Source: an uncultured Dehalococcoidia bacterium
GTDB lineage: Bacteria; Chloroflexota; Dehalococcoidia; UBA2247; RBG-13-53-26
NCBI GenBank assembly: GCA_964492335.1
Contig: CAZBJX010000011.1
Coordinates: forward strand, 878 to 64,877
DNA: 64,000 nt
Reading direction: 5' to 3'
The position numbers were made by a program, and so were the translations under genes. This document shows, in pieces, positions 1-64,000 of the stretch; within the stretch, counting starts at the first letter, position 1, and each line of letters starts with the position of its first letter. The notes beneath the pieces were generated by a model that worked only from the letters and a program-made list of their open reading frames with translations, had not been told where the DNA came from and searched no databases.

Positions 1-66
1 GGGGCGCTTTCAAGAGGGGGCGCACCCCGCGGCCACCGCCACCGGCAACTGTGATCCCTGTGTGAT

Positions 67-927
67 ATGCTGACCGCGCATCCCGTGTTAGAATGGTGGG
101 GTTTCATGGACCTGGCGATCGTCATCCTCCTCACCCTGCTGATGGTGCCGGTGGCGCTCCTGGCCAGCGGCGCTTTCCGCATCGTCCTGGCCACCGCCTT
201 CCTGGTCTTCATCCCCGGCTACGCGCTGGTGGCCGCCCTCTTTCCGCGGAAGGACTCCCTGGACAGGGTGGAGCGGGCCACCCTGAGCCTGGTCCTCAGC
301 CTGGCGGTGGTGCCCCTGCTGGGAATGGCCCTCAACTACACCCCCTGGGGCATAGACACCTGCCCGGTCATCGCCACGGTCCTGGGCTTCATTCTCATCT
401 GCTCCGCGGCGGCCCTGTGGCGCCGCCTGCGCCTCCCGAAGGAGGACCGGTTCACAGCCCGGCCCCGCCCGGCCCTCCCGCGGCCGGCGGGGACCGCGCT
501 GGACAGGGCGCTGGCCGGGGCACTGGCCCTGGTGGCGATGGGCGCGCTGGGCACCCTGGTCTGGGCCATCGCGGCCCCCGCGGGCACGGAGGACTTCAGC
601 GAGTTCTACCTCCTGGGGGACGGGGGCCTGATGCACAGCTACCCGCAGGAGGCCGTCGCCGGCCAGCCGGTGGTGGTGTCCCTGGCCATCACCAACCAGG
701 AGCACGCCCGGACCTCGTACGTGGTGGAGGCCGCCATCGGCGAAGACCTGGTCTCCCGGACAGAACCCATCTGGCTGGCCAACGGCCAGTCGTGGCAGGG
801 CAGGCTGTCCTTCGCCCCGGCCACGCCGGGCGCGGACCAGCGGGTGGAGTTCCGGCTCCTGAAGAACGGCAGCCCCGAGCCGTACCTCACCCTCCACCTG
901 ATGCTCGACGTGAAGGAGCAGCCATGA
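67..927 (+). CDS. DUF1616-like polytopic membrane protein (4 N-terminal TM helices plus C-terminal beta-rich domain)
   Basis: ATG at 67. Hydrophobic N-terminus (LAIVILLTLLMVPVALLASG...), resemblance to archaeal/bacterial DUF1616 family. Stop overlaps the next start (ATGA at 924-927). Confidence 0.55.
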   Translation: MLTAHPVLEWWGFMDLAIVILLTLLMVPVALLASGAFRIVLATAFLVFIPGYALVAALFPRKDSLDRVERATLSLVLSLAVVPLLGMALNYTPWGIDTCPVIATVLGFILICSAAALWRRLRLPKEDRFTARPRPALPRPAGTALDRALAGALALVAMGALGTLVWAIAAPAGTEDFSEFYLLGDGGLMHSYPQEAVAGQPVVVSLAITNQEHARTSYVVEAAIGEDLVSRTEPIWLANGQSWQGRLSFAPATPGADQRVEFRLLKNGSPEPYLTLHLMLDVKEQP

Positions 928-1667
928 CCCGGCACGATGTCCGCGCGCTGTGGCTGCTGGCCATAGTGGGGGCGGAGGCCCTGACGGTCTTCGTCGGCCC
1001 CGTCTGGGGGATGATCGCCTACCTGTCGCTCCTGCTGCTGCTGATCACCGGCGCCTCCCTGGTGAGGGCCACCCCCGCCCACCGGTTCTACCTGGCGCTG
1101 GGGCTGGTGCCCCTGATCAGGATCGTGGCCCTGTCCATGCCCCTGTCCGGCACACCCACGGTCTACGCCTACCTCATCAAGGCCTCCCCCATACTCATCG
1201 GGGCCATGACCGTGGCCATGGCCCTCGGGCTGCGCCCGGGGGAGATCGGGCTCACGGCCCGCCGCCTGCCGCAGCAGGTCCCTGTGGTACTGCTCGGAGT
1301 AGCCATAGGGCTGGCGGACTACCTCATCCTCAAGCCGGAGCCGCTCATCGGGGCGCTCACCTGGCAGAGCGCCCTGCCCCCGGCGCTGGTGCTCCTGGTG
1401 GCCGCCGGATTCGTCGAGAACCTGGTCTTCCGGGGCATCCTGCAGCGCGTGGCCGACGACTCCCTGGACATGGGGTGGGTCTACGTGGCCCTGATATCGG
1501 TCGTGCCGCAGATGGGCCACCGGTCGGCCCCACACCTGGCGCTGGCGCTGGGCATGGCGCTGGCCTACGGGTGGACGGTGAGGAGGACGGGCTCCATCCT
1601 GGGGGTGTGCCTCTCGCAGGGCGTGGCCGCCATCTGCGTGTACCTGGTATTCCCCTTCGTGTTCTAG
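924..1667 (+). CDS. CPBP (CAAX protease / Abi) family intramembrane metalloprotease
   Basis: In-frame ATG at 924 inside the over-extended ORF 93..1667. Motifs FVENLVFRGIL (EExxxR-like) and conserved His in TM segments. Start overlaps the upstream stop (ATGA). Confidence 0.75.
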   Translation: MTRHDVRALWLLAIVGAEALTVFVGPVWGMIAYLSLLLLLITGASLVRATPAHRFYLALGLVPLIRIVALSMPLSGTPTVYAYLIKASPILIGAMTVAMALGLRPGEIGLTARRLPQQVPVVLLGVAIGLADYLILKPEPLIGALTWQSALPPALVLLVAAGFVENLVFRGILQRVADDSLDMGWVYVALISVVPQMGHRSAPHLALALGMALAYGWTVRRTGSILGVCLSQGVAAICVYLVFPFVF

Positions 1668-1885
1668 CCGGCCATGAACTGGACCAGGGCCACCGCGGCC
1701 ACGGCGGCGAAGACCACCAGCAGGGGCACGGCGAAGGCCACCAGGTTCTTCCTCAGGGCGGCGAAGTGCTCGCTCTGGCCGGCGCCGGCCAGTTCTATGA
1801 CGATGAGCAGCACGCCCAAGCCGGCCGTGGCCGCCCCCGTCAGCGCCACGGCGCCCGCCTCGGTGAAGACTGTCGTCGACAACAT
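1664..1885 (-). CDS. small hydrophobic membrane protein (about 73 aa), hypothetical
   Basis: Internal ATG at 1885 of ORF 1664..2020. Two predicted TM helices (AVALTGAATAGLGVLLIVIELAG ... FAVPLLVVFAAVAAVALV). G-rich putative RBS upstream. Confidence 0.3.
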   Translation of the reverse strand: MLSTTVFTEAGAVALTGAATAGLGVLLIVIELAGAGQSEHFAALRKNLVAFAVPLLVVFAAVAAVALVQFMAG

Positions 1886-2070
1886 GGCCCGCCCCCGGTC
1901 CCTCGCCCGTATGCTAGCACACGCCCCCCGGCCCCGGTCAAACCCGCCCCGGCACGGGCCCGCCGGTTGATGGGAATTTGTGAGGGCCGGGACTGCCGCG
2001 GCCCCCTCTTTGTGGTACACTGCCTGTGCTCCCCGGCCGGCACCGCAGCCGGGGATGGGGCGGGCACCAG

Positions 2071-3810
2071 ATGAAGAGCTTCCGGTCCACCCTCAGCCGC
2101 ATGAGACAGGCCGCCGGGGGGCGCATCTCCCTACGGCTGTGGCTGGCGCTCACCCTGGCGGCGCTGGTGGCGCTGGCGGCCCTCCTGGCCTCGGTCCTCA
2201 TGGGGGTCCCGAGGCCCGGGGGCATCACCGAGAGCCCGGCGGACACCACAGGCGCCGCCGCCAGGGGCTGGCCCGGGACCCCCTGCACCGTCACCGCCGG
2301 CGCGGGTCCCAACGGGGCCATATCGCCCTCCGGCGCGGTGGACGTGCCCTGGCGCGGCAGCCGGGACTTCTCCATTGCGCCTGACGCGGGCTACCGCATC
2401 GACGATGTCCTGGTGGACGGCCAGTCTATCGGAGCGGTCTCCCGGTACGGCTTCTACGAGGTCACCGCCAATCACACCATCGCGGCCGCGTTCGCCCTCG
2501 ACACCCGGGAGGAGGCCGTGGTGGTGGCCGCCGCCGACTCGCGCGACATCTCCGGCGCGGCCTACGTCTGCGACGGCACCGACGACCAGGTCCAGATCCA
2601 GGCGGCCGTCAACCGGGCGGGGGCGTCCGGCGGGAGGGCCCTGCTGCTGGAGGGCACCTTCCGCATCAGCGGCACCATCAACCTGTGCCAGGACCTGACC
2701 CTGGAGGGCTGCGGCCACGGCACCCTGCTCTACCTGGAGGACTACAGCGACTGCAGCGTGATCGGCAACGCCGGCGGGCAGGCGGCCCCCCGGGCCAACG
2801 TGACCATCAGGGACCTCCGGATAGACGGCAACGGGGCCCGCCAGTCCACCGGACACGGCATCCTGCGCACCGGGGACGGCGCCGTCTACGAGAACCTGTG
2901 GGTGGCCAACTGCGCGGACCGGGGCATCAGCCACGGGCACGGGGACTACACCAGGATTGCCGGCTGCACGGTGGAGGACTGTGCCGGCCGGGGCATCCTC
3001 CTGGAGCGGTCCTCCTGGGGACGGGTCACGGGGAACCGGGTCTGCCGCTGCGGCACGGTCCCCGACAGCCCGGAGGACAAGGCCATCGAGGTCTACGCCG
3101 GCGGGGACAACACCATCGCCTGCAACCTCATTGACGGCGGCGGGGCCATGAGGCAGATCGGCGCCTGGGACAGCCCCCGGGCCCAGATCAGGGACAACAC
3201 CCTGATCAACGGCCTGGGAATGGGCATCGCCCCCCGGTCCGGGCAGGCCCTCATCATGGGGAACACGGTGGTCCATGCGGGCAACAACGCCATCGACACC
3301 TGCGGCGCGGACGGCAACTGGATCGAAGGCAATACCATCAGCCGGGTCTCCAGCGCCCCCCTGGGCCCGGCCAACATCGAGAACAGCGGCATCTGCGTCA
3401 ATGGCAGCCGCAGCACCGTCATCGGCAACCGCATCGAGCTGTGCGGTCGGGCGGGGGTGCACATCGGCCCGGGCAACAACGACAACCACGTGCTCGGCAA
3501 CCTGATAAGGAACTGCGGGCAGCAGGGGGCGGGGGGGGCCGGCATCTGGGTACAGGTCTGGACCGCCGGGGGCTCCATCAGCGGGACCGTCATCCGGGGG
3601 AACACCGCCTTCGACGACCAGGCGGTCAAGACCCAGGGGTACGGCGTGTGGCTGGACCCCGGCCGCGGCTACATCGACAACCCGGTGGTGGAGGACAACG
3701 ACCTCCGGGGCAACGGCATCGGCGGGCTCCGGATTCACCCCGCCAGCCGCGTGCGCAACGCCGCCATCGGGGGCAACGCTGTCCAGACGGCATGGTATAA
3801 TCCTCCGTGA
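2071..3810 (+). CDS. membrane-anchored/secreted right-handed parallel beta-helix (pectin-lyase-fold) protein with InlB-type B-repeat
   Basis: ATG at 2071 after a GGGGCGGG RBS. N-terminal signal anchor, Listeria-Bacteroides-type repeat (PNGAISPSGAVDV...YGFYEVTANHTIAAAF), then many NxxGxxI/V beta-helix repeats. Extended -10 (TGtggTACACT) at 2011-2021. Confidence 0.7.
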   Translation: MKSFRSTLSRMRQAAGGRISLRLWLALTLAALVALAALLASVLMGVPRPGGITESPADTTGAAARGWPGTPCTVTAGAGPNGAISPSGAVDVPWRGSRDFSIAPDAGYRIDDVLVDGQSIGAVSRYGFYEVTANHTIAAAFALDTREEAVVVAAADSRDISGAAYVCDGTDDQVQIQAAVNRAGASGGRALLLEGTFRISGTINLCQDLTLEGCGHGTLLYLEDYSDCSVIGNAGGQAAPRANVTIRDLRIDGNGARQSTGHGILRTGDGAVYENLWVANCADRGISHGHGDYTRIAGCTVEDCAGRGILLERSSWGRVTGNRVCRCGTVPDSPEDKAIEVYAGGDNTIACNLIDGGGAMRQIGAWDSPRAQIRDNTLINGLGMGIAPRSGQALIMGNTVVHAGNNAIDTCGADGNWIEGNTISRVSSAPLGPANIENSGICVNGSRSTVIGNRIELCGRAGVHIGPGNNDNHVLGNLIRNCGQQGAGGAGIWVQVWTAGGSISGTVIRGNTAFDDQAVKTQGYGVWLDPGRGYIDNPVVEDNDLRGNGIGGLRIHPASRVRNAAIGGNAVQTAWYNPP

Positions 3811-5195
3811 ACGATGGACAGGGTGCCCAGCGCCGAAGACCCCAACAACCTCCTCAAGGTCGCCGGTTCACTTTGATCAAGAAGCTCTTCTACTTCCTCC
3901 TGGAGACCGCCAACGACGCGTTGAGCTTCGCCCGATCACCGGTCGGGGGGATCCGGCGCCTCTACCGGGCCTCCCTCTACCGCAATGCGGCCTACCTCAT
4001 CCTGAGCGCGGTGGCCCTGGGCCTGACCGGCTTCGCCTACTGGATCGCCGCGGCCAGGCTCTATCCCGATGACGAGGTAGGGGTGGCCACCGCCACGGTC
4101 TCCGCCATGACGCTGCTGTCCATGCTCTCCCTGCTGGGCCTCGATTACGCTCTGATCCGCTTCATACCCGGCTCCGGGGAGAGGTCCAGGGACATCATGA
4201 ACAGCGCCCTGACCATAGGGACGGCGGCTTCCCTGGTCATGGCCCTGGTCTTCATCGCCGGACTCGACTGGTGGTCGCCGGGGCTCCATGCGCTGGTGGA
4301 GCAGCCGGGGCTGCTCCTGGCCTTCGTGCTGTCGGTGGCGGTCACCACCGCCTTCACCCTGCTGCAGCGCATATTCTCGGCCAAGCTGAGGTCGAGCTAC
4401 GCCCTGGTCATCGGCCTGGTGTTCGGCCTCCTGCGGTTCCTGCCCCTGGCCGTGATTGCCGCCTCATCGATGCCCCTGGGCATCTTCTATGCCTGGGTCA
4501 TCGCCCTCTGCGTGGCCACAACAACCGGCTTCCTCCTGCTCCCCCGGGTGGAGCCCGGCTACCGCCCGTCCCTGACCGTCAGGAGGCACCTGGTATCCCC
4601 CATGCTGCGGTTCGCCTTCGCCAACTACCTGGCCAATATCTCCATGACCGTCGCCGGCAGCGTCCTGCCGCTGCTGGTGCTGTACGTCCTCGGCAAGGAG
4701 CAGACCGCCTATTTCTACGTCGCCTGGACCTACAGCACCGTCATCGTGTCGGTGCTCTCCGGCGTGACCATCAGCCTCTTCGCGGAGGGCTCCCACGACC
4801 GCGAGCGGCTGAAGGAGTACATCCAGAAGAGCCTGAAGCTGACGGCCATCATACTGGTCCCGGTGGTGGGGCTGACGCTCCTGCTGGGCAGCCGGATACT
4901 GCTGGTCTTCGGCGAAGCGTACTCCGCCAACGCCACCCGCCTGCTGTGGCTGCTGGCGGCATCGGCCGTTCCCCTGGGCATCAACGCCACCTACATCGCC
5001 GTGATGCGCGTCTTCGGAGAGACCAGGGGCATCGTGGCCGTCACCCTGGCCTCGACCGTCATCACCCTGGGATCAAGCCCCACCCTGCTGTCCCGCATGG
5101 GCCTGACCGGCGTGGGGGTGGCCTGGCTCGTCAGCCAGGCACTGGTAGCGCTGTACGCCGGCTGGCAGATACTGCGGATCTACACCGCGCCCTGA
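3807..5195 (+). CDS. Wzx-like polysaccharide/oligosaccharide flippase (MOP superfamily)
   Basis: 12-14 predicted TM helices, typical Wzx N-terminus (LYRNAAYLILSAVALGLTGFAYWIAAARL). Putative GTG start at 3807 overlapping the upstream TGA (GTGA); the start is uncertain, an in-frame TTG is possible. Confidence 0.7.
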   Translation: MNDGQGAQRRRPQQPPQGRRFTLIKKLFYFLLETANDALSFARSPVGGIRRLYRASLYRNAAYLILSAVALGLTGFAYWIAAARLYPDDEVGVATATVSAMTLLSMLSLLGLDYALIRFIPGSGERSRDIMNSALTIGTAASLVMALVFIAGLDWWSPGLHALVEQPGLLLAFVLSVAVTTAFTLLQRIFSAKLRSSYALVIGLVFGLLRFLPLAVIAASSMPLGIFYAWVIALCVATTTGFLLLPRVEPGYRPSLTVRRHLVSPMLRFAFANYLANISMTVAGSVLPLLVLYVLGKEQTAYFYVAWTYSTVIVSVLSGVTISLFAEGSHDRERLKEYIQKSLKLTAIILVPVVGLTLLLGSRILLVFGEAYSANATRLLWLLAASAVPLGINATYIAVMRVFGETRGIVAVTLASTVITLGSSPTLLSRMGLTGVGVAWLVSQALVALYAGWQILRIYTAP

Positions 5196-6496
5196 GCGTC
5201 ATCCCCCCGCAGCGATGCCTCGTACAGGCGGACATGGGCCGCGGCCGCGTTCTCCCAGGAGTTCTCCTCCACGAAGCGGGCGATACTGCCGGCCATCTCC
5301 TGCCTCTCCTGCGGCGTGAGAGAGGAGAAGCGCAACATGGCCTGTCGCAGCGATTCCGGGTCCTCGGGCCGGTAGGTCAGCCCCAGCCCCCAGCGGCGCA
5401 CCAGGTCGCCGTCGTCCCCGGCATCGGCGGTGATGGCCGGGACCCCGTACTGCGCCGCCACGTACAGCACCCCGCTTACCGAGGCAAAGCCCTTCAGGTG
5501 GGACAGGATGACGGCGTCCGCCGCGCAGAAGTAGAGCGGGACCTCGTCTTCGGCGATATAGCGGTCGTCCACGGTGGTCCTGCCCGCCAGGCGGTACCGG
5601 CGGGCCAGGCGCCGGGGGTTGTTCTCCCGGTACTGCGGCAGCACCTTCCCGGCGAACACCAGCCGGCAGTCCAGGTCCAGGCCCGCCGCCGCCGCGAAGA
5701 TGGTGCGGAAGTCCTTGTAGGCGTGGTTGGTCCCGAAATGGAGCAGCACCAGATGGCCATCCGCCAGTTGCAGGCGCCGCCTGGCTTCCTCCCTGGACAC
5801 GGGGGCCGCCGATGGGGAGTAGACCGCCAGCGGTATGGTGAATATCCGGTCGCGGAACGGGGCCCTGGCATACGTGGCGGTGATGGAGGGGGAGTCGCTG
5901 AGGAAGGTCAGGCGGTTCCGCCTCATGGCCCGGCGGTAGAGCCGGTTGGTCAGGGCAATGCCCGGCCTCCCCCCCAGGACCAGGGCCGCCAGCAGGCGCA
6001 GGCACCTCGCCAGCTCGAGATGGAGGACGGCGCTCCCGAACTTGGCCCCCCAGCCCCGGACATCCTCCTCCCGCGAATGGACCCACAGCCCGTAGACGAT
6101 GTTCTTGCGGCGCTGGAGCAGGGCGAACAGCGGGTAGAAGACCTCCGGCACGGCCACCCCGGGAACATGGATGACGTCGAAGCTCTCCCGCCGGCAAACG
6201 CGACGGGCCATCTCCAGGGTGCAGGCGGTGGCCTGGATCTCATCGGCCACCTGCCGGATGGGCCTCAAGGGTATGAGCCGGGGAAGAAGCCGGCACACCC
6301 GGCCGCGGCGGCCGGCCGCCTCCACGAAGGAGATGTGCCGCACCCCCGCCACGAGCCCCTGGCTGTCCACCAGCCCGTCGAAGGAGACCAGGCTGATGTC
6401 GATGCCCCTGGCGGCCAGGGGCCCGCTCAGGCACCGCACGTACTCCTCGAAGTACCCCGGCGTGTGCGCCAGGGGCTCCACCAGCAGCAGCTTCAC
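5180..6496 (-). CDS. glycosyltransferase family 4 (GT-B, GT1/GT4 superfamily)
   Basis: GTG start at 6496 (MKLLLVEP...). C-terminal GT4 EX7E-like region (FASVSGVLYVAAQYGVPAITADAG). Converges on the flippase (16-nt tail overlap). Confidence 0.8.
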   Translation of the reverse strand: MKLLLVEPLAHTPGYFEEYVRCLSGPLAARGIDISLVSFDGLVDSQGLVAGVRHISFVEAAGRRGRVCRLLPRLIPLRPIRQVADEIQATACTLEMARRVCRRESFDVIHVPGVAVPEVFYPLFALLQRRKNIVYGLWVHSREEDVRGWGAKFGSAVLHLELARCLRLLAALVLGGRPGIALTNRLYRRAMRRNRLTFLSDSPSITATYARAPFRDRIFTIPLAVYSPSAAPVSREEARRRLQLADGHLVLLHFGTNHAYKDFRTIFAAAAGLDLDCRLVFAGKVLPQYRENNPRRLARRYRLAGRTTVDDRYIAEDEVPLYFCAADAVILSHLKGFASVSGVLYVAAQYGVPAITADAGDDGDLVRRWGLGLTYRPEDPESLRQAMLRFSSLTPQERQEMAGSIARFVEENSWENAAAAHVRLYEASLRGDDAQGAV

Positions 6497-6563
6497 CAGG
6501 TGCCCCCCGGACCCGGCCGCCGCGACGATGCCGCCGCGGGCGTTGGCCTTCCATCGCCGCCGC

Positions 6564-7646
6564 CTAGCGGCCGGCGATCCTGTCCCAGATCAATCGGCGG
6601 TTTCTCCACACGTAGCCTCTGTCGTACCAGGTGTTTCGCAACAGCATGGGCGCTTTGTGCATGAAGGCCCCCGGCATGGAGTAGCTCTTCTCATAGACCC
6701 GCACCGGCACCCGGGTCCCCCGGAATCGCTCCTTGAAGAAGGCCAGCCCGGGCGTGGCGGTGGCCCCGAAATCAACAGACGCGTACCCGCCGGCGCAGGC
6801 ATCTTCGATGGCCGCCTTCCAGCACAGCTTGTTGGCGTCGTCGGAGTCCTTCTGGTAGCTCCCGATCTTGGCCAGGTAGCACGTCGAACGGGTGTAATGG
6901 CACAGGAGTATGGCCGCAGGCTGGCCTCCGGAGAGCGCCACGAACATCTTCGACCTGTCCCTGAAGACCTCCAGCCTGGCCCGCAGCTCCTCTCTGGACG
7001 GCGCCTTCGTACGGTGCCGGGCGTAGTTGGCATACAGCATGTCCATGAAAAGGTCGGCATGCTTCATCTCCGGGTCCTCGGTGACCACCATACCCCTTTC
7101 CTCAGCCTGCCTCACGCCCTGCCTGATCATCCTGGACCATCGCCTCCATACGTTCTGCTCGAAGGGCGGCCGTATCTGCAGGATGTGGTTGCAGGGCAGC
7201 CGGGTCCCGGCCTCGTACCTGAAGCGGAACCCGCGCTCCAGCAGGGCGGGGGTGGGCTCCTGGGACTGGCTTTCCCCCGGTGCCGCGGTCTCCACCAGTT
7301 TGAAAGCGGCGCACCCCCTGGAGCAGTGCCGGTCAACATACCCCAGCAGGGCCGAAGTGGCCTCGAGCCTCTCCTCGCCGGACAGGTCCTTCCTCAGCAG
7401 CAGTCCTTCCACACCGCCCATCCTGGCGGAGTCCAGGGTCGTGTGCAGCAGATGTTGCTCCCTGACGATGGGGAGGATGCCAGCCAGCTCCGATGCGCGG
7501 CCCTCGACCAGCAGCGGAATGAACTGGAAACCGCCCGCCTCGTGCACCGGCTTCCAGTCATAATAGTGGAACAGGCTTCCCCCCTCCGCGTCCACGAAGG
7601 CGTTCCACCTCTCACGGTCGGCCCCGGTGGCCTCCCGTACCTTCAA
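6564..7646 (-). CDS. FemAB-like / BioF2-like GNAT-fold acyltransferase (Acetyltransf_6 family)
   Basis: TTG start at 7646 preceded by GAAAGGGGG, overlapping the upstream stop (TTGA). Motif LCWKAAIEDACAGGYASVDFGATATPGLAFFKERFRG typical of FemAB-like proteins. The ORF-track N-terminus (7647-7994) is an out-of-gene extension. Confidence 0.65.
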   Translation of the reverse strand: MKVREATGADRERWNAFVDAEGGSLFHYYDWKPVHEAGGFQFIPLLVEGRASELAGILPIVREQHLLHTTLDSARMGGVEGLLLRKDLSGEERLEATSALLGYVDRHCSRGCAAFKLVETAAPGESQSQEPTPALLERGFRFRYEAGTRLPCNHILQIRPPFEQNVWRRWSRMIRQGVRQAEERGMVVTEDPEMKHADLFMDMLYANYARHRTKAPSREELRARLEVFRDRSKMFVALSGGQPAAILLCHYTRSTCYLAKIGSYQKDSDDANKLCWKAAIEDACAGGYASVDFGATATPGLAFFKERFRGTRVPVRVYEKSYSMPGAFMHKAPMLLRNTWYDRGYVWRNRRLIWDRIAGR

Positions 7647-8941
7647 GTCACGGGCCCCCTTTCGTCGCCGGGGGCCGGACCCGGGGGCACGCACCCGGCC
7701 AGCACCTGCCCCATCTCCTCTATGTCCCTGCGGCCCACAGCGGGATTGACCGGCCACAGTAGCAGGGAGTCTCGGACCCGGCACACGTTCCGGGTCAACT
7801 GCTCCGGCCAGTACTCCTGGTGGCCGGGCCAGGTGGTCTGCAGGGGCAGTCCCCTCTCTGCGCACAGGTCCCGGATGCGCCGGATGTCGGCCCCCTCGAA
7901 GCTCATGGCCAGGTAGGAGTAGGTACTGCCCGCATCTGGGCCTGCGGCGCTTCGCGGGTAGCCGCACCCGAGGCGCGCCAGCAGCGCCTGGCATACCTCA
8001 ACCCTGCGGCGGTTGAAGAAGTCCAGTTTGCGCAACTGGGCCCGGCCCAGCTGCGCCACGACGCCCGGCATGGTCAGGAAGTACTGCCGCTTCCCGCCGT
8101 CAATGCCCCCTGCTGCCTCCCGGTGGCGCACCTCCATCAGTCCATCCCCTCTTCCCCCATCCACCGTCAGGGCCCTCGCCCGGCGGCCCGGCACGCAATT
8201 CATCACGGCGTTGCCGGTCCTGACACCCCAGCGCATCAGGAGCTTGGAGGCCCGCCGGCCCGGCTGGTTGAATACCGTCCTCTCCAGGAGCGGCACGAAT
8301 CCCCCGTTCACCACGGGGTACATGATACCGTAGTGGGTCCAGTTGCTCCGCCGGGACAGCGTCTGCATCAGATCGCGGGCCCTTTCGTGAGCAGCCCGGT
8401 CGCGGCACACCAGGAGTCCCCCGCTGAAGTTCAGTGTGCTCTTGCCCAGCGAGAAGGCTGCCATGTCGCCCAGCGTTCCCACCTTCCAGCCCTGGTGGGT
8501 CAGGCCCAGGCAATGGGCGCAGTCTTCGATGGCTACCAACCCCGTCTCCCGGGCATATGACAGTTGGGCCTCGTAGTTGCCGGCGGCCCTCCCGTAGTAG
8601 TGAGTGATGATGAGGCACCGGGACCGGTCACTGGTCTTCCTCTTCAGGTCATCCAGGTCCAGGCTCAGGTCGGCCGGGTCGATGTCCACGAAGACCGGGG
8701 CGGCCCCGGCCAGGCACACCGCGTCCCGGACCACGTTGCAGGTGAACGCCGGCAGGAGCACCTCCCGGCCGCGGGCATCCGCCACCCCCAGGGCCAGGTA
8801 GAGCGCCGTCCGAGCATACCTGGTGGCAGTGACATGGGGGACCCCGATGTAAGAGGCGAACTCGGTCTCGAAATCGCCCACCGCCGTTCTTCCCGGCGGG
8901 GCCAGGCAGGCCCGCACCTCTTCAGCCCCCCAGTACCTCAT
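7643..8941 (-). CDS. DegT/DnrJ/EryC1/StrS family PLP-dependent sugar aminotransferase
   Basis: ATG at 8941 overlaps the upstream stop (ATGA). Fold-type I aminotransferase motifs (LPAFTCNVVRDAV, DCAHCLGL, SLGKSTLN). Confidence 0.85.
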   Translation of the reverse strand: MRYWGAEEVRACLAPPGRTAVGDFETEFASYIGVPHVTATRYARTALYLALGVADARGREVLLPAFTCNVVRDAVCLAGAAPVFVDIDPADLSLDLDDLKRKTSDRSRCLIITHYYGRAAGNYEAQLSYARETGLVAIEDCAHCLGLTHQGWKVGTLGDMAAFSLGKSTLNFSGGLLVCRDRAAHERARDLMQTLSRRSNWTHYGIMYPVVNGGFVPLLERTVFNQPGRRASKLLMRWGVRTGNAVMNCVPGRRARALTVDGGRGDGLMEVRHREAAGGIDGGKRQYFLTMPGVVAQLGRAQLRKLDFFNRRRVEVCQALLARLGCGYPRSAAGPDAGSTYSYLAMSFEGADIRRIRDLCAERGLPLQTTWPGHQEYWPEQLTRNVCRVRDSLLLWPVNPAVGRRDIEEMGQVLAGCVPPGPAPGDERGPVT

Positions 8942-9585
8942 CGGCCGTCGTCCCATTCTTCCGTCCAGAACCCCAACATGAGCACCCGGACCAGCGTCAC
9001 CCGCCCGCACAGACTGGAGCCCATCTTCTCCTGGAGTCGCAGGACCGCGCGGTTATCGGTCAGCGTCGCTGCTATGACCACCGACTTGCCCTGGCCCCTG
9101 AGGAACTCCAGCTGCCGTACACCCTGGGCAACGACGATCCCCTGCCCTCTGTATCGCGAGCTCGTCAGGGCGTGGCCCAGGTAGGCCTCCACCAAGTAAT
9201 CCATCTTCTTGACAGGAGGATCGATGCGGGCCCTGGCATCGATGGCCACCCATACCCAGGAGGCAACCTCGCCGTCGACCACGGTCATCAGCCCCACCTT
9301 GTGCTCCGCCAGCAACCTGCGGGCATCCCTGGCGGAGAACGGCGGCCTGAAGCAGAGGCCTCCATTGATCAGGGCCTCCAGGTCCGGCCGGCCCCACACC
9401 ACCTCTAAGCGGGCCCCCGTCATCTTCGGGGCCGGCCCACTGGGAACGCTTCCCAGCACGCTGCGCCAGAGGTGCCACTCCCGGCGCCAGTAGACGGGCC
9501 GCAGGCAGTACCAGAACGCCCTCCGCACCAGGCCGCCCGGCCCCTCGCGGGCAACTATCTCCCGGCCCTCCCGCGCCAGCCTCAT
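8938..9585 (-). CDS. GNAT family N-acetyltransferase
   Basis: ATG at 9585 overlapping the ATP-grasp stop (ATGA); an alternative GTG start at 9603. GNAT motif YRGQGIVVAQGV. Confidence 0.7.
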   Translation of the reverse strand: MRLAREGREIVAREGPGGLVRRAFWYCLRPVYWRREWHLWRSVLGSVPSGPAPKMTGARLEVVWGRPDLEALINGGLCFRPPFSARDARRLLAEHKVGLMTVVDGEVASWVWVAIDARARIDPPVKKMDYLVEAYLGHALTSSRYRGQGIVVAQGVRQLEFLRGQGKSVVIAATLTDNRAVLRLQEKMGSSLCGRVTLVRVLMLGFWTEEWDDGR

Positions 9586-10823
9586 CGCCTCACCCCGGGC
9601 CACCGGCCGCCCGCCCCTGCCCCCGGTCCGGCGGCCCCTCCCGCCTGCCGGCGCACTACCATCCTCAGAGGGATATTGAGGGCCATGGCTATGACCGGAA
9701 GAGGATCGCGTATGGACATGTCCTCATACTTAGTCGCCCCGAAGTCCAGAAAAGCCTTGATGGTGTCCAGCCTGCTGCCGCCCTGGCGCAGGTAAGCCGG
9801 CAGGGCCCGGGCGTCACTCCACAGGCACCGGGTCCTGACCCCCACTTTGTAGTCAGGCACCGGGCCGACATCGCCGTCCAGCGCCAGGCGGTACAGGAGA
9901 TAGGGGACCTCCACCCCGGAAGCAACGGCCTGATAGAGAGACCCCCAGAGCCTGGGGTTCATCTCCAGCAGCCGGGGCGTGTTATCCCGCTCGTCCAGCC
10001 GGAAGTCGGCCATGAGCACGCCGTGCCACTTCATCTCCGCCGCCAGCGCCTCCAGGCACCCCGTCATCTCCGGCTGCAGGACGCTCACCCGCACCACCAT
10101 GAGGCCCCCGCCCGGCGGGAGGTTCCTGATGCTGCGGGCCACCATGCGGGCCCTGGGCTCCCCGTGATGGAAGAGGCCGGCGGCCACGTAGTCGGTCCCG
10201 GGGACGTACTCCTGGACGAACGGCAGGTCGCCGGGGCCGGAGCGGTACCTGGCCACCGTGTCCCGGTAGACCCGCACCGCCTCCTCCCGGCCCCCCACCA
10301 GCGACATCCCCTTGCCCCCCTCGGCGGAGCGGACCTTGATCACGGCCGGGTACGACAACCGTGCGGCCAGGGCCTCCGCTTCCTCCAGCGAGTCGGGGAA
10401 ATGGGTCACGGGGACCGGCACGCCGACGCGGCGGGCGAGATCAGCCATCTTCCGCTTGTCATGGGCCATCTCCATGAACTCGTATTGGTGCACCGGGACC
10501 CTGAGGTGCGGGGCCTCGGACCTGATGGTATCGGCAAACCTGGAGATGACCAGGGTTTCTTCATAGGCGGGCATCAGCACCCGGTATTCGGGGTGCCGGT
10601 TGGCGAACTCGCATATGGCGCGGATGAAGCCTTCGGGGTCGGCCTCATAGCCGGGATAGGTGAAACGCTCAGTGCAGTAGCGCGAGGAGGCCGCCGGCTG
10701 GAAGAAGTATCGCGGCAGGCGGTGCTGCTCCCCGCAGGCCACCCGGATGCCGCGGCGGCCGAGGCACCTGGCGGCCACCAGGGCATGCCAGAGCGCGGCC
10801 GACGTCAGAATAACCCCCGACAC
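9582..10823 (-). CDS. ATP-grasp domain ligase (carboxylate-amine ligase-like)
   Basis: ATP-grasp signatures (AVIKVRSAEGGKGMSLV, LLEMNPRLWGS). Start assigned to GTG at 10823 just after the upstream gene TAG (10829-10831); start uncertain. The ORF-track N-terminal 80 aa overlap the upstream gene. Confidence 0.65.
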   Translation of the reverse strand: MSGVILTSAALWHALVAARCLGRRGIRVACGEQHRLPRYFFQPAASSRYCTERFTYPGYEADPEGFIRAICEFANRHPEYRVLMPAYEETLVISRFADTIRSEAPHLRVPVHQYEFMEMAHDKRKMADLARRVGVPVPVTHFPDSLEEAEALAARLSYPAVIKVRSAEGGKGMSLVGGREEAVRVYRDTVARYRSGPGDLPFVQEYVPGTDYVAAGLFHHGEPRARMVARSIRNLPPGGGLMVVRVSVLQPEMTGCLEALAAEMKWHGVLMADFRLDERDNTPRLLEMNPRLWGSLYQAVASGVEVPYLLYRLALDGDVGPVPDYKVGVRTRCLWSDARALPAYLRQGGSRLDTIKAFLDFGATKYEDMSIRDPLPVIAMALNIPLRMVVRRQAGGAAGPGAGAGGRWPGVRR

Positions 10824-10828
10824 TCCGA

Positions 10829-11893
10829 CTAGTCCGCCTTTGCCGCCTCCGATACTTCCTCCAGGGTGACCCGCTCCTTCCGGCGCAGGCTCTCCTGGGC
10901 CGCGTGCAGGACCATGCTGGTCATCATCGCCTGCTCCACGGGGACTGGCACCTCTCCCTCGCCGGCGATGCTCTTGACGAACTCCCCGATCAGCGGCCGG
11001 TAGGCCAGGTTCGGCAGGTTGAAGTAGTTCCCGGACAGCACCCCGGTGCCCAGCCTCCACATCTTCCTGGCGAAGAAGCCGGCGTCATCGAAGGGGGTGG
11101 CGATGCCGCGCGTCTCGGAGAAGACGTCGTTCCTCACATCCAGAAACAGGCTCCCGGCGGTGCCGTGTATGTCCAGGGTGAACCGGGACAGGGCCGTGAC
11201 CCAGGAGATATCCGCCGTGGCCACGCTGCCGTCCGCGAACTCCATGCTTATGACGGCGTAGTTGACGAAGTCCATGCCCCCCCCGGTCAGATCGCCGCCC
11301 GAAGCGTAGACGGCCTGCAGCGGGGCGAAGCCCTTCATCCAGAGGACCATGTCGACAACATGGGGGCCGAAATCATAGAGCGCCCCCCCGGGGTGGTAGA
11401 GCCAGGTGTTGAGGGTCCAATGCGTGGGGAAGTTGGCCAACCCCACCCCGTGAATGGTGACCAGCCGGCCCAGGTACCCGCCCGTGATCCTGGCCCTGGC
11501 CGCGCCCACCGACGGGAAGAACCTCCAGTTCAGCACCACACACAGCTTGATGCCGCTCTCCGCGGCCATCCGGCGGATGCGGGCCGCGTCCGAGAGCGTG
11601 CTGGCCAGGGGCTTCTCCAGCAGCACGTGCCGCCCCTTCCCGGCCACCGTCCGCACGATCTCCAGGTGGGTGGGGGTGGGAGTGCAGACGTCCACCATGG
11701 CAATGTCCTCGTCCTGCAGCATCTCCTCGCAACTGGAGCAGCAGCGGGGTATGCCGAACTCCCTGGCGACGCTCGCGGCCAGCTCCTGGTCCCGGTCGGC
11801 AATGGCCGCCACCTCCACGCCGGGAATGGCCCGGTAGGCCGGCAGGTGCCCCCTGCGGGCAACGGCCCCGGCGCCGACGATGCCCACCTTCAC
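10829..11893 (-). CDS. Gfo/Idh/MocA family NAD(P)-dependent oxidoreductase (UDP-sugar dehydrogenase, WbpB-like)
   Basis: Rossmann motif MKVGIVGAGAVARRGHLPAY, EKPLA motif. GTG start overlaps the DUF362 stop (GTGA). Confidence 0.85.
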   Translation of the reverse strand: MKVGIVGAGAVARRGHLPAYRAIPGVEVAAIADRDQELAASVAREFGIPRCCSSCEEMLQDEDIAMVDVCTPTPTHLEIVRTVAGKGRHVLLEKPLASTLSDAARIRRMAAESGIKLCVVLNWRFFPSVGAARARITGGYLGRLVTIHGVGLANFPTHWTLNTWLYHPGGALYDFGPHVVDMVLWMKGFAPLQAVYASGGDLTGGGMDFVNYAVISMEFADGSVATADISWVTALSRFTLDIHGTAGSLFLDVRNDVFSETRGIATPFDDAGFFARKMWRLGTGVLSGNYFNLPNLAYRPLIGEFVKSIAGEGEVPVPVEQAMMTSMVLHAAQESLRRKERVTLEEVSEAAKAD

Positions 11894-12801
11894 GGCACGC
11901 TCCCTCCCCCGGCCCGGAACCTCTGCTGGCTCTTGCGCTGCAGGAAGCTGGCCATCCTCAACAGGCGCATCTGGGACCAGCTGGTCTCGAAGTCCACCCG
12001 GTCTATCCTGTCACCGGCCAGCACGTACCTCATGGACCCCACCCCCGACGAAGCACTCTTGCGGATATGGCCCACTGACCGGGGGCGCAGGCCCATCAGC
12101 CGGGCGCCGTAGGCGTCGGCGGCCACCGGGTCCCGGCTGCAGAAGATGGCATTCTGCGGTATGGGCACCCCGAAGGCCGGCCCCCAGATGCCGCCCATCA
12201 CCGTTATGGCGTCCACCACGCAAAGGTCAGGGCGCATGGCCAGGTTCACGTCGGCGATGACGTCATCCAGGCAGGGGTGATAGGCGCCCTTCTCCACCTC
12301 GGGCAGGCAGCCGAACTGGTTCTTCAGGCAGCAGGTCATGGTGGAGATGGGGTTGGTCTTCAGCCTGGGGGTGGTGATGAAGTACCGTGGCTGGTCCAGG
12401 ATATCCGGCACCGGGACCTCCTTGAAGTACCGGCCGTTGATCTTCCGCATCAACGCCTTTGTCCGGCTGAGGTTGACGAACTCGGCGTTCCACTTCTCCA
12501 GGACGGGGACGTAGCCGAACCAGCGGATGAACCGGTCGGCCAGGACCACGGTGGCATCGCTCTCCACCACGCAGATCCGGAGGCCCTGGCAGCTCTCCCG
12601 CAGGTGCTGCAGCAGGGCATCCAGGAACACCGGGTGGGTGATAGTGGCCGTCTCAGCGGTCCGCGCATCGCACACGTTGATCTTGATGACCACCGGGAGA
12701 CGGTTGTCCAGGGGGGGCAACTGCAGGCGGGCCAGGGCCCGGCCGATGCCGCCGCGGGCATCCTGGTACCCCGATCGGGCCACGGCCACCAGGCTGTTCA
12801 T
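11890..12801 (-). CDS. DUF362 domain protein (uncharacterised enzyme, COG2006-like)
   Basis: Internal ATG at 12801 (MNSLVAVARSG...) overlapping the upstream stop (ATGA). The ORF-track upstream 79 aa is out of gene. Confidence 0.55.
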   Translation of the reverse strand: MNSLVAVARSGYQDARGGIGRALARLQLPPLDNRLPVVIKINVCDARTAETATITHPVFLDALLQHLRESCQGLRICVVESDATVVLADRFIRWFGYVPVLEKWNAEFVNLSRTKALMRKINGRYFKEVPVPDILDQPRYFITTPRLKTNPISTMTCCLKNQFGCLPEVEKGAYHPCLDDVIADVNLAMRPDLCVVDAITVMGGIWGPAFGVPIPQNAIFCSRDPVAADAYGARLMGLRPRSVGHIRKSASSGVGSMRYVLAGDRIDRVDFETSWSQMRLLRMASFLQRKSQQRFRAGGGSVP

Positions 12802-14513
12802 GCCCCCGCCCCCTTCCATCCCTGCTCCTCGAGTATGTAGAGCACCAGGTCCGGGTTGGCGTACACCTTGCTGCAGTTGGTGCTGGCTTCCATGGCGGCC
12901 GTGATCTCGGTGGCGGCCTGGGGCGAGTTGTAGTAGAAGTCCATCACTGCCCGGTCGTGGTCGCTGATGATGACGTAGCGCGGGGCGATGTCGGGGTCGC
13001 CCAGGGTGCCGAACCGCACCAGCTCGCCGTCCCTCCACTCCAGGGCGCCGTAGCCGAGGTCCTTTCCATACCGCTCGTAGTACTTCAGCGAGCCTATGGG
13101 CGCCCCGCCGATAACGTAGCCCCCCTGCGTCTTCTGGTGGAACATCTCCGCCCCGGCGAAGTACCCCGGGGAGAGGTAGTCCATGGACTGGCTCCCATAC
13201 TTGGCCACGAAGGACAGGGGAGCGGCCACCAGCAGGAACAGGCAGAGCGCCACCGCGGTGGCCCGCCCCTGCAGCAGCTTGACCCCGAAGTAGGCTATGA
13301 CGGGGAGCACGAAGACGAAGACCCGCTGGAAAAGCTCATGCAGGTAGCTCCCGCCGACGACCACGGCCGCTATCCCGCACCCGGCCACCACCGCCACCAT
13401 GGTGACGTCATGATGGGCCATCCGCTTGAACCTCCAGGCGGCGAAGGCCCCCGCAGCAGTCAGCAGCACGAACAGGCCCGAGAAGATGACCCTGGCCCCG
13501 GCCACCGCGGAGTGCGCCTCAGACCCCGTCAGCGGATTCAGCACCCCCTTCTGGGCCGCCTCATCCAGCCGGAGGGCCTGGGTCACGAACTGGCTCAGGC
13601 TCCAGTCGAAGTAGACCGCCGCCCCGTAGATGGACCACGCCCCGACGAACAGCACGGCCAGGGCCAGCAGGTTCAGGGACTTCACCCGCCTGGTGATGAA
13701 GAGCGTGCCCGTGACGGCCAGGGCCACGAAGGACCCCAGCAGGTGCGCCACGGCCGAGGCCCCGTAGATGATGATGGCCACCAGCCGCCTGCTGACGGCG
13801 CCGGGGCCCGGCTGCCAGAACCGGGGCATGGTCAGCACCGCCAGCAGGCTGAACAGGAAGAACACGCCGAAGGCCTGGGCGCCGGTATTCTGGGTCTCGA
13901 ACCAGAAGCCCAGGTAGAAGAGCCACATGGCCGCCCAGCAGTGGTTGGGGTTGGCCCGGCCGATGGTGTTGCGGAAGAGCAGGAACACGGGCAGGAACAT
14001 CAGGCACTGCCACAGGAACGGCACCCAGTCTATCAGACGGGCCAGGCCCTCCATGCTGGCCCCCGACATCTTGATCCCCATGGCCCAGAATATCCAGGCG
14101 GTGGGCCAGTTGTGCTGCCACACCGCCTTCTGGCTGAAGCTGCCGGTGCGGGTGATGAATTCGATGTACCCCATGTCGCCGTAGGCATCGGACAGGAACG
14201 GCTGCGCCCCCCCCACTATCAGCGGGGCCAGCCAGATGGAGACCACCAGGAAGGCCAGTTGCAGGAAGAGAAGCTTCCCGTGGTCCTCCCGGGAGACCCA
14301 CAGGACGGCCGAGGCCACAGTGAGGACCCCCAGGGACACGTAGAACGCGGCCGGGAAGCTGGGAAGCAGCCCCCAGAACCCGATCTGCAACCGCGCCTCG
14401 GCCACGCTCCAGGCCCACAGCGCCAGGGCGATGATGGTGAGGGCCATCGAGGCCCGGGCCGGCGCCAGGCCCTGCAGCCGCCACTCCCCGGCCCGGGCGC
14501 CCACGGCGGTCAC
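12798..14513 (-). CDS. large polytopic membrane protein (12 or more TM) with C-terminal soluble domain; candidate GT-C-type glycosyltransferase or glycan polymerase
   Basis: Hydrophobic helices throughout residues 1-420, then a soluble about 150-aa C-terminal domain. GTG at 14513 overlaps the upstream stop (GTGA); an alternative ATG at 14447. No WWDYG (AglB/PglB) motif. Function is inferred from operon context only. Confidence 0.55.
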   Translation of the reverse strand: MTAVGARAGEWRLQGLAPARASMALTIIALALWAWSVAEARLQIGFWGLLPSFPAAFYVSLGVLTVASAVLWVSREDHGKLLFLQLAFLVVSIWLAPLIVGGAQPFLSDAYGDMGYIEFITRTGSFSQKAVWQHNWPTAWIFWAMGIKMSGASMEGLARLIDWVPFLWQCLMFLPVFLLFRNTIGRANPNHCWAAMWLFYLGFWFETQNTGAQAFGVFFLFSLLAVLTMPRFWQPGPGAVSRRLVAIIIYGASAVAHLLGSFVALAVTGTLFITRRVKSLNLLALAVLFVGAWSIYGAAVYFDWSLSQFVTQALRLDEAAQKGVLNPLTGSEAHSAVAGARVIFSGLFVLLTAAGAFAAWRFKRMAHHDVTMVAVVAGCGIAAVVVGGSYLHELFQRVFVFVLPVIAYFGVKLLQGRATAVALCLFLLVAAPLSFVAKYGSQSMDYLSPGYFAGAEMFHQKTQGGYVIGGAPIGSLKYYERYGKDLGYGALEWRDGELVRFGTLGDPDIAPRYVIISDHDRAVMDFYYNSPQAATEITAAMEASTNCSKVYANPDLVLYILEEQGWKGAGA

Positions 14514-15406
14514 AGCTCTCCCCGCAGCAGGGAGAAGGTCTCGCGCGCCTGCTCCGCCCTCGAGACGCCGACCGCCACGCCGCTCAGCGACGGCAGCGCG
14601 GCCACGTAGGCCGCCGCCTCGGCCGGCTTCACGTACCCCGCCGCCAGGATGCTGAAGGCAATTACCTCCGCTCCCGGCACCTGGCGCAGGGCCTCCTCGC
14701 ACGCCTCCTTCGAGGGGCACATCTGGAAGCCCGCAGGATTGAAGGAGGCCGCCAGCGCCACGCCGCGGGGGTCGATGCCCCACTCCCGGAACCTCCTCAC
14801 CAGGTACGGCAGGTTGCGGGTCTCGAAGCCGGGCTTGACGCCGCGGCCCGACATGTACTCGATGTGGGCCTCCGCCACCCATTTCATGTCCAGCGCCAGG
14901 GCCATGTCCGTCAGCAGCTCGTGGAGCATGACGGAGGCCAGCACGCACTTCCCCCCGGCGGCAGACCTCACGCGGGAGGTCTCCAGGGAGAGGTAGCTCC
15001 GCAGCAGCGCCGCCGGGTCCCCGAAGAGCGCCCCACGGGCCCCGCTGGCCACGGCCCGCCAGTTGCCAGACGCCAAGATCTGCCGGCCCACCCCCCTGGC
15101 CAGGCCCGGCACTCCGCCGGCCCGCACCGCCATCCTGACGTACTCATAAGCATAGGGCACAATGACATAGAGCCTCAGCCCCTCCGGCTTCCTGTCCCGC
15201 ACCAGCCTCCGCAGTATGCCCAGGGTGGTCTCACTGGCGCTGAACATGAACCCGTCCGCCCCGTGGTCCAGGGCGGCGGCCACCAGGCCGGCCCCGCGCT
15301 CAGGGCTGCCCACGTCGGCCCCCCGGGAAGCAGCCCTGGCCTGCGACAGATGGCTTATCCCGTGGAAGGGGTTGTCGCCCACCAGCAGCAGCCTCTTCCC
15401 GTCCAT
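14510..15406 (-). CDS. hypothetical protein (possibly TIM-barrel enzyme), unknown function
   Basis: ATG at 15406 immediately after the upstream TAG (TAGCATG). No family recognised from sequence alone. Confidence 0.45.
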   Translation of the reverse strand: MDGKRLLLVGDNPFHGISHLSQARAASRGADVGSPERGAGLVAAALDHGADGFMFSASETTLGILRRLVRDRKPEGLRLYVIVPYAYEYVRMAVRAGGVPGLARGVGRQILASGNWRAVASGARGALFGDPAALLRSYLSLETSRVRSAAGGKCVLASVMLHELLTDMALALDMKWVAEAHIEYMSGRGVKPGFETRNLPYLVRRFREWGIDPRGVALAASFNPAGFQMCPSKEACEEALRQVPGAEVIAFSILAAGYVKPAEAAAYVAALPSLSGVAVGVSRAEQARETFSLLRGEL

Positions 15407-15407
15407 G

Positions 15408-16394
15408 CTAGCGCACCCCACCACCCATGCCCTTCATGGCGTCGGTGATCCTCTCCACCTGGCTGGCGGCATCGAAGCCGGGCTCCGCCACCCCGCCCTC
15501 CAGGATGGACTGCACGAAGGCGCAATCCTCGCGGACGTACTCGGAGCCGCCGATGAAGAAGGGCACCGCATCGCCCAGGTCGTGCCGGTGCCAGGTGCTG
15601 ACCCGGCCGGCCAGGGACAACTCCACCCGGTCCTCGTTGACCCTGAGGGCCCCCTTCGGCCCCTGCACCACCACCTCGAACTCCGGCATGCGGTGCTCCG
15701 GCCGGCACCAGGATGTCCTGATCTCCCCCTTCAGGCCGCCGGGGGTGACCACGGAGCACTCCGCCTCGTCTTCCGCCGGGCCACCCAGAAGGGACCTGAC
15801 CTGCGCACCGGTGACATCCATGGGCCCGAACAGCCACAGCGCCAGGTCGACGGCGTGACACCCCAGGTCGTCGATGGCCCCACCCCTGGCCGAGGCCTTC
15901 CCGCCGCCCCTGGCGCCGCAGAAGTCCGAGGACCAGGCGCAGGCCTCAAACGAGGACGGCGGGCCCAGTACGCCCTCTCCAAGCATCTGCTTCGCCTTCG
16001 CGAAGGTGACCGAGAACCGGCGGTTGTAGCCCACCATGCTGACGCCGCCCCAGACCCTGGCCAGCGCGGCGGCCTCCGCCGCCTCCGGGAAGCTGGTGGC
16101 CAGCGGCTTCTCCACGAAGACATGCCGGGCAATGCCCGCCTGGTACACCTGCTTCAGTACGGGGAAATGGGAGCGGGCGGGGGTGGTGATATACACCGCG
16201 TCCAGCCCCAAGCCGGCCAGTTCCTCCACGCCGGCCACCACCCGGACCGCCGGGAGGAACCTGCCGGCAAACCGGCGCACCAGCGGGCTGATCTCGCAGA
16301 AGGCCACCAGTTCGGCCTCCTCCATGGAGCCCAGAATGCTGCCATGCAGCAGCGCCATCTTGCCCAGCCCCACCACACCAACGCGCACCTTCAT
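15408..16394 (-). CDS. Gfo/Idh/MocA family oxidoreductase (second copy)
   Basis: MKVRVGVVGLGKMALLHGS Rossmann motif, EKPLA motif. ATG overlaps the GT2 stop (ATGA). Confidence 0.85.
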   Translation of the reverse strand: MKVRVGVVGLGKMALLHGSILGSMEEAELVAFCEISPLVRRFAGRFLPAVRVVAGVEELAGLGLDAVYITTPARSHFPVLKQVYQAGIARHVFVEKPLATSFPEAAEAAALARVWGGVSMVGYNRRFSVTFAKAKQMLGEGVLGPPSSFEACAWSSDFCGARGGGKASARGGAIDDLGCHAVDLALWLFGPMDVTGAQVRSLLGGPAEDEAECSVVTPGGLKGEIRTSWCRPEHRMPEFEVVVQGPKGALRVNEDRVELSLAGRVSTWHRHDLGDAVPFFIGGSEYVREDCAFVQSILEGGVAEPGFDAASQVERITDAMKGMGGGVR

Positions 16395-17449
16395 CGCCCG
16401 TAGATCCAGACCCCGAAGACGTACCCCGTGGCCATCAGGGAGAGGTTGGCCACGATGGCCGCCGCCTGCGGCAGGCTGGCCGGCCGGTAGAAGCGGACCA
16501 GCCGCCCGCCGATCGACCGGAAGAGCAGCCGGCGCAGAAAGACGCTCTCCGCGGCCAGCGGACGGCTGCCGTACCGCGACACCAGACCCTTCATCAGCGC
16601 CCTAGTGTGCCCCTCGCGCAGGCAGAAGTCAAGCATGTAGGAGGGCTTCGCCCTGCCGGCCACCACCTTGTGGTGGACCACGGCGTCGCGGCGAAAGACG
16701 ATGCGGCCGCCAGGCATGTGCTTCCTGATCCGCAGGCACATCTCCGCCTCTTCGCCGCCGGCGGGGTTGAACTTCTTGCGGCCTCCCTCGCACCTTCCCA
16801 GGCTGGTCTCCCAGAGGCCCGCCTTCTGGAAGACCTCCCGCCGGAAGGCCATATTGCTGCCAGTGACGTTCCGGATGGAGCCATCGGCCTCCACGATGAG
16901 GGCCTTGTGACCGGTGCAGCCGATCACGAAATCGAACTCCACGGGGAACCACAGCGGAGGCCGCCCTCCCGGCCAGGCGGGGACCGCCTCACCGCCTACC
17001 GCCACCACCAGGGGGTCATCGAAGGCCGCCGCCAGGCTGGCCAGCCAGTCCTTCTCCGCCACCGCGTCGTCGTCCAGGAAGGCCACCACTTCGCCGGTGG
17101 ACGCGCCCACGGCCACGTTCCTGGTCTCCGACAGGCCGGGGCGGCCGGTGGAGAGGAGCAGGGTCACCCGGGATCCCAGTATCGCCCCCAGGCGCTGGTA
17201 GAGGGCCTCGTTGTGGTCGATGGCCACTATGACCTGGTGGGGCGCCAGGGTCTGCGCCAGGGCGGATTCCACTGCCTCCAGCGTGTCCTGCAGGCGCTCC
17301 TGGGTATAAGCGCAGATGACCACCGACACGCTGAGGGGACTTGCGTCCTCCCCGCGAGCGGTGGTCCGCCCGGAGGCGCCTGCTGCCGGCTCGGGTCCTG
17401 GCTGTCTGCGCTCGGCTCCGGCTACGCCTCCATCTGCCCCGGGCGCCAC
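16391..17449 (-). CDS. glycosyltransferase family 2
   Basis: GT2 N-terminal signature LSVSVVICAYTQERL, DxD (LDDDAV). There is no in-frame ATG before residue 230 of the ORF, so the start must be GTG (candidates 17449 or 17326-17332); start uncertain. Confidence 0.7.
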   Translation of the reverse strand: MAPGADGGVAGAERRQPGPEPAAGASGRTTARGEDASPLSVSVVICAYTQERLQDTLEAVESALAQTLAPHQVIVAIDHNEALYQRLGAILGSRVTLLLSTGRPGLSETRNVAVGASTGEVVAFLDDDAVAEKDWLASLAAAFDDPLVVAVGGEAVPAWPGGRPPLWFPVEFDFVIGCTGHKALIVEADGSIRNVTGSNMAFRREVFQKAGLWETSLGRCEGGRKKFNPAGGEEAEMCLRIRKHMPGGRIVFRRDAVVHHKVVAGRAKPSYMLDFCLREGHTRALMKGLVSRYGSRPLAAESVFLRRLLFRSIGGRLVRFYRPASLPQAAAIVANLSLMATGYVFGVWIYGR

Positions 17450-18240
17450 GCGCCGAGCCGAGCCATGATCTTCAAATGCTGCCACCCGGCCTTCCAACTG
17501 TGAAGCTTCGTTTCCCCGATACGCGATTCGTACCGCACCGGGATCTCGCGCACCCTGAGCTTCATGCGGCTGGCCTTGATGGCGATCTCCGGCTCTATGG
17601 CGAACCCGCCGGAGGATATCCCCATCCGGCTCAGGCAGCACTTCCTGATGCCGTACAGCCCGGTGGAATAGTCTCCCGCCTGGAAGCGATAAATCCGCCT
17701 CATTATACCCTGAAACACGGCGTTGCCAAGCTGGTTGAAGAGGGGGATGTTGTCCCGGCCGGTCGCCCTGGACCCGTACACCAGGTCGCAGGTCTCCAGG
17801 GCCTCGGTCATGCCCGGGATGGCCTCCGGCGGATAGGTGCCGTCGGCATCGATGAAGATGACGACATCCCCCCGCGCATGCCTGACGCCGGTGAGCATGG
17901 CCTTGCCCTTGCCGCCGTTCCGGGCAAGGCGGACCACGCCGCAGGGGAACCGGCTGGCGACCAGGGACGTGGCATCGGACGACCCGTCATCCACCACCAG
18001 CACCTCGTGCTGCCCATCGATGGCCCGGTACAGCCTCTCCAGGACCACGGGGAGCCCCTCCTCCTCGTTGTAGGCGGGTATTATCACCGTGGCCGCGATC
18101 CGGGGCCCCACCTCGGCCCACTTCAGGACCGTCTCCCCGCACGTGGTTTCGTGGCGGCCGCTCAGGAAGTCCACCGGCAGGACCGGCCGGCCGACCGCGA
18201 GATCATTCAGTTCCAGGCGCTCATCGAGTTCCATGCCCAT
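17422..18240 (-). CDS. GT2 polyprenol-phosphate sugar synthase (dolichol-phosphate mannosyltransferase DPM1-like)
   Basis: ATG at 18240 with AAGGAG RBS 5 nt upstream. Motifs TVIIPAYNEEEGL, VVDDGSSD, DADGTYPPE, and a C-terminal region typical of the DPM1/GtrB family. Confidence 0.8.
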   Translation of the reverse strand: MGMELDERLELNDLAVGRPVLPVDFLSGRHETTCGETVLKWAEVGPRIAATVIIPAYNEEEGLPVVLERLYRAIDGQHEVLVVDDGSSDATSLVASRFPCGVVRLARNGGKGKAMLTGVRHARGDVVIFIDADGTYPPEAIPGMTEALETCDLVYGSRATGRDNIPLFNQLGNAVFQGIMRRIYRFQAGDYSTGLYGIRKCCLSRMGISSGGFAIEPEIAIKASRMKLRVREIPVRYESRIGETKLHSWKAGWQHLKIMARLGAWRPGQMEA

Positions 18241-18360
18241 CTCCGCTCCTTCGCTTGATCGTCCCATCTTCAACTGAGGTCTCCGCGCACTTGAACGCAG
18301 ACGGTTGAGTCCTTTCCCCCTTCGACCACTCCCCCGAAGCCTGCCGGCGCTGTCCACCAC

Positions 18361-18389
18361 AAAAGAAAAACCGACCTCAAGGTCGGTTT
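18361..18389 (-). terminator. rho-independent terminator at the 3-prime end of leader RNA A
   Basis: Minus-strand hairpin AAACCGACC-TTGA-GGTCGGTTT followed by TTTTTCTTTT (plus-strand A-tract 18361-18370). It sits upstream of the GT2 gene on the same strand. Confidence 0.75.
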
Positions 18390-18650
18390 CACTACTGGCT
18401 CCCTGTTCCCCAAGTGACCACTTACGGGCAACAGTTCATCGCCCCCGGGCAGACTCCAGAATGCGCCTACAAGTCAGTCTCCTGTATTATCGCCCCCTCC
18501 GCTTTCCATACCGGCCCGCGCTCACGACCGTGCCGGCGCCACCACAGGAACTCATGGAGTCAACTGCAACCTGCTCCCCGGCCGCGCCCTGTCCCCCGCA
18601 ACCAAGTCCACTTCGCCCCTCTGATCGGACACTTCGGTGACAGCTAACTG
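18361..18650 (-). promoter_or_regulatory. about 290-nt cis-regulatory leader RNA A (candidate riboswitch/attenuator) upstream of the glycan operon
   Basis: Minus-strand promoter TTGACT-N17-TACATC at 18657-18685, no credible ORF, lower GC, terminated by an intrinsic terminator. The 3-prime about 180 nt are homologous to the leader at 36597-36889 (shared TGGTCACTTGGG, GGGAGCCAGTAGTGAAACCGACC, AGGAGACYGAC..TAGGC, TCYGYCCCGGG). Confidence 0.6.
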
Positions 18651-18843
18651 TTATTAGATGTACCATGCGACGCTCGAATAGTCAAGCGTTTTTGCTGCCG
18701 TTTTGCACGCAATGGCACCGGTCCCCGGAGATGCCGCGGCAGTCTGTCGCCGGGCCCCGGTGCCAGGCCCTGTGGCGCTACTGCCCGAAGGCTGTACCAA
18801 ATCCCGCGAGCATGGTAGTATGAAGGGCAATTCGGGCCAAGCC

Positions 18844-20526
18844 ATGAACATATTGGGGCTGAACTACTACTTCCATGACTCCTCGGCCTGCCTGGTGGCG
18901 GACGGGAAGATCGCCGTGGCCATCGAAGAGGAGCGGCTGACCCGCCAGAAGCACACCCACGAGTTCCCGGAGAAGGCCATCGCGCGCTGCCTGGCCATGG
19001 CCGGCCTGAAGCCCGCGGACATCGACGCGGTGGCGGTTTCCATCAAGCCCACCAAGAACTGGCCCACAAAGGCCCTCTACGCGCTGGCCCACGCGCCCCA
19101 CGCCAAGCCGTTCGTGGCGCACGAGTTGCTCCAGGGGCGCAACCGGCAGCACATGTTCTGGGACTGGTACCGGGGGACCTGGCCGCAGGGGGGCCCCAGG
19201 GTCTACTTCGTGCCCCACCACGTCGCGCATGCCGCCGGCACGTTCCTGGTCTCGCCCTACGAAGAGGCGGCCATCATCAGCCTGGACGGCTCCGGCGAGT
19301 GGTCCACCTCCTTCATCGGGCGGGGGGCCGGCACCCGGGTGGTCCCCTTCTCCGAGAGCTTCTTCCCCAACTCGCTGGGGTCCTTCTACGAGTCGGCCAC
19401 CCAGTTCTGCGGGTTCCGCCCCAACTACGACGAAGGCAAGACCATGGGACTGGCGCCGTTCGGCGACCCGGAGGTGTTCGGCAAGACAGTGGACCGCATG
19501 GTCACCGTCGATGCCGGCGGCGCCATCAAGGTGGACCTGTCCTATTTCCGGTTCCAGTACAACGAGCCGCGGCGCTTCTCCGCGAAGTTCATGGAGGCCT
19601 TCGGCCCTCCGCGCACCGGGAAGGAGTTCGGGGACAACCACAAGAACGTGGCCGCCGCCTTTCAGAAGGCCCTCGAGGACCGGGCCCTGGAGCTGTGCTC
19701 GCTGGCGAGGCAGAGGACCGGGAGCCGGCACCTCATCATCGCGGGGGGCGTGGCCCTCAACAGCGTGATGAACGGGCGCATCCTGCGCGAGGCCGGATTT
19801 GACGACATCTACGTGATGCCGGCGGCGGGAGACAACGGCACCGCCATCGGCGCCGCCTTTCACGTCTACAACAGCGTACTCAACCATCCCCGGGTGTTCG
19901 TGCACGATGATCCCTATCTGGGGACGTCCTATTCCGATGAGCAGATAGCGAGGGTGCTCAGCGGCTGCAAGCTGCGGGCCGCCCGGCAGGACGACATGGC
20001 GGCAACGGCGGCGCGGCTTCTGGCCGACGGCCAGATCCTGGGCTGGTTCCAGGGCCGCATGGAGATCGGCCCCCGGGCCCTGGGCAACCGCAGCATCCTG
20101 GCCAATCCCACCCTGCCCTACATGAAGGACAAGATCAACGCCGAGGTCAAGCACCGCGAGGCCTTCCGGCCCTTCGCCCCTTCCGTTCCGGTGGAGGACA
20201 AGGACACGTACTTCGACATCATCGGGGAAAGCCCGGTCATGCTCAAGGTCTGCCCGGTCCGCCCGGAGATGCGGCAGTTGCTCCCCGCCATCACCCATGT
20301 CGACGGCTCGGCCAGGCTCCACACCGTCACCCGGGACATCAATCCCCTCTTCCACGACCTGCTGCGCAAGTTCGGCGCCCTGACCGGGACCCCCGTGCTC
20401 CTCGACACCAGCTTCAACATCCAGGGTGAGCCGATCGTGGAGTCGCCGGAGGACGCCATCCGCTGCTTCTTCTCCACAGGCATGGACTCGCTGGCGCTGG
20501 GCAGCTTCCTCATCACCAAGGACTGA
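18844..20526 (+). CDS. NodU/CmcH family carbamoyltransferase (O-carbamoyltransferase)
   Basis: N-terminus MNILGLNYYFHDSSACLV matches the family start; conserved HHxAH (VPHHVAHAAG) and C-terminal YrdC/Kae1-like regions. An alternative ATG at 18820. Confidence 0.85.
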   Translation: MNILGLNYYFHDSSACLVADGKIAVAIEEERLTRQKHTHEFPEKAIARCLAMAGLKPADIDAVAVSIKPTKNWPTKALYALAHAPHAKPFVAHELLQGRNRQHMFWDWYRGTWPQGGPRVYFVPHHVAHAAGTFLVSPYEEAAIISLDGSGEWSTSFIGRGAGTRVVPFSESFFPNSLGSFYESATQFCGFRPNYDEGKTMGLAPFGDPEVFGKTVDRMVTVDAGGAIKVDLSYFRFQYNEPRRFSAKFMEAFGPPRTGKEFGDNHKNVAAAFQKALEDRALELCSLARQRTGSRHLIIAGGVALNSVMNGRILREAGFDDIYVMPAAGDNGTAIGAAFHVYNSVLNHPRVFVHDDPYLGTSYSDEQIARVLSGCKLRAARQDDMAATAARLLADGQILGWFQGRMEIGPRALGNRSILANPTLPYMKDKINAEVKHREAFRPFAPSVPVEDKDTYFDIIGESPVMLKVCPVRPEMRQLLPAITHVDGSARLHTVTRDINPLFHDLLRKFGALTGTPVLLDTSFNIQGEPIVESPEDAIRCFFSTGMDSLALGSFLITKD

Positions 20527-20689
20527 GCGGCGGCCCCCGCCGCGCCCGTCCCGGCCGGCGCTTCGCCGGTCAAGCCGGGGCCGGCCCCCAACAGCCTTCG
20601 TGCTCTGCTGCATGCTCCGGCGCCGCCCGGTAAGACCGAAGCTGCCCGCTGCCCGGCAGCGCCGCCCGTTGTTGCCCGGCTGCGCCGTC

Positions 20690-20730
20690 TTGACAGACCG
20701 GCCCGCCAGTAGTACATTTGTACTATAATT
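20690..20730 (+). promoter_or_regulatory. lexA promoter (TTGACA-N17-TACATT, plus downstream TATAAT) with overlapping SOS operator
   Basis: TTGACA at 20690-20695. Perfect palindrome TAGTAC-ATTT-GTACTA at 20710-20725 overlapping the -10, 25 nt upstream of the lexA ATG. Matches the RGTAC-N3-DGTWCB class of LexA boxes. Confidence 0.6.
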
Positions 20731-20750
20731 GATGCGATGAAGGCGGCGCC

Positions 20751-21416
20751 ATGGCCCGGGCATCCCTGAGACGGCAGCAGATACTGAGCTTCATCCGAGA
20801 GTTCATAGAGCGGAAGGGGTATCCCCCCACGGTGAGAGACATCCTGCGCAGCTGCCGCATCAGCTCCCCGGCGGTGGTGCAGCACCACCTCAAGGTGCTG
20901 GAGGGGCAGGGCCACATCAGCCGTGAGCCCGGCATCCGCCGCAGCATCACCCTGGCCGGCAGGCCCGGGCGCGCGGCCAGGGTCCCCCTCCTGGGGCAGA
21001 TTGCGGCGGGCCAGCCCATACCGGTGCCGCAGCCGGACTCCTGGCACGAGGAGCCCCTGGAGATGCTGGAGGTCCCGGCCGGCCTGGCCCCCGGAGGAGG
21101 CGCGCCTGCCGGCGGCGTCTACGCCCTGCAGGTGAAGGGGCAGTCCATGATCGACACCCTCATCGATGATGGCGATATCGTCATCATGCAGGCCGCCAGC
21201 ACCGTCAACAACGGTGAAACGGCGGCGGTGTGGCTCAGGGCGGAGCAGGAGGTCACCCTGAAAAGGGTCTACCGCGAGCGCGGGCGCGTCCGCCTGCAGC
21301 CGGCCAACAGCCAGATGGAGCCCACGTACCACGACCCGGAGAACGTAGAGGTCCGGGGAAGGGTCATCGGCGTCATCCGGGCCCTCGCAGGGCCGGCCCG
21401 GGCCGCCCTTCTCTAA
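20751..21416 (+). CDS. lexA: LexA repressor (S24 peptidase)
   Basis: N-terminal winged HTH (TVRDILRSCRISSPAVVQHHLKVLEGQGHI), Ala-Gly cleavage region, Ser/Lys catalytic dyad region (VKGQSMID ... LKRV). Confidence 0.9.
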   Translation: MARASLRRQQILSFIREFIERKGYPPTVRDILRSCRISSPAVVQHHLKVLEGQGHISREPGIRRSITLAGRPGRAARVPLLGQIAAGQPIPVPQPDSWHEEPLEMLEVPAGLAPGGGAPAGGVYALQVKGQSMIDTLIDDGDIVIMQAASTVNNGETAAVWLRAEQEVTLKRVYRERGRVRLQPANSQMEPTYHDPENVEVRGRVIGVIRALAGPARAALL

Positions 21417-21437
21417 GCCCGCATCCAGGAAACCAGG

Positions 21438-22655
21438 ATGGAAGTCCTCTGTCTCTTCATTCCCCACCCGCCGCCGGGGGAGGCGCGGCCCGGGGCCGCC
21501 GGCAAGCCCGGCCATCGAGATGCCGGCCCGGCGCAAGCCGCGCCGCGGCCCGTGGCCGCCGGCCCCCTCCCCGGAGAAAGCGGTGGCGCCCGGTCCTTCG
21601 AGGCGGTGCTGGACATACTGGACCGCTTCAGCCCCGCCGTGGAGGCGGGGGCCCCGGGCAAAGTGTTCCTCGACGTCACCGGCTCCCGGAAGCTGTACGG
21701 GCCCGCCGCCAGCCTGGCGGACCTGGTCACCCGGGAGGTGCTGCGGGGGTCCGGGCTCCGCTCCCGGGCCGCGGTGGCCGGCGGCAAGTTTGTGGCCGGA
21801 GTGGCCGCGCCCCTGGCCACCGCGGGCCCGCTGGTAGTGCCCCCCGGCCAGGAGAAGCAGTTCCTGGCGCCTCTCCCCGTAGAGCTTCTGCCCGTGTCCC
21901 CGCAGGCCCTGTCCTGGCTCCGGCGGCTGGGACTGCGCCGCCTGGGCCAGGTGGCCGCCCTGCCGGAGAACGCCCTGGCCGGCCAACTGGGCGCGGAAGG
22001 TGTGACCGCCTACCGCCTGGCCAGCGGGATAGACCTGGCGCCGGTGATACCCCGGCCCCGGCCGGACGTCCTGGAGGAAACGCTTTCCTTCGAGGCGCCT
22101 CCGGAGAGCCTGGGGGCCCTGCTGGCCGCCCTGGACAGGCTGCTGGACCGGCTGGTGCCCCTGCTCCGGAAGCGATACCAGGTCTGCAGCCAGATCAGGC
22201 TGTGTTTCATCCTCGATGCCGCCGCGCCCAGCGCGGCCGGCCCCGGCGCCGTCGAGCCAGGCAGAGCCCGTTCCGACGGCGTCCGGCCGCGGCCGGACAG
22301 CGTGAACCTGAAGACGCCCCTGGACTCCAAGCCCGAGATCCTGGGGGTCCTGAAACGCCACCTGGAGGCCGCCGCCTTCCCGGAAGGAATGTCCGGGGTC
22401 CGCCTGTCCCTGGCCCGGCTGGGCGGCGAGGCAGGCCGGCAGGCGCCCCTCTCATCAGCCGCCAGGAGGCGCCAGGCGGAGGCCCTGCAGCGCCTGGAGA
22501 AGGACCTGGGGGCCCGGTTCGGGCCGGGATCCCTGAAGAAGGTGGTGGCCCTGGACCCCGGCTCCCGCATACCGGAGCGCCGCATGGCCCTGGTGGACGC
22601 CGCCGTCGAGCCTCCGGGGCAAAGGGATCAGGGGCAGCCAGGGCATGGGGCATAG
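21438..22655 (+). CDS. imuB: ImuB-like inactive Y-family DNA polymerase homologue
   Basis: Y-family little-finger/thumb-like region (VFLDVTGSRKLYGP) but lacks the N-terminal catalytic acidic residues. Lies 21 nt downstream of lexA and upstream of dnaE2. Confidence 0.65.
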   Translation: MEVLCLFIPHPPPGEARPGAAGKPGHRDAGPAQAAPRPVAAGPLPGESGGARSFEAVLDILDRFSPAVEAGAPGKVFLDVTGSRKLYGPAASLADLVTREVLRGSGLRSRAAVAGGKFVAGVAAPLATAGPLVVPPGQEKQFLAPLPVELLPVSPQALSWLRRLGLRRLGQVAALPENALAGQLGAEGVTAYRLASGIDLAPVIPRPRPDVLEETLSFEAPPESLGALLAALDRLLDRLVPLLRKRYQVCSQIRLCFILDAAAPSAAGPGAVEPGRARSDGVRPRPDSVNLKTPLDSKPEILGVLKRHLEAAAFPEGMSGVRLSLARLGGEAGRQAPLSSAARRRQAEALQRLEKDLGARFGPGSLKKVVALDPGSRIPERRMALVDAAVEPPGQRDQGQPGHGA

Positions 22656-22706
22656 AGGCGCCGCGGCACAGGATCAGGAAGGCCGTACAGGAGGGGCCCG
22701 ACAGCC

Positions 22707-22955
22707 ATGGTCACGCCGCTCAATGTCCCCAGGGAGATACGCGTTGCCGCCGCCGGCGACGGCTGCCCGGTCTCCGTCCGCATCGCCGGCCGGCAGCGGC
22801 GGGTGGCCCGCATCAGCAACCAGTGGCGCATAGACGACGAGTGGTGGCGCCAGGAGATATCCCGCCGTTACTTCGAGCTGGAGCTCGGGGACGGCTTGGT
22901 GATCACCGTATTTGAGGACCTGGTCTCGGGGCGCTGGTACCAGCAAAGGCTCTAG
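22707..22955 (+). CDS. small conserved protein (82 aa) between imuB and dnaE2, unknown function
   Basis: ATG at 22707 with CAGGAGGGG RBS. Stop TAG at 22953-22955 lies 2 nt before the dnaE2 ATG. Basic/aromatic-rich sequence (WRIDDEWWRQEISRRYFELELGDG). Confidence 0.5.
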   Translation: MVTPLNVPREIRVAAAGDGCPVSVRIAGRQRRVARISNQWRIDDEWWRQEISRRYFELELGDGLVITVFEDLVSGRWYQQRL

Positions 22956-22957
22956 CC

Positions 22958-25900
22958 ATGTATGCCGAGCTGCACTGCCACAGCAACTTCTCCTTCCTGG
23001 ACGGGGCCTCCCATCCGGAGGACCTGGTCTCCCGGGCGAAGGAGCTGGGCCTGCCCGCCCTGGCCCTCACCGACCACGACGGGCTGTACGGCCTGGTCAA
23101 GTTCCGCAACGCCGCCCGGGAGCAGGGCATCAGCGCTATAACCGGCGCGGAGATGACGCTGGACGGCGGCAGCCACCTCACCCTGCTCGCCCGGGATGCC
23201 GCCGGCTACTCCAACCTCTGCCGGCTGATCAGCCACGCCCAGCTGGGCCACGGCAAGGGCCGGGCATCCCTGGACCCGGGCCTGCTGGAGAAGCACTCCG
23301 ATGGCCTCTTCTGCCTCTCCGGGTGCCGGAAGGGACAGGTCTCCCGGCTGATGCTCGCCGGCCGGAGAGAGGAGGCCGCCGCGGCCGCCCGCCGCTACCG
23401 CGGCATCTTCGGCCCCCGCTTCTACATCGAGCTGCAGAACAACCTCTGCCCCGAGGACCGGCGGCTGTGCCGCGGCCTGGCAGAGCTGGCCCGAGACCTG
23501 GGCATCGGCTGCGTGGCCACCAACAACGTGCACTACGCCCGCAGGGAAGACCACCGCCTGCAGGATGTCCTGGTCTGCATCCGCAACCGCAGCACCCTGG
23601 ATGCCTCCCACCACCTGCGGCGGCCCAACTCCGAGTGCCACCTGAAGCCCGGCCAGGAGATGGCCCGGCTCTTCAGGGACTACCCCGCGGCCCTGGCCAA
23701 CACCCTGCGGATAGCCGGGGCCTGCAGCCTCGATCTCGACCTGTCCGGCCACCGTTTCCCGGACTTCCCGGCGCCGCCGGGGGAGACCGCCGACAGCTTC
23801 CTGGAGAAGCTCTGCCGGGAGCAAGCGGCCCGGAGGTATCAGCCGCTGACGCAGGAGGTGGAGCGGCGGCTCTCCGAGGAGCTGCGCCTGGTGCGGCAGC
23901 TGGGGCTGGCCGGCTACTTCCTCACCGTGTGGGACATCATGGAATACGCCCGGGGAAACGACATCCCGGCCCAGGGCCGGGGATCGGCGGCCAGCTCCAT
24001 CGTGACCTACCTCCTGGGGGTCACCCGGGTCGACCCGGTGGCCCAGAGGCTGTTCGCCGGCCGCTTCCTCAACGACGAGATGTCGGCCATGCCGGACATA
24101 GACATAGACATCGCCTCCGACCGGGAAGACCACAGGGAGAAGCTCCTACAGTACATCTACCGCAGGCACGGGCCGGGCCAGGCGGCCATGCTGTGCAACG
24201 TGGTGACTTACCGGGCGCGCAGCGCCGTCCGGGAGGTGGGCAAGGCCATGGGCCTGCCGCCGGACCTGCTGGACCGGATGGCCCGGTCGCTGGACGCGTG
24301 CTCCGCGGTCAACATAGATGAAAGGCTGCCCGGGATGGCCGAGCTCCGGGAGGCCATGGGCTCCCGGGCCGGGGAGCAGTTCCTGGATATCTGCCGCCAG
24401 ATAGCGGGCTTCCCCCGTCACCTGGGCATTCACGTGGGGGGGATGATCATCTCCTCCAGCTCCTTGAGCGACATCGTGCCCCTGGAGAAGGCCTCCATGC
24501 CGGGCCGCGTGGTGACCCAGTGGGACAAGGACGACATCAGCGACATCGGCCTGATCAAGATCGACCTCCTGGGCCTGCGCATGCTCTCCCTCATCCACGA
24601 GGCGGTCAGGCTGGCCCGGGAAAGCGGCGGCCCCGGGGCGTCCCCGGACCTCGACCTTGACCATCTTCCCCTGGACGACCCCCGCGTCTATGACATGCTG
24701 TGCCGGGGCGACACCCTGGGCGTGTTCCAGGTGGAGTCCCGGGCCCAGCAGGCCACCCTGCCCCGCTCCCGGCCCCGCTGCTTCGAGGACCTGGTGGCCG
24801 AGGTGGCCATCATCCGCCCCGGCCCCATCCAGGGCAACGCCGTCCACCCCTACCTGGCCCGCCGCCAGGGGAAGGAGAAGGTGAGCTATCTCCACCCGGG
24901 CCTGGAGCCGGTGCTCCGGGAGACCCTGGGCGTCATCATCTACCAGGAGCAGGTGATCCAGGTGGCCATGGCCATCGCCGGCTTCACCCCCGGCCAGGCG
25001 GACTGGCTGCGCCGGGCCATGAGCCGCAAGCGCTCCCGGGAGGCCATGGAGCGCCTCCGGAGCAGCTTCCTGGAAGGCGCCCGCAGCAACGGCATAGAGG
25101 GGGCGGTGGCGGAGGCGGCCTTCCGGCAGATCGCCAGCTTCGCCGAGTTCGGCTTCTGCAAGGCCCACGCGGCGGCCCTGGCCGAGACCACCTATCGCTC
25201 CGCCTGGCTGAAGCTCTACTACCCCGGCCAATACTACTGCGCCCTGCTCAACTGCCAGCCCATGGGCTTCTACTCGCCCCACGTCATCGTCAACCAGGCC
25301 AGGCGCGAGGGGATCGGGGTGCTCCCGGCAGACATAAACCTCAGCCGGGGCCGGTGCACCCTGGAGGGAGGCGGGATCAGGCTGGGCTTTCGTTATGTCA
25401 AAACCGTGGGGGAGAAGGCCTGGCAGCGGATCGAGCAAGAGCGGGGGTCGGAGCTGCCGGCCGGGCCGTGCCCGGCCGGGCGCGAGGCGGCTGCCGGGGG
25501 CCCAGTGGCCACCCCCGGGCGCCCGTATGCCTCCCTGGAGGACTTCCTCACCCGGACCGGGCTGGACCGGGAGGCCGTGGAGAACCTCATCATGGTGGGG
25601 GCCTTCGACTCCCTCGGCACGCCCCGGCGGCAGCTGCTCTGGCAGCTGGGGGCCCTGGTGCGGCAGCCGCCCGGCGCCGTCCCGCTCCCGTGGACGGCGC
25701 CGGCAGTGGAGCTGCCCCGAATGACGCTCCGGGACAGAGTGGCCGCCGACTACCAGGTCCAGGGGCTCTCGGCCAGCCACCACCCCATGGAGGTGCTGCG
25801 CTCCGGGGTCAGCGGCAAGGTGACCCCGGCCCACGACATAGCCTCGGTCCCTTCCGGGTCCCGGGTGAGGGTGGCCGGATGCGTGGTCTGCCGACAGGCG

Positions 25901-26161
25901 CCACGCACGGCCAAAGGGCACGTCTTCCTCACCCTGGAGGACGAGACCGGGCTGGTCAATATCATCCTGCGGCCCGGGGTCTACGAGCGGTACCGCCAGG
26001 CCGCCCGGCTGGAGCCCGCCATTGTGGTGGAGGGGACCCTGCAGAAGCATGACGGCGTGGTCAACATCATAGCCCGGCGGCTCCAGCCTGTGCCCCGCCG
26101 GGACGCGCAGGAGGGGCCTCCCCCGCCGATGCCCCCCGGCCTGGCCCACGATTTCCGCTGA
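22958..26161 (+). CDS. dnaE2: error-prone DNA polymerase DnaE2 (ImuC), PolIII alpha paralogue
   Basis: N-terminal PHP domain MYAELHCHSNFSFLDGAS; full-length C-family polymerase (1067 aa) without beta/tau-binding elaboration. In a lexA-imuB cassette. Confidence 0.9.
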   Translation: MYAELHCHSNFSFLDGASHPEDLVSRAKELGLPALALTDHDGLYGLVKFRNAAREQGISAITGAEMTLDGGSHLTLLARDAAGYSNLCRLISHAQLGHGKGRASLDPGLLEKHSDGLFCLSGCRKGQVSRLMLAGRREEAAAAARRYRGIFGPRFYIELQNNLCPEDRRLCRGLAELARDLGIGCVATNNVHYARREDHRLQDVLVCIRNRSTLDASHHLRRPNSECHLKPGQEMARLFRDYPAALANTLRIAGACSLDLDLSGHRFPDFPAPPGETADSFLEKLCREQAARRYQPLTQEVERRLSEELRLVRQLGLAGYFLTVWDIMEYARGNDIPAQGRGSAASSIVTYLLGVTRVDPVAQRLFAGRFLNDEMSAMPDIDIDIASDREDHREKLLQYIYRRHGPGQAAMLCNVVTYRARSAVREVGKAMGLPPDLLDRMARSLDACSAVNIDERLPGMAELREAMGSRAGEQFLDICRQIAGFPRHLGIHVGGMIISSSSLSDIVPLEKASMPGRVVTQWDKDDISDIGLIKIDLLGLRMLSLIHEAVRLARESGGPGASPDLDLDHLPLDDPRVYDMLCRGDTLGVFQVESRAQQATLPRSRPRCFEDLVAEVAIIRPGPIQGNAVHPYLARRQGKEKVSYLHPGLEPVLRETLGVIIYQEQVIQVAMAIAGFTPGQADWLRRAMSRKRSREAMERLRSSFLEGARSNGIEGAVAEAAFRQIASFAEFGFCKAHAAALAETTYRSAWLKLYYPGQYYCALLNCQPMGFYSPHVIVNQARREGIGVLPADINLSRGRCTLEGGGIRLGFRYVKTVGEKAWQRIEQERGSELPAGPCPAGREAAAGGPVATPGRPYASLEDFLTRTGLDREAVENLIMVGAFDSLGTPRRQLLWQLGALVRQPPGAVPLPWTAPAVELPRMTLRDRVAADYQVQGLSASHHPMEVLRSGVSGKVTPAHDIASVPSGSRVRVAGCVVCRQAPRTAKGHVFLTLEDETGLVNIILRPGVYERYRQAARLEPAIVVEGTLQKHDGVVNIIARRLQPVPRRDAQEGPPPPMPPGLAHDFR

Positions 26162-26269
26162 CAAGGCGGGCCGGAGGGCAGCCGCTGTGCCTCCCGCTTC
26201 AGGCGGGGCGGCGCCGCGGCAGGGCCGGCCGTGCTAGAATCGGGCCAGGCCCCGGGGAAGACGCCGCAA

Positions 26270-27163
26270 ATGGACCAGATACTGATCGGCACCTGCTCCT
26301 GGACGGACCCCACCCTGGTCCGGTCGGGGCGCTTCTACCCGGCCGGGGCCAGGTCGGCCGAGGACAGGCTGCGGCACTACGCCAGCTGCTTCGACCTGGT
26401 GGAGGTGGACAGCAGCTACTACTCCCTGCCCGCCGAGCAGACGGCGCTGCTGTGGGCCCGGCGCACCGGCGCCGGCTTCACCTTCGACGTGAAGGCCTTC
26501 AGGCTGTTCACCCTGCACCCCACGCCGCCGACGGCCCTGCCCCGGGACATCCTGGCCTCCCTCCCCCCGGGCCTGCAGGGCAAGGCCAGCCTCTACCAGC
26601 GGGACCTGCCCCGGCCCATCACTGACGAGCTCTGGCGCCGCTTCGAAAGGGCGCTCCTCCCGCTGGACAGCGCCGGCAAGCTGGGCACCGTCCTCTTCCA
26701 GTTCCCGCCGTGGTACCTGCCCGGAGACCAGCAGCGACACTACATCCTCTCCTGCCGGGACAGGATGGCCGGGTACCGCATCGCCGTGGAGTTCCGGCAT
26801 GGCTCGTGGGTCAACGAGCAGAACCGCGAGGGGACCTTCGCCTTCCTGCAGGACAACAACCTGCCCTATGTCTGCGTGGACGGGCCCCAGGGGTTCGAGT
26901 CCAGCATGCCGGCGCTGGCCCAGGCCACCTCCGACATAGCGATGGTGCGCTTCCACGGCCGCAACCGCGACACCTGGGAGAAGCCGGGGCTGACCAGCGC
27001 CGAGCGCTTCAACTACCTCTACACTGAGGACGAGCTCGCGAGCTGGGCCCCCCGCATCAAGGGCATGGCCGAAAACGTCCGGCAGTGCCATGTCCTCTTC
27101 AACAACTGCCACGAGGACAAGGCGGTGGTCAACGCCCGCCAGATGAAGCTGCTGCTGGACTGA
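26270..27163 (+). CDS. DUF72 (YecE-like, UPF0759) family protein
   Basis: ATG at 26270 (MDQILIGTCSWTD). TAGAAT -10-like hexamer at 26236-26241. Family signature GTCSW...FHG. Confidence 0.75.
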   Translation: MDQILIGTCSWTDPTLVRSGRFYPAGARSAEDRLRHYASCFDLVEVDSSYYSLPAEQTALLWARRTGAGFTFDVKAFRLFTLHPTPPTALPRDILASLPPGLQGKASLYQRDLPRPITDELWRRFERALLPLDSAGKLGTVLFQFPPWYLPGDQQRHYILSCRDRMAGYRIAVEFRHGSWVNEQNREGTFAFLQDNNLPYVCVDGPQGFESSMPALAQATSDIAMVRFHGRNRDTWEKPGLTSAERFNYLYTEDELASWAPRIKGMAENVRQCHVLFNNCHEDKAVVNARQMKLLLD

Positions 27164-27198
27164 CGGCCGTCCCGGCCCCCCGGCGCATCCCTGACCGG

Positions 27199-27999
27199 CT
27201 AGAGCGCCCGGGCCAGACGGCGCAGGAACTCCGGCATCTCTGCCGGTGAGCTCAAGAAGAAACGGGCCGCCGTCTCACGGCCGGGCCCGCCGACGAACAC
27301 CGAGACCCCCCCGCCGGCGTTCACCACCCGGAAGCCGCCTTCGTCCGTCAGATCGTCCCCCACGAAAAAGGTCACCCCGGCCGCCCGCTCTCCCGCGGGG
27401 GCCCAGCAGGCCACCAGGAGCGCTATGGCGTCTTCCTTGCCCCAGACCACGTCGGGACGCACCTCGTAGACCTTCTTCCCCTCGGTGGTCCTGATCTTGC
27501 CCCTCTCGCGCCACCCGCGGACGGTCTGCTCGCAGGTCTTCTTCAGCTCTTCGACACGGTCATCCGGCACCAGCCGGTAGTGCACGCTCAGCGTGAGGCC
27601 CTTGTCCTCAATCAGCACGCCCTCGAAGCCCTCCAGCGCCTTCCTGAGGGCCAGGTACGCCCGGTGCACAGCCGGCCTCAGGGCCTTCGCCGGAGGGTAG
27701 ACGAACTTCAGGTCCGGCCCCCTTATCTCCAGGCCATGATTGCCGGCATAGGTGATGCCTGGGAGGCCCACCCTGCTGCTTATGTCAGGGAGGGAGCGGC
27801 CGCTGATCACCGCCACCCCCACCTTCAGGTTGGAGGAGAGGGCCTGCAGCGCCAGCCTGGTGCTCTCGGGCAGGACCGCCTCTTCCGGCCGCCCGGCGAT
27901 GGGGGACAGCGTCCCGTCGAAGTCCGTCAGCAGCACCACCTGGCCGGCGCCGCCGGTGCGCCGGGCTATCCCGGGCCACGCGGAGAACAGATGGTCCAC
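27199..27999 (-). CDS. otsB: trehalose-6-phosphate phosphatase (HAD superfamily)
   Basis: HAD motif I LLTDFDGTL, motif GDDLTDE. GTG start. Located 3 nt downstream of otsA. Confidence 0.8.
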   Translation of the reverse strand: MDHLFSAWPGIARRTGGAGQVVLLTDFDGTLSPIAGRPEEAVLPESTRLALQALSSNLKVGVAVISGRSLPDISSRVGLPGITYAGNHGLEIRGPDLKFVYPPAKALRPAVHRAYLALRKALEGFEGVLIEDKGLTLSVHYRLVPDDRVEELKKTCEQTVRGWRERGKIRTTEGKKVYEVRPDVVWGKEDAIALLVACWAPAGERAAGVTFFVGDDLTDEGGFRVVNAGGGVSVFVGGPGRETAARFFLSSPAEMPEFLRRLARAL

Positions 28000-28002
28000 C
28001 CG

Positions 28003-29484
<1,482 letters not shown>

Positions 29485-29498
29485 GGTCTCCTTGCCAG

Positions 29499-30731
29499 CT
29501 AAAGATGAATCACGTCTTCCGTGTGGTCCAGCATCAGAAAGAGGAGCAGGTAATCCCTGACATGCCGGGTGATCAGGAAGTTGTGCCTGACGTGCTCCTT
29601 GCCGTTCTCCCCCAGCCATCGCGCGTAGTCCGGGTTGGACAGCAGCTGCCGGACAGCATAGGCCGTCCCTTCTATGCCATGGGACAGCAGCCCGGTCAGC
29701 TTGTGCCTCACCTGGAGGGGGATGCCGCCCACGTCCGAGGCCACCACCGGGCGCCCCTTCCACAGGGCCTCGCTCACGGTGAGGGCGAAGCCCTCCCTGA
29801 GGGACTTCTGCAGGATGACTGCGGACGCCCTCTGCAGAGCGTTGATCTCTATGTCCGACCTGGCCTGCCCTGAGATGATGTGGATGTCCGGGCGGCCGTC
29901 GGCCGCCTCCTGGACCTGCGCCAGGACCTTCTCGCCCTCCGGGTCGTCGGTGGCCCCGCCACCGATCAGGACCAGCCGGCAATCGATGGACCTCTTCACC
30001 ATCTCGTAGGCCCGGATCACGCCCACCGGGTCCTTCATGTAGTCGAACCGCGAGACCTGGGTGATGACGGGCTTGTCCCGGGGTATGCCCATCCCGGACA
30101 TGGCAGCGTCTATCTCACGGGTGGTAAGGTCCCTGTTCTTGTCGCTCAGCGGGTCTATCGACGGCGATATGAGGAACTGCCGCACGGGCAGGGGCCGGGA
30201 GAAGGCCGGGGCCGAGAACACCGTGGCGTCGTACCGGATTACGTAGCGCTCCAGGAAGCGCCACACGCGCTCGTCCGGGCTGGACACGTCGATATGGCAC
30301 CTCCAGATCCACTTCCCGCCGGCGTCCTCCTTCTTCTCGATCAGCGCGCACGGCTGGGGATCGTGTATGAACACGATCTGGCCGTGCAGGTCCATCTCCG
30401 CTATGTTCTTGCGGTTGATCTCCAGGAACAGCTCGAAGTCCTCGTCGGACAGGTCCTCCTGGCGGCCGTGCAGCGCGTTGTGGAACTTCTTGGTCACCTC
30501 GAAGAAGCCGGGGCTGCCCTTGATCACGTCCCACCGGGCATCCACTCCCAGCTCCTGGAGAATGGGCACCATGCGGTTGAGTATCTCAGCCACCCCCCCT
30601 CCCGCGAAGGTGGAGTTGATGTTCAACACCTCCCAGCCGGTCGCCTTGGAGGCCAGCAGCCGCAGTTCCTCGATAACGCTGCGGCCGACGATGGGCTCAT
30701 AGTTCGCCAGCTTCACCCAACTCCTTTTCAA
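29499..30731 (-). CDS. GT4-family glycosyltransferase, trehalose glycosyltransferring synthase (TreT)-like
   Basis: About 410 aa GT-B enzyme with a C-terminal GT4 region (EGFALTVSEALWKGRPVVASDVGGI). Size and N-terminus resemble archaeal/bacterial TreT. Sits in an operon with otsA/otsB. Confidence 0.6.
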   Translation of the reverse strand: MKRSWVKLANYEPIVGRSVIEELRLLASKATGWEVLNINSTFAGGGVAEILNRMVPILQELGVDARWDVIKGSPGFFEVTKKFHNALHGRQEDLSDEDFELFLEINRKNIAEMDLHGQIVFIHDPQPCALIEKKEDAGGKWIWRCHIDVSSPDERVWRFLERYVIRYDATVFSAPAFSRPLPVRQFLISPSIDPLSDKNRDLTTREIDAAMSGMGIPRDKPVITQVSRFDYMKDPVGVIRAYEMVKRSIDCRLVLIGGGATDDPEGEKVLAQVQEAADGRPDIHIISGQARSDIEINALQRASAVILQKSLREGFALTVSEALWKGRPVVASDVGGIPLQVRHKLTGLLSHGIEGTAYAVRQLLSNPDYARWLGENGKEHVRHNFLITRHVRDYLLLFLMLDHTEDVIHL

Positions 30732-32058
30732 TCAGTTTAATAAGGGCCCCCCGCAGGCCCTCCAGCGAGTGAGTATAGGGATCGAGCCGCGCGATCCTGT
30801 CCGCCAGCTCCTGCTCGTCCAGGCTGTCGGCCAGCCAGGCGGAGAAGTCGTTGAGCCCCTTCCCCAGCCTCAGCCTCGATTCAAAGATGTGGAAGTAGAG
30901 CGAACTGGGGCTCATCTTCCGCAGGGCCTCCACGAACTCCCTCAGGTCCCTGGCCACGTACGGCGCATGGATGATGACGCTCACGGATTTGACGAAATGG
31001 AACTCGTCGCCCGGCGCCGCCTCCCACCGCCCACCCCCCTGGGCCAGGTGCTCCTCTATGATGGAGACCAACCGCCCCCGCAGCGCCTGCAGGTTGGTGA
31101 ACTGGAAGGTGTCCACGGCCGCCAGCTTCTCCGCCAGCACATCGTCGCCAAGCGCGTCGTCCACCCACAAGGCCAGGTCATTGGCCGGCTGCGGGGTCAG
31201 GTAGTGGTGCTCCTCCAGGAAATGGTGCGTGTGGTAGTAGATGACAGCCTCGGGCACCACCTTAAGCATGTCGGCCATCTCCCGCAGAGCGCCGGCCTTC
31301 AGGCCCGTCAGCTCCTTCATGTGCGACCGGGAGTAGAAATCGAAGGGCTTCCTGGCCTTCTTGATCGGCAGGCCATAGTTGATGACCGTGCTCTGCGCCA
31401 TCTTCCTGTTCGGTATGATGGTCACCGCCCCGGTCGACCCCGTGACCATGACGCTGCGCCAGTTCATGCCGGTGACGTAGCCTTCCTCGCCGCTCTCCTT
31501 GATCCTGATGTAGTCGCCGCTCTTGAAGTGCCGCATCGAGCCGACCTGCAGCCCGGCCACCAGGTCCGGCCCGATGTCCCTCATGATGAGGATCGCCAGC
31601 AGGGCCAGGATGCCCATGGCCAGGAGTATGGCGGCCAGGTTGGCCCCCCATATCTCCAGCACGCTCAGGAGAGTCACCACCACCACCACGATGCGTACCA
31701 GGTACCGGAAGGCCCTGGTGTCGCGGTCGGGGGCCTTCAGGTGATCTCCCCAGAGGGAGACCAGCCTGTCGGACATGGAGAGGAGGGCCAGGGCCAGGGA
31801 GAGCACGAAGACGGTCCACAGCCCCTTGCTGACATAGAGCATCCACTCCGACCCCCCGCTGCGGGTGGCAATGGTATATACCAGGATGCCCATCCACGCA
31901 CCCGCCGCCAGCGCCCAGAGCATCGAAGGGAAGCGGGTCGTGTCGCGGAGGATGTCGAAGCCCTTCCACCCGGTCTCCCTGGACCACCTCTGCAGCCACC
32001 CCCGCGCCAGTTGCCTCAGCCAGAGGCAGGCAATAGAGCCTGCCAGGCCCACCGCCAC
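30697..32058 (-). CDS. MscS-family mechanosensitive channel with an about 230-aa C-terminal extension domain
   Basis: Three TM helices plus MscS beta-domain (VGSMRHFKSGDYIRIKESGEEGYVTGMNWRSVMVTGSTGAVTIIPNRKM). Long C-terminal His-rich domain of unknown family. GTG start with AGGAG upstream. Confidence 0.7.
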   Translation of the reverse strand: MAVGLAGSIACLWLRQLARGWLQRWSRETGWKGFDILRDTTRFPSMLWALAAGAWMGILVYTIATRSGGSEWMLYVSKGLWTVFVLSLALALLSMSDRLVSLWGDHLKAPDRDTRAFRYLVRIVVVVVTLLSVLEIWGANLAAILLAMGILALLAILIMRDIGPDLVAGLQVGSMRHFKSGDYIRIKESGEEGYVTGMNWRSVMVTGSTGAVTIIPNRKMAQSTVINYGLPIKKARKPFDFYSRSHMKELTGLKAGALREMADMLKVVPEAVIYYHTHHFLEEHHYLTPQPANDLALWVDDALGDDVLAEKLAAVDTFQFTNLQALRGRLVSIIEEHLAQGGGRWEAAPGDEFHFVKSVSVIIHAPYVARDLREFVEALRKMSPSSLYFHIFESRLRLGKGLNDFSAWLADSLDEQELADRIARLDPYTHSLEGLRGALIKLIEKELGEAGEL

Positions 32059-32134
32059 TGCCAGAAGTATCTCCTGGTTGCTTCTCAGCCAGTCTACGTC
32101 GCACCCCTACCGGGAAACAGGGCCGCAGCGCGCG

Positions 32135-33757
32135 TCACTTCGGCTCCCTCTTCCCCTCTCCTATCACGAAGGCGATGATATCGCTGCTCGTCAAAGACCC
32201 CAGAAGCTCCCCGGTGGACCGGTCGACCACCGGGACCACCGTCACGCCGGAGTCTGCCATGCGCCGGGTCACGTCATCCAGCATCTCGTCGGGCACCGCC
32301 ACCATGGGCTCATACTCCAGCAGCTCGTGCAGGACCACGCTGCCCCAGCGGTCCTTGTCTATATGACGGATATCCTTGAGGTACAGCACCCCGGCCAGTT
32401 TGCCCGGCTCTTCCATGATCACATAGTCCGACTGGTCGGGGACCGCCCAGTAGTCTATGAAGTCCTGTATGGTGATGACGAAGGACGGGAACTGCCGTCC
32501 CCTATCCATTATATCCAGCACCGTCTTATTGTCCAGAGCATACCGGGCAAACGACGGCACCACGAACCAGGGCACCCTCTCCTTCCTCCCGGCCGGGGCG
32601 CGCCCGGCCCGCCCGATGGCCAGGCCCATTGCCGGCGGTGCAATGAGAAGGTACCCGACCATGATCAGGACCAGCAGAGAGAACAGCTCCTGCGGCACGG
32701 CCCCGATGTCCAGCAAGACCAGCAGCAGGGCGATCTCCACCACCCCCTTCCCCATGATGCCCGAGGCAATGGCCAGGGGACGGTCCAGCCGGGCCACCGT
32801 CACCCCCGACAGGGCGCCGGCGAACTTGCCCAGAACGGCCACCGCCACTACGGCCTCCAGGGACCACACAGGCAGCTCCCCGAACGACAGGTCCAGGTGT
32901 ATCCCCGCCGACGCGAAGAACAGCGGGATGAAGAGACCGTAGGCCAGGCCCCGCACGCCGGGCAGGATCTCGGCCCGCAGGCGGTAAGGCAGCCCGGACA
33001 GCGAGACCCCCAGCAGGAGGGCTCCCAGCGAGCCGTGCATCCCGATCCTGTCCACCAGGCCCACGAGCAGCAGCAGGCCGCCGGTAACCAGGCCCATGGC
33101 CAGCTGCGGCGCACCTATGACGCGGCGCAGCCAGGCCACCAGCCGGGGAAAGACCTTGCTGGCCAGCAGCCACGAGGCCACCGCCACCGCCACCACCTCG
33201 GCCAGCAGGATGGGCAGGGTCCACCAAGTGAAGGGGTCTTTCCCGGTGATGTTTCTGATGGCCAGGGAGACCACCAGGAGCCCCACGATCTCCAGGATCA
33301 CCACGGTGGTGAAGACCTCCAGGCCGACCGGCTCCCTGAGGCGCCCCAGGTCGCTGAGCACCTTGGCCACCACCCCCAGGCTGGAGAGCGACAGGATGCC
33401 CCCCACGGCGATGGCGCTTCCCACGGGCAGGTCCACCACCGCCACCATGACCACCGTGGCCAGTGCGAAGGACACCAGGAAGCCCACCGTCCCGGCCACG
33501 AAGAACCGGCCCCTCAAGGTGGCCGCCAGCCCCGTCACATCCATTTCCTCCACCCCGATGAGGAAGAACAGGAACACCACCCCGATGCCGAAGAAGAGCT
33601 CCAGGTCCCGGGTGGCCTCCACCACGCCCAGGACCGGCCCCAGGAGGATGCCGGCGGCCACGTAGGCCACCAGGGCGCTCTGGCGCAGCCGGGTGACCAC
33701 GCCCTCCAGGAGCTTGGCAACTATCAGCAGCAGGCCAAGAGATATGAGCAGGTCCAT
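32135..33757 (-). CDS. cation:proton antiporter (CPA2/Kef-type) with C-terminal CBS pair
   Basis: 12-13 TM Na/H-exchanger-like core, followed by two CBS-like motifs (VLDIMDRGRQFPSFVITIQ...; VTVVPVVDRSTGELLGSLTSSDII). Confidence 0.85.
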   Translation of the reverse strand: MDLLISLGLLLIVAKLLEGVVTRLRQSALVAYVAAGILLGPVLGVVEATRDLELFFGIGVVFLFFLIGVEEMDVTGLAATLRGRFFVAGTVGFLVSFALATVVMVAVVDLPVGSAIAVGGILSLSSLGVVAKVLSDLGRLREPVGLEVFTTVVILEIVGLLVVSLAIRNITGKDPFTWWTLPILLAEVVAVAVASWLLASKVFPRLVAWLRRVIGAPQLAMGLVTGGLLLLVGLVDRIGMHGSLGALLLGVSLSGLPYRLRAEILPGVRGLAYGLFIPLFFASAGIHLDLSFGELPVWSLEAVVAVAVLGKFAGALSGVTVARLDRPLAIASGIMGKGVVEIALLLVLLDIGAVPQELFSLLVLIMVGYLLIAPPAMGLAIGRAGRAPAGRKERVPWFVVPSFARYALDNKTVLDIMDRGRQFPSFVITIQDFIDYWAVPDQSDYVIMEEPGKLAGVLYLKDIRHIDKDRWGSVVLHELLEYEPMVAVPDEMLDDVTRRMADSGVTVVPVVDRSTGELLGSLTSSDIIAFVIGEGKREPK

Positions 33758-33865
33758 GAGCTTGGCTCCCGGCCCGGGGCAGGGACCGGCGACAGACGGC
33801 GGACAGGCTCAGCCGGGAGGGACGGAACAGCCGATGGACACGGCTGAAGGGCCGGGCGACGCCGA

Positions 33866-34339
33866 TCAGGCGCCGCCCACCTTCTCCCGCGGCCCCACCA
33901 GGAGGACGGGCACGGTGCTGGCCCGGACCACCTTGTCGGCCACGCTGCCCAGCGCCCAGCGGCCGAGCCCGGAGCGCCCGTGGCTGGCCATGACGATGAT
34001 CTCACAGGGGCTGTGCTCTGCGTGGTAGAGAATGGCCTGGGCGGCATCTCCGATGACCAGCTTGGGGTACACGGCCAACCCCTGCCCGCTGAGCTTTTCA
34101 GCCACCCTGTTGATGTAGGCCCCGGCGTCGCGCTCCCTCCGGCTGACAGGCTCGGTGATCACCTTCTCTTCGGACTTCTGGCTCCGGTCCACCACCTTGC
34201 GGTAGCCCTCGGTGCGCTCCACCACCCTCAGCAACGTGATGTCCAGGGTGCCGCATCCCTTGGCCAGCGTCTCCGCATGCGATACGGCTGCCTCAGACAG
34301 CCTGGAGCCGTCCAGTGGGACCAGGATGTGCTTGTACAT
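33866..34339 (-). CDS. universal stress protein (UspA family)
   Basis: ATG at 34339 with AAGGAGGAG RBS. Motifs MYKHILVPLDGS and VMASHGRSGLGRWALGSVADKV (ATP-binding G-2x-G-9x-G(S/T)). Confidence 0.8.
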   Translation of the reverse strand: MYKHILVPLDGSRLSEAAVSHAETLAKGCGTLDITLLRVVERTEGYRKVVDRSQKSEEKVITEPVSRRERDAGAYINRVAEKLSGQGLAVYPKLVIGDAAQAILYHAEHSPCEIIVMASHGRSGLGRWALGSVADKVVRASTVPVLLVGPREKVGGA

Positions 34340-34500
34340 CGTCACTCTCCTCCTTCTCCGGGCCGGCCATTGCGCGCCCCGGGGCATTCGCTGGCTTCCT
34401 CCCGGCGCGGACCGCAGGTGTAGTGTAAGCTAGCACCCGCCTCCCGGCCAAGTCAAGGCCCCGGCCCTCACGCGGCGGGATGCCGGGAGGGGACGAGCCG

Positions 34501-35496
34501 TCAGAGGTCCCGGAAGCTCTTCAGCCGTTCGTACTCGATCACCAGGGAGATGGCGGCGTTCTCCGCCTGTATTCCGGCTTCCTCGGCGGCCGCCACCGGG
34601 TTCAGGCCGCCGAGCAGCAGCACCCCCACCCGGCCGGGTTCCACCGGCGCTTCACAGACCGGCTCGCCGGGCCGCCCCATCACCACCAGGCTGCCCAGGC
34701 CGGCCTCCTCGAGCCCGGCCATCACCTCGCCGGCCAGCGGCCGGCACTGCCCGGGCACCTCGGCGAAGTTGCCCAGCACCCGGCCGTCCCCCCTCCCGGC
34801 CGCCCCTGTCACGTCGGTCATCTTGCCCCGGATGAATACCTCCGAAGGATCCAGGGAGGTGCCGCCATAGTGGACCAGCTCCACGAAACGCAGCGGCCGC
34901 CCGGCCCTGATCTGGAGGATGCCCCCGAACCTGCAGTCCATGGGCACGCCGGCCTTCAGCAGCACGCCGGCCACCACGGCGCTGCAGACGGTGGCGAAGC
35001 CAACTTTGCCGGAGGGGATGGCCCTGTCCCCCAGGCTCTCCCCCTCCCGGGCCACGGCCACCATATGGCCTACGGACAGCCCCCTCTTGAAGGCCGCCGC
35101 CATCGCCTTCAGGGCCCCGGGGAACTCCTCCTTCTTGAACACCGACAGGTTGGCCGGCAGCAGCCCCCGGCGCGTCTCCACGTCGAATGTGGTCTGGAAG
35201 GAGACCAGCCCGATGCGGTTGCTGAAGAGGCCCACCTTGTCGCCCACCAACGCGTCGCGCAGCTCCGCAAGGCCGGCCTCGGTGATCCGCCTCCCGTCCC
35301 GGCCCACCAGCCGCGTCAGCCCCCGCTCGTCCATCAGCTTCAGGTGATAGCGCACCGCCCTCTCGCTGAGGTACACACCCTGCTCCTGCAGCTGCCGGCC
35401 GATCACCCTGGCCCCCACCGCCTCGGAGGAGCCCCTCAACACCCTCAGGATGGCGTTGACCTTCCTCTCCACGTCGACGTTGCTGGCGCCAATCAT
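34501..35496 (-). CDS. NrpR-like transcriptional regulator (N-terminal HTH plus DUF128/NrpR regulatory domain)
   Basis: HTH segment (VNAILRVLRGSSEAVGARVIGRQLQEQGVYLSERAVRYHLKLMDERGL), followed by a domain with the archaeal NrpR regulatory-domain pattern. ATG at 35496. Confidence 0.6.
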   Translation of the reverse strand: MIGASNVDVERKVNAILRVLRGSSEAVGARVIGRQLQEQGVYLSERAVRYHLKLMDERGLTRLVGRDGRRITEAGLAELRDALVGDKVGLFSNRIGLVSFQTTFDVETRRGLLPANLSVFKKEEFPGALKAMAAAFKRGLSVGHMVAVAREGESLGDRAIPSGKVGFATVCSAVVAGVLLKAGVPMDCRFGGILQIRAGRPLRFVELVHYGGTSLDPSEVFIRGKMTDVTGAAGRGDGRVLGNFAEVPGQCRPLAGEVMAGLEEAGLGSLVVMGRPGEPVCEAPVEPGRVGVLLLGGLNPVAAAEEAGIQAENAAISLVIEYERLKSFRDL

Positions 35497-35587
35497 CTGA
35501 CTCTGCACCCCGCCGCGCAGCACCATGGCTTCGACAACGCGCTCCGCTGCCGGGACATGCGCCGCCCCGCCCCCGGCGGCTCCGGCC

Positions 35588-36358
35588 TCACACCCTCACC
35601 GGTATGCCGCGGCCGGCCAGGTACCTCTTGGCCTGGGGAATGGTGATGTCCCCGAAGTGGAAGACCGAGGCGCAGAGCACGGCCGCCGCTTTGCCCCGGA
35701 CGACGGCGTCGTAGAGGTGCTCCAGCCTGCCGGCGCCCCCGGACGCAATCACCGGGATGCCGACCGCCCCGGCCACCGCACTGGTCATCTCCAGGTCATA
35801 CCCCTCCCTGGTGCCGTCCGCGTCCCGGCTGGTCAGCAGTATCTCGCCGGCCCCCAGGCCCTCCACCCTCCGGGCCCACTCCACCAGGTCCATCCCCGTC
35901 TCCTCCATGCCGCCACCCACCACCAGTTCCGTCCGCGGGCGCCCCCTCCCGGCCGGATTCTTCTTGCCGTCGAGGGCCACCACCAGGCTGCCGGCCCCGA
36001 AGCGGCCGGCGGCGTTGGCGATGAGGTCCGGGTTCCGGTAGGCCGCCGTGCCGATAACAACCTTGTTCACCCCAATGTGGAACAGCTGCTCCATATCAGC
36101 GACGTCGCGTATGCCGCCGCCCACAACAAAGGGCGCGGAGATGGCCTGGCGCACCTTCTTGACCCACTCCAGCATGATGCCCCGCTTCTGCACCGTGGCG
36201 GCGATGTCCAGGAAGGCGATCTCATCGGCGCCCTCCTTCTCGTAGGTGCCGGCTGCCTCCACCGGGTCCCCTGCGTCCTTCAAATTGACGAACCGGATGC
36301 CCTTGACCACCCTGCCGCCCTTGATGTCCAGGCAGGGTATAACCTTGACTGTCTTCAT
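35588..36358 (-). CDS. hisF: imidazole glycerol phosphate synthase cyclase subunit HisF
   Basis: [20 protein letters not shown]..., two phosphate-binding (beta/alpha)8 half-barrel motifs. Standalone; no other his genes in the window. Confidence 0.9.
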
Positions 36359-36596
36359 CTCTCCGCCGCTCCCTGGCCACGCATTCTCCCGGAACCATCA
36401 CCTGCGGGCCGCCCCGCCCGGCCGGCGGCCTCCTCCGGCGCCTTGCCTGACGGCCACCGGCCGTAGGTAACTGTTTGCCTAGTCTAAGACCGGCCCTCCC
36501 CAGGTGTCAAGGAGAGTCGGGCATGCCACAACGATGTAATGCCGGCCAGCCTCAAGAAATGCTGGTGGCTATTGCGCCTGCATGATATACTGTCTG

Positions 36597-36889
36597 ATGC
36601 AAGGCAGTATCAGCACGGGGCTCGATGAAGTTGGTATTCGCGACACCGACCCGAAGGCGGGTCGGGTCTTGATTTTCTGAGGCGCCACCAGCGACAGGCC
36701 CGGGTGAGGGATTGCCCGCCTGCGGAACGACTAACACAGCGGGCAAGGAAGGACTGAGGAGACCGACAATAGGCTGAAGAAAGAAGAATCCGTCCCGGGA
36801 AGCGTTGAACCGCCGTCTGTAATCTGGTCACTTGGGCGGCGGGGAGCCAGTAGTGAAACCGACCCATCTCAGGTCGGTTTTTCTTTTTT
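36597..36889 (+). promoter_or_regulatory. about 290-nt cis-regulatory leader RNA B (paralogue of leader A) upstream of the second DPM1-like GT2 gene
   Basis: Extended -10 promoter TGaTATACT at 36583-36591, no credible ORF, lower GC. Internal hairpin plus T-tract at 36637-36672. 3-prime region homologous to leader A and ends in the same terminator hairpin. Confidence 0.6.
36856..36889 (+). terminator. rho-independent terminator at the 3-prime end of leader RNA B
   Basis: AAACCGACC-CATCTC-AGGTCGGTTT followed by TTTCTTTTTTCC; about 105 nt upstream of the GT2 GTG start. Confidence 0.75.
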
Positions 36890-36996
36890 CCAGGCGGTCG
36901 GTCACCGGGAGGCCCGAATCACCAGGCCGAGGCAGCCGGAGCGAAGTGGCCGGAGATCGACCGAGCGGCCCGGCGGTCATCCAGCAGGAGGAAAGA

Positions 36997-37824
36997 GTGT
37001 TTCAGGGTAAGAAGATCGGCGTAGCGGTGCCGGCCTACAACGAAGAGAAGCTGGTGGCGGCCGTTGTGGAGAACATGCCGGCGATTGTGGACCGCATCTA
37101 CATCGTCGATGACGGCAGCACCGACGGCACCCGGGAAGTCGTGTCCGCGCTCTGCGCGAAGCACCCCAGGCTGCAGCTCATCGAGCACAAGAAGAACAGG
37201 GGCGTCGGGGCCGCCATCGTCACCGGTTACCAGAGGTGCCTCGACGACGGCATGGACATCGCCGTCGTCATGGCCGGGGATGACCAGATGGACCCCATGG
37301 AGCTGCCCAAGCTGCTGACGCCTGTGGCCAACGGGCAGGCAGGCTACTGCAAGGGCAACCGGATGGTCTCCTCCAGCACCATGAAGGGCATGCCGCGGCT
37401 GCGGCGGTTCGGGAACTGGCTGCTGAAGTGGCTCACCCGCGTCTCCTCCGGCAACTACCAGATAGACGATCCCCAGAACGGCTACGCCGCTGTCTCGTCG
37501 GATGCCCTTCAGAGGATCAAGCTGGATGACCTCTATCCCTACTACGGCTACTGCAACCACCTGCTGGCCAAGTTCACCGTGGCCGGGGTCAAAGCCGTAG
37601 AGGTGCCCATACCGGCGCGCTACCAGAAAGAGAAGTCCAAGATCCGGTACGGCAAGTACATCCGGAAGGTGAGCTGGCTCCTGCTCAACAACTTCGCCTG
37701 GAGGATGGAGGTCAAGTGGACCTCCATGACCCGCAGGCCGGCGTCCCGTCAACCCGCGGCCGAGATCCGCGAGATCAGCGAGGCCCCCGAGTTCCTGCCC
37801 GGGGTCTCGCGCCGCGCCAGGTAG
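36997..37824 (+). CDS. GT2 polyprenol-phosphate sugar synthase (DPM1-like), second copy
   Basis: GTG at 36997 with AGGAGG 5 nt upstream. Motifs IGVAVPAYNEE, IVDDGSTDGT, MAGDDQMDP. The ORF-track upstream 55 aa is out of gene. Confidence 0.8.
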   Translation: MFQGKKIGVAVPAYNEEKLVAAVVENMPAIVDRIYIVDDGSTDGTREVVSALCAKHPRLQLIEHKKNRGVGAAIVTGYQRCLDDGMDIAVVMAGDDQMDPMELPKLLTPVANGQAGYCKGNRMVSSSTMKGMPRLRRFGNWLLKWLTRVSSGNYQIDDPQNGYAAVSSDALQRIKLDDLYPYYGYCNHLLAKFTVAGVKAVEVPIPARYQKEKSKIRYGKYIRKVSWLLLNNFAWRMEVKWTSMTRRPASRQPAAEIREISEAPEFLPGVSRRAR

Positions 37825-38045
37825 CAGACGGCCGGCGCTCTGTGTTGCCTGCACTATCGCGCTTTGCCCTGGTCAGACAAAGCGCGATCTTCATGTTGAC
37901 GGCAGACGCCGCCGCCCGAAGGCCCCCGACCACCCATCCCCAGGCGGACACCCGGCGGCGCCACGCCCGGGCACAGCCATATTGCGCCCAGTGATAACAT
38001 ACCCTGGTAAGAGGCAGGCGCCGGAAAGGCAGGTCAGGCAGCACA

Positions 38046-38849
38046 ATGAGGCTGGACTTCACCATCGGGAGGTACCAGGAGCTGTGCGAGGCGATCGTGC
38101 AGTCGGGATACACGCCGATGACCGTGCGCGGCTACCTGGAGGCGGACAGGCTGCCGGCGCGGCTGGCCGTGATCAGACACGATGTTGATTCGACGCCGCG
38201 GCAGGAGCCCAAGATCGCCCGGATCGAGCAGGGTTGCGGCATCAGGGCCACCTACTACTTCAGGCACAGGCGCGGCATATTCCGCCCGGACATCATGCGG
38301 CTGATCGCCGGGATGGGCCATGAGGTAGGCTATCACTACGAGGCCATGGACAAGGGCAAGGGCGACTCGCGCAAGGCCATCGAGATCTTCGGCCGCGAGC
38401 TGGCCGACTTCAGGGAGGTGGTGGAGGTCAGGACCATCAGCATGCACGGCAACCCGCTGACGCGGTGGGACAACCGCGACCTGTGGCGCGATCACGATCC
38501 GGCCAGCTTCGGCCTCTCCGGTGAGGCCTACCTCTCGTTTGACCGGTCCAGGATCGGCTACCTGTCCGACACCGGCCGCACCTGGGGCCCGCGGTTCAAA
38601 GTGAAGGACTGGCTCCCTCCCCGTCCCGGCAGCACCGACCCGGCCTACCCCGTCCCCCCGGTGGACTCGACCGACGACCTGATAGCCCTGCTGCGCGGGC
38701 AGCAGGCGGACCATCTCTACCTGAACACCCACGCTGCCCGATGGGCGGACGGCCCGCCGGGCTGGGCCCGGCACTATGCGGAGGACCAGGCAGTGCGGAT
38801 GGTCAAGCGCCTGGTGGCCCTGGCGCGCCGCCCCGCTCCCCCCCCATGA
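38046..38849 (+). CDS. divergent polysaccharide deacetylase-like (CE4-like) protein
   Basis: Motif VIRHDVDS followed by H-rich segments (GHEVGYHYE, SMHGNP) resembling NodB-homology metal-binding motifs. Assignment is tentative. Confidence 0.4.
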   Translation: MRLDFTIGRYQELCEAIVQSGYTPMTVRGYLEADRLPARLAVIRHDVDSTPRQEPKIARIEQGCGIRATYYFRHRRGIFRPDIMRLIAGMGHEVGYHYEAMDKGKGDSRKAIEIFGRELADFREVVEVRTISMHGNPLTRWDNRDLWRDHDPASFGLSGEAYLSFDRSRIGYLSDTGRTWGPRFKVKDWLPPRPGSTDPAYPVPPVDSTDDLIALLRGQQADHLYLNTHAARWADGPPGWARHYAEDQAVRMVKRLVALARRPAPPP

Positions 38850-38899
38850 TGAGAGGCGCCGGCCCGTGTATAATGAGTCCGGCACGGAGGTAACGCTAC

Positions 38900-39934
38900 A
38901 TGACCACAGTGGAAGTCAATGCCCCTGTCACCGTTGAGGAGTGGCGGGCCTTTGTGGACAGCCGGCCTGAGGCCACCTACGCCCACCTCCCCGGGTGGCA
39001 GGCGGTCCTGCGGGACAGCCTGGGGCACAGGCCTTACTACGTTTTCGCCCGCAATGAAGCCGGCCGGCTCTGCGGGGTGCTGCCGCTGTTCCAGGTCCGC
39101 AGCATCCTCTCCGGGAGCCACCTGGTGTCCACCCCATTTGTCAGCGAGTGCGGCCCCGTGGCCGAATCGGACGAGGCGCTCAGGGCCCTGGTGGACCGGG
39201 CCCGGGGCCTCTGCGACGAGCTCGGGTGCCGGTACATGGAGATCCGGGCATCGCGCCAGCTGCCCCTGGACCTGCCGGTGAGCGAGTACTTCTACACCTA
39301 CTTCGTCCCGCTGTCCGAGCCGCAGAAGGCATGGAAGGCCCTCGACCACCGGACGCGGAACGCGGTCAACAGGTCCCGCAAGAGGGGCGTGGCGGTCAGC
39401 ACGGACGACTCGCCGGGCGCCATGAAGGCCTTCTACGAGGTGAACCTGCGGACCAAGACCCGGCTGGGATCACCGGCCCACCCCCTGGAGTTCTTCCAGG
39501 CGATGCAGCGGGAGCTGGGCGACTGCTTCCGGCTCTACACCGCCGACTACCAGGGCCGCGCGATCTCGGCCGGCGTGGCCATACGCTACAACGGGGTGGT
39601 CAACGCCACCCACCAGGCCTCGGATCGCAGCTACCTGGAGCACCACCCCAACGAAGCCGTGTCCTGGCAGCAGATGGAGGACGGAGGCCGGGACGGCTTC
39701 CACTACCTCGATTTCGGCAAGACGCCGGCGGACAACCCGGGGCTGGCACAGTACAAGAAGAAGTGGAAGGCCGAGGAGAAGCAGCTCTATTACTACTACT
39801 ACCCGAGCGTACCGAAGCTGATGGGGTCGGACCGGCAGGGGACCAGGTTCAAGTTGGTCACCGGGGTGTGGAAGAGGCTGCCTCTCTCCATCGTCCGGCG
39901 GCTGGGCCCCTTCGCCTTCAGGCAGCTCGACTAG
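38900..39934 (+). CDS. FemAB-like / BioF2-like GNAT-fold acyltransferase (second copy)
   Basis: Same family pattern as 6564..7646 (two GNAT-like halves, HYLDFGKTPADNPGLAQYKKKW). ATG at 38900 preceded by GGAGG. Confidence 0.6.
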   Translation: MTTVEVNAPVTVEEWRAFVDSRPEATYAHLPGWQAVLRDSLGHRPYYVFARNEAGRLCGVLPLFQVRSILSGSHLVSTPFVSECGPVAESDEALRALVDRARGLCDELGCRYMEIRASRQLPLDLPVSEYFYTYFVPLSEPQKAWKALDHRTRNAVNRSRKRGVAVSTDDSPGAMKAFYEVNLRTKTRLGSPAHPLEFFQAMQRELGDCFRLYTADYQGRAISAGVAIRYNGVVNATHQASDRSYLEHHPNEAVSWQQMEDGGRDGFHYLDFGKTPADNPGLAQYKKKWKAEEKQLYYYYYPSVPKLMGSDRQGTRFKLVTGVWKRLPLSIVRRLGPFAFRQLD

Positions 39935-39967
39935 CGGGCGGGCCGCGGGGAAGCTGGAAGGACAACG

Positions 39968-41047
39968 ATGAAGATACTGGTAGACCTCAATCACCCGGTG
40001 GACATCAATTTCTTCAAGAACGCCATCAGACTGTGGACGGCGGAGCACGGCTGCCAGGTGGACATCTGCCTCCAGCCCCGGGGCAAGATGGTGGCCATCC
40101 TCCAGAGCGAGCTCCCGGAGTATGCCTTCACCACCATGGGCACCTTTCAGAAGACGATGGCCCGCAAGATCCTGATGCACGCCTGGCGGTTCCCCCAGTT
40201 CGCCAATCACGTGCGCCGGGGCCGGTACGACGTGGTGGCCTCCTTCGGCGGGATCGTGGTCTCCCACGCCACCTGGCTGCTGGGCAAGCCCTCCGTCATC
40301 TTCGATGACGACATCGAGTACGGCATCGGCTACTGGCCCTACAAGCCCTTCGCCACCCGGCTGCTGCTCCCGGCCCAGGTCCCGGCCACCGGCAGGAACA
40401 TCATGCGCTACAAGGGGTTCAAGGAACTGGCTTACCTGCACCCCAACTACTTCCGGCCCGACGAGGGGGCCCTTGCCGAGTACGGCCTGGAGCCATCCTC
40501 ATACGTCTTCGTCCGGGAGGTCAGCAAGGTCAGCGGGAACTACGCCCACCTGGAGACCGGCGGGCTGGCCGGGGTCTGCGCGCGGGTGAAGGAACAGGGG
40601 CTCATGGTGGTCCTCTCCCTGGAGGACAAGTCCCTGAAGGACCAGTTTGCCCCCCACTGCATCATCCTCCAGGAGCCGGTAAGGGACATCCACTCGCTGA
40701 TGCACTTCGCCCGGCTGACCATCTCCTCCGGGGACACCATGGCCCGGGAGTCATGCCTGGCAGGCACCCCGGTCATCTACACCGGGGGCCGGACCATGTC
40801 GGTCAACTCCGAGCTGGTCCGGAAGGGCATCTTCTTCCAGCCCGGCGCCGGTCAGCCCACCATGGGCCTGGTCAACATGATCGTGGAGCAGGGCCTCAAG
40901 GAGAAGACCGGCCGGATACTGCGGGAGGCCCTGTCGGGCGAGTGGGAGGACACCACCAGGGTGATCGTATCCAACGTGCTCGAGGCCGGGGCTGCCAGCG
41001 CCCGCGCAGGCCGGCCGGCAAGGGAGCGCAATGGCAAGACAGGATAG
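39968..41047 (+). CDS. DUF354 family protein (GT-B-like, glycosyltransferase/epimerase-related)
   Basis: N-terminus MKILVDLNHPVDINFFKNAI matches the DUF354/COG1817 consensus start (MKIWIDI.NP..V.FF). Confidence 0.65.
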   Translation: MKILVDLNHPVDINFFKNAIRLWTAEHGCQVDICLQPRGKMVAILQSELPEYAFTTMGTFQKTMARKILMHAWRFPQFANHVRRGRYDVVASFGGIVVSHATWLLGKPSVIFDDDIEYGIGYWPYKPFATRLLLPAQVPATGRNIMRYKGFKELAYLHPNYFRPDEGALAEYGLEPSSYVFVREVSKVSGNYAHLETGGLAGVCARVKEQGLMVVLSLEDKSLKDQFAPHCIILQEPVRDIHSLMHFARLTISSGDTMARESCLAGTPVIYTGGRTMSVNSELVRKGIFFQPGAGQPTMGLVNMIVEQGLKEKTGRILREALSGEWEDTTRVIVSNVLEAGAASARAGRPARERNGKTG

Positions 41048-41807
41048 GGCCACCCCGCCAGCCCCGGGAGAGCAGGGCCCGGCGATGGAGCCCATGCCGC
41101 AGGCCATCAGGCAGGAGGACCGGGAGTACTTCGACAGCCGGCAGGAGAAGGCCGACGCCATACTGGCGGACATCCAGTCCCTGGGGCATCCCGACATCGG
41201 TGGCCGTCGCATACCGGTCCTCGAGGTGGGCGCCAACAGCTGCTTCATCGCCCAGCGCCTGGCCAGCGTCACCCGGTGGGACATCCATTGCCTGGAGATC
41301 GAGGCGGAGCGGCTGTTCAAGTACCCCGAGATCTGCCGCTCGTTCAAGTCCGTCCTGGCCGACGCCACCGCCATCCCCTTCAAGGACGCGTCCTTCGATC
41401 TGGTGTTCTGCAATCACACGCTGGAGCACATCGTGCCCTACCGGGCCTGCATCAGCGAGATGCTGCGGGTCACCAGGGCCGGCGGACTCCTCTACCTGGC
41501 CTTCCCCAACCGCGACCGCCTGGTGGACGAGATCGGACTGGGCTGGTCCAAGACGAAGTCGAACCTGGCCTGGTACTTCGACCGGGCCTTCCGGGCCTTC
41601 ACCATCGAGAGCCGGGTGGACCACCACATCGGCCTGGGATGCGGGGAGACCAGGGTGGCCTGCCGGGGGCACAGGGTGACCTGCCTGAGCAAGGGCCACG
41701 CCACCCGCTCCCTGGGGAAGACCGCCCGGCGCATCGCCGGGCGGGTCCCGGCCGGCATCTTCGACCGGTTCTCCCCGGTGGGCGTGTACCTGGTGGAGAA
41801 ACGGTAG
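41031..41807 (+). CDS. class I SAM-dependent methyltransferase
   Basis: Motif I-like VLEVGANSCFIAQRL, acidic loop DIHCLE, motif FDLVFCNHTLEH. Start overlaps the DUF354 tail; an alternative ATG at 41082. Confidence 0.7.
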   Translation: MARQDRATPPAPGEQGPAMEPMPQAIRQEDREYFDSRQEKADAILADIQSLGHPDIGGRRIPVLEVGANSCFIAQRLASVTRWDIHCLEIEAERLFKYPEICRSFKSVLADATAIPFKDASFDLVFCNHTLEHIVPYRACISEMLRVTRAGGLLYLAFPNRDRLVDEIGLGWSKTKSNLAWYFDRAFRAFTIESRVDHHIGLGCGETRVACRGHRVTCLSKGHATRSLGKTARRIAGRVPAGIFDRFSPVGVYLVEKR

Positions 41808-41809
41808 CC

Positions 41810-42967
41810 GTGGTCATCGCCATCGTCGAGGCCATGGACCCCGATTCCCCGGCCATCGGGGGCGGAGAGACCTACTCGCGAAACCTGCTGCAGTACCTCC
41901 TGAAGACCGGGGTGCCCACGTTCTTCATCGGCGTGTCTGCCGCCAGGGGCCGGACCACCGAGGGCCATTTCACCTTCCTGCCGGTCTCCAGCAGGACAAC
42001 CCTGGGCAACCAGGGGTTCGTGCTGCGGCTGGCCCTGCGCCGGGCCTGCGCTTCGCTGCCCCGCGGCGCCATCGTCCACGTCCAGCGCCCGGAATACGCG
42101 CTGCCCTTCGTCCTGTTCTGCCATGGGCGCCCCAGAGTGGTTACACTTCATGGGATGATATTGCACGGGGTGAGGCTCAAACAGTCCCCCATGGTGGCCC
42201 GGGCTTACAGGATGGTGGAGTCGATATGCCTGCGGCGCAGCGCTGCTGTAATCGCCGTGGATGAAGGCACCAGGGAGTTCTACGAGAAGGAGTACCCCTG
42301 GCTGCGAGGAAGGCTCCGCGTGGTGCCCATCGGGATAGACCTGGGCCGGTTCCGTATCATGGACCGCGCCGCCATGAGGGCGGCGCACGGTTTCGGTGCC
42401 GCGGACAAGGTGGTCATGTTTGTCGGCCGCCTGGAGATCGAGAAGGACTTGGGCTTTCTGATCGAGAGCTTCCGCCTGGTCCTCCCCCGCGTGCCGGAGG
42501 CGCGCCTGGCGCTGGTGGGCGACGGGCGCCACCGCGCGGCGCTGGAGGAGATGGCCCGGGACCTGGTGCCCGACAGGGTCCTCTTCACGGGGTCCAGGCC
42601 GCCGGATTCCATCCCGGAGTTGCTTAACTGCGCCGATGTGCTAACATTGTGCTCGATGTACGAAGGCAGCCCGACCACGGTCAAGGAGGCCCTGGCCTGC
42701 GGTGTCCCGGTGGTGACCGCACCCGTGGGAGACGTGGCCCGGGTCATCAAGGAGAGCGCCACCGGCCGGATCGTCCCCAAGGATCCGGCCCGGTATGCCG
42801 CGGCCATCATCGAGGTGCTGACTGCCCCTGATCCGGAGGGCGCGCGGAGGGCCTGCGTCCGGGCCGCCGCGGAGTTCGGGTTCGACCGGGTCGGCGAGCG
42901 CACCGCAGAGGTCTACGAGGAAGTGGCCGCCCATGGGCAGATGAAGCGCGCGCGTGCGCAGAGGTAA
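41810..42967 (+). CDS. glycosyltransferase family 4
   Basis: GTG at 41810 after GGAGAAA, 2 nt past the methyltransferase stop. GT4 C-terminal motif (CSMYEGSPTTVKEALACGVPVVTAPVGD). Confidence 0.8.
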   Translation: MVIAIVEAMDPDSPAIGGGETYSRNLLQYLLKTGVPTFFIGVSAARGRTTEGHFTFLPVSSRTTLGNQGFVLRLALRRACASLPRGAIVHVQRPEYALPFVLFCHGRPRVVTLHGMILHGVRLKQSPMVARAYRMVESICLRRSAAVIAVDEGTREFYEKEYPWLRGRLRVVPIGIDLGRFRIMDRAAMRAAHGFGAADKVVMFVGRLEIEKDLGFLIESFRLVLPRVPEARLALVGDGRHRAALEEMARDLVPDRVLFTGSRPPDSIPELLNCADVLTLCSMYEGSPTTVKEALACGVPVVTAPVGDVARVIKESATGRIVPKDPARYAAAIIEVLTAPDPEGARRACVRAAAEFGFDRVGERTAEVYEEVAAHGQMKRARAQR

Positions 42968-42971
42968 CAGC

Positions 42972-44933
42972 GAGATGAGAAGCCCCTGGGAGGACCACCG
43001 GAAGCTGCCGGGAACCAGCCAGTCCGATATCTGGCTCAAGCTGGGGGCCCTGCTCTGCGTCGCCTTCGTGATAATCGCCCTCCTCCAGATGCACCGGGCC
43101 CCGGCCATCGGCTACGAGCTTTCCATCTACACCGCCACTCCCACCAGCGTCTGGTTCCTGCTGCTGCTGGCCCTGCTGGGCGGGCTGGGCATCGTCATCC
43201 ACGAGCTGGCCACCGGAAGGCACCAGGAGACGCGGACCTGCCTGGTGGGCTTCGCGGTGGTCCTGCTGGCCGTCACGGCCTTCCTCTGCCTGCCGGTCAT
43301 CCGGGACTACTTCAGCTGGAGAGGCGACCAGCTGGCCCACATCGGCTTCGTCAAGGACATTGCCTCGGAGAACAGGCTGCCCGGCTACAACCCCTACCCG
43401 GTGACCCACACCCTCCTCTACGAGCTCTCCGCCATTTTCAACTGCTCGATAGACAAGGCCGTCAACCTCAACACGCCCCTGATCTTCGTCGTGTTCGTGC
43501 TGGGGACCTACCTGCTGACCACCGTGGTGCTGCCCGGCAGAGGGCACCAGATCACCGCCACCCTCTTCGCCGCCGCGACCGTAGCCGCGCTCAGCCGCTA
43601 CAACCTGGTGCCGAACACCTGGTCCATACTCCTGCTGCCGGTCTTCTTCTACTGCTACTTCAGGCGCGATGAGCCGCCTTTCAAGATCCTGCTGGTGGTG
43701 CTGATCCTCATCTACCCCTTCCTCCACCCCCTGTCGGCGCTGATGATCATCGCCTCCATGGCCGCCATCGAGTTTCTGAAGCCGGCCTATTCCCGGCTGC
43801 TGCGGCGCATCGGAATGGAGCCGCCCCACTGGGTCTCTGTCGGGCCGGTCGTCTGGCCGCTGGCCATGCAGCTGCTGGTGTTCCTGCCGTGGGTTTTCAC
43901 CCGCAGCGCCTTCCGCAGCAACGTGGACGCCCTGTGGTGGCAGCTCATCAACTTCAGCGGGTCGAGCCAGGGGTCGCACGCCATGGCCAGCCTGTCCAAG
44001 GTGGACCTGGACGCCCTGGGGGTCTTCTTGATTATCGTGAAGCTCTACGGCCAGATCTTCCTGGCGGGCGTCTTCGCCTGCATCGGGATCATCCTGCTCT
44101 GGCGGCACCTGCGCAGAGGCGGCCGTGGCGACAGCGCCGGCGGGAGCGTCTGGGACCTGGAGCCCGCCGGCGACCTGGAGACCGGCGAGCCGGCCGGCGG
44201 CGACGACAACCGCATCCGCCTGGGCTACGTGGCCTTGCTGTTCCTGCTGTCCACCCTGGCCTACTTCGCGTTCTACGCCGGGGCCCCGGGGGCGGAGTCG
44301 CTCTCCGCCACCAGGATCGTGGTCTATGTGGAGGTGGCCGCCATCCCGCTGGTGGGCTTCGCCCTGTGGGAGATCGCCAGCCGGGCCAGCGCCCGCTGGC
44401 TCGCCTGGGGCTTCGTTTCGGCCGTCATCATCGCGGCCGCCATCCTTAACGTGCTGGGGCACTACACTGCTCCATACCAGTTGCGCCCCAATGACCAGGT
44501 GACCCACTCGGACATCGACTGCATGGAGTGGCTCCTGCACGAGAAGGACCCGGCCACCTTCACCTTCTTCATCATGTCGTCTCCGGACCGCTTCTCACAG
44601 GCCATACTGGGAGCCACAGTGACCTCCACCAGGACGGACGTCAAGGATGTTCAGTGGCTCCAGTTTGCCGACCACTTCGGCTACGTGCCGTCCAAGACAC
44701 CCGGCAGCACGGAGAGCTACAACACCGTGGGAGAGCAGTTCCGGATGGACATATACGGCAACATCCACATGTACGATAAGGCGGCCTACCAGACAGTCTG
44801 GAAGAGCCTGGACCGGGTCAACGACGCCGACTTCCAGAGGCTCGAGCAGGACCCGACGGTCAACCGCATATACTCGGACGGGGCCTCCGACGCCTACCAC
44901 ATAACCGGCCACAGACAGGACACGGGCGCCTAG
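42972..44933 (+). CDS. large polytopic membrane protein (second copy) with C-terminal soluble domain; candidate GT-C-type glycosyltransferase or polymerase
   Basis: At least 12 TM helices over 450 aa, then a soluble C-terminal about 190 aa. ATG at 42972 with AGAGG RBS; an alternative GTG at 42954. Same architecture and operon position as 12798..14513. Confidence 0.55.
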   Translation, partial: EMRSPWEDHRKLPGTSQSDIWLKLGALLCVAFVIIALLQMHRAPAIGYELSIYTATPTSVWFLLLLALLGGLGIVIHELATGRHQETRTCLVGFAVVLLAVTAFLCLPVIRDYFSWRGDQLAHIGFVKDIASENRLPGYNPYPVTHTLLYELSAIFNCSIDKAVNLNTPLIFVVFVLGTYLLTTVVLPGRGHQITATLFAAATVAALSRYNLVPNTWSILLLPVFFYCYFRRDEPPFKILLVVLILIYPFLHPLSALMIIASMAAIEFLKPAYSRLLRRIGMEPPHWVSVGPVVWPLAMQLLVFLPWVFTRSAFRSNVDALWWQLINFSGSSQGSHAMASLSKVDLDALGVFLIIVKLYGQIFLAGVFACIGIILLWRHLRRGGRGDSAGGSVWDLEPAGDLETGEPAGGDDNRIRLGYVALLFLLSTLAYFAFYAGAPGAESLSATRIVVYVEVAAIPLVGFALWEIASRASARWLAWGFVSAVIIAAAILNVLGHYTAPYQLRPNDQVTHSDIDCMEWLLHEKDPATFTFFIMSSPDRFSQAILGATVTSTRTDVKDVQWLQFADHFGYVPSKTPGSTESYNTVGEQFRMDIYGNIHMYDKAAYQTVWKSLDRVNDADFQRLEQDPTVNRIYSDGASDAYHITGHRQDTGA

Positions 44934-45002
44934 GCATCTCCTGGCCCACGCGCGCGGCCTGGCCCGCGCGCGGGCCAGGCCGACAGTGGAGCAGCATATA
45001 GA

Positions 45003-46097
45003 ATGACCACCGGGCAGTCCGCGAAGCCAGACCGGCCGGGACAGCCCCACGTCCCCCTGGGGGCCGGGCAGCGCTGGGGGCTGCGCCTGGCCGGAGCGGC
45101 CGGCGCCCTGGGGGCCATCGACGCGTACGGGGCGCTCAGAAGGCGCCTGGTCCGGTGGTCCGCCTGCATCCTGTCGTATCACCGGGTGGGCCCCGGGACC
45201 GAGCTGCCCACCGACATTCCGCTGACAACGCCCGCGGACTTCGAGCAGCAGGTGCTCTACCTGCGCCGGCGCTACCAGGTGATGCCCCTGGCCCGGCTGG
45301 GCCGCGCCATCAGCGAGGGCCGGCCGCTGCCCCGCAACACGGCGGTCATCACCTTCGACGACGGCTACCGCGACAACTACCTGCACGCCTACCCCATCCT
45401 GCGAAAGCACGGCGTTCCGGCCACCATCTTCCTGGCCACCGCGCACATCGACCAGGGGCACCCCTTCTGGTGGGACCGGGTGAGCTGCGCCGTTCTCCTG
45501 ACAACCGAGCAGAGGCTCGAGAGCGACCGCCTGGGGTCCTACGACCTCAGCTCCACGGAGCGCAGATGGGAAGCCGTCAGCGCCATGGACGTGCGCCTGA
45601 AGCAGATGCCCGACCACGAGAAGAACCAGGCCATCGAGGAGATGGTGCGCAGGCTGGCAGCGGACGTGCCGGCCGCCATGGCCCGGGACATGATACTCAC
45701 CTGGGACGACGTCGCCGAGATGGCGGGCAACGGCATCACCTTCGGCTCTCACACCGTCCACCATCCCACGCTGATAGGGCTGCCCCTGGACCAGGCCCGG
45801 AGTGAGATCGCTGACTCCCGGAAACGGATTGAGGAGAAGACGGGCCAGCCCTGCGACACCTTCGCCTACCCCGACGGGCGCGAAGGCAACATCAGCCCGG
45901 GCATCAGGGCCATCCTGGCCGAGAACGGCTACGTGTGCGCCGTGTACGCCCTGCCTAACCGGCTGGTGGCGCCCGGGGCGGACCCCTACGGCCTGCCCAG
46001 GGTGTCCCCCAAGTGGGACTACACCACCTTCCGGCTGAGCGTCTCGGGGCTCTACCCGGACCTGTCCCGGGTGATGGACCGGGGGAGGAAGGCATGA
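45003..46097 (+). CDS. polysaccharide deacetylase (CE4, NodB homology domain)
   Basis: Motif 1 ITFDDGYRDNY, His motifs (FGSHTVHHP). ATG at 45003 directly after a TATAGAAT -10-like element, which suggests a leaderless mRNA. Confidence 0.8.
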   Translation: MTTGQSAKPDRPGQPHVPLGAGQRWGLRLAGAAGALGAIDAYGALRRRLVRWSACILSYHRVGPGTELPTDIPLTTPADFEQQVLYLRRRYQVMPLARLGRAISEGRPLPRNTAVITFDDGYRDNYLHAYPILRKHGVPATIFLATAHIDQGHPFWWDRVSCAVLLTTEQRLESDRLGSYDLSSTERRWEAVSAMDVRLKQMPDHEKNQAIEEMVRRLAADVPAAMARDMILTWDDVAEMAGNGITFGSHTVHHPTLIGLPLDQARSEIADSRKRIEEKTGQPCDTFAYPDGREGNISPGIRAILAENGYVCAVYALPNRLVAPGADPYGLPRVSPKWDYTTFRLSVSGLYPDLSRVMDRGRKA

Positions 46098-47185
46098 GCG
46101 CCGCCGGGCCCCGCTGGACCGCCAGGCCCTACCGCGAAGGGGACGAGGAGAGGATTCTCGATCTCTGGAAGGCGGTCTACCCGGACCGCGGGTACGTCCG
46201 CGAAGAGTGGCTGGCCTGGTGGCGGTGGCTCTACCGGGACAACCCCGCCGGCGCGGGGGTCATCGCCCTGGCTGAAGACGAGGGCAAGATCATCGCCCAC
46301 ACCGCCGAGATACCGATGCTGATGAAGATCGGCGACGCCGAGGTCCTGGCCGCCATCGGCCTGGACGCCATGACCCACCCGGACTACCGCCGGCAGGGGA
46401 CCTACGCGGCCACGGTGGACCTGCGGCGCCTGGAGAGCCAGAGACGCGGCATCCAGGCGGAGTACGCCTTCCGCAGCAAGTACTCCTACGCCTACCCGGG
46501 GCTCTCTGACAAGGTGGGCATGTTCGACGCCGTCACCCTGCCGAAGGTATTCCGGCCGCTGGACTGGCGGGCCACGCTCGGGACCCAGACCGGCAGCAGG
46601 CTGGTCCTGGCCCTCGGTCCGGCCGCGGGCAGACTGCTCACCGCGGCCGCCCTGCGCCCGGCGAAGGCCCCCCTGCCGGAGAAGACGCGCCTGGCCCTGA
46701 CGGACCGCTTTGACGAGCGCTTCGACCAGCTGTGGGCCAGGGTATCCGGACGGTACCGGACCACCGTGTCACGCAAGAAGGAGTACCTCAACTGGCGGTA
46801 CGTCGCCGTGCCCGACCGGCGCTACACCATACTGACGGTCGGGAATGCGGATGCCATCTGCGGCTACGCCGTCTTCAGCTGCGCCGACACCGAGGGGACC
46901 ATGACCGGGCTCATCGCCGAGGTGGTCGCCGAGTCCCGGCCGGTGGAGGAGTGCCTGATCAAGGCGGCGGTGCAGCGCTGCCGCACGGGGAAGGCGGCCC
47001 TGGTGTGGGGCGCCAGGCTGGCGGGCACATCGCTGGCGGCGGCCTACAGGCGGCAGGGCTTCATCGCCGCGCCCCGGTCCAAGACCAAGCTGGTCACCGC
47101 CTGCGCCTTCTCGCCCGATCTGGTAGCGCAGTTGCGGCGGCCGGATGCCTGGTTCCTGCAAATGGGCGACTCCGACGAGGCGTGA
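46094..47185 (+). CDS. two-domain GNAT-family acyltransferase
   Basis: ATG at 46094 overlaps the upstream TGA (ATGA). Two GNAT-like halves (motif RRQGTYAAT). Confidence 0.6.
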   Translation: MSAAGPRWTARPYREGDEERILDLWKAVYPDRGYVREEWLAWWRWLYRDNPAGAGVIALAEDEGKIIAHTAEIPMLMKIGDAEVLAAIGLDAMTHPDYRRQGTYAATVDLRRLESQRRGIQAEYAFRSKYSYAYPGLSDKVGMFDAVTLPKVFRPLDWRATLGTQTGSRLVLALGPAAGRLLTAAALRPAKAPLPEKTRLALTDRFDERFDQLWARVSGRYRTTVSRKKEYLNWRYVAVPDRRYTILTVGNADAICGYAVFSCADTEGTMTGLIAEVVAESRPVEECLIKAAVQRCRTGKAALVWGARLAGTSLAAAYRRQGFIAAPRSKTKLVTACAFSPDLVAQLRRPDAWFLQMGDSDEA

Positions 47186-47242
47186 CGCGCCGGCCCCGGC
47201 GACGGGCATGCCATCCCCGCCGGGCACCGGCTGCCGGCCGGC

Positions 47243-49563
47243 TCACCGGAGGCCGGGCGGGCGCTTCCTCCGCAGCAGCTTCCCCGCCAGCCCGGGGAGG
47301 GCGCCCATCACACCCCTGACCAGCCCTATTTCGTCCGGCCGGAAGAACCTGACTATGTAAAGGAGCAGAGGGAAGGTGAGAATGAGCAGCACCTTCAGGA
47401 AGCCGGCCATCAGCACCTGGGACTGCTTGTCGGCCGCCCCGGACTCCACCGGTGCCATGCCGGACACATCAGCCAGCGCATCGGACAGGGTAACCCCGGT
47501 CAGGTCCCTGTCGCCGGTATTGGTCACCACCACCTGGAAGGTGATGGGGTCGCCGGCGGCGTCCACCACGCCGCCCGGGCCGTCGCCGCCGACATCGGTG
47601 ACCGCCAGCACGATCCTCCAGGCCGCCCAGCCTTCCTTGTAAACGGGCACCTCCTGGCTGTCGCTGCGGCTGGCCAGCCCGGAGCAGCTGACGGTAGCGG
47701 TGTTCCCGATGACGCCGCCATCTTCGTAGCCCTCCAAGTCAGCCTCGGTGGTGTCATACCAGTACATCCAGGTCCACGTCTCCCCGGCGTCGAGAACCTC
47801 ATCGTCGTTGGCGGACTTCCTCAGAGTGAAGTTCTCGGAGAGATCAACCAGCGAGTCGGTCAGCCCCACCCCGGAGAGCGACACCACCCCGGTGTTGGTT
47901 ACCTTCGCCTCGTAGCGGATGCGGTCGTTGGGGGCGTCCACCACCCCGCCGGGGCCCTGGCCGCCGACATCGGTGACCGTCAGGCGAATGGTGCAGCTGG
48001 CGTCCCGGGCCACCGGCACCAGCTCACCATCACTGCGGCCGCCCAGCTGGTCAGAGCTGGCGGTGGCCATCGCCAGGATGTACCCGTCGGCGTCGCCGGC
48101 ATCCAGGTCGGCTTCGGTAACAACGTGGGAGTAGGTCCAGGCCCAGCTCTCCCCGGCCTGAAGGATGCCATCGTGATTGGTGGACCGCTCCAGGTAGCTG
48201 CGCACCCCTGCGGCCGCCGCCAGGCAGGCGGCGAAGACCACCGCCGCCACCAGAACCAGCTTGACCACCCGGCCCCACTCGTACTTGATGGGGTAGTAGC
48301 GCTGCGAGATGAAATAGGCGCCCACCGGCAGGACGGCATAGCCGATCAGCGTGGCCACCCCCGCCCCCATGATGCCCAGGGGCGGTATCAGGACATAGGA
48401 CAGGGCCACTTTCACCACCGCCCCCGATATGGTCAGCAGGGCCGTGTTCACGGTCTTGCCCTCGATGTAGATGCCCGCCGCCATCTGGAAGTAGCAGCCA
48501 TACAGCACGTAGGACAGCGCCACCAGCGGGATTACGTTGCGGGCGCTGTGGAAGGGCGACGTTGCCATGACCAGCACCAGCTCCTCCCCCAGGGCCGAGA
48601 GAGCCACGGCCGCGAACAGGGCCACCGCCAGGAAGTAGGTGAAGACCCGGGTGTAGGTCTCCCCCGCCCGGGGCTTGAGCGCGGTGGAGAACAGGAAGGG
48701 CAGCCACGCCAGCTGCATGGGGCCCACCAGGATCCCCTGTATCACCATGCCGAACTTGAACCCCAGGGAGTATACTCCGGCCGGGCCGATGCCCATCAGC
48801 CCGGTCAGTATCCACCGGTCGGCCATGACCAGCATCCAGCCAGCCAGCCCGGACGGTATCAACGGCACCCCGTAGGCAAGCATGGCCCGGAGCTTCTGGC
48901 GGGAGATCCGGACGCCCACCCGCCGCAGCAGGCTCCCCATCAGCAGCGTGTAGAGGATGCCGCAGGTGATCAGCTCCGAGTAGAGCACGCCCAGGACCCC
49001 CTTGTGCAGCACGAGCACGAAGACGATGTTCAGGGAGACCGCCATGACGAACTGGGCGATGGAGGCCGCCGCATACCTCACCGGCGTGCCCCTGGCCCGG
49101 TAGACCGTGAGGACTGTGTTGATGCCCTGGTTGAAGAAGAGGGACACGAACAGTATGCGGAAGAAGTAGGGGTCCTGGGAGCGGTCGCGCCCCGGGTCCC
49201 TGAGGACCAGGGAGGATATGGGGCCCGCAAAGATCTCCAGAAGAATCAGGGCCGCCAGCGACGTGGCCATCAGGAAGAGCACCGCCGTGCTGGCCACCCT
49301 GCGCTTCCCTTCCTCGTCCTCCCGCCCGGCATAGAAACGCAGCATGGCGGTGGCCACGCCCATCCCCAGGGTGATCCCCAGCACCGCTGACGTGGTGTTG
49401 AGGAGCTCGATGACGCCGTACCCTTCGGTACCCAGCCTGCGCGTGTACACCGGCACAAGCAGGAAGCCAATGAACTGGCTCAGGACAGTGCTGAGGCCGT
49501 AGATGATGGAGTCCCGCGACAGCGAGAAGACCTGCTTGAAGACGGACTGCTGGCTCTCAGACA
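47243..49563 (-). CDS. Wzx-like flippase fused to two DUF11-type repeat domains and a C-terminal TM anchor
   Basis: Residues about 76-565 form a 12-14 TM MOP flippase. Then two tandem about 115-aa repeats (TEADLD...ATV...VTDVGGxGPGGVVDA...V.NTG...L.GV.L.D.L.D.S). Then a TM helix (VLMAGFLKVLLILTFPLLLYIV) and a basic tail. GTG start near 49563; the ORF-track N-terminal 75 aa is probably extension. Confidence 0.65.
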
Positions 49564-49963
49564 CAGCCCCGTATTCTAGCACATCCGCCTGTGCGCAGCC
49601 CAAGGCATGCCGGCACGGCTCCACACCTGGCCCCTGCGAGCATGCCCGCCCGCTGCCCCGGGGCGGGCCCGTCCCTGCCGGCCGTGCCCTGCAAGACCAC
49701 GGGCCCGGAATGAGAGGTTTCCGTGACAGGGCCTGCCGCCGCCGCGGCCAACCGCAGAAGACGCCCACAAGCGCATGCTGTGTTAACATCCTGTGACCCC
49801 CGGATTACCCCTTGAGAGTCCGGGGAGAGCCTCCAGTGATACACTGTCCCCCACAGCAGAGAATACAGCAGGCCGAGCAGCGGGGGCAGCGCCCTGCCCA
49901 TTCCCGGACCACCTGATAGTTACTATCCGAGGTCCCTTTGACTCAGCCTGCAAGGGGTGGTTA

Positions 49964-51667
49964 ATGACTAAGTTCCTTCTGTCCGCTATCCTGGTGATCT
50001 CCTTGATGGCCGGCGTGCTCGCCACCGCAGTCGGCGACAGCACGCCGGCCCTGGCCGCGCCCACCTACGGCGCCGGGACCAGCGCCGGCGCCAGTCCCAT
50101 CGGCGGGGGCAACGGCTACGTCTCCCCCCACGGGTACTCCCAGACCAAAGCCACTTACGTGGTGAGGACCCTGAGTGAACTGAATGCGGCCATGGCCAAG
50201 GCCACCTCCGGCCAGGTCATCTGGATACCGGACGGCACCACCATCATGGTCAACTCGGTGGCCAACTCTGGCGGCCGGATGTGGCTTCCCAACCCTCTCA
50301 AGCAGGGGGTGGTCCTGGCATCCAACCGTGGGCAGGGCGGCGCGGCCGGTGGCAAGATCAAGCTGACCGCGACAGTCACCGGGGCCTTTGCCACCGGCAT
50401 ATGGTGCCAGAGCAACTCCGTCATCTCCGGGCTGACTATTGAAGGCCCGACCAACCTCGGCATAAGCGGCTCCATGTCAACGCCAACCCTGTTCGCTTTG
50501 AAGATATCGGGGGCCGTCAATGTGGAGGTTGAGAACTGCCACCTCTACAACTTCCCGCAGGGCATCATCACCATAGATAACATCAAGGCCTCCGGCCCGG
50601 CGAACCTCAACTGGAACAGCGCCAACCGGCACAAGATACACCACTGCGAGATCCACGGCGCCCAGGCCCACGGCTGGGGCTACGGTATCCTGCAGAGCAA
50701 CGCCAATGGGAAAGGGATTGCCGCCCATGTCTACGCCTGCAAGCTCTATGACAACCGCCACAGCATAGCCTGTGACCACGGGGAGCCGTACAGCTACGAG
50801 ATTGCCCAGTGCATCATTGGCGACTCGTGGTACTGGTCGCAGAACCGCCCCGGCGGCACCAAGTACTACGCCTGTCAGGTGGACGCTCATGGCATGGGGT
50901 CAAGTAAGGGCTATGCCGGGCGGCACTACGAGGTGCACCACAACACGTTCTCGGCCAATGGCAACAAGGCCAACTGCGGCATCAGGGGATACCCCTCTGA
51001 TCAGCACCGCATCTACAATAACTGGACCAAGAAGACCACTCACAGCGGGGCCTACCCGGCCGGCGGCGCGTACGAGGTGAAGATAGGGAGCCTGGTTGAC
51101 CTCGAGGGGTCCGAAGGCGGGGCGTGGGGCGGGGCCAACAACATGCCCCAGTACAAGGTGTACGTCTACGCCAACTGGTACGGGACTTCGGGCCCCGGCA
51201 CAACCCCCTACACCAACGTCGCCCCCGTCCTGAACGAGATCGGCGACAAGAGCGTGGTAGCCGGCAGCACACTCTCGTTCACCGTGTCGGCCTACGATCC
51301 CGACGGGGACCCCCTCACCTTCGCCGCATCCAACCTGCCTCAGGGAGCCACCTTCACCGCCAGCACCCGGACCTTCGCCTGGACGCCGGACGAGACCCAG
51401 GCCGGCATCTACGCCAGCGTGCGTTTCCAGGTGAGCGACGGCTCCCTGACCGCCTCCGAGTCGATCACCATCACGGTCGCCGCCGCCAGCACCAGCAGCG
51501 GGCCTGACGTCAACGGCGACGGCGCCGTCAACTCTCTGGACATGATCTGCATCGGCCAGCGCTGGGGCCAGACCGGCGCCAGGGGCTGGATACCGGAAGA
51601 CATCAACCGCGACGGAGTGGTAAACGTCCTGGACGCCAACATCGTCGGCCAGCGCTGGACAGGATAG
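49964..51667 (+). CDS. secreted right-handed beta-helix protein with cadherin/Ig-like domain and C-terminal dockerin
   Basis: ATG at 49964 with AAGGGGTGG RBS, signal peptide, beta-helix repeats. Putative Ig/cadherin-like segment (VAGSTLSFTVSAYDPDGDPLTF). Two dockerin calcium-binding repeats (DVNGDGAVNSLD ... DINRDGVVNVLD). Confidence 0.75.
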   Translation: MTKFLLSAILVISLMAGVLATAVGDSTPALAAPTYGAGTSAGASPIGGGNGYVSPHGYSQTKATYVVRTLSELNAAMAKATSGQVIWIPDGTTIMVNSVANSGGRMWLPNPLKQGVVLASNRGQGGAAGGKIKLTATVTGAFATGIWCQSNSVISGLTIEGPTNLGISGSMSTPTLFALKISGAVNVEVENCHLYNFPQGIITIDNIKASGPANLNWNSANRHKIHHCEIHGAQAHGWGYGILQSNANGKGIAAHVYACKLYDNRHSIACDHGEPYSYEIAQCIIGDSWYWSQNRPGGTKYYACQVDAHGMGSSKGYAGRHYEVHHNTFSANGNKANCGIRGYPSDQHRIYNNWTKKTTHSGAYPAGGAYEVKIGSLVDLEGSEGGAWGGANNMPQYKVYVYANWYGTSGPGTTPYTNVAPVLNEIGDKSVVAGSTLSFTVSAYDPDGDPLTFAASNLPQGATFTASTRTFAWTPDETQAGIYASVRFQVSDGSLTASESITITVAAASTSSGPDVNGDGAVNSLDMICIGQRWGQTGARGWIPEDINRDGVVNVLDANIVGQRWTG

Positions 51668-51677
51668 GCACCGAGGC

Positions 51678-51712
51678 TGCGCGGCCGGCGCCATTTGCCG
51701 GCCGCGCAGCAG
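51678..51712 (+). terminator. GC-rich terminator-like hairpin (no U-tract)
   Basis: GCTGCGCGGCCGG-cgccatttg-CCGGCCGCGCAGC, 11 nt after the beta-helix gene stop. Confidence 0.3.
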
Positions 51713-51800
51713 GCCACCGCCGCTCCCCCGGCCTCCCCACCCCACCCGACACCCCCCTTGCACCCCCTCCCTCGTTCCGGTACCATGTTGAGCCGAGCCC

Positions 51801-52217
51801 ATGAGGACCGTGGTCGTCTACCGTTCCCGCCTGGGAACCACCAGGAGGTACGCCCGTTGGCTGCAGGAGGCCCTCGAGGCCGACCTGTCAAAGGCCGGGG
51901 CAGGCCGCCGCAGCGCCCGGGATTACGACCTCATCATCATCTGCTCCCCCACCTACCTGGGCCGTATCAGCCTCCTGGGCTACCTCAGGGAGCGCTGGCC
52001 CGTTCTCAAGGACAAGTGGGTGATACTGGTGGCGGTTGGCCTGGCGCCCCCCGCGGGCACACACAGCCGCAGGAGCTGCCAGGGGGTCCCGGAGGATATC
52101 CGCAGCCGGGTGCGGTACTTCGAGCTGCCGGGCAGCATAGGCCCGGCCGGTCGCGGCCGGGTCAGGCCGGAGAACCTGCGCCCGGTCCTGGAGTACATCC
52201 GCTCCATCCACGGCTAG
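51801..52217 (+). CDS. flavodoxin-like domain protein
   Basis: MRTVVVYRSRLGTTRRYARWL and IIICSPTYLG flavodoxin-like motifs. Promoter TTGCAC-N17-TACCAT at 51758-51786. Confidence 0.55.
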   Translation: MRTVVVYRSRLGTTRRYARWLQEALEADLSKAGAGRRSARDYDLIIICSPTYLGRISLLGYLRERWPVLKDKWVILVAVGLAPPAGTHSRRSCQGVPEDIRSRVRYFELPGSIGPAGRGRVRPENLRPVLEYIRSIHG

Positions 52218-52331
52218 AGCCGGCAAGGGCCGGAGACATGAGGCCTGGTACCAGGCCGAAATGGACCGCCCGGCCGGCCACGCCGGGCGCCGCGCCGGCC
52301 CAGGCCGCCACCCTGCGGGGGGCCGGCGCCC

Positions 52332-52877
52332 CTAGCGGCCCGGCTTCCTGCCGAAGGCCAGCCCCATGGCGTCCGCCAGCCTTTCGGGGTCCCGGGAGCC
52401 GATCAGCAGGCGCCGGCCGTCGGCCAGCTCCAGCATCACCCCCCGGTTCCCGCTGACGTTGTAGGCCTTGCCACGGGAGCCGTAGCGGATGCCCCAGCCC
52501 CCGTAGTCCCTGAGGGGGCTGTAGGTGTGCGGGGCGAACCCCGCCAGGAGCTCCGGGGGTATCCGCTGGAATGACTGGTGGAGCGGGAAGAAGCGGTAGT
52601 ACAGACCCTCAGGGCGCACCTCGGTCGTCAGGTTGGCCGCGTAGAAGAAGACGGGGAAGGCGAGGCCGAAGACGGCCCCGATGAGGATTACCAGCCAGTC
52701 CGGCCCGGGGTTCTGCCCGAAGGGCCGGCCCAGGATGATCTGCTGGGTGAAGCCCCAGGCGGAGACGCCGGTGGTGCCGCCCACGAGCACCCACAGCCAC
52801 CACTGCCGAAAGTGCTGCACCTCACGATAGATGGGGGGGCCGCCCCGGCCCGGCCCTCCTGTGGGTCCTCTCTTCAC
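52332..52877 (-). CDS. membrane protein with two N-terminal TM helices (bacterial PH-like), hypothetical
   Basis: GTG at 52877 preceded by GGAAGAGAGAGGG. Two TM helices, then a soluble domain. Upstream ORF-track residues are out of gene. Confidence 0.4.
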   Translation of the reverse strand: MKRGPTGGPGRGGPPIYREVQHFRQWWLWVLVGGTTGVSAWGFTQQIILGRPFGQNPGPDWLVILIGAVFGLAFPVFFYAANLTTEVRPEGLYYRFFPLHQSFQRIPPELLAGFAPHTYSPLRDYGGWGIRYGSRGKAYNVSGNRGVMLELADGRRLLIGSRDPERLADAMGLAFGRKPGR

Positions 52878-53050
52878 GCAGGCCCTCTCTCTTCCGGCCC
52901 TTTCCCCGGGCGCCCGGCCGCGCTCTCCGGCCCGGCGCCCCGGGGGCCTGTGGCCTCCGGTATTGTAGCACGGCCGGCGGTCGCAGGCATCCAAAGCCCT
53001 TGATTTGGGGCGGCGGGCGGCGTAAACTGCTGTGGGAAACGAGGCAGCAG

Positions 53051-54028
53051 ATGGCACGTACCAGAACGGCGTCACGGTCCCGAGGCGCCCGGGCCTCCCG
53101 GGCAGCCCCGGCCGGAAACCTGGCCGTTGACCGGGCCATCGGCAACACGCCGCTGGTCCTGCTGAACAACCTGGGCGGCAACCCCAGGGTCAAGATCCTG
53201 GCCAAGCTCGAGGGGGCCAACCTCTCCGGCTCCATCAAGGACCGCCCGGCGCGCTACATGCTGGCCAGGGCCGAGGAGTCGGGCCTGCTCACCCGGGACA
53301 GAGTGATCATCGAGGCCACCTCGGGCAACATGGGCATCGCCCTGGCGGCCATAGGCGCCGCCAGGGGCTACCGCCTGAGGCTCTTCATGCCGGAATGCGT
53401 CAGCCAGGAGAGGCAGCGCGTGTTGACCGCGCTGGGCGCCGAGATCGTGCTCACCCCCGCCAGGGAGGGGACCGACGGCGCCATCAGGGGGGTGCACCGC
53501 CTGCTGGAGGAGGACCCTGACAAGTACTTCATGCCCAACCAGTTCGACAACGAGGGCAACTCCATGGCGCACTACGAGGGCACCGGCCCGGAGATCTACT
53601 CCCAGACCCGCGCCCAGGTCGACGTCTTCGTGGCGGGCATGGGGACCACGGGGACGCTGATGGGCACGGGGCGCTACCTGAAGGAGAAGAAGCCCGCGTG
53701 CCTCATCGTGGGGATAGAGCCCACCGTGGGGCACACCATCCAGGGGCTGAAGAACATGGAGGAGTCCATCGTGCCCCGCATCTATCACCCCAGCGTCTGG
53801 GACGAGAAGGTAACCGTCGAGGACGAGGAGGCCTTCGAGACCACCAGGCAACTGGCCACCCGCGAAGGGCTGTTCCTGGGCATGTCCAGCGGCGCCGCAG
53901 TGGCCGGCGCCCTGCATGTAGCCAGAGAGATGGACCGCGGGACCATCGTCGTCATCCTCCCTGACCGTGGCGACCGGTACCTGAGCACCACCCTCTTCCG
54001 CTCCATCTGCGCGCGCTGCCCCCCCTAG
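53051..54028 (+). CDS. cysteine synthase family PLP-dependent enzyme (CysK/CysM-like)
   Basis: ATG at 53051. PLP lysine motif SGSIKDRPA, GNTP, TSGNMG, GTGGT-like (GMGTTGT). C-terminal Cys-containing tail. Confidence 0.85.
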   Translation: MARTRTASRSRGARASRAAPAGNLAVDRAIGNTPLVLLNNLGGNPRVKILAKLEGANLSGSIKDRPARYMLARAEESGLLTRDRVIIEATSGNMGIALAAIGAARGYRLRLFMPECVSQERQRVLTALGAEIVLTPAREGTDGAIRGVHRLLEEDPDKYFMPNQFDNEGNSMAHYEGTGPEIYSQTRAQVDVFVAGMGTTGTLMGTGRYLKEKKPACLIVGIEPTVGHTIQGLKNMEESIVPRIYHPSVWDEKVTVEDEEAFETTRQLATREGLFLGMSSGAAVAGALHVAREMDRGTIVVILPDRGDRYLSTTLFRSICARCPP

Positions 54029-54225
54029 AGCGCCGCCGGCCCCCGACCACCACCTCTCACGCCGGACGCCTTCCTCGAAGCGGCCCGGGGAAGGATTCTC
54101 CCTGGCTGCGCCGACTAAGAAGAGTACAGAGACCCGGCGGGGGGGGCGGCAGCCGGTGAGGCAGTGTGAGACTGAAGGGCACAGGGGGACGCAGTTGCTG
54201 CCCTTTCCCGCAGCGGGCTTACGCG

Positions 54226-54254
54226 GAGCGCCTGGCTTGAGCCAGGCGCTCCGC
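54226..54254 (+). terminator. terminator-like perfect hairpin downstream of the cysteine synthase gene
   Basis: GGAGCGCCTGGCT-TGA-GCCAGGCGCTCC (13-bp stem) followed by GCAGTTTCC, a weak U-tract. Confidence 0.3.
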
Positions 54255-54367
54255 AGTTTCCGGCCGGCCCGGCGGCCGCCGGGCCGGCGCAGGGCGGCCG
54301 GCCGCGCCACTCCCGGCTGCGCAGACACCTTGACAGCCCGAGCGCGGTCAGTGTAGCCTCTACACCG

Positions 54368-55294
54368 ATGAACATAATCGTTTCCGGGTCCCTGGCCTAT
54401 GACCGGATCATGGACTTCCCGGGCCACTTCGCAGACCACATCCTGCCCGAGAAGATACATGTCCTCAATGTCTGCTTCCAGGTGAACGGCATCAGGGAGG
54501 AGGTGGGGGGGACCGCGGGCAACATCGCCTACGCCCTCAAGCTGCTGGGCCAGGACCCCGTTATCTCCGCCACCATCGGACGGGACTACCAGCGGTACTT
54601 CGGATGGCTGGACCGCAACGGCCTGTCCGCCGAGCGCATAAGGATCATCGAGGACGAGTTCACCGCGGGCGCCTTCATCACCACAGACCAGGCCGACAAC
54701 CAGATCACCGGCTTCAACGCCGGGGCCATGAGGCACTCGTCGTGCCTGTCGTTCGACAGGCTCACCCCGTCGGACACCCTGATGATCATCGCCCCCGGGA
54801 ACCTGGAGGACATGGTCAACTACCCCCGGGAGTGCCGCGCCAGGAAGATACCCTACATCTTCGATCCAGGGCAGTCCCTGCCCGCCTTGAGCCCCGGCGA
54901 CCTGCTCGGGGCCATACAGGGGAGCCTGCTGCTGATATCGAACGACTACGAGCTGGACCTGATCATGAGCAAGACGGGCCTCGCCAGGAGACAGCTCCTG
55001 GAACAGACCGGGGCGATCATCACCACGCTGGGAGACCACGGGTCCCAGGTCTGCACCACCGCTGGAGAGATGGCGGTCCCCACCATCAGGCCCAGGAGGA
55101 CCGTCGACCCTACGGGGGCCGGGGATTCCTACCGGGGCGGCCTCATCGCCGGGCTGGCCCGCGGCCTGGACATCTCCCAGTCTGCCCTGATGGGCAGCGT
55201 CTGCGCTTCGTTCGCCGTCGAGTGCCACGGCACACAGGAGTACACCTTCAGCCGCGAGGAGTTCGAGGAGCGCCTGAACGGGCACTCAGGCTGA
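54368..55294 (+). CDS. PfkB-family carbohydrate/nucleoside kinase
   Basis: Ribokinase-like motifs (GGTAGNIAYAL, DPTGAGDSYRGGLIAGL). Possible promoter TTGACA at 54327-54332. Confidence 0.8.
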   Translation: MNIIVSGSLAYDRIMDFPGHFADHILPEKIHVLNVCFQVNGIREEVGGTAGNIAYALKLLGQDPVISATIGRDYQRYFGWLDRNGLSAERIRIIEDEFTAGAFITTDQADNQITGFNAGAMRHSSCLSFDRLTPSDTLMIIAPGNLEDMVNYPRECRARKIPYIFDPGQSLPALSPGDLLGAIQGSLLLISNDYELDLIMSKTGLARRQLLEQTGAIITTLGDHGSQVCTTAGEMAVPTIRPRRTVDPTGAGDSYRGGLIAGLARGLDISQSALMGSVCASFAVECHGTQEYTFSREEFEERLNGHSG

Positions 55295-55311
55295 AGAGTG
55301 GCAGCCTGGCG

Positions 55312-56184
55312 ATGGTCAACTACTACCTCTTCCTGCTGGCCGAACTCCTCCTCTCGCGTCTCCCCACCAGGGCCGGCTACCTAGTGGCCCACATGGTGGC
55401 CGACATTGTCTACCTGCTGCACCCGCGGCTGCGGGCCGCCGTGGCGGATAACCTGAGACACGTGATGGGCCCGGAGGCGCCAGACGCGGCCATACGGGCC
55501 ACCACCCGCAAGGTGCTGCGCAACCTGGCCAGGAACTACTTCGACCTGATCAAGATGCCGCGGATGAAGCCGGAGGACATCCAGCGGCTGGTGTCGGCGC
55601 ACAACGTGCACTACCTGGTGGAAGCGGTGGCCCGGGGAAAGGGAGTGGTCCTGGTGACCGCTCACTACGGCAGCTTCGACATGGCGGTGCAGGTGCTGGC
55701 GGCCCGGTCCGTGAAGACCACCATCCTGGTTGAAGCCCTGAGACCGGAGAGGCTGCTGGAGCACGTCATTTCCTTGCGCAGCAGCAAGGGGCTGAACATC
55801 ATCCCCGCCCGGTCCGGCGCGCTCCAATCCATCCTGCGCTCGCTGCATCGGGGCGAGATAGTGCTCTTCGCCTGCGACCGCGACCTGACCGGAGACTCGC
55901 CCAAGGCCCTCTTCTTCGGAGAAGAGACCGGGATGCCCGATATCGCCGTGCGGATGGCGCTGCGCACCGGGGCCGCGATCGTGCCCGTGTTCAACCGGCG
56001 GCGGAGCGACGGCCGCTACGACGTCTGGGTTGAGCCGCCCATCGAGGTCGGCGGAAAGAGCAACGGCGCGGCCGCGGTCCACGTGAAGCACGTCATCGGG
56101 ATCATGGAGAGATACATCAAGGCCTGCCCCGAGCAGTGGGTGGTAGTGGAGCCCATCTGGCCCCGCAAGACAAGGGGCGGCTGA
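55312..56184 (+). CDS. LpxL/HtrB/PatA-family lipid acyltransferase (Lip_A_acyltrans)
   Basis: In-frame ATG at 55312 of ORF 54604..56184. HX4D-type motif region (TAHYGSFD). Confidence 0.65.
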   Translation: MVNYYLFLLAELLLSRLPTRAGYLVAHMVADIVYLLHPRLRAAVADNLRHVMGPEAPDAAIRATTRKVLRNLARNYFDLIKMPRMKPEDIQRLVSAHNVHYLVEAVARGKGVVLVTAHYGSFDMAVQVLAARSVKTTILVEALRPERLLEHVISLRSSKGLNIIPARSGALQSILRSLHRGEIVLFACDRDLTGDSPKALFFGEETGMPDIAVRMALRTGAAIVPVFNRRRSDGRYDVWVEPPIEVGGKSNGAAAVHVKHVIGIMERYIKACPEQWVVVEPIWPRKTRGG

Positions 56185-56191
56185 CACGCAC

Positions 56192-57676
56192 ATGGCATCG
56201 AACGGGCCGGGCGCCAGGGCCGGCGACAGCCCCCCCGCAGCTACCAGGTGGGCCATCCTGGGCGCCGTCATGCTGGGCAGCATCATGGGGCCGCTGGACG
56301 GGTCCATCGTCAATACGGTCCTCCCCTCCATAACGCGCCATTTCCACACCGACATCTCCATCGCCCAGTGGGTGCCCACCATCTACCTGCTGACCATCAG
56401 CTGCCTCATCCTCCTCTACGGGCGGCTGGGGGACATGATCGGCTACCGGACGGTCTTCCTCTGGGGCCTGGCCGCCTTCACCGTGACCTCCGTTCTCTGC
56501 GGCCTCTCCCAGGGCATCTGGATGCTGATAGCGTTCAGGGCCCTCCAGGGGCTGGCAGCGGGCATGATGATGTCGGTGGCCTACGCCATCGTGACCAGCG
56601 CCTTTCCGCCGCAGGAGAGGGGCCAGGCCATGGGCCTGTACGCCATCAGCATCGCCGTGGGGCTGGGCCTCGGCCCCACCATGGGCGGCTTCATCGCCCA
56701 GCAACTGAGCTGGCGCTTCATCTTCTTCGTCAATGTGCCCATCGGCCTGGCAGCGGTCGTCTGGGGATACCGCATCATCCCCCGCGGCGGCCGCAAGCCC
56801 GGCCAGCACCTGGACATCGAGGGGGCGGCGGCGGCCTTCGTATTCCTCACCAGCGTGCTCCTCTACGCCAACCGGGGAGAGGACTGGGGATGGGCGGCGC
56901 CGGCATCACTGGCCCTGGCGGGCGTGGCCGCGGTCTCCGGGACGGCGTTCGTCTGGATTGAGAAGAGGGCCGCCCAGCCAATGCTCAACCTGTCCCTCTT
57001 CGCCGACCGCGTCTTCGCCTTCGCCAACCTGAGCGCCCTGCTCAACTTCGTAGCTACCTACGCCGTGGTCTTCCTGACCCCTTTCTACCTCAGCTTCGTG
57101 CTCGACTACGATGTCCTGAAGATCGGCCTGGTGATGGCCGCCTCTCCGGTGGCCACCCTCTTCGTGGCCCCCATCAGCGGCGCCATCTCCGACCGCATCG
57201 GCTCCCGGCCCCTGGCCTTCGGCGGCATGTGCCTCCAGGCCACCGGCCTGCTGCTCCTGGCCCGCCTGGGAGAGGACTCCGGCGCCGGCGACGTGGCCTG
57301 GCGCCTGGTCCTGGCCGGCGCCGGCGCCGGCCTCTTCGGAAGCCCCAACAACAGCGCCGCCATGGGCAGCGTCCCCCCGGCCTACCTGGGAATCGCCTCC
57401 GGCATACTGGCCGCCATGCGGAACGTGGGCATGGTGCTGGGGATAGCCGTGGCCGGCGCGGTGCTGTACAGTTGCGCCCCGGTGGCGCGCTCCGTGGAGA
57501 CCGGGGCCCTCAGCCAGGCGCAGGTCCAGGAGTTCCTCTGCGGCCTGCGGTGGGCCTACATCACGGGCGCCATCATCGCCCTGGCCGCCGCCCTGACATC
57601 CCTGGCCGCCGGCAGGGCGCGCCGGCCGGCGGCGTCCGGGACGCGGCCGGACACCCCCGGGCCGTCCCCTTCATAG
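56192..57676 (+). CDS. MFS transporter, 14-TM DHA2 (EmrB/QacA-like) type
   Basis: 14 predicted TM helices. MFS motif A-like GRLGDMIGYR. Begins 8 nt after the acyltransferase stop. Confidence 0.85.
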   Translation: MASNGPGARAGDSPPAATRWAILGAVMLGSIMGPLDGSIVNTVLPSITRHFHTDISIAQWVPTIYLLTISCLILLYGRLGDMIGYRTVFLWGLAAFTVTSVLCGLSQGIWMLIAFRALQGLAAGMMMSVAYAIVTSAFPPQERGQAMGLYAISIAVGLGLGPTMGGFIAQQLSWRFIFFVNVPIGLAAVVWGYRIIPRGGRKPGQHLDIEGAAAAFVFLTSVLLYANRGEDWGWAAPASLALAGVAAVSGTAFVWIEKRAAQPMLNLSLFADRVFAFANLSALLNFVATYAVVFLTPFYLSFVLDYDVLKIGLVMAASPVATLFVAPISGAISDRIGSRPLAFGGMCLQATGLLLLARLGEDSGAGDVAWRLVLAGAGAGLFGSPNNSAAMGSVPPAYLGIASGILAAMRNVGMVLGIAVAGAVLYSCAPVARSVETGALSQAQVQEFLCGLRWAYITGAIIALAAALTSLAAGRARRPAASGTRPDTPGPSPS

Positions 57677-57779
57677 CCGTCCCAAGCCACGGCTGCCGGA
57701 CATTGGCGGCCTCGCCCTGACGTGATATCATGTCTGGCACGGTCACAACGGACGACATCGAGGAGGGAAGGCTGAGCAC

Positions 57780-58208
57780 ATGACAGAGAAGACTATCGAG
57801 ATCGGCGATGCGGCAAGAGCCCTGGGCATTTCCACCGAGGCTGTCAGGAAGCGCATCAAGAGGGGCAGCCTCAAGGCCCGGAAGAACGCTGACGGGCAGT
57901 GGCAGGTCATCGTGGACGAAGAGAGGATGGCAGCCCTTGACCGGGAGTACGGCCCGGAGGTCACCCCGGTGGACGCGGCCGCCGCGGCCGCCAGCCTCAG
58001 TCTGGTCCGGACGTCAGCGGCCATCGAAGAGGCCCTGCGGGACGAGATCGCGTTCCTGCGGGACCAGGTCTCCTGCCTGCAGACGGTCATCCTCAACCTG
58101 ACCCAGCACGTCAGGCTGCCGGAGGCGCCGCGACAGGAGCAGGCGCGCCCGCGATGGTGGCAGCGACTGAAGGCCCGCATCCTGCGCCGGCAGTCGGCAG
58201 CCGCCTGA
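57780..58208 (+). CDS. MerR/excisionase-type helix-turn-helix DNA-binding protein
   Basis: N-terminal HTH (IEIGDAARALGISTEAVRKRIKRGSL). RBS GGAGGGAAGG upstream; coiled-coil-like C-terminus. Confidence 0.55.
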   Translation: MTEKTIEIGDAARALGISTEAVRKRIKRGSLKARKNADGQWQVIVDEERMAALDREYGPEVTPVDAAAAAASLSLVRTSAAIEEALRDEIAFLRDQVSCLQTVILNLTQHVRLPEAPRQEQARPRWWQRLKARILRRQSAAA

Positions 58209-58222
58209 CCGGCGGGCCAGCC

Positions 58223-58567
58223 CTACGCCCGGGGGGGCTTCTTCGCCCGGCGGCGCTTCTGCTTCGTCGTGGCCACTTCGGGCGGCGGCTCGCCCTCGGG
58301 GTAGACGATGAGCCGCAGACCGTCCTCGTGGTCCCAGCAGTCCACTATCACGCTGGTCTTGCGCAGATACCGGGTCAGCTCCGGCGTGGCCCTCAGCAGT
58401 ATGGTATCCTCGCTGCCGACCACCGTGTCGCCATCCTGCTCGGGGCCCAGCCACAGAGAGAAGCCCTCAGACTCGCCCTCGATCCGCAGCACGTGGCTGT
58501 CATGCCGGGAGTTGGCCTCCCGGATGGCCCGCAGCTCCTGCGCCGCGCGAGCGGTGATCTTGACCAT
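58223..58567 (-). CDS. HesB/IscA-like fold small protein lacking the conserved cysteines, hypothetical
   Basis: ATG at 58567 (MVKITARAAQEL...). Pattern resembles A-type carrier proteins but has no Cys ligands. Confidence 0.3.
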   Translation of the reverse strand: MVKITARAAQELRAIREANSRHDSHVLRIEGESEGFSLWLGPEQDGDTVVGSEDTILLRATPELTRYLRKTSVIVDCWDHEDGLRLIVYPEGEPPPEVATTKQKRRRAKKPPRA

Positions 58568-58751
58568 GTCCCCGGGCTTCTTCGTCGTCCTTGCCATTCT
58601 TGCCAGCTCCTAATCCGGGCGGCGCCGCCCCGACAGCGCCACCCTCCCCATTTCCCCGGGCCCCCCGAAGGCCGGCCCGGCCGTCTAGGAGAATTGTAGC
58701 ACCGCCGCCTGCCCCGGGGCCACTGCGCCGGCTCTGGTAGAATGTAACGGC

Positions 58752-60065
58752 ATGGGGCACCAGGTCATAGTGGTGGGGGCCGGGGCCGGAGGCCTGCTGG
58801 CCGCGGCGCGGGCGGCCCAGATGGGCGCGGAGGTACTCCTGCTGGAGAGGACCAACCGCCCGGCGAACAAGCTGCTGCTTTCCGGCAACGGGCGCTGCAA
58901 CTTCACCAACACCGCCGAGCTTGCGGACTTCGTGGCCATGTACGGCCCCAACGGGCGCTTCCTCTACGGCGCCTTCGGGCGCTTCTTCCGCGATGACCTC
59001 CTGGCCCTGCTGGAGAGGTACGGTGTGCGGGCCAGTACAGGGCCGGGCGGGAGGGTCTACCCGGAATCGGACAGGGCGGAGGACGTGGCCGCGGCCCTGC
59101 GGCGGTACGCAGAGGAAGCCGGCGTCCGGCTGCGCACGGGGGCCAGGGTCACCGGGATACGGGTCGCCGGCGGGCGGGTGGCCGGCGTCATGGTCGGCGC
59201 CGAGGCGCTCCCGGCGGCCGCCGTGGTCCTGGCCACCGGCGGCGCCTCCTACCCCGAGACCGGCTCCAGCGGCGACGGCTACCGCCTGGCGGCCGAGGCG
59301 GGCCACACCATCATCAGGCTGCGCCCGGCGCTGGTCCCCCTGATGGTGAAGGAGACCGGCCGGGCCAAGGGCCTCCAGGGGATCGCCCTCCGCAAAGCAC
59401 GGCTGACGGCCTGGCAGTGCCAGGCCGACCGCATCGAGCCCCCGGGAAGGCCGATAGCCGACTGCGGGCGCGGGACCACCGGCCGGAAACCGCCCGCGGC
59501 GGTCATCGAGAGCCGCACCGGCGAGATGATATTCACCCACTTCGGCATCGGCGGCCCCATCACGCTCCTGATGAGCCTGGCCGTGGGAGACGCCCTGGAG
59601 CGGGGCCCGGTGAGCGTCTCCGTCAACCTCTTCCCGGACCTGGACCCCCAGGCCCTGCGCCACCGGCTCCAGGCCGAGTTCGACCGCTTCGGCAAGCGCT
59701 CCCTGCGCCACCTGCTCGACTCCCTTCTGCCCCGCAAGATGGTGGACCCCGTCCTGGAGATGGCCGGCCAGCCACCCGGGAGGCTGGGCCACCAGATGGC
59801 CGCCCCGGACCGCGACCGGCTGGCCGGTCTGCTCCAGTCCATCCGCTTCAGCATCAAGGCGCCGCTGCCCCTCTCCGCCGCCTTCGTGACCGCCGGGGGG
59901 GTCTCCCTGGATGAAGCCGATCCGAAGACCATGGCCTCCCGGCTGGTGGAAGGGCTCTACTTCTGCGGCGAGGTGATGGACCTGGACGCCGCCACCGGGG
60001 GCTACAACCTGCAGGCGGCCTTCTCCACCGGCTGGGTGGCCGGCGAGGAAGCGGCGCGCTCCTAG
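58752..60065 (+). CDS. BaiN/HI0933-family NAD(P)/FAD-dependent flavoprotein
   Basis: VIVVGAGAGGLLAAARAA FAD-binding motif, family-typical C-terminal GG-containing region. TAGAAT 9 nt upstream of the ATG suggests a leaderless or very short-leader mRNA. Confidence 0.8.
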   Translation: MGHQVIVVGAGAGGLLAAARAAQMGAEVLLLERTNRPANKLLLSGNGRCNFTNTAELADFVAMYGPNGRFLYGAFGRFFRDDLLALLERYGVRASTGPGGRVYPESDRAEDVAAALRRYAEEAGVRLRTGARVTGIRVAGGRVAGVMVGAEALPAAAVVLATGGASYPETGSSGDGYRLAAEAGHTIIRLRPALVPLMVKETGRAKGLQGIALRKARLTAWQCQADRIEPPGRPIADCGRGTTGRKPPAAVIESRTGEMIFTHFGIGGPITLLMSLAVGDALERGPVSVSVNLFPDLDPQALRHRLQAEFDRFGKRSLRHLLDSLLPRKMVDPVLEMAGQPPGRLGHQMAAPDRDRLAGLLQSIRFSIKAPLPLSAAFVTAGGVSLDEADPKTMASRLVEGLYFCGEVMDLDAATGGYNLQAAFSTGWVAGEEAARS

Positions 60066-60089
60066 CCCCGGCCGGACCAGGTCCCGGTC

Positions 60090-60686
60090 TCAGGCCTGGC
60101 GACAACGGTCCTGCAGCACCTCCACTCCAAACCCCCTCAAGGACTGCGCCAGGGCCGCCAGGGGAAGGCCGACCACGTTGGAATAGTCCCCCTCGATCCG
60201 GTCTACCAGGACCGCCCCCCGCCCCTGGATGGCGTAGCCCCCCGCCTTGTCCCGCGGCTCCCCGGTCCCGACGTAGGCATCGATCTGGCTGAGAGTGAGC
60301 TTTCTCAGGTGCACCCGGGTTTCCACCGACCTGGTCACCACCCGGCCGCTTCCGGTGTCCAGGATGGTGAACCCGGTGACCACGCAGTGCGTCCGCCCCT
60401 GCAGGGCACGAAGCATCTCCCGGGCCCGGGCGTCCGACTGCGGCTTCCCGAAGACGCGGCTGTCCAGCACCACCAGCGTGTCCGCGGCGATGATGATGGC
60501 GTCGGCGTGCTTCTCCGCCGCCGCCCGGGCCTTGCCCAGGGACAGCCCCCGGGCCATCGCCTCAGGCCCGCAGGCCCCGGGCATTGCCTCATCGTAGCCT
60601 CCCGGCTCCACCTCAAACTGCAGCCCGGTCTGCCGCAGGAGCTCCCTGCGGCGGGGAGAAGCTGAGGCCAATACGATCCGTCTCAT
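60090..60686 (-). CDS. maf: Maf-like nucleoside triphosphate pyrophosphatase
   Basis: Internal ATG at 60686 (MRRIVLASASPRRRELL). Maf motifs (ADTLVVLD, GKP, GYAIQG). Confidence 0.85.
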   Translation of the reverse strand: MRRIVLASASPRRRELLRQTGLQFEVEPGGYDEAMPGACGPEAMARGLSLGKARAAAEKHADAIIIAADTLVVLDSRVFGKPQSDARAREMLRALQGRTHCVVTGFTILDTGSGRVVTRSVETRVHLRKLTLSQIDAYVGTGEPRDKAGGYAIQGRGAVLVDRIEGDYSNVVGLPLAALAQSLRGFGVEVLQDRCRQA

Positions 60687-60889
60687 CCCGGCTCCCTCGA
60701 AGGCGCACGCGCAGCCACGGTCCCCGGCATTATCAGCCCCCGGAGGCGGGGCTGTCAAAGGCACCCCGGCGCCCCCCGACGGCGTGGGCCCCGTTGGATT
60801 TGCGCATGAGGCCTGTGATATTATAGACGCGCGCTCGAACAGGCACATGCCACGGTCTCCGGACCGTCGGCTGGGAGGGGGTACAGAGA

Positions 60890-62458
60890 ATGGTCCGTAG
60901 ACTCCTGGCACTGCTCCTGGTTCTCGCCACGGCGCTCCTGGCCAACACCGGCTGCTCCTCGGACGGCTCCTCCGGCGCCGCGGACTTCACCTTCGTCGTA
61001 GTCACCGATGTCCACGCGGACGCGGAGCACGCCCCTGCCATAGGCCGGCTGGTCGACAGGATCAACGCCGAGTCGCCCGACTTCGTGGTCAACCTGGGAG
61101 ACCTCATCTTCGAGGGCAATACCGCCACGGAGGCCCAGGCGCAGGAGTGGTTCGGCGTCTACCGGAACGCCTTCTCGGCCCTGCAGGCGCCCCTCCACAA
61201 CGCGGTGGGCTGCCACGACGTCATCGGCATCGGCTCCGACAACCTGCACAACACGGACTTCGAGTACGGCAAGGCCCTGGTCGCCGAGGCCATCGGAAGG
61301 GACGGCCGGACCTACTACTCATTTGACCATGGCAGGTACCACTGTATCGTGCTCGACCCCAACGACCTGGTCAACGGCGAGCAGGTCTACCGGCTGCCGG
61401 ATGAAGAGCTGCAGTGGCTGGACGAGGACCTGGCAGGCGTGAGAAGAGACGTCCCGCTGCTCTTCTTCTTCAGCGAGCCGACAGTGACCTGGACCAACCG
61501 CGGCGCCCTGACCGGCCGCCTGACGGGGCGCCAGGCCACGTTCTTCAGCGGCCACCTGCACCACGATCTGGCCATGACCTTCACCGATTTCCCGGAGCAG
61601 GTCACCGCCGCCGCCGCCGGGGAGTGGTGGCAGGGCGTCAACCCTGATGGGAGGCCCCCCGGCTACCGCGTCGTCACCGTGAAGGGGAACAAGATCGAGA
61701 GCCTCTACAAAGGGACCGATGAGGCCAGGACCATCGACCCGAATATGGAGACCATCGTCAGCGGCAAGGTCGACCTCGAGGTCAAGATGGCCAGCTGGAA
61801 CGGCGCCATGAGCTCGGCCAGCTACCAGGTGGACGGCGGGGAGGCGGTGCCGATGGCCCTGTCGCCCAGGGCGAAGTGGATGCTGGCCACTGCGTCATGG
61901 GACACAGCGGGACTGGCCGAGGGCTACCACCAGATCACCTTCAAGGCCAGCGATGACGCCGGCAGCTTCGAGAACGCCAAGCAGATCAAGATCAGCGCCA
62001 CCGGGACGGTCACCGTCTCCGACCTGAACGACCACCTGACCGTATACCAGGGCTCCTACGTCTCGATCGATGGCACGGCGCAGTTCGTCTACCTCGGCCC
62101 CCTGTCCATCAGCGGCTTCGAAATACCGGATGGCATGGGCTTCGTCTTCATGACAGATGACAGCCAGGGCATCATCGTGCTGGCCGCCGAGGCCCTGTCT
62201 CCATCCCTGGGCATCGTCAAGCCCCATCTGGCCAACGGCGACAGGGTGATCATCAAGGTGGTGCCGCTGCGCATGTCCATGGCCTACGTGACGTCCACCC
62301 AGGAGTGGGGCCAGTACTTCGACCGGATCAAGAACTACGTCAGCTACCTGCCCCTCACGTCCCGGGAGCCTCGTGACGTGACCCACATAGACCAGATGAT
62401 GGGTGTGTGGGGCGCCAGGTGGGTGAGCGTCAACGACCTCACCTTCGTGTCCGGCTGA
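60890..62458 (+). CDS. lipoprotein with calcineurin-like metallophosphoesterase domain and C-terminal beta-rich domains
   Basis: Signal peptide plus lipobox (LANTGC). Metallophosphatase motifs (VVTDVHAD, GDLIFEGN, GHLHHD). Confidence 0.7.
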   Translation: MVRRLLALLLVLATALLANTGCSSDGSSGAADFTFVVVTDVHADAEHAPAIGRLVDRINAESPDFVVNLGDLIFEGNTATEAQAQEWFGVYRNAFSALQAPLHNAVGCHDVIGIGSDNLHNTDFEYGKALVAEAIGRDGRTYYSFDHGRYHCIVLDPNDLVNGEQVYRLPDEELQWLDEDLAGVRRDVPLLFFFSEPTVTWTNRGALTGRLTGRQATFFSGHLHHDLAMTFTDFPEQVTAAAAGEWWQGVNPDGRPPGYRVVTVKGNKIESLYKGTDEARTIDPNMETIVSGKVDLEVKMASWNGAMSSASYQVDGGEAVPMALSPRAKWMLATASWDTAGLAEGYHQITFKASDDAGSFENAKQIKISATGTVTVSDLNDHLTVYQGSYVSIDGTAQFVYLGPLSISGFEIPDGMGFVFMTDDSQGIIVLAAEALSPSLGIVKPHLANGDRVIIKVVPLRMSMAYVTSTQEWGQYFDRIKNYVSYLPLTSREPRDVTHIDQMMGVWGARWVSVNDLTFVSG

Positions 62459-62495
62459 CGCCGGTCCGCGCCGCCGCTCGCGGTGTCCGGGCCGT

Positions 62496-62741
62496 CTAGA
62501 ACTCGCCGGGGTGCGCCGGCACGCCCTTCCACTTGGTGGAGAAGACTATCTTAAGGCTGTTCCAGCGGAGGAGGCCCTTGATCACCTGCCATATGTCCGG
62601 CCTGGCAATGGCCACCCGGATCTTCCACTTCACAGGCTGCTCCGTCTCGACCTGGAGCACCAGGTAGTCCTCCTGCCGAACGAGGCCCGAAATCCTGCCA
62701 CTGAGCTCCGTCTTGCCAAGGCCCGTTGAACGCATCAGCAT
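62496..62741 (-). CDS. small hypothetical protein (81 aa), possibly PRC-barrel-like
   Basis: Compact ORF with ordinary composition, divergent from the ferritin-like gene across a palindrome-containing intergenic region. No confident family assignment. Confidence 0.3.
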   Translation of the reverse strand: MLMRSTGLGKTELSGRISGLVRQEDYLVLQVETEQPVKWKIRVAIARPDIWQVIKGLLRWNSLKIVFSTKWKGVPAHPGEF

Positions 62742-62962
62742 CTCGCACTCACTCCCTCAGCCGGGTCACCCTCCACCCCGGGCATCCCCCGGGGCAGTCG
62801 GGCCCTCTCCCGGCACAGACTGCCGGCCGCCTCGCTCTCCTGATACCGCGGCCCTTTCCTTTTGCCCCATCCAAATTGTTCGTATTCTACCAATAGTACA
62901 TCCCGTTGTCAAGCGGTTTTGGCGCCGGCTCGGCGCTGTGAACAGCGCTGCGGCCGGGTCTT

Positions 62963-62992
62963 CCCCCGCATGCGCGGCCGCGCATGCGGGGG
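62963..62992. repeat. 30-bp perfect palindrome (candidate operator) in a divergent intergenic region
   Basis: CCCCCGCATGCGCGGCCGCGCATGCGGGGG reads identically on both strands. Flanked by CAGCGCTG palindromic octamers at 62931-62950. Confidence 0.7.
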
Positions 62993-63041
62993 ACCTGTTG
63001 CGCCTGCGACCACCGTTTGGTATCCTTTTGGCGGGCAAGCC

Positions 63042-63512
63042 ATGCTGGACTTCAGAAGCAGCGCCGGTGAAGTGATCGAGGCCATGGCCGGGAACGAGGA
63101 GGCGATCGGCTGCCTCTACCTGGAATACGCCGCCAGGTTTCCCGCCCAGAAGGGCTTCTGGACCGAGCTCGCCGTCGAAAAGGCCACCCACGCCCAATGG
63201 CTGCGGGGCCTGCGGGCCAGGGTGAAGGAGGGCACCCTGTCCATCAACAAGGACCGGTTCAAGCTGCAGCCCGTGCGCGCCTTCTCACGCTACCTGGAAC
63301 GCGAGACAGCCAACGCCACGGGGCCGGGCCTCTCGCCCATTAACGCCCTCTCCGTGGCCCTCTACATCGAGGAGAGCATTATCGAGCAACGGTATTTCGA
63401 GGTCGCCGCTGCCGACGACCCCGTGATGAAGCGTATCCTGGCGGACCTGTCCGCCTCCACCCGGACCCACCTCGAAAGAGTGCGCCGGGAGTGGGCCGCC
63501 CAGAGGCTCTAG
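63042..63512 (+). CDS. ferritin-like / rubrerythrin-like diiron-fold protein
   Basis: ATG at 63042. Paired E...ExxH-like motifs (ELAVEKATHAQW; EESIIEQRYFE...TRTHLERV). Confidence 0.55.
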   Translation: MLDFRSSAGEVIEAMAGNEEAIGCLYLEYAARFPAQKGFWTELAVEKATHAQWLRGLRARVKEGTLSINKDRFKLQPVRAFSRYLERETANATGPGLSPINALSVALYIEESIIEQRYFEVAAADDPVMKRILADLSASTRTHLERVRREWAAQRL

Positions 63513-63871
63513 AGAGCCACTTCCAGCCTGCCCCCGGCCAGCTCCACCTGCTTCCGTTCCAGGGGCTTCCTGGCCGGACCGGAGAGCGGTTTCCCCTCGT
63601 AGTCGAACTGGGAGTGCAGCAGGCTGCAGCAGCGCAGCTTGCGCTCCCCGGCCACGGGGTCGAGCTTCCTCTTGCCGTGAGTGCAGGCGTTGACGAACGA
63701 CAGGTAGCGGTCATCGTCCGTGCGGACGATCAGCAGGGGCTGCTCGAGCCCCTTGCCCTGCAGATAGGTGGCCCCTCCCTTCGGGACCGACTCCGGCTTC
63801 TGCACCACCGCCTTGCCGCCTTCCACGCTCCAGAGCTCCGCCCCGAGGGGTCTGGTCTCGCAGATGCCCAT
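63509..63871 (-). CDS. Rieske [2Fe-2S] domain protein
   Basis: CTH...(17 aa)...CCSLLH matches CxH-x15-17-CxxH. ATG at 63871; the ORF-track GTG at 63937 is an alternative start. Converges on the ferritin-like gene with a 4-nt overlap. Confidence 0.55.
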   Translation of the reverse strand: MGICETRPLGAELWSVEGGKAVVQKPESVPKGGATYLQGKGLEQPLLIVRTDDDRYLSFVNACTHGKRKLDPVAGERKLRCCSLLHSQFDYEGKPLSGPARKPLERKQVELAGGRLEVAL

Positions 63872-64000
63872 CAGCGCCTTGAAGAACGAACCTATTCCAG
63901 CCACGGGTCCCTCCCTTCCGGCCGCCGCCTGCCCCACCCCGGGCCGGAGCGGCCGGCGGCAGCACCCATGTCGAGCCAGACTATAGCCCGTGCGCCCGGT

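Follow-up and report, generated by a model that had tools for sequence, protein, structure and literature searches.

Gene organization of the flippase locus

The window that we analyzed, a 64,000-nucleotide stretch of a contig from an uncultured Dehalococcoidia bacterium, carries a predicted flippase gene on its reverse strand. This gene lies beside a glycan-biosynthesis cluster on the forward strand (36832–47185), which was delineated using Pfam and NCBIfam scans, hydropathy and synteny with two related loci (L001 and L002) at 70–87% amino acid identity. The cluster encodes a GT2 protein, a 267-aa protein without an assigned family, a FemAB/GNAT-like protein, a DUF354 protein, a GT4 protein, a 659-aa polytopic membrane protein that is a candidate polymerase, a polysaccharide deacetylase and a GNAT protein. 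The flippase gene is thus located in a glycan cluster, as is typical of PST flippases, and the synteny is conserved. On the other side, a gene that diverges from the flippase gene (49964–51667, forward strand) encodes a putative secreted protein with a signal-peptide-like hydrophobic segment and, according to the Pfam scan, a beta-helix-like domain, a He_PIG/Big_9 Ig domain and a type I dockerin.

The flippase gene falls in an open frame (47243–49789, reverse strand) of 848 codons when counted from the first upstream ATG. The original prediction described it as a single uninterrupted frame. The frame is indeed open throughout, but its first 75 codons (49565–49789, reverse strand) are very likely non-coding, because the aligned orthologues lack this in-frame extension and all start at the GTG at 49564 (MSQPSVF...), and because independent gene calls start only six codons upstream of that position, at a GTG that gives a protein of 779 aa. 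We therefore delimit the complete gene as 47243–49564 (reverse strand), with the GTG start at 49564, the stop codon at 47243–47245 and a 773-aa product; the start matches the upper coordinate of the original prediction, 49563. The extension forms part of a divergent intergenic region of ~400 bp. A −10-like motif, TGCTAGAAT, sits just upstream of the GTG start, and a scan of the intergenic region with consensus promoter patterns gave no match.

A 14-helix flippase of the MOP superfamily

All the segments of the flippase described below are encoded on the reverse strand. Residues 1–423 (48296–49564) form the core, TM1–TM12, which we assigned to the MOP/PST flippases using Pfam matches, hydropathy, the helices of an AF2 model and Foldseek. 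In the Pfam scan, the protein matched Polysacc_synt (PF01943) with 55.2 bits (cutoff 28.2) and PF13440 with 41.3 bits (cutoff 23). The NCBIfam equivalogs HfsF and SpoVB scored far below their cutoffs, and therefore we assigned no specific equivalog. Hydropathy and AF2 together predict 14 hydrophobic helices, and the full-length model has a mean pLDDT of 90.7 and a pTM of 0.83. The best Foldseek match in the PDB is WzxE (9g9n, E-value 4.8e-10, TM-score 0.82 by target), followed by MurJ (6nc6, TM-score by target 0.77) and MATE transporters, and the modeled core has the two six-helix bundles of the MOP fold (TM1–6 and TM7–12). Sequence identity to the solved MOP members is only 13–17%, and a profile search of the flippase alignment against the PDB returned weak MATE/MOP matches only. 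The predicted role as a MOP-type lipid-linked oligosaccharide flippase is well supported, and the expectation of a complete MOP flippase with 12–14 helices was borne out.

The core is followed by a two-helix hairpin that is interrupted by a long insert. TM13 (residues 430–460, 48185–48277), which begins the putative "groove" hairpin, is predicted to run from inside to outside; it has a hydropathy peak of 2.72, is helical in the AF2 model and aligns with TM13 of insert-less relatives. The inserted segment of ~256 aa (residues 457–712, 47429–48196) was recognized from the gap relative to these relatives, its charge and the AF2 model. TM14 (residues 713–737, 47354–47428) is an AF2 helix that aligns residue for residue with the insert-less TM14. 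The predicted cytoplasmic tail (residues 738–773, 47246–47353), defined by alignment and charge, has an amphipathic helix in addition to a conserved RFFRPDE motif and ends in the basic sequence RRKRPPGLR.

We compared this region with 43–66% identical insert-less relatives (P0009–P0029), of which P0009 shares 66% identity over the core. In these proteins, a loop of ~10 aa joins TM13 to a helix and an RFFRPxE tail that are homologous to those of the query, and the hairpin after TM12 is conserved. Three TM14 residues (G721, K724 and P732) and three tail residues (F740, P743 and E745) do not vary in the alignment, and the insert-less relatives share them. Because these relatives match the query both before and after the repeats, the alignment identifies the repeats as a ~255-aa insertion in the TM13–TM14 loop of a 14-TM flippase and not as a C-terminal fusion. 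By the same alignment, the last helix is the family's own TM14 and no newly acquired anchor. The hydrophobic helix and basic tail noted in the original prediction are thus present, but the helix had been misread as a terminal anchor.

The insert is strongly acidic (43 D/E versus 13 K/R) and the C-terminal tail is basic (9 K/R in 35 aa versus 2 D/E); for this reason, we predict that the insert lies outside the cell. Its position outside the membrane is most likely, given the positive-inside rule and the precedent of the 14-TM families, and is consistent with the extracytoplasmic repeats originally proposed.

The insert probably comprises one contiguous and one split CLIPPER_2 domain

The insert has the length of two CLIPPER_2/DUF7507 domains. 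Two internal repeats (residues 463–576 and 586–701) are 51% identical over 114 aa, and their self-alignment score of 263 is far above that of shuffled sequences (34 ± 6), which supports the two similar ~115-aa repeats of the original prediction. The DUF7507 profile (PF24346) matched the whole protein in three stretches with 79.1 bits (cutoff 27), and the DUF11 match was weak. DUF7507, or CLIPPER_2, is the sister of DUF11 (CLIPPER, PF01345). It belongs to the CnaA-like Ig domains, occurs outside the cell and has a Lys/Asp/Asn triad (PMC12617251). The earlier assignment to DUF11/CARDB-like beta-sandwiches therefore holds in that the domains are DUF11-like and Ig-type, and can be refined to CLIPPER_2, but a relationship to CARDB was not found.

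The domain boundaries are out of phase with the sequence repeats. Directly after TM13, residues 463–521 (48002–48178) match the C-terminal half of CLIPPER_2 (DUF7507 profile positions 59–95, local HMM 44–126). Residues 522–643 (47636–48001) match a complete contiguous domain (DUF7507 profile 16–94, 44.8 bits; local HMM 2–126), and residues 644–710 (47435–47635), directly before TM14, match an N-terminal half (DUF7507 profile 15–52, DUF11 14–44). The order along the chain is thus C-half, whole domain, N-half. When the two halves were joined in silico, they gave one DUF7507 match covering profile positions 15–94 with 51.4 bits, as against 44.8 bits for the natural contiguous domain, and in the alignment with canonical domains the two halves meet within a single loop. 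The two repeats reported after the flippase are therefore real, but they are nested before TM14 and do not coincide with the domains.

Modeled alone, the insert reached a pLDDT of 86.4 and a pTM of 0.80, with the half-domains at a pLDDT of 82–95; in the AF2 alignments, the insert was covered by only ~10 sequences. In the PDB, Foldseek matched the insert to no more than generic sandwiches of the Ig-like type (adaptin ear, complement MG, BcpA pilin), with E-values of ~1e-4 and TM-scores ≤ 0.5, which gave no hint of its function; at the sequence level, the only PDB matches of the insert were to MukF, at chance level. We infer one contiguous domain and one split domain that would close over the TM13–TM14 hairpin.

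The isopeptide Lys has been lost: its position is Leu or Val in both domains of all 10 orthologues, and therefore we do not consider the domains to be cross-linked stalk units; the triad, defined as in PMC12617251, is itself frequent but not universal within CLIPPER_2. The triad Asp is present in both domains of the query and is Ser or Thr in the middle domain of 4 of the 10 orthologues. The triad Asn is found in the middle domain of 9 of the 10 and is lost in the split domain.

Distribution and evolution of the fused architecture

The uninterrupted frame and the architecture are kept in orthologues with 68–71% identity from Dehalococcoidia and Chloroflexi MAGs, with conserved synteny. The flippase with a CLIPPER_2 insert is therefore a genuine variant that is conserved, though rare. 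The original prediction rightly called the tethering unusual, and homologous fusions do occur in other genomes. Scanning genome contigs yielded three loci and scanning metagenome contigs two. No further fusion of this kind was found among the best 150 of 27,468 HMMER matches from a search of 1.84 billion representatives. In our literature search, no paper turned up that describes a periplasmic domain inserted into a flippase, and the one listed paper that names DUF7507 says nothing of transporters. In a neighbor-joining tree of the core alone, the fusion proteins are monophyletic and their sister is the insert-less P0009, the gene for which is located in a related cluster.

The dockerin protein gene is retained in three related loci (L001–L003) and also beside the insert-less sister flippase (L008). 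As the sister locus has the same types of neighbors (dockerin protein, GNAT, deacetylase and large membrane protein), comparison of insert-bearing loci with it revealed no partner gene that co-varies with the insert, and we rejected the adjoining dockerin protein as the insert's specific partner. We also rejected a recent foreign origin of the insert, because its GC and GC3 resemble those of the core and the closest free-standing repeats among the matches listed, from Methanosarcina and Acidimicrobiales, are only 38–45% identical.

Among orthologues, identity is 57–65% for the insert versus 66–75% for the core, and within the insert it is 66–70% for the half-domains versus 60% for the contiguous domain. 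The dN/dS ratios (NG86) are 0.47–0.49 for the insert and 0.30–0.37 for the core. Selection is purifying.

Alternative explanations

Merging of a flippase gene with a separate surface-protein gene, by a frameshift or an overlooked stop or in a chimeric assembly, would be a concern in metagenomic DNA, and high GC yields long spurious ORFs, as the 5' over-extension of the 848-codon frame illustrates. We consider the likelihood of such an artifact to be negligible: the identical protein was called on nine contigs from independent data sets, with different runs and assemblers (including Logan SRR15734598 and ERR14146316 and ENA ERZ28615095 and ERZ25038437), the frame is intact in at least eight orthologous clusters at 57–75% identity and is under purifying selection, GC3 is 0.87–0.92 in both the flippase and the insert parts, and flippase sequence resumes downstream of the insert. 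The reading in the original prediction, that a flippase is followed by a C-terminal pair of DUF11-type domains and a newly gained terminal TM anchor, agrees with the linear order of 13 helices, repeats, one helix and a basic tail. Related flippases with domains after TM14 also exist (P0208 with GT2 and P0220 with GNAT); we dropped a further candidate precedent, P0168, a flippase with a C-terminal segment that has a lipobox-like start, as a possible gene-call fusion. This reading is nevertheless very improbable given the helix, tail and invariant residues shared with the insert-less relatives and the same 14-TM layout in MurJ/TacF-type MOP flippases.

Two further alternatives accept the insertion. 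Each sequence repeat might fold as its own circularly permuted domain, pairing each half-domain with the adjacent part of the middle domain, instead of as a contiguous and a split domain. The ~115-aa repeat unit does run from C-half to N-half. We judge this folding to be improbable, since the junction in the center of the middle domain is a normal intradomain loop and the Pfam match over residues 522–643 is a single uninterrupted domain. Moreover, the Lys-Asn bond of CnaA-like domains shows that their first strand is paired with a strand late in the C-terminal part (PMC12617251), and the 5–7-residue linkers between the middle domain and the flanking halves would probably be too short to join two such strands within one sandwich. 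The remaining alternative concerns function: the insert may be a tolerated passenger without a function of its own, in which two folded and selfishly stable beta-sandwiches occupy a permissive loop. Its faster evolution relative to the core, the narrow clade, the lack of a co-varying partner gene in the loci compared and the vanished isopeptide chemistry would all fit. Against this, the insert keeps its full length and both its junctions in all of the ~10 orthologues known, although these have diverged substantially; conservation within the insert is highest in the two membrane-proximal halves; and dN/dS is well under 1. A passenger is a possible explanation, though we think it rather unlikely.

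Proposed architecture and its implications

We favor as probable that the protein is the lipid-linked oligosaccharide flippase of a Wzx/Wzy-type surface-glycan cluster, in which an insert of two CLIPPER_2 lengths, with one domain split, occupies the TM13–TM14 loop and may provide an accessory outer platform. In one small clade, a segment of ~255 aa would have entered the short extracytoplasmic TM13–TM14 loop. Cut in mid-domain, it would have produced the order TM13, C-half, whole domain, N-half, TM14, and it was likely captured from a tandem CLIPPER_2 array, as a piece two repeats long. The outer halves would pack as a complete beta-sandwich directly on the TM13/TM14 hairpin via ~10-residue linkers, with the contiguous domain placed beside the reconstituted sandwich, and the ends of the insert would be brought together, as a tight helical hairpin needs. 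By analogy with MurJ and TacF, we assume that TM13–14 form a lipid-tail groove in the query, and the acidic two-domain cap would then lie at the outer mouth of this polyprenyl-tail groove. There it could be an auxiliary platform that interacts with the head group of the flipped glycan or with a partner, for example the polymerase, and would take no part in the transport mechanism itself. That the insert caps the lipid-tail groove or serves for docking above it is speculative, as is the coupling to an envelope scaffold put forward in the original prediction.

A more specific proposal, in which the two-domain insert works as a cap, either capturing the lipid-linked glycan once it has been flipped or docking the polymerase or an envelope component, seems to us doubtful; CLIPPER domains are known as stalk units and not as binding units, which counts against a binding role. 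If true, there would be a physical link between flipping and the assembly step that follows. No MOP flippase before it would have had an extracytoplasmic hand-off module of its own, and the protein would also be an example from nature of a domain insertion solved through circular permutation. The envelope of the host organisms is unusual, with an S-layer and often no wall. MOP flippases (MurJ, Wzx, TacF and Rft1) have been studied as compact transporters. A rigid extracytoplasmic module on the groove hairpin could provide a handle on the hand-off of flipped glycans to polymerases and ligases; it would mark the outer exit region and may be usable for pull-downs or as a cryo-EM fiducial. The significance is limited by a narrow and uncultured clade, and the role of the insert is a speculative candidate only. 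The half/whole/half arrangement is a clear natural case of elongated Ig-like repeats fitted into a tight loop: the ends of an Ig-like repeat point in opposite directions, and an integer number of repeat lengths taken out of phase would let the ends meet in a reconstituted domain.

Comparison with known systems

The "Wzx-type" label of the original prediction is loose. WzxE is the best fold match and shares with the query the Pfam family and the pathway logic of repeat-unit flipping for a Wzy-type polymerase, but Wzx sensu stricto has 12 helices and no TM13–14 (PMC13385700), whereas the query has 14 predicted helices in a MurJ/TacF-like layout, with the insertion in the TM13–TM14 loop. In TacF and MurJ, TM13–14 form the lipid-tail groove (PMC13385700). 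Like the query, these 14-TM MOP flippases, which serve teichoic acid in S. pneumoniae (TacF) and lipid II (MurJ), have two six-helix bundles, an external TM13–TM14 hairpin, termini predicted to be cytoplasmic and a gene within a glycan-synthesis cluster. Known members of the TacF/MurJ type have a short TM13–TM14 loop, whereas that of the query holds ~255 aa of folded Ig-like domains.

An extracytoplasmic location is also reported for the carbohydrate-binding-type domain of MviN (Rv3910), according to Gee et al. 2012. MviN, from M. tuberculosis, is a MurJ-type flippase covalently linked to this domain (PMC12599244), which makes it a precedent for such a linkage in a MOP flippase. Its extra parts, a cytoplasmic pseudokinase, an additional TM and the outer domain, are appended after TM14. 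In the query, the module precedes TM14, nested inside the TM13–14 hairpin, and belongs to another domain family; the Pfam scan detected no kinase-like domain, in keeping with the absence of a pseudokinase.

With the CLIPPER_2/CLIPPER stalk domains of fibrillar adhesins, the insert shares the motifs VTDVGG..AGD.I.Y...V.NTG...LTGV.L.D and GETWTW.Y...T.AD, and the Pfam membership (79 bits), and an extracellular location like theirs is predicted for it. Canonical CLIPPER_2 domains form long tandem arrays in secreted or anchored proteins, with up to 38 stretches among the matches listed, and often carry the Lys-Asp-Asn isopeptide triad, the Lys of which is replaced by Leu/Val in both domains of the query. 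Compared with these arrays, the flippase has only two domain equivalents, set inside a transporter, one of them split and permuted.

A flippase interrupted between its last two helices

The protein encoded at 47243-49564 on the minus strand of the window was originally predicted to contain a complete 12-14 TM MOP flippase, and both the fold and a 14-TM layout were borne out. Pfam recognized Polysacc_synt (PF01943, 55 bits) and Polysacc_synt_3, and an NCBIfam scan gave flippase equivalogs only below threshold, plus a DUF11-type repeat. In the hydropathy profile, twelve helices make up the core; after them come a strongly hydrophobic one (433-456), then the repeats, and finally a helix at 714-738. 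AlphaFold2, run on a 60-sequence alignment, gave a confident model (mean pLDDT 90.7, pTM 0.83) whose helices match the hydropathy. Because the top Foldseek match in the PDB was the lipid III flippase WzxE (9g9n, E 4.8e-10, TM 0.82 normalized to target) and further best matches were MurJ (several states) and MATE transporters, the core is a lipid-linked-glycan flippase of the MOP superfamily. The protein belongs to the MOP/PST flippases but falls outside Wzx as strictly defined (12 TM).

The closest relatives that lack repeats (P0009 to P0029, ~500-530 aa) can be aligned with the window protein both before and after the repeat region, with 66% core identity for P0009. In these proteins TM13 is followed by a ~ten-residue loop and then by a helix and a tail that are homologues of the presumed "terminal anchor"; G721, K724, P732, F740, P743 and E745 are invariant across the window protein and these relatives. 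The two-sided alignment therefore shows that the last helix is the flippase family's own TM14 and that the repeats are a ~255-aa insertion in the TM13-TM14 hairpin. This contradicts the original prediction of a C-terminal fusion with a terminal TM anchor, although the final hydrophobic helix and basic tail that it described are present (9 K/R in the final 35 residues).

MOP flippases have both termini in the cytoplasm. Since an even number of helices precedes TM13, the insert is predicted to lie outside the membrane, and the extracytoplasmic placement proposed earlier stands as a prediction. The insert is strongly acidic (43 D/E vs 13 K/R), and the TM12-13 loop and C-terminal tail are basic.

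Integrity and start of the reading frame

The gene had been described as a single uninterrupted 848-codon frame. An identical protein was predicted from nine contigs, which come from several independent assemblies, and the frame is kept in orthologues (68-71% identity) on three Dehalococcoidia/Chloroflexi MAG contigs whose whole neighborhood has the same gene order; the continuous frame is therefore not an assembly error. Its length was overstated. In the ORF listing, 848 codons are open from the first ATG of ORF 47243..49789 (-), but the starts of all orthologues coincide with a GTG at 49564, which corresponds to the upper bound of the original prediction and yields a 773-aa product beginning MSESQQSVF. 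Other, independent gene calls give 779 aa, starting at a GTG six codons upstream. The first 75 codons are thus almost certainly intergenic; they sit within a ~400-bp divergent region common with the neighboring gene. An extended -10-like motif, TGCTAGAAT, occurs ~10 nt upstream of the GTG start (49565-49600, minus strand). It was not called by a consensus promoter scan; a promoter there would leave the mRNA with little or no leader.

The insert as two domains cut out of phase

The two tandem ~115-aa repeats are real: residues 463-576 share 51% identity with residues 586-701, for a score of 263 against 34 +/- 6 in shuffled sequence. They had been called DUF11-like; Pfam gives DUF11 weakly and assigns DUF7507 (PF24346, 79 bits in three stretches). 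DUF7507, renamed CLIPPER_2, is the sister family of DUF11/CLIPPER and has a compact CnaA-like Ig fold of seven strands. In the stalks of surface adhesins from both bacteria and archaea it typically builds long tandem arrays, and a Lys-Asp-Asn isopeptide bond often stabilizes it (PMC12617251). A PDB sequence search returned no close solved structure for the insert, and its Foldseek matches were generic Ig-like sandwiches only.

We scanned the insert against Pfam piece by piece. The first ~68 aa after TM13 match profile positions 59-95 (the C-terminal half), the middle 121 aa match 16-94 (a whole domain, 44.8 bits) and the last 71 aa before TM14 match 15-52 (the N-terminal half); a local HMM gave the same phase. 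When the last and first pieces were joined in silico, they produced one uninterrupted match (15-94) whose 51.4 bits exceed those of the natural middle domain. Aligned with canonical repeats of giant surface proteins, the N-half end (..APVESGAA) and the C-half start (..STNHDGILQAGESW) fall in the same domain loop, so in length the insert equals precisely two domains, taken out of phase.

We infer that the outer halves pack as one beta-sandwich directly above TM13/TM14 on ~ten-residue linkers, with the contiguous domain alongside. The half-domains are modelled at pLDDT 82-95, their secondary-structure elements sum to those of the middle domain, and they are better conserved among orthologues than the contiguous domain (66-70% vs 60% identity). 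Modelled by itself, the insert scores pTM 0.80, a value that would be unexpected for unpaired half-sandwiches. Each sequence repeat could instead form its own circularly permuted domain, but this is unlikely: the junction between the two halves of the middle domain is a normal intradomain loop, and the inter-repeat linkers (5-7 residues) look too short to bring a first strand to its late partner strand within one sandwich.

In all 10 orthologues, Leu or Val replaces the isopeptide Lys in each of the two domains, and the Asn is also lost from the split domain; both domains are thus non-cross-linked versions. The middle-domain intradomain loop is the most variable part of the insert. It is different and ~6 aa longer in the insert-bearing proteins P0007, P0008, P0091 and P0014 (columns ~575-600 of protein alignment A1), where it reads ..DNTTP.DP.DDF.A.FAGGDTD.DG.., and the middle-domain Asp site is Thr in P0008, P0091 and P0014 and Ser in P0007.

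Origin, rarity and selection

In a core-only neighbor-joining tree, the insert-bearing proteins form one clade with the insert-less P0009 as sister. The P0009 locus is a related cluster (dockerin protein, GNAT, deacetylase, large membrane protein), which together with the tree points to a single insertion, made in an orthologous locus. Neither junction varies among the orthologues. The GC and GC3 of the insert resemble those of the host gene, and the closest free-standing repeats among the best 150 matches share only 38-45% identity (giant Methanosarcina and Acidimicrobiales proteins), so the insert was acquired long ago. It probably derives from a two-repeat-long piece captured from a tandem CLIPPER_2 array; out-of-phase capture would bring the two insert ends together, as a helical hairpin requires.

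Homologous fusions exist elsewhere, in the orthologues on MAG contigs, and are as unusual as first supposed. An exhaustive HMMER search covered 1.84 billion representative proteins, and among its best 150 matches the only flippase-DUF7507 fusion was the window protein's family (P0002 and the fragment P0014); more distant fusions may score lower than these 150. The same 150 hold multi-repeat proteins that match through the DUF7507 part; many of these exceed 1,000 aa, and as many as 38 stretches are matched. Also present are plain flippases of ~490 aa and a few that carry cytoplasmic enzymes behind TM14. The fusion was found at three loci in 185,579 species genomes and at two in a JGI metagenome set, and no description of a flippase with inserted CLIPPER_2 domains was found in the searchable literature. 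The architecture is real, neat and rare, and confined to a small uncultured clade.

NG86 dN/dS was 0.30-0.37 for the core and 0.47-0.49 for the insert, with dS probably underestimated because of extreme GC3. The insert thus seems less constrained than the core, yet under purifying selection. That it is a tolerated passenger domain is a serious rival to any functional reading, if a rather unlikely one.

Genomic context

The gene lies within a glycan cluster (~36.8-51.7 kb of the window) that also encodes GT2, DUF354, GT4, a FemAB/PEP-CTERM-associated-like protein, a polysaccharide deacetylase and a GNAT. Another gene of the cluster (42954-44933, plus strand) encodes a polytopic membrane protein of 659 aa. 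This protein has 11 or more hydrophobic segments, ends in a soluble part of ~150 aa and matches nothing in Pfam or NCBIfam. It is conserved in two other insert-bearing loci (L001/L002, 70-77% identity) and is a candidate for the cluster's Wzy-like polymerase. Large unannotated genes similar to it lie at the ends of L004 and of the insert-less sister locus L008.

In this Dehalococcoidia-type genome, a gene transcribed divergently from the flippase gene (49964-51667, plus strand) encodes a secreted protein whose beta-helix-like N-terminal region is accompanied by a He_PIG/Big_9 Ig domain and a type I dockerin; within the window, no cohesin partner was found. It adjoins insert-bearing flippases and the insert-less sister (L008) alike, and is therefore unlikely to be the specific partner of the insert.

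The FemAB-family and DUF354 genes (38900-41047, plus strand) suggest an EPS locus of the exosortase-linked kind. The former resembles the XrtA/PEP-CTERM-associated type (TIGR03019, E 1.6e-59, under its cutoff), and no exosortase was seen. The 85-nt deacetylase/GNAT overlap (46013-46097) in longest-ORF coordinates is an ORF-listing artefact, because on identical contigs the GNAT is called from a start 27 codons further in, which leaves an overlap of only 4 nt. Outside the cluster, an NrpR-like regulator (PF01995 NRD1_2 + HTH_12; 34501-35526, minus strand) occurs in a bacterial, Chloroflexi-type context; the family is best known as a nitrogen repressor in methanogenic archaea. A TreT-like trehalose synthase adjoins an MscS beta-domain + DUF5752 protein (29499-32058, minus strand), and the two may be an osmoadaptation pair.

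Possible role and comparison with known systems

In the 14-TM layout of TacF, MurJ and Rft1, TM13-14 make up an external "groove domain" whose proposed role is to hold the polyprenyl tail; WzxE itself has 12 TM only (PMC13385700). The layout of the window protein is that of the former three. By analogy with TacF and MurJ, the insert might cap the outer end of the lipid-tail groove. We favor, speculatively, an accessory role for such a cap: a platform where either the flipped glycan or a partner such as the 659-aa protein would dock, or where hand-off would take place.

Compared with canonical CLIPPER_2, the modules here are true ones but are nested in a transporter, with one split and the isopeptide Lys absent. 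In MviN of M. tuberculosis, work by Gee et al. in 2012 reportedly placed extra domains after TM14, following a pseudokinase. MviN links a flippase to a carbohydrate-binding-type domain (PMC12599244). It is the nearest precedent for such a link; the insert of the window protein lies inside the TM13-14 hairpin.
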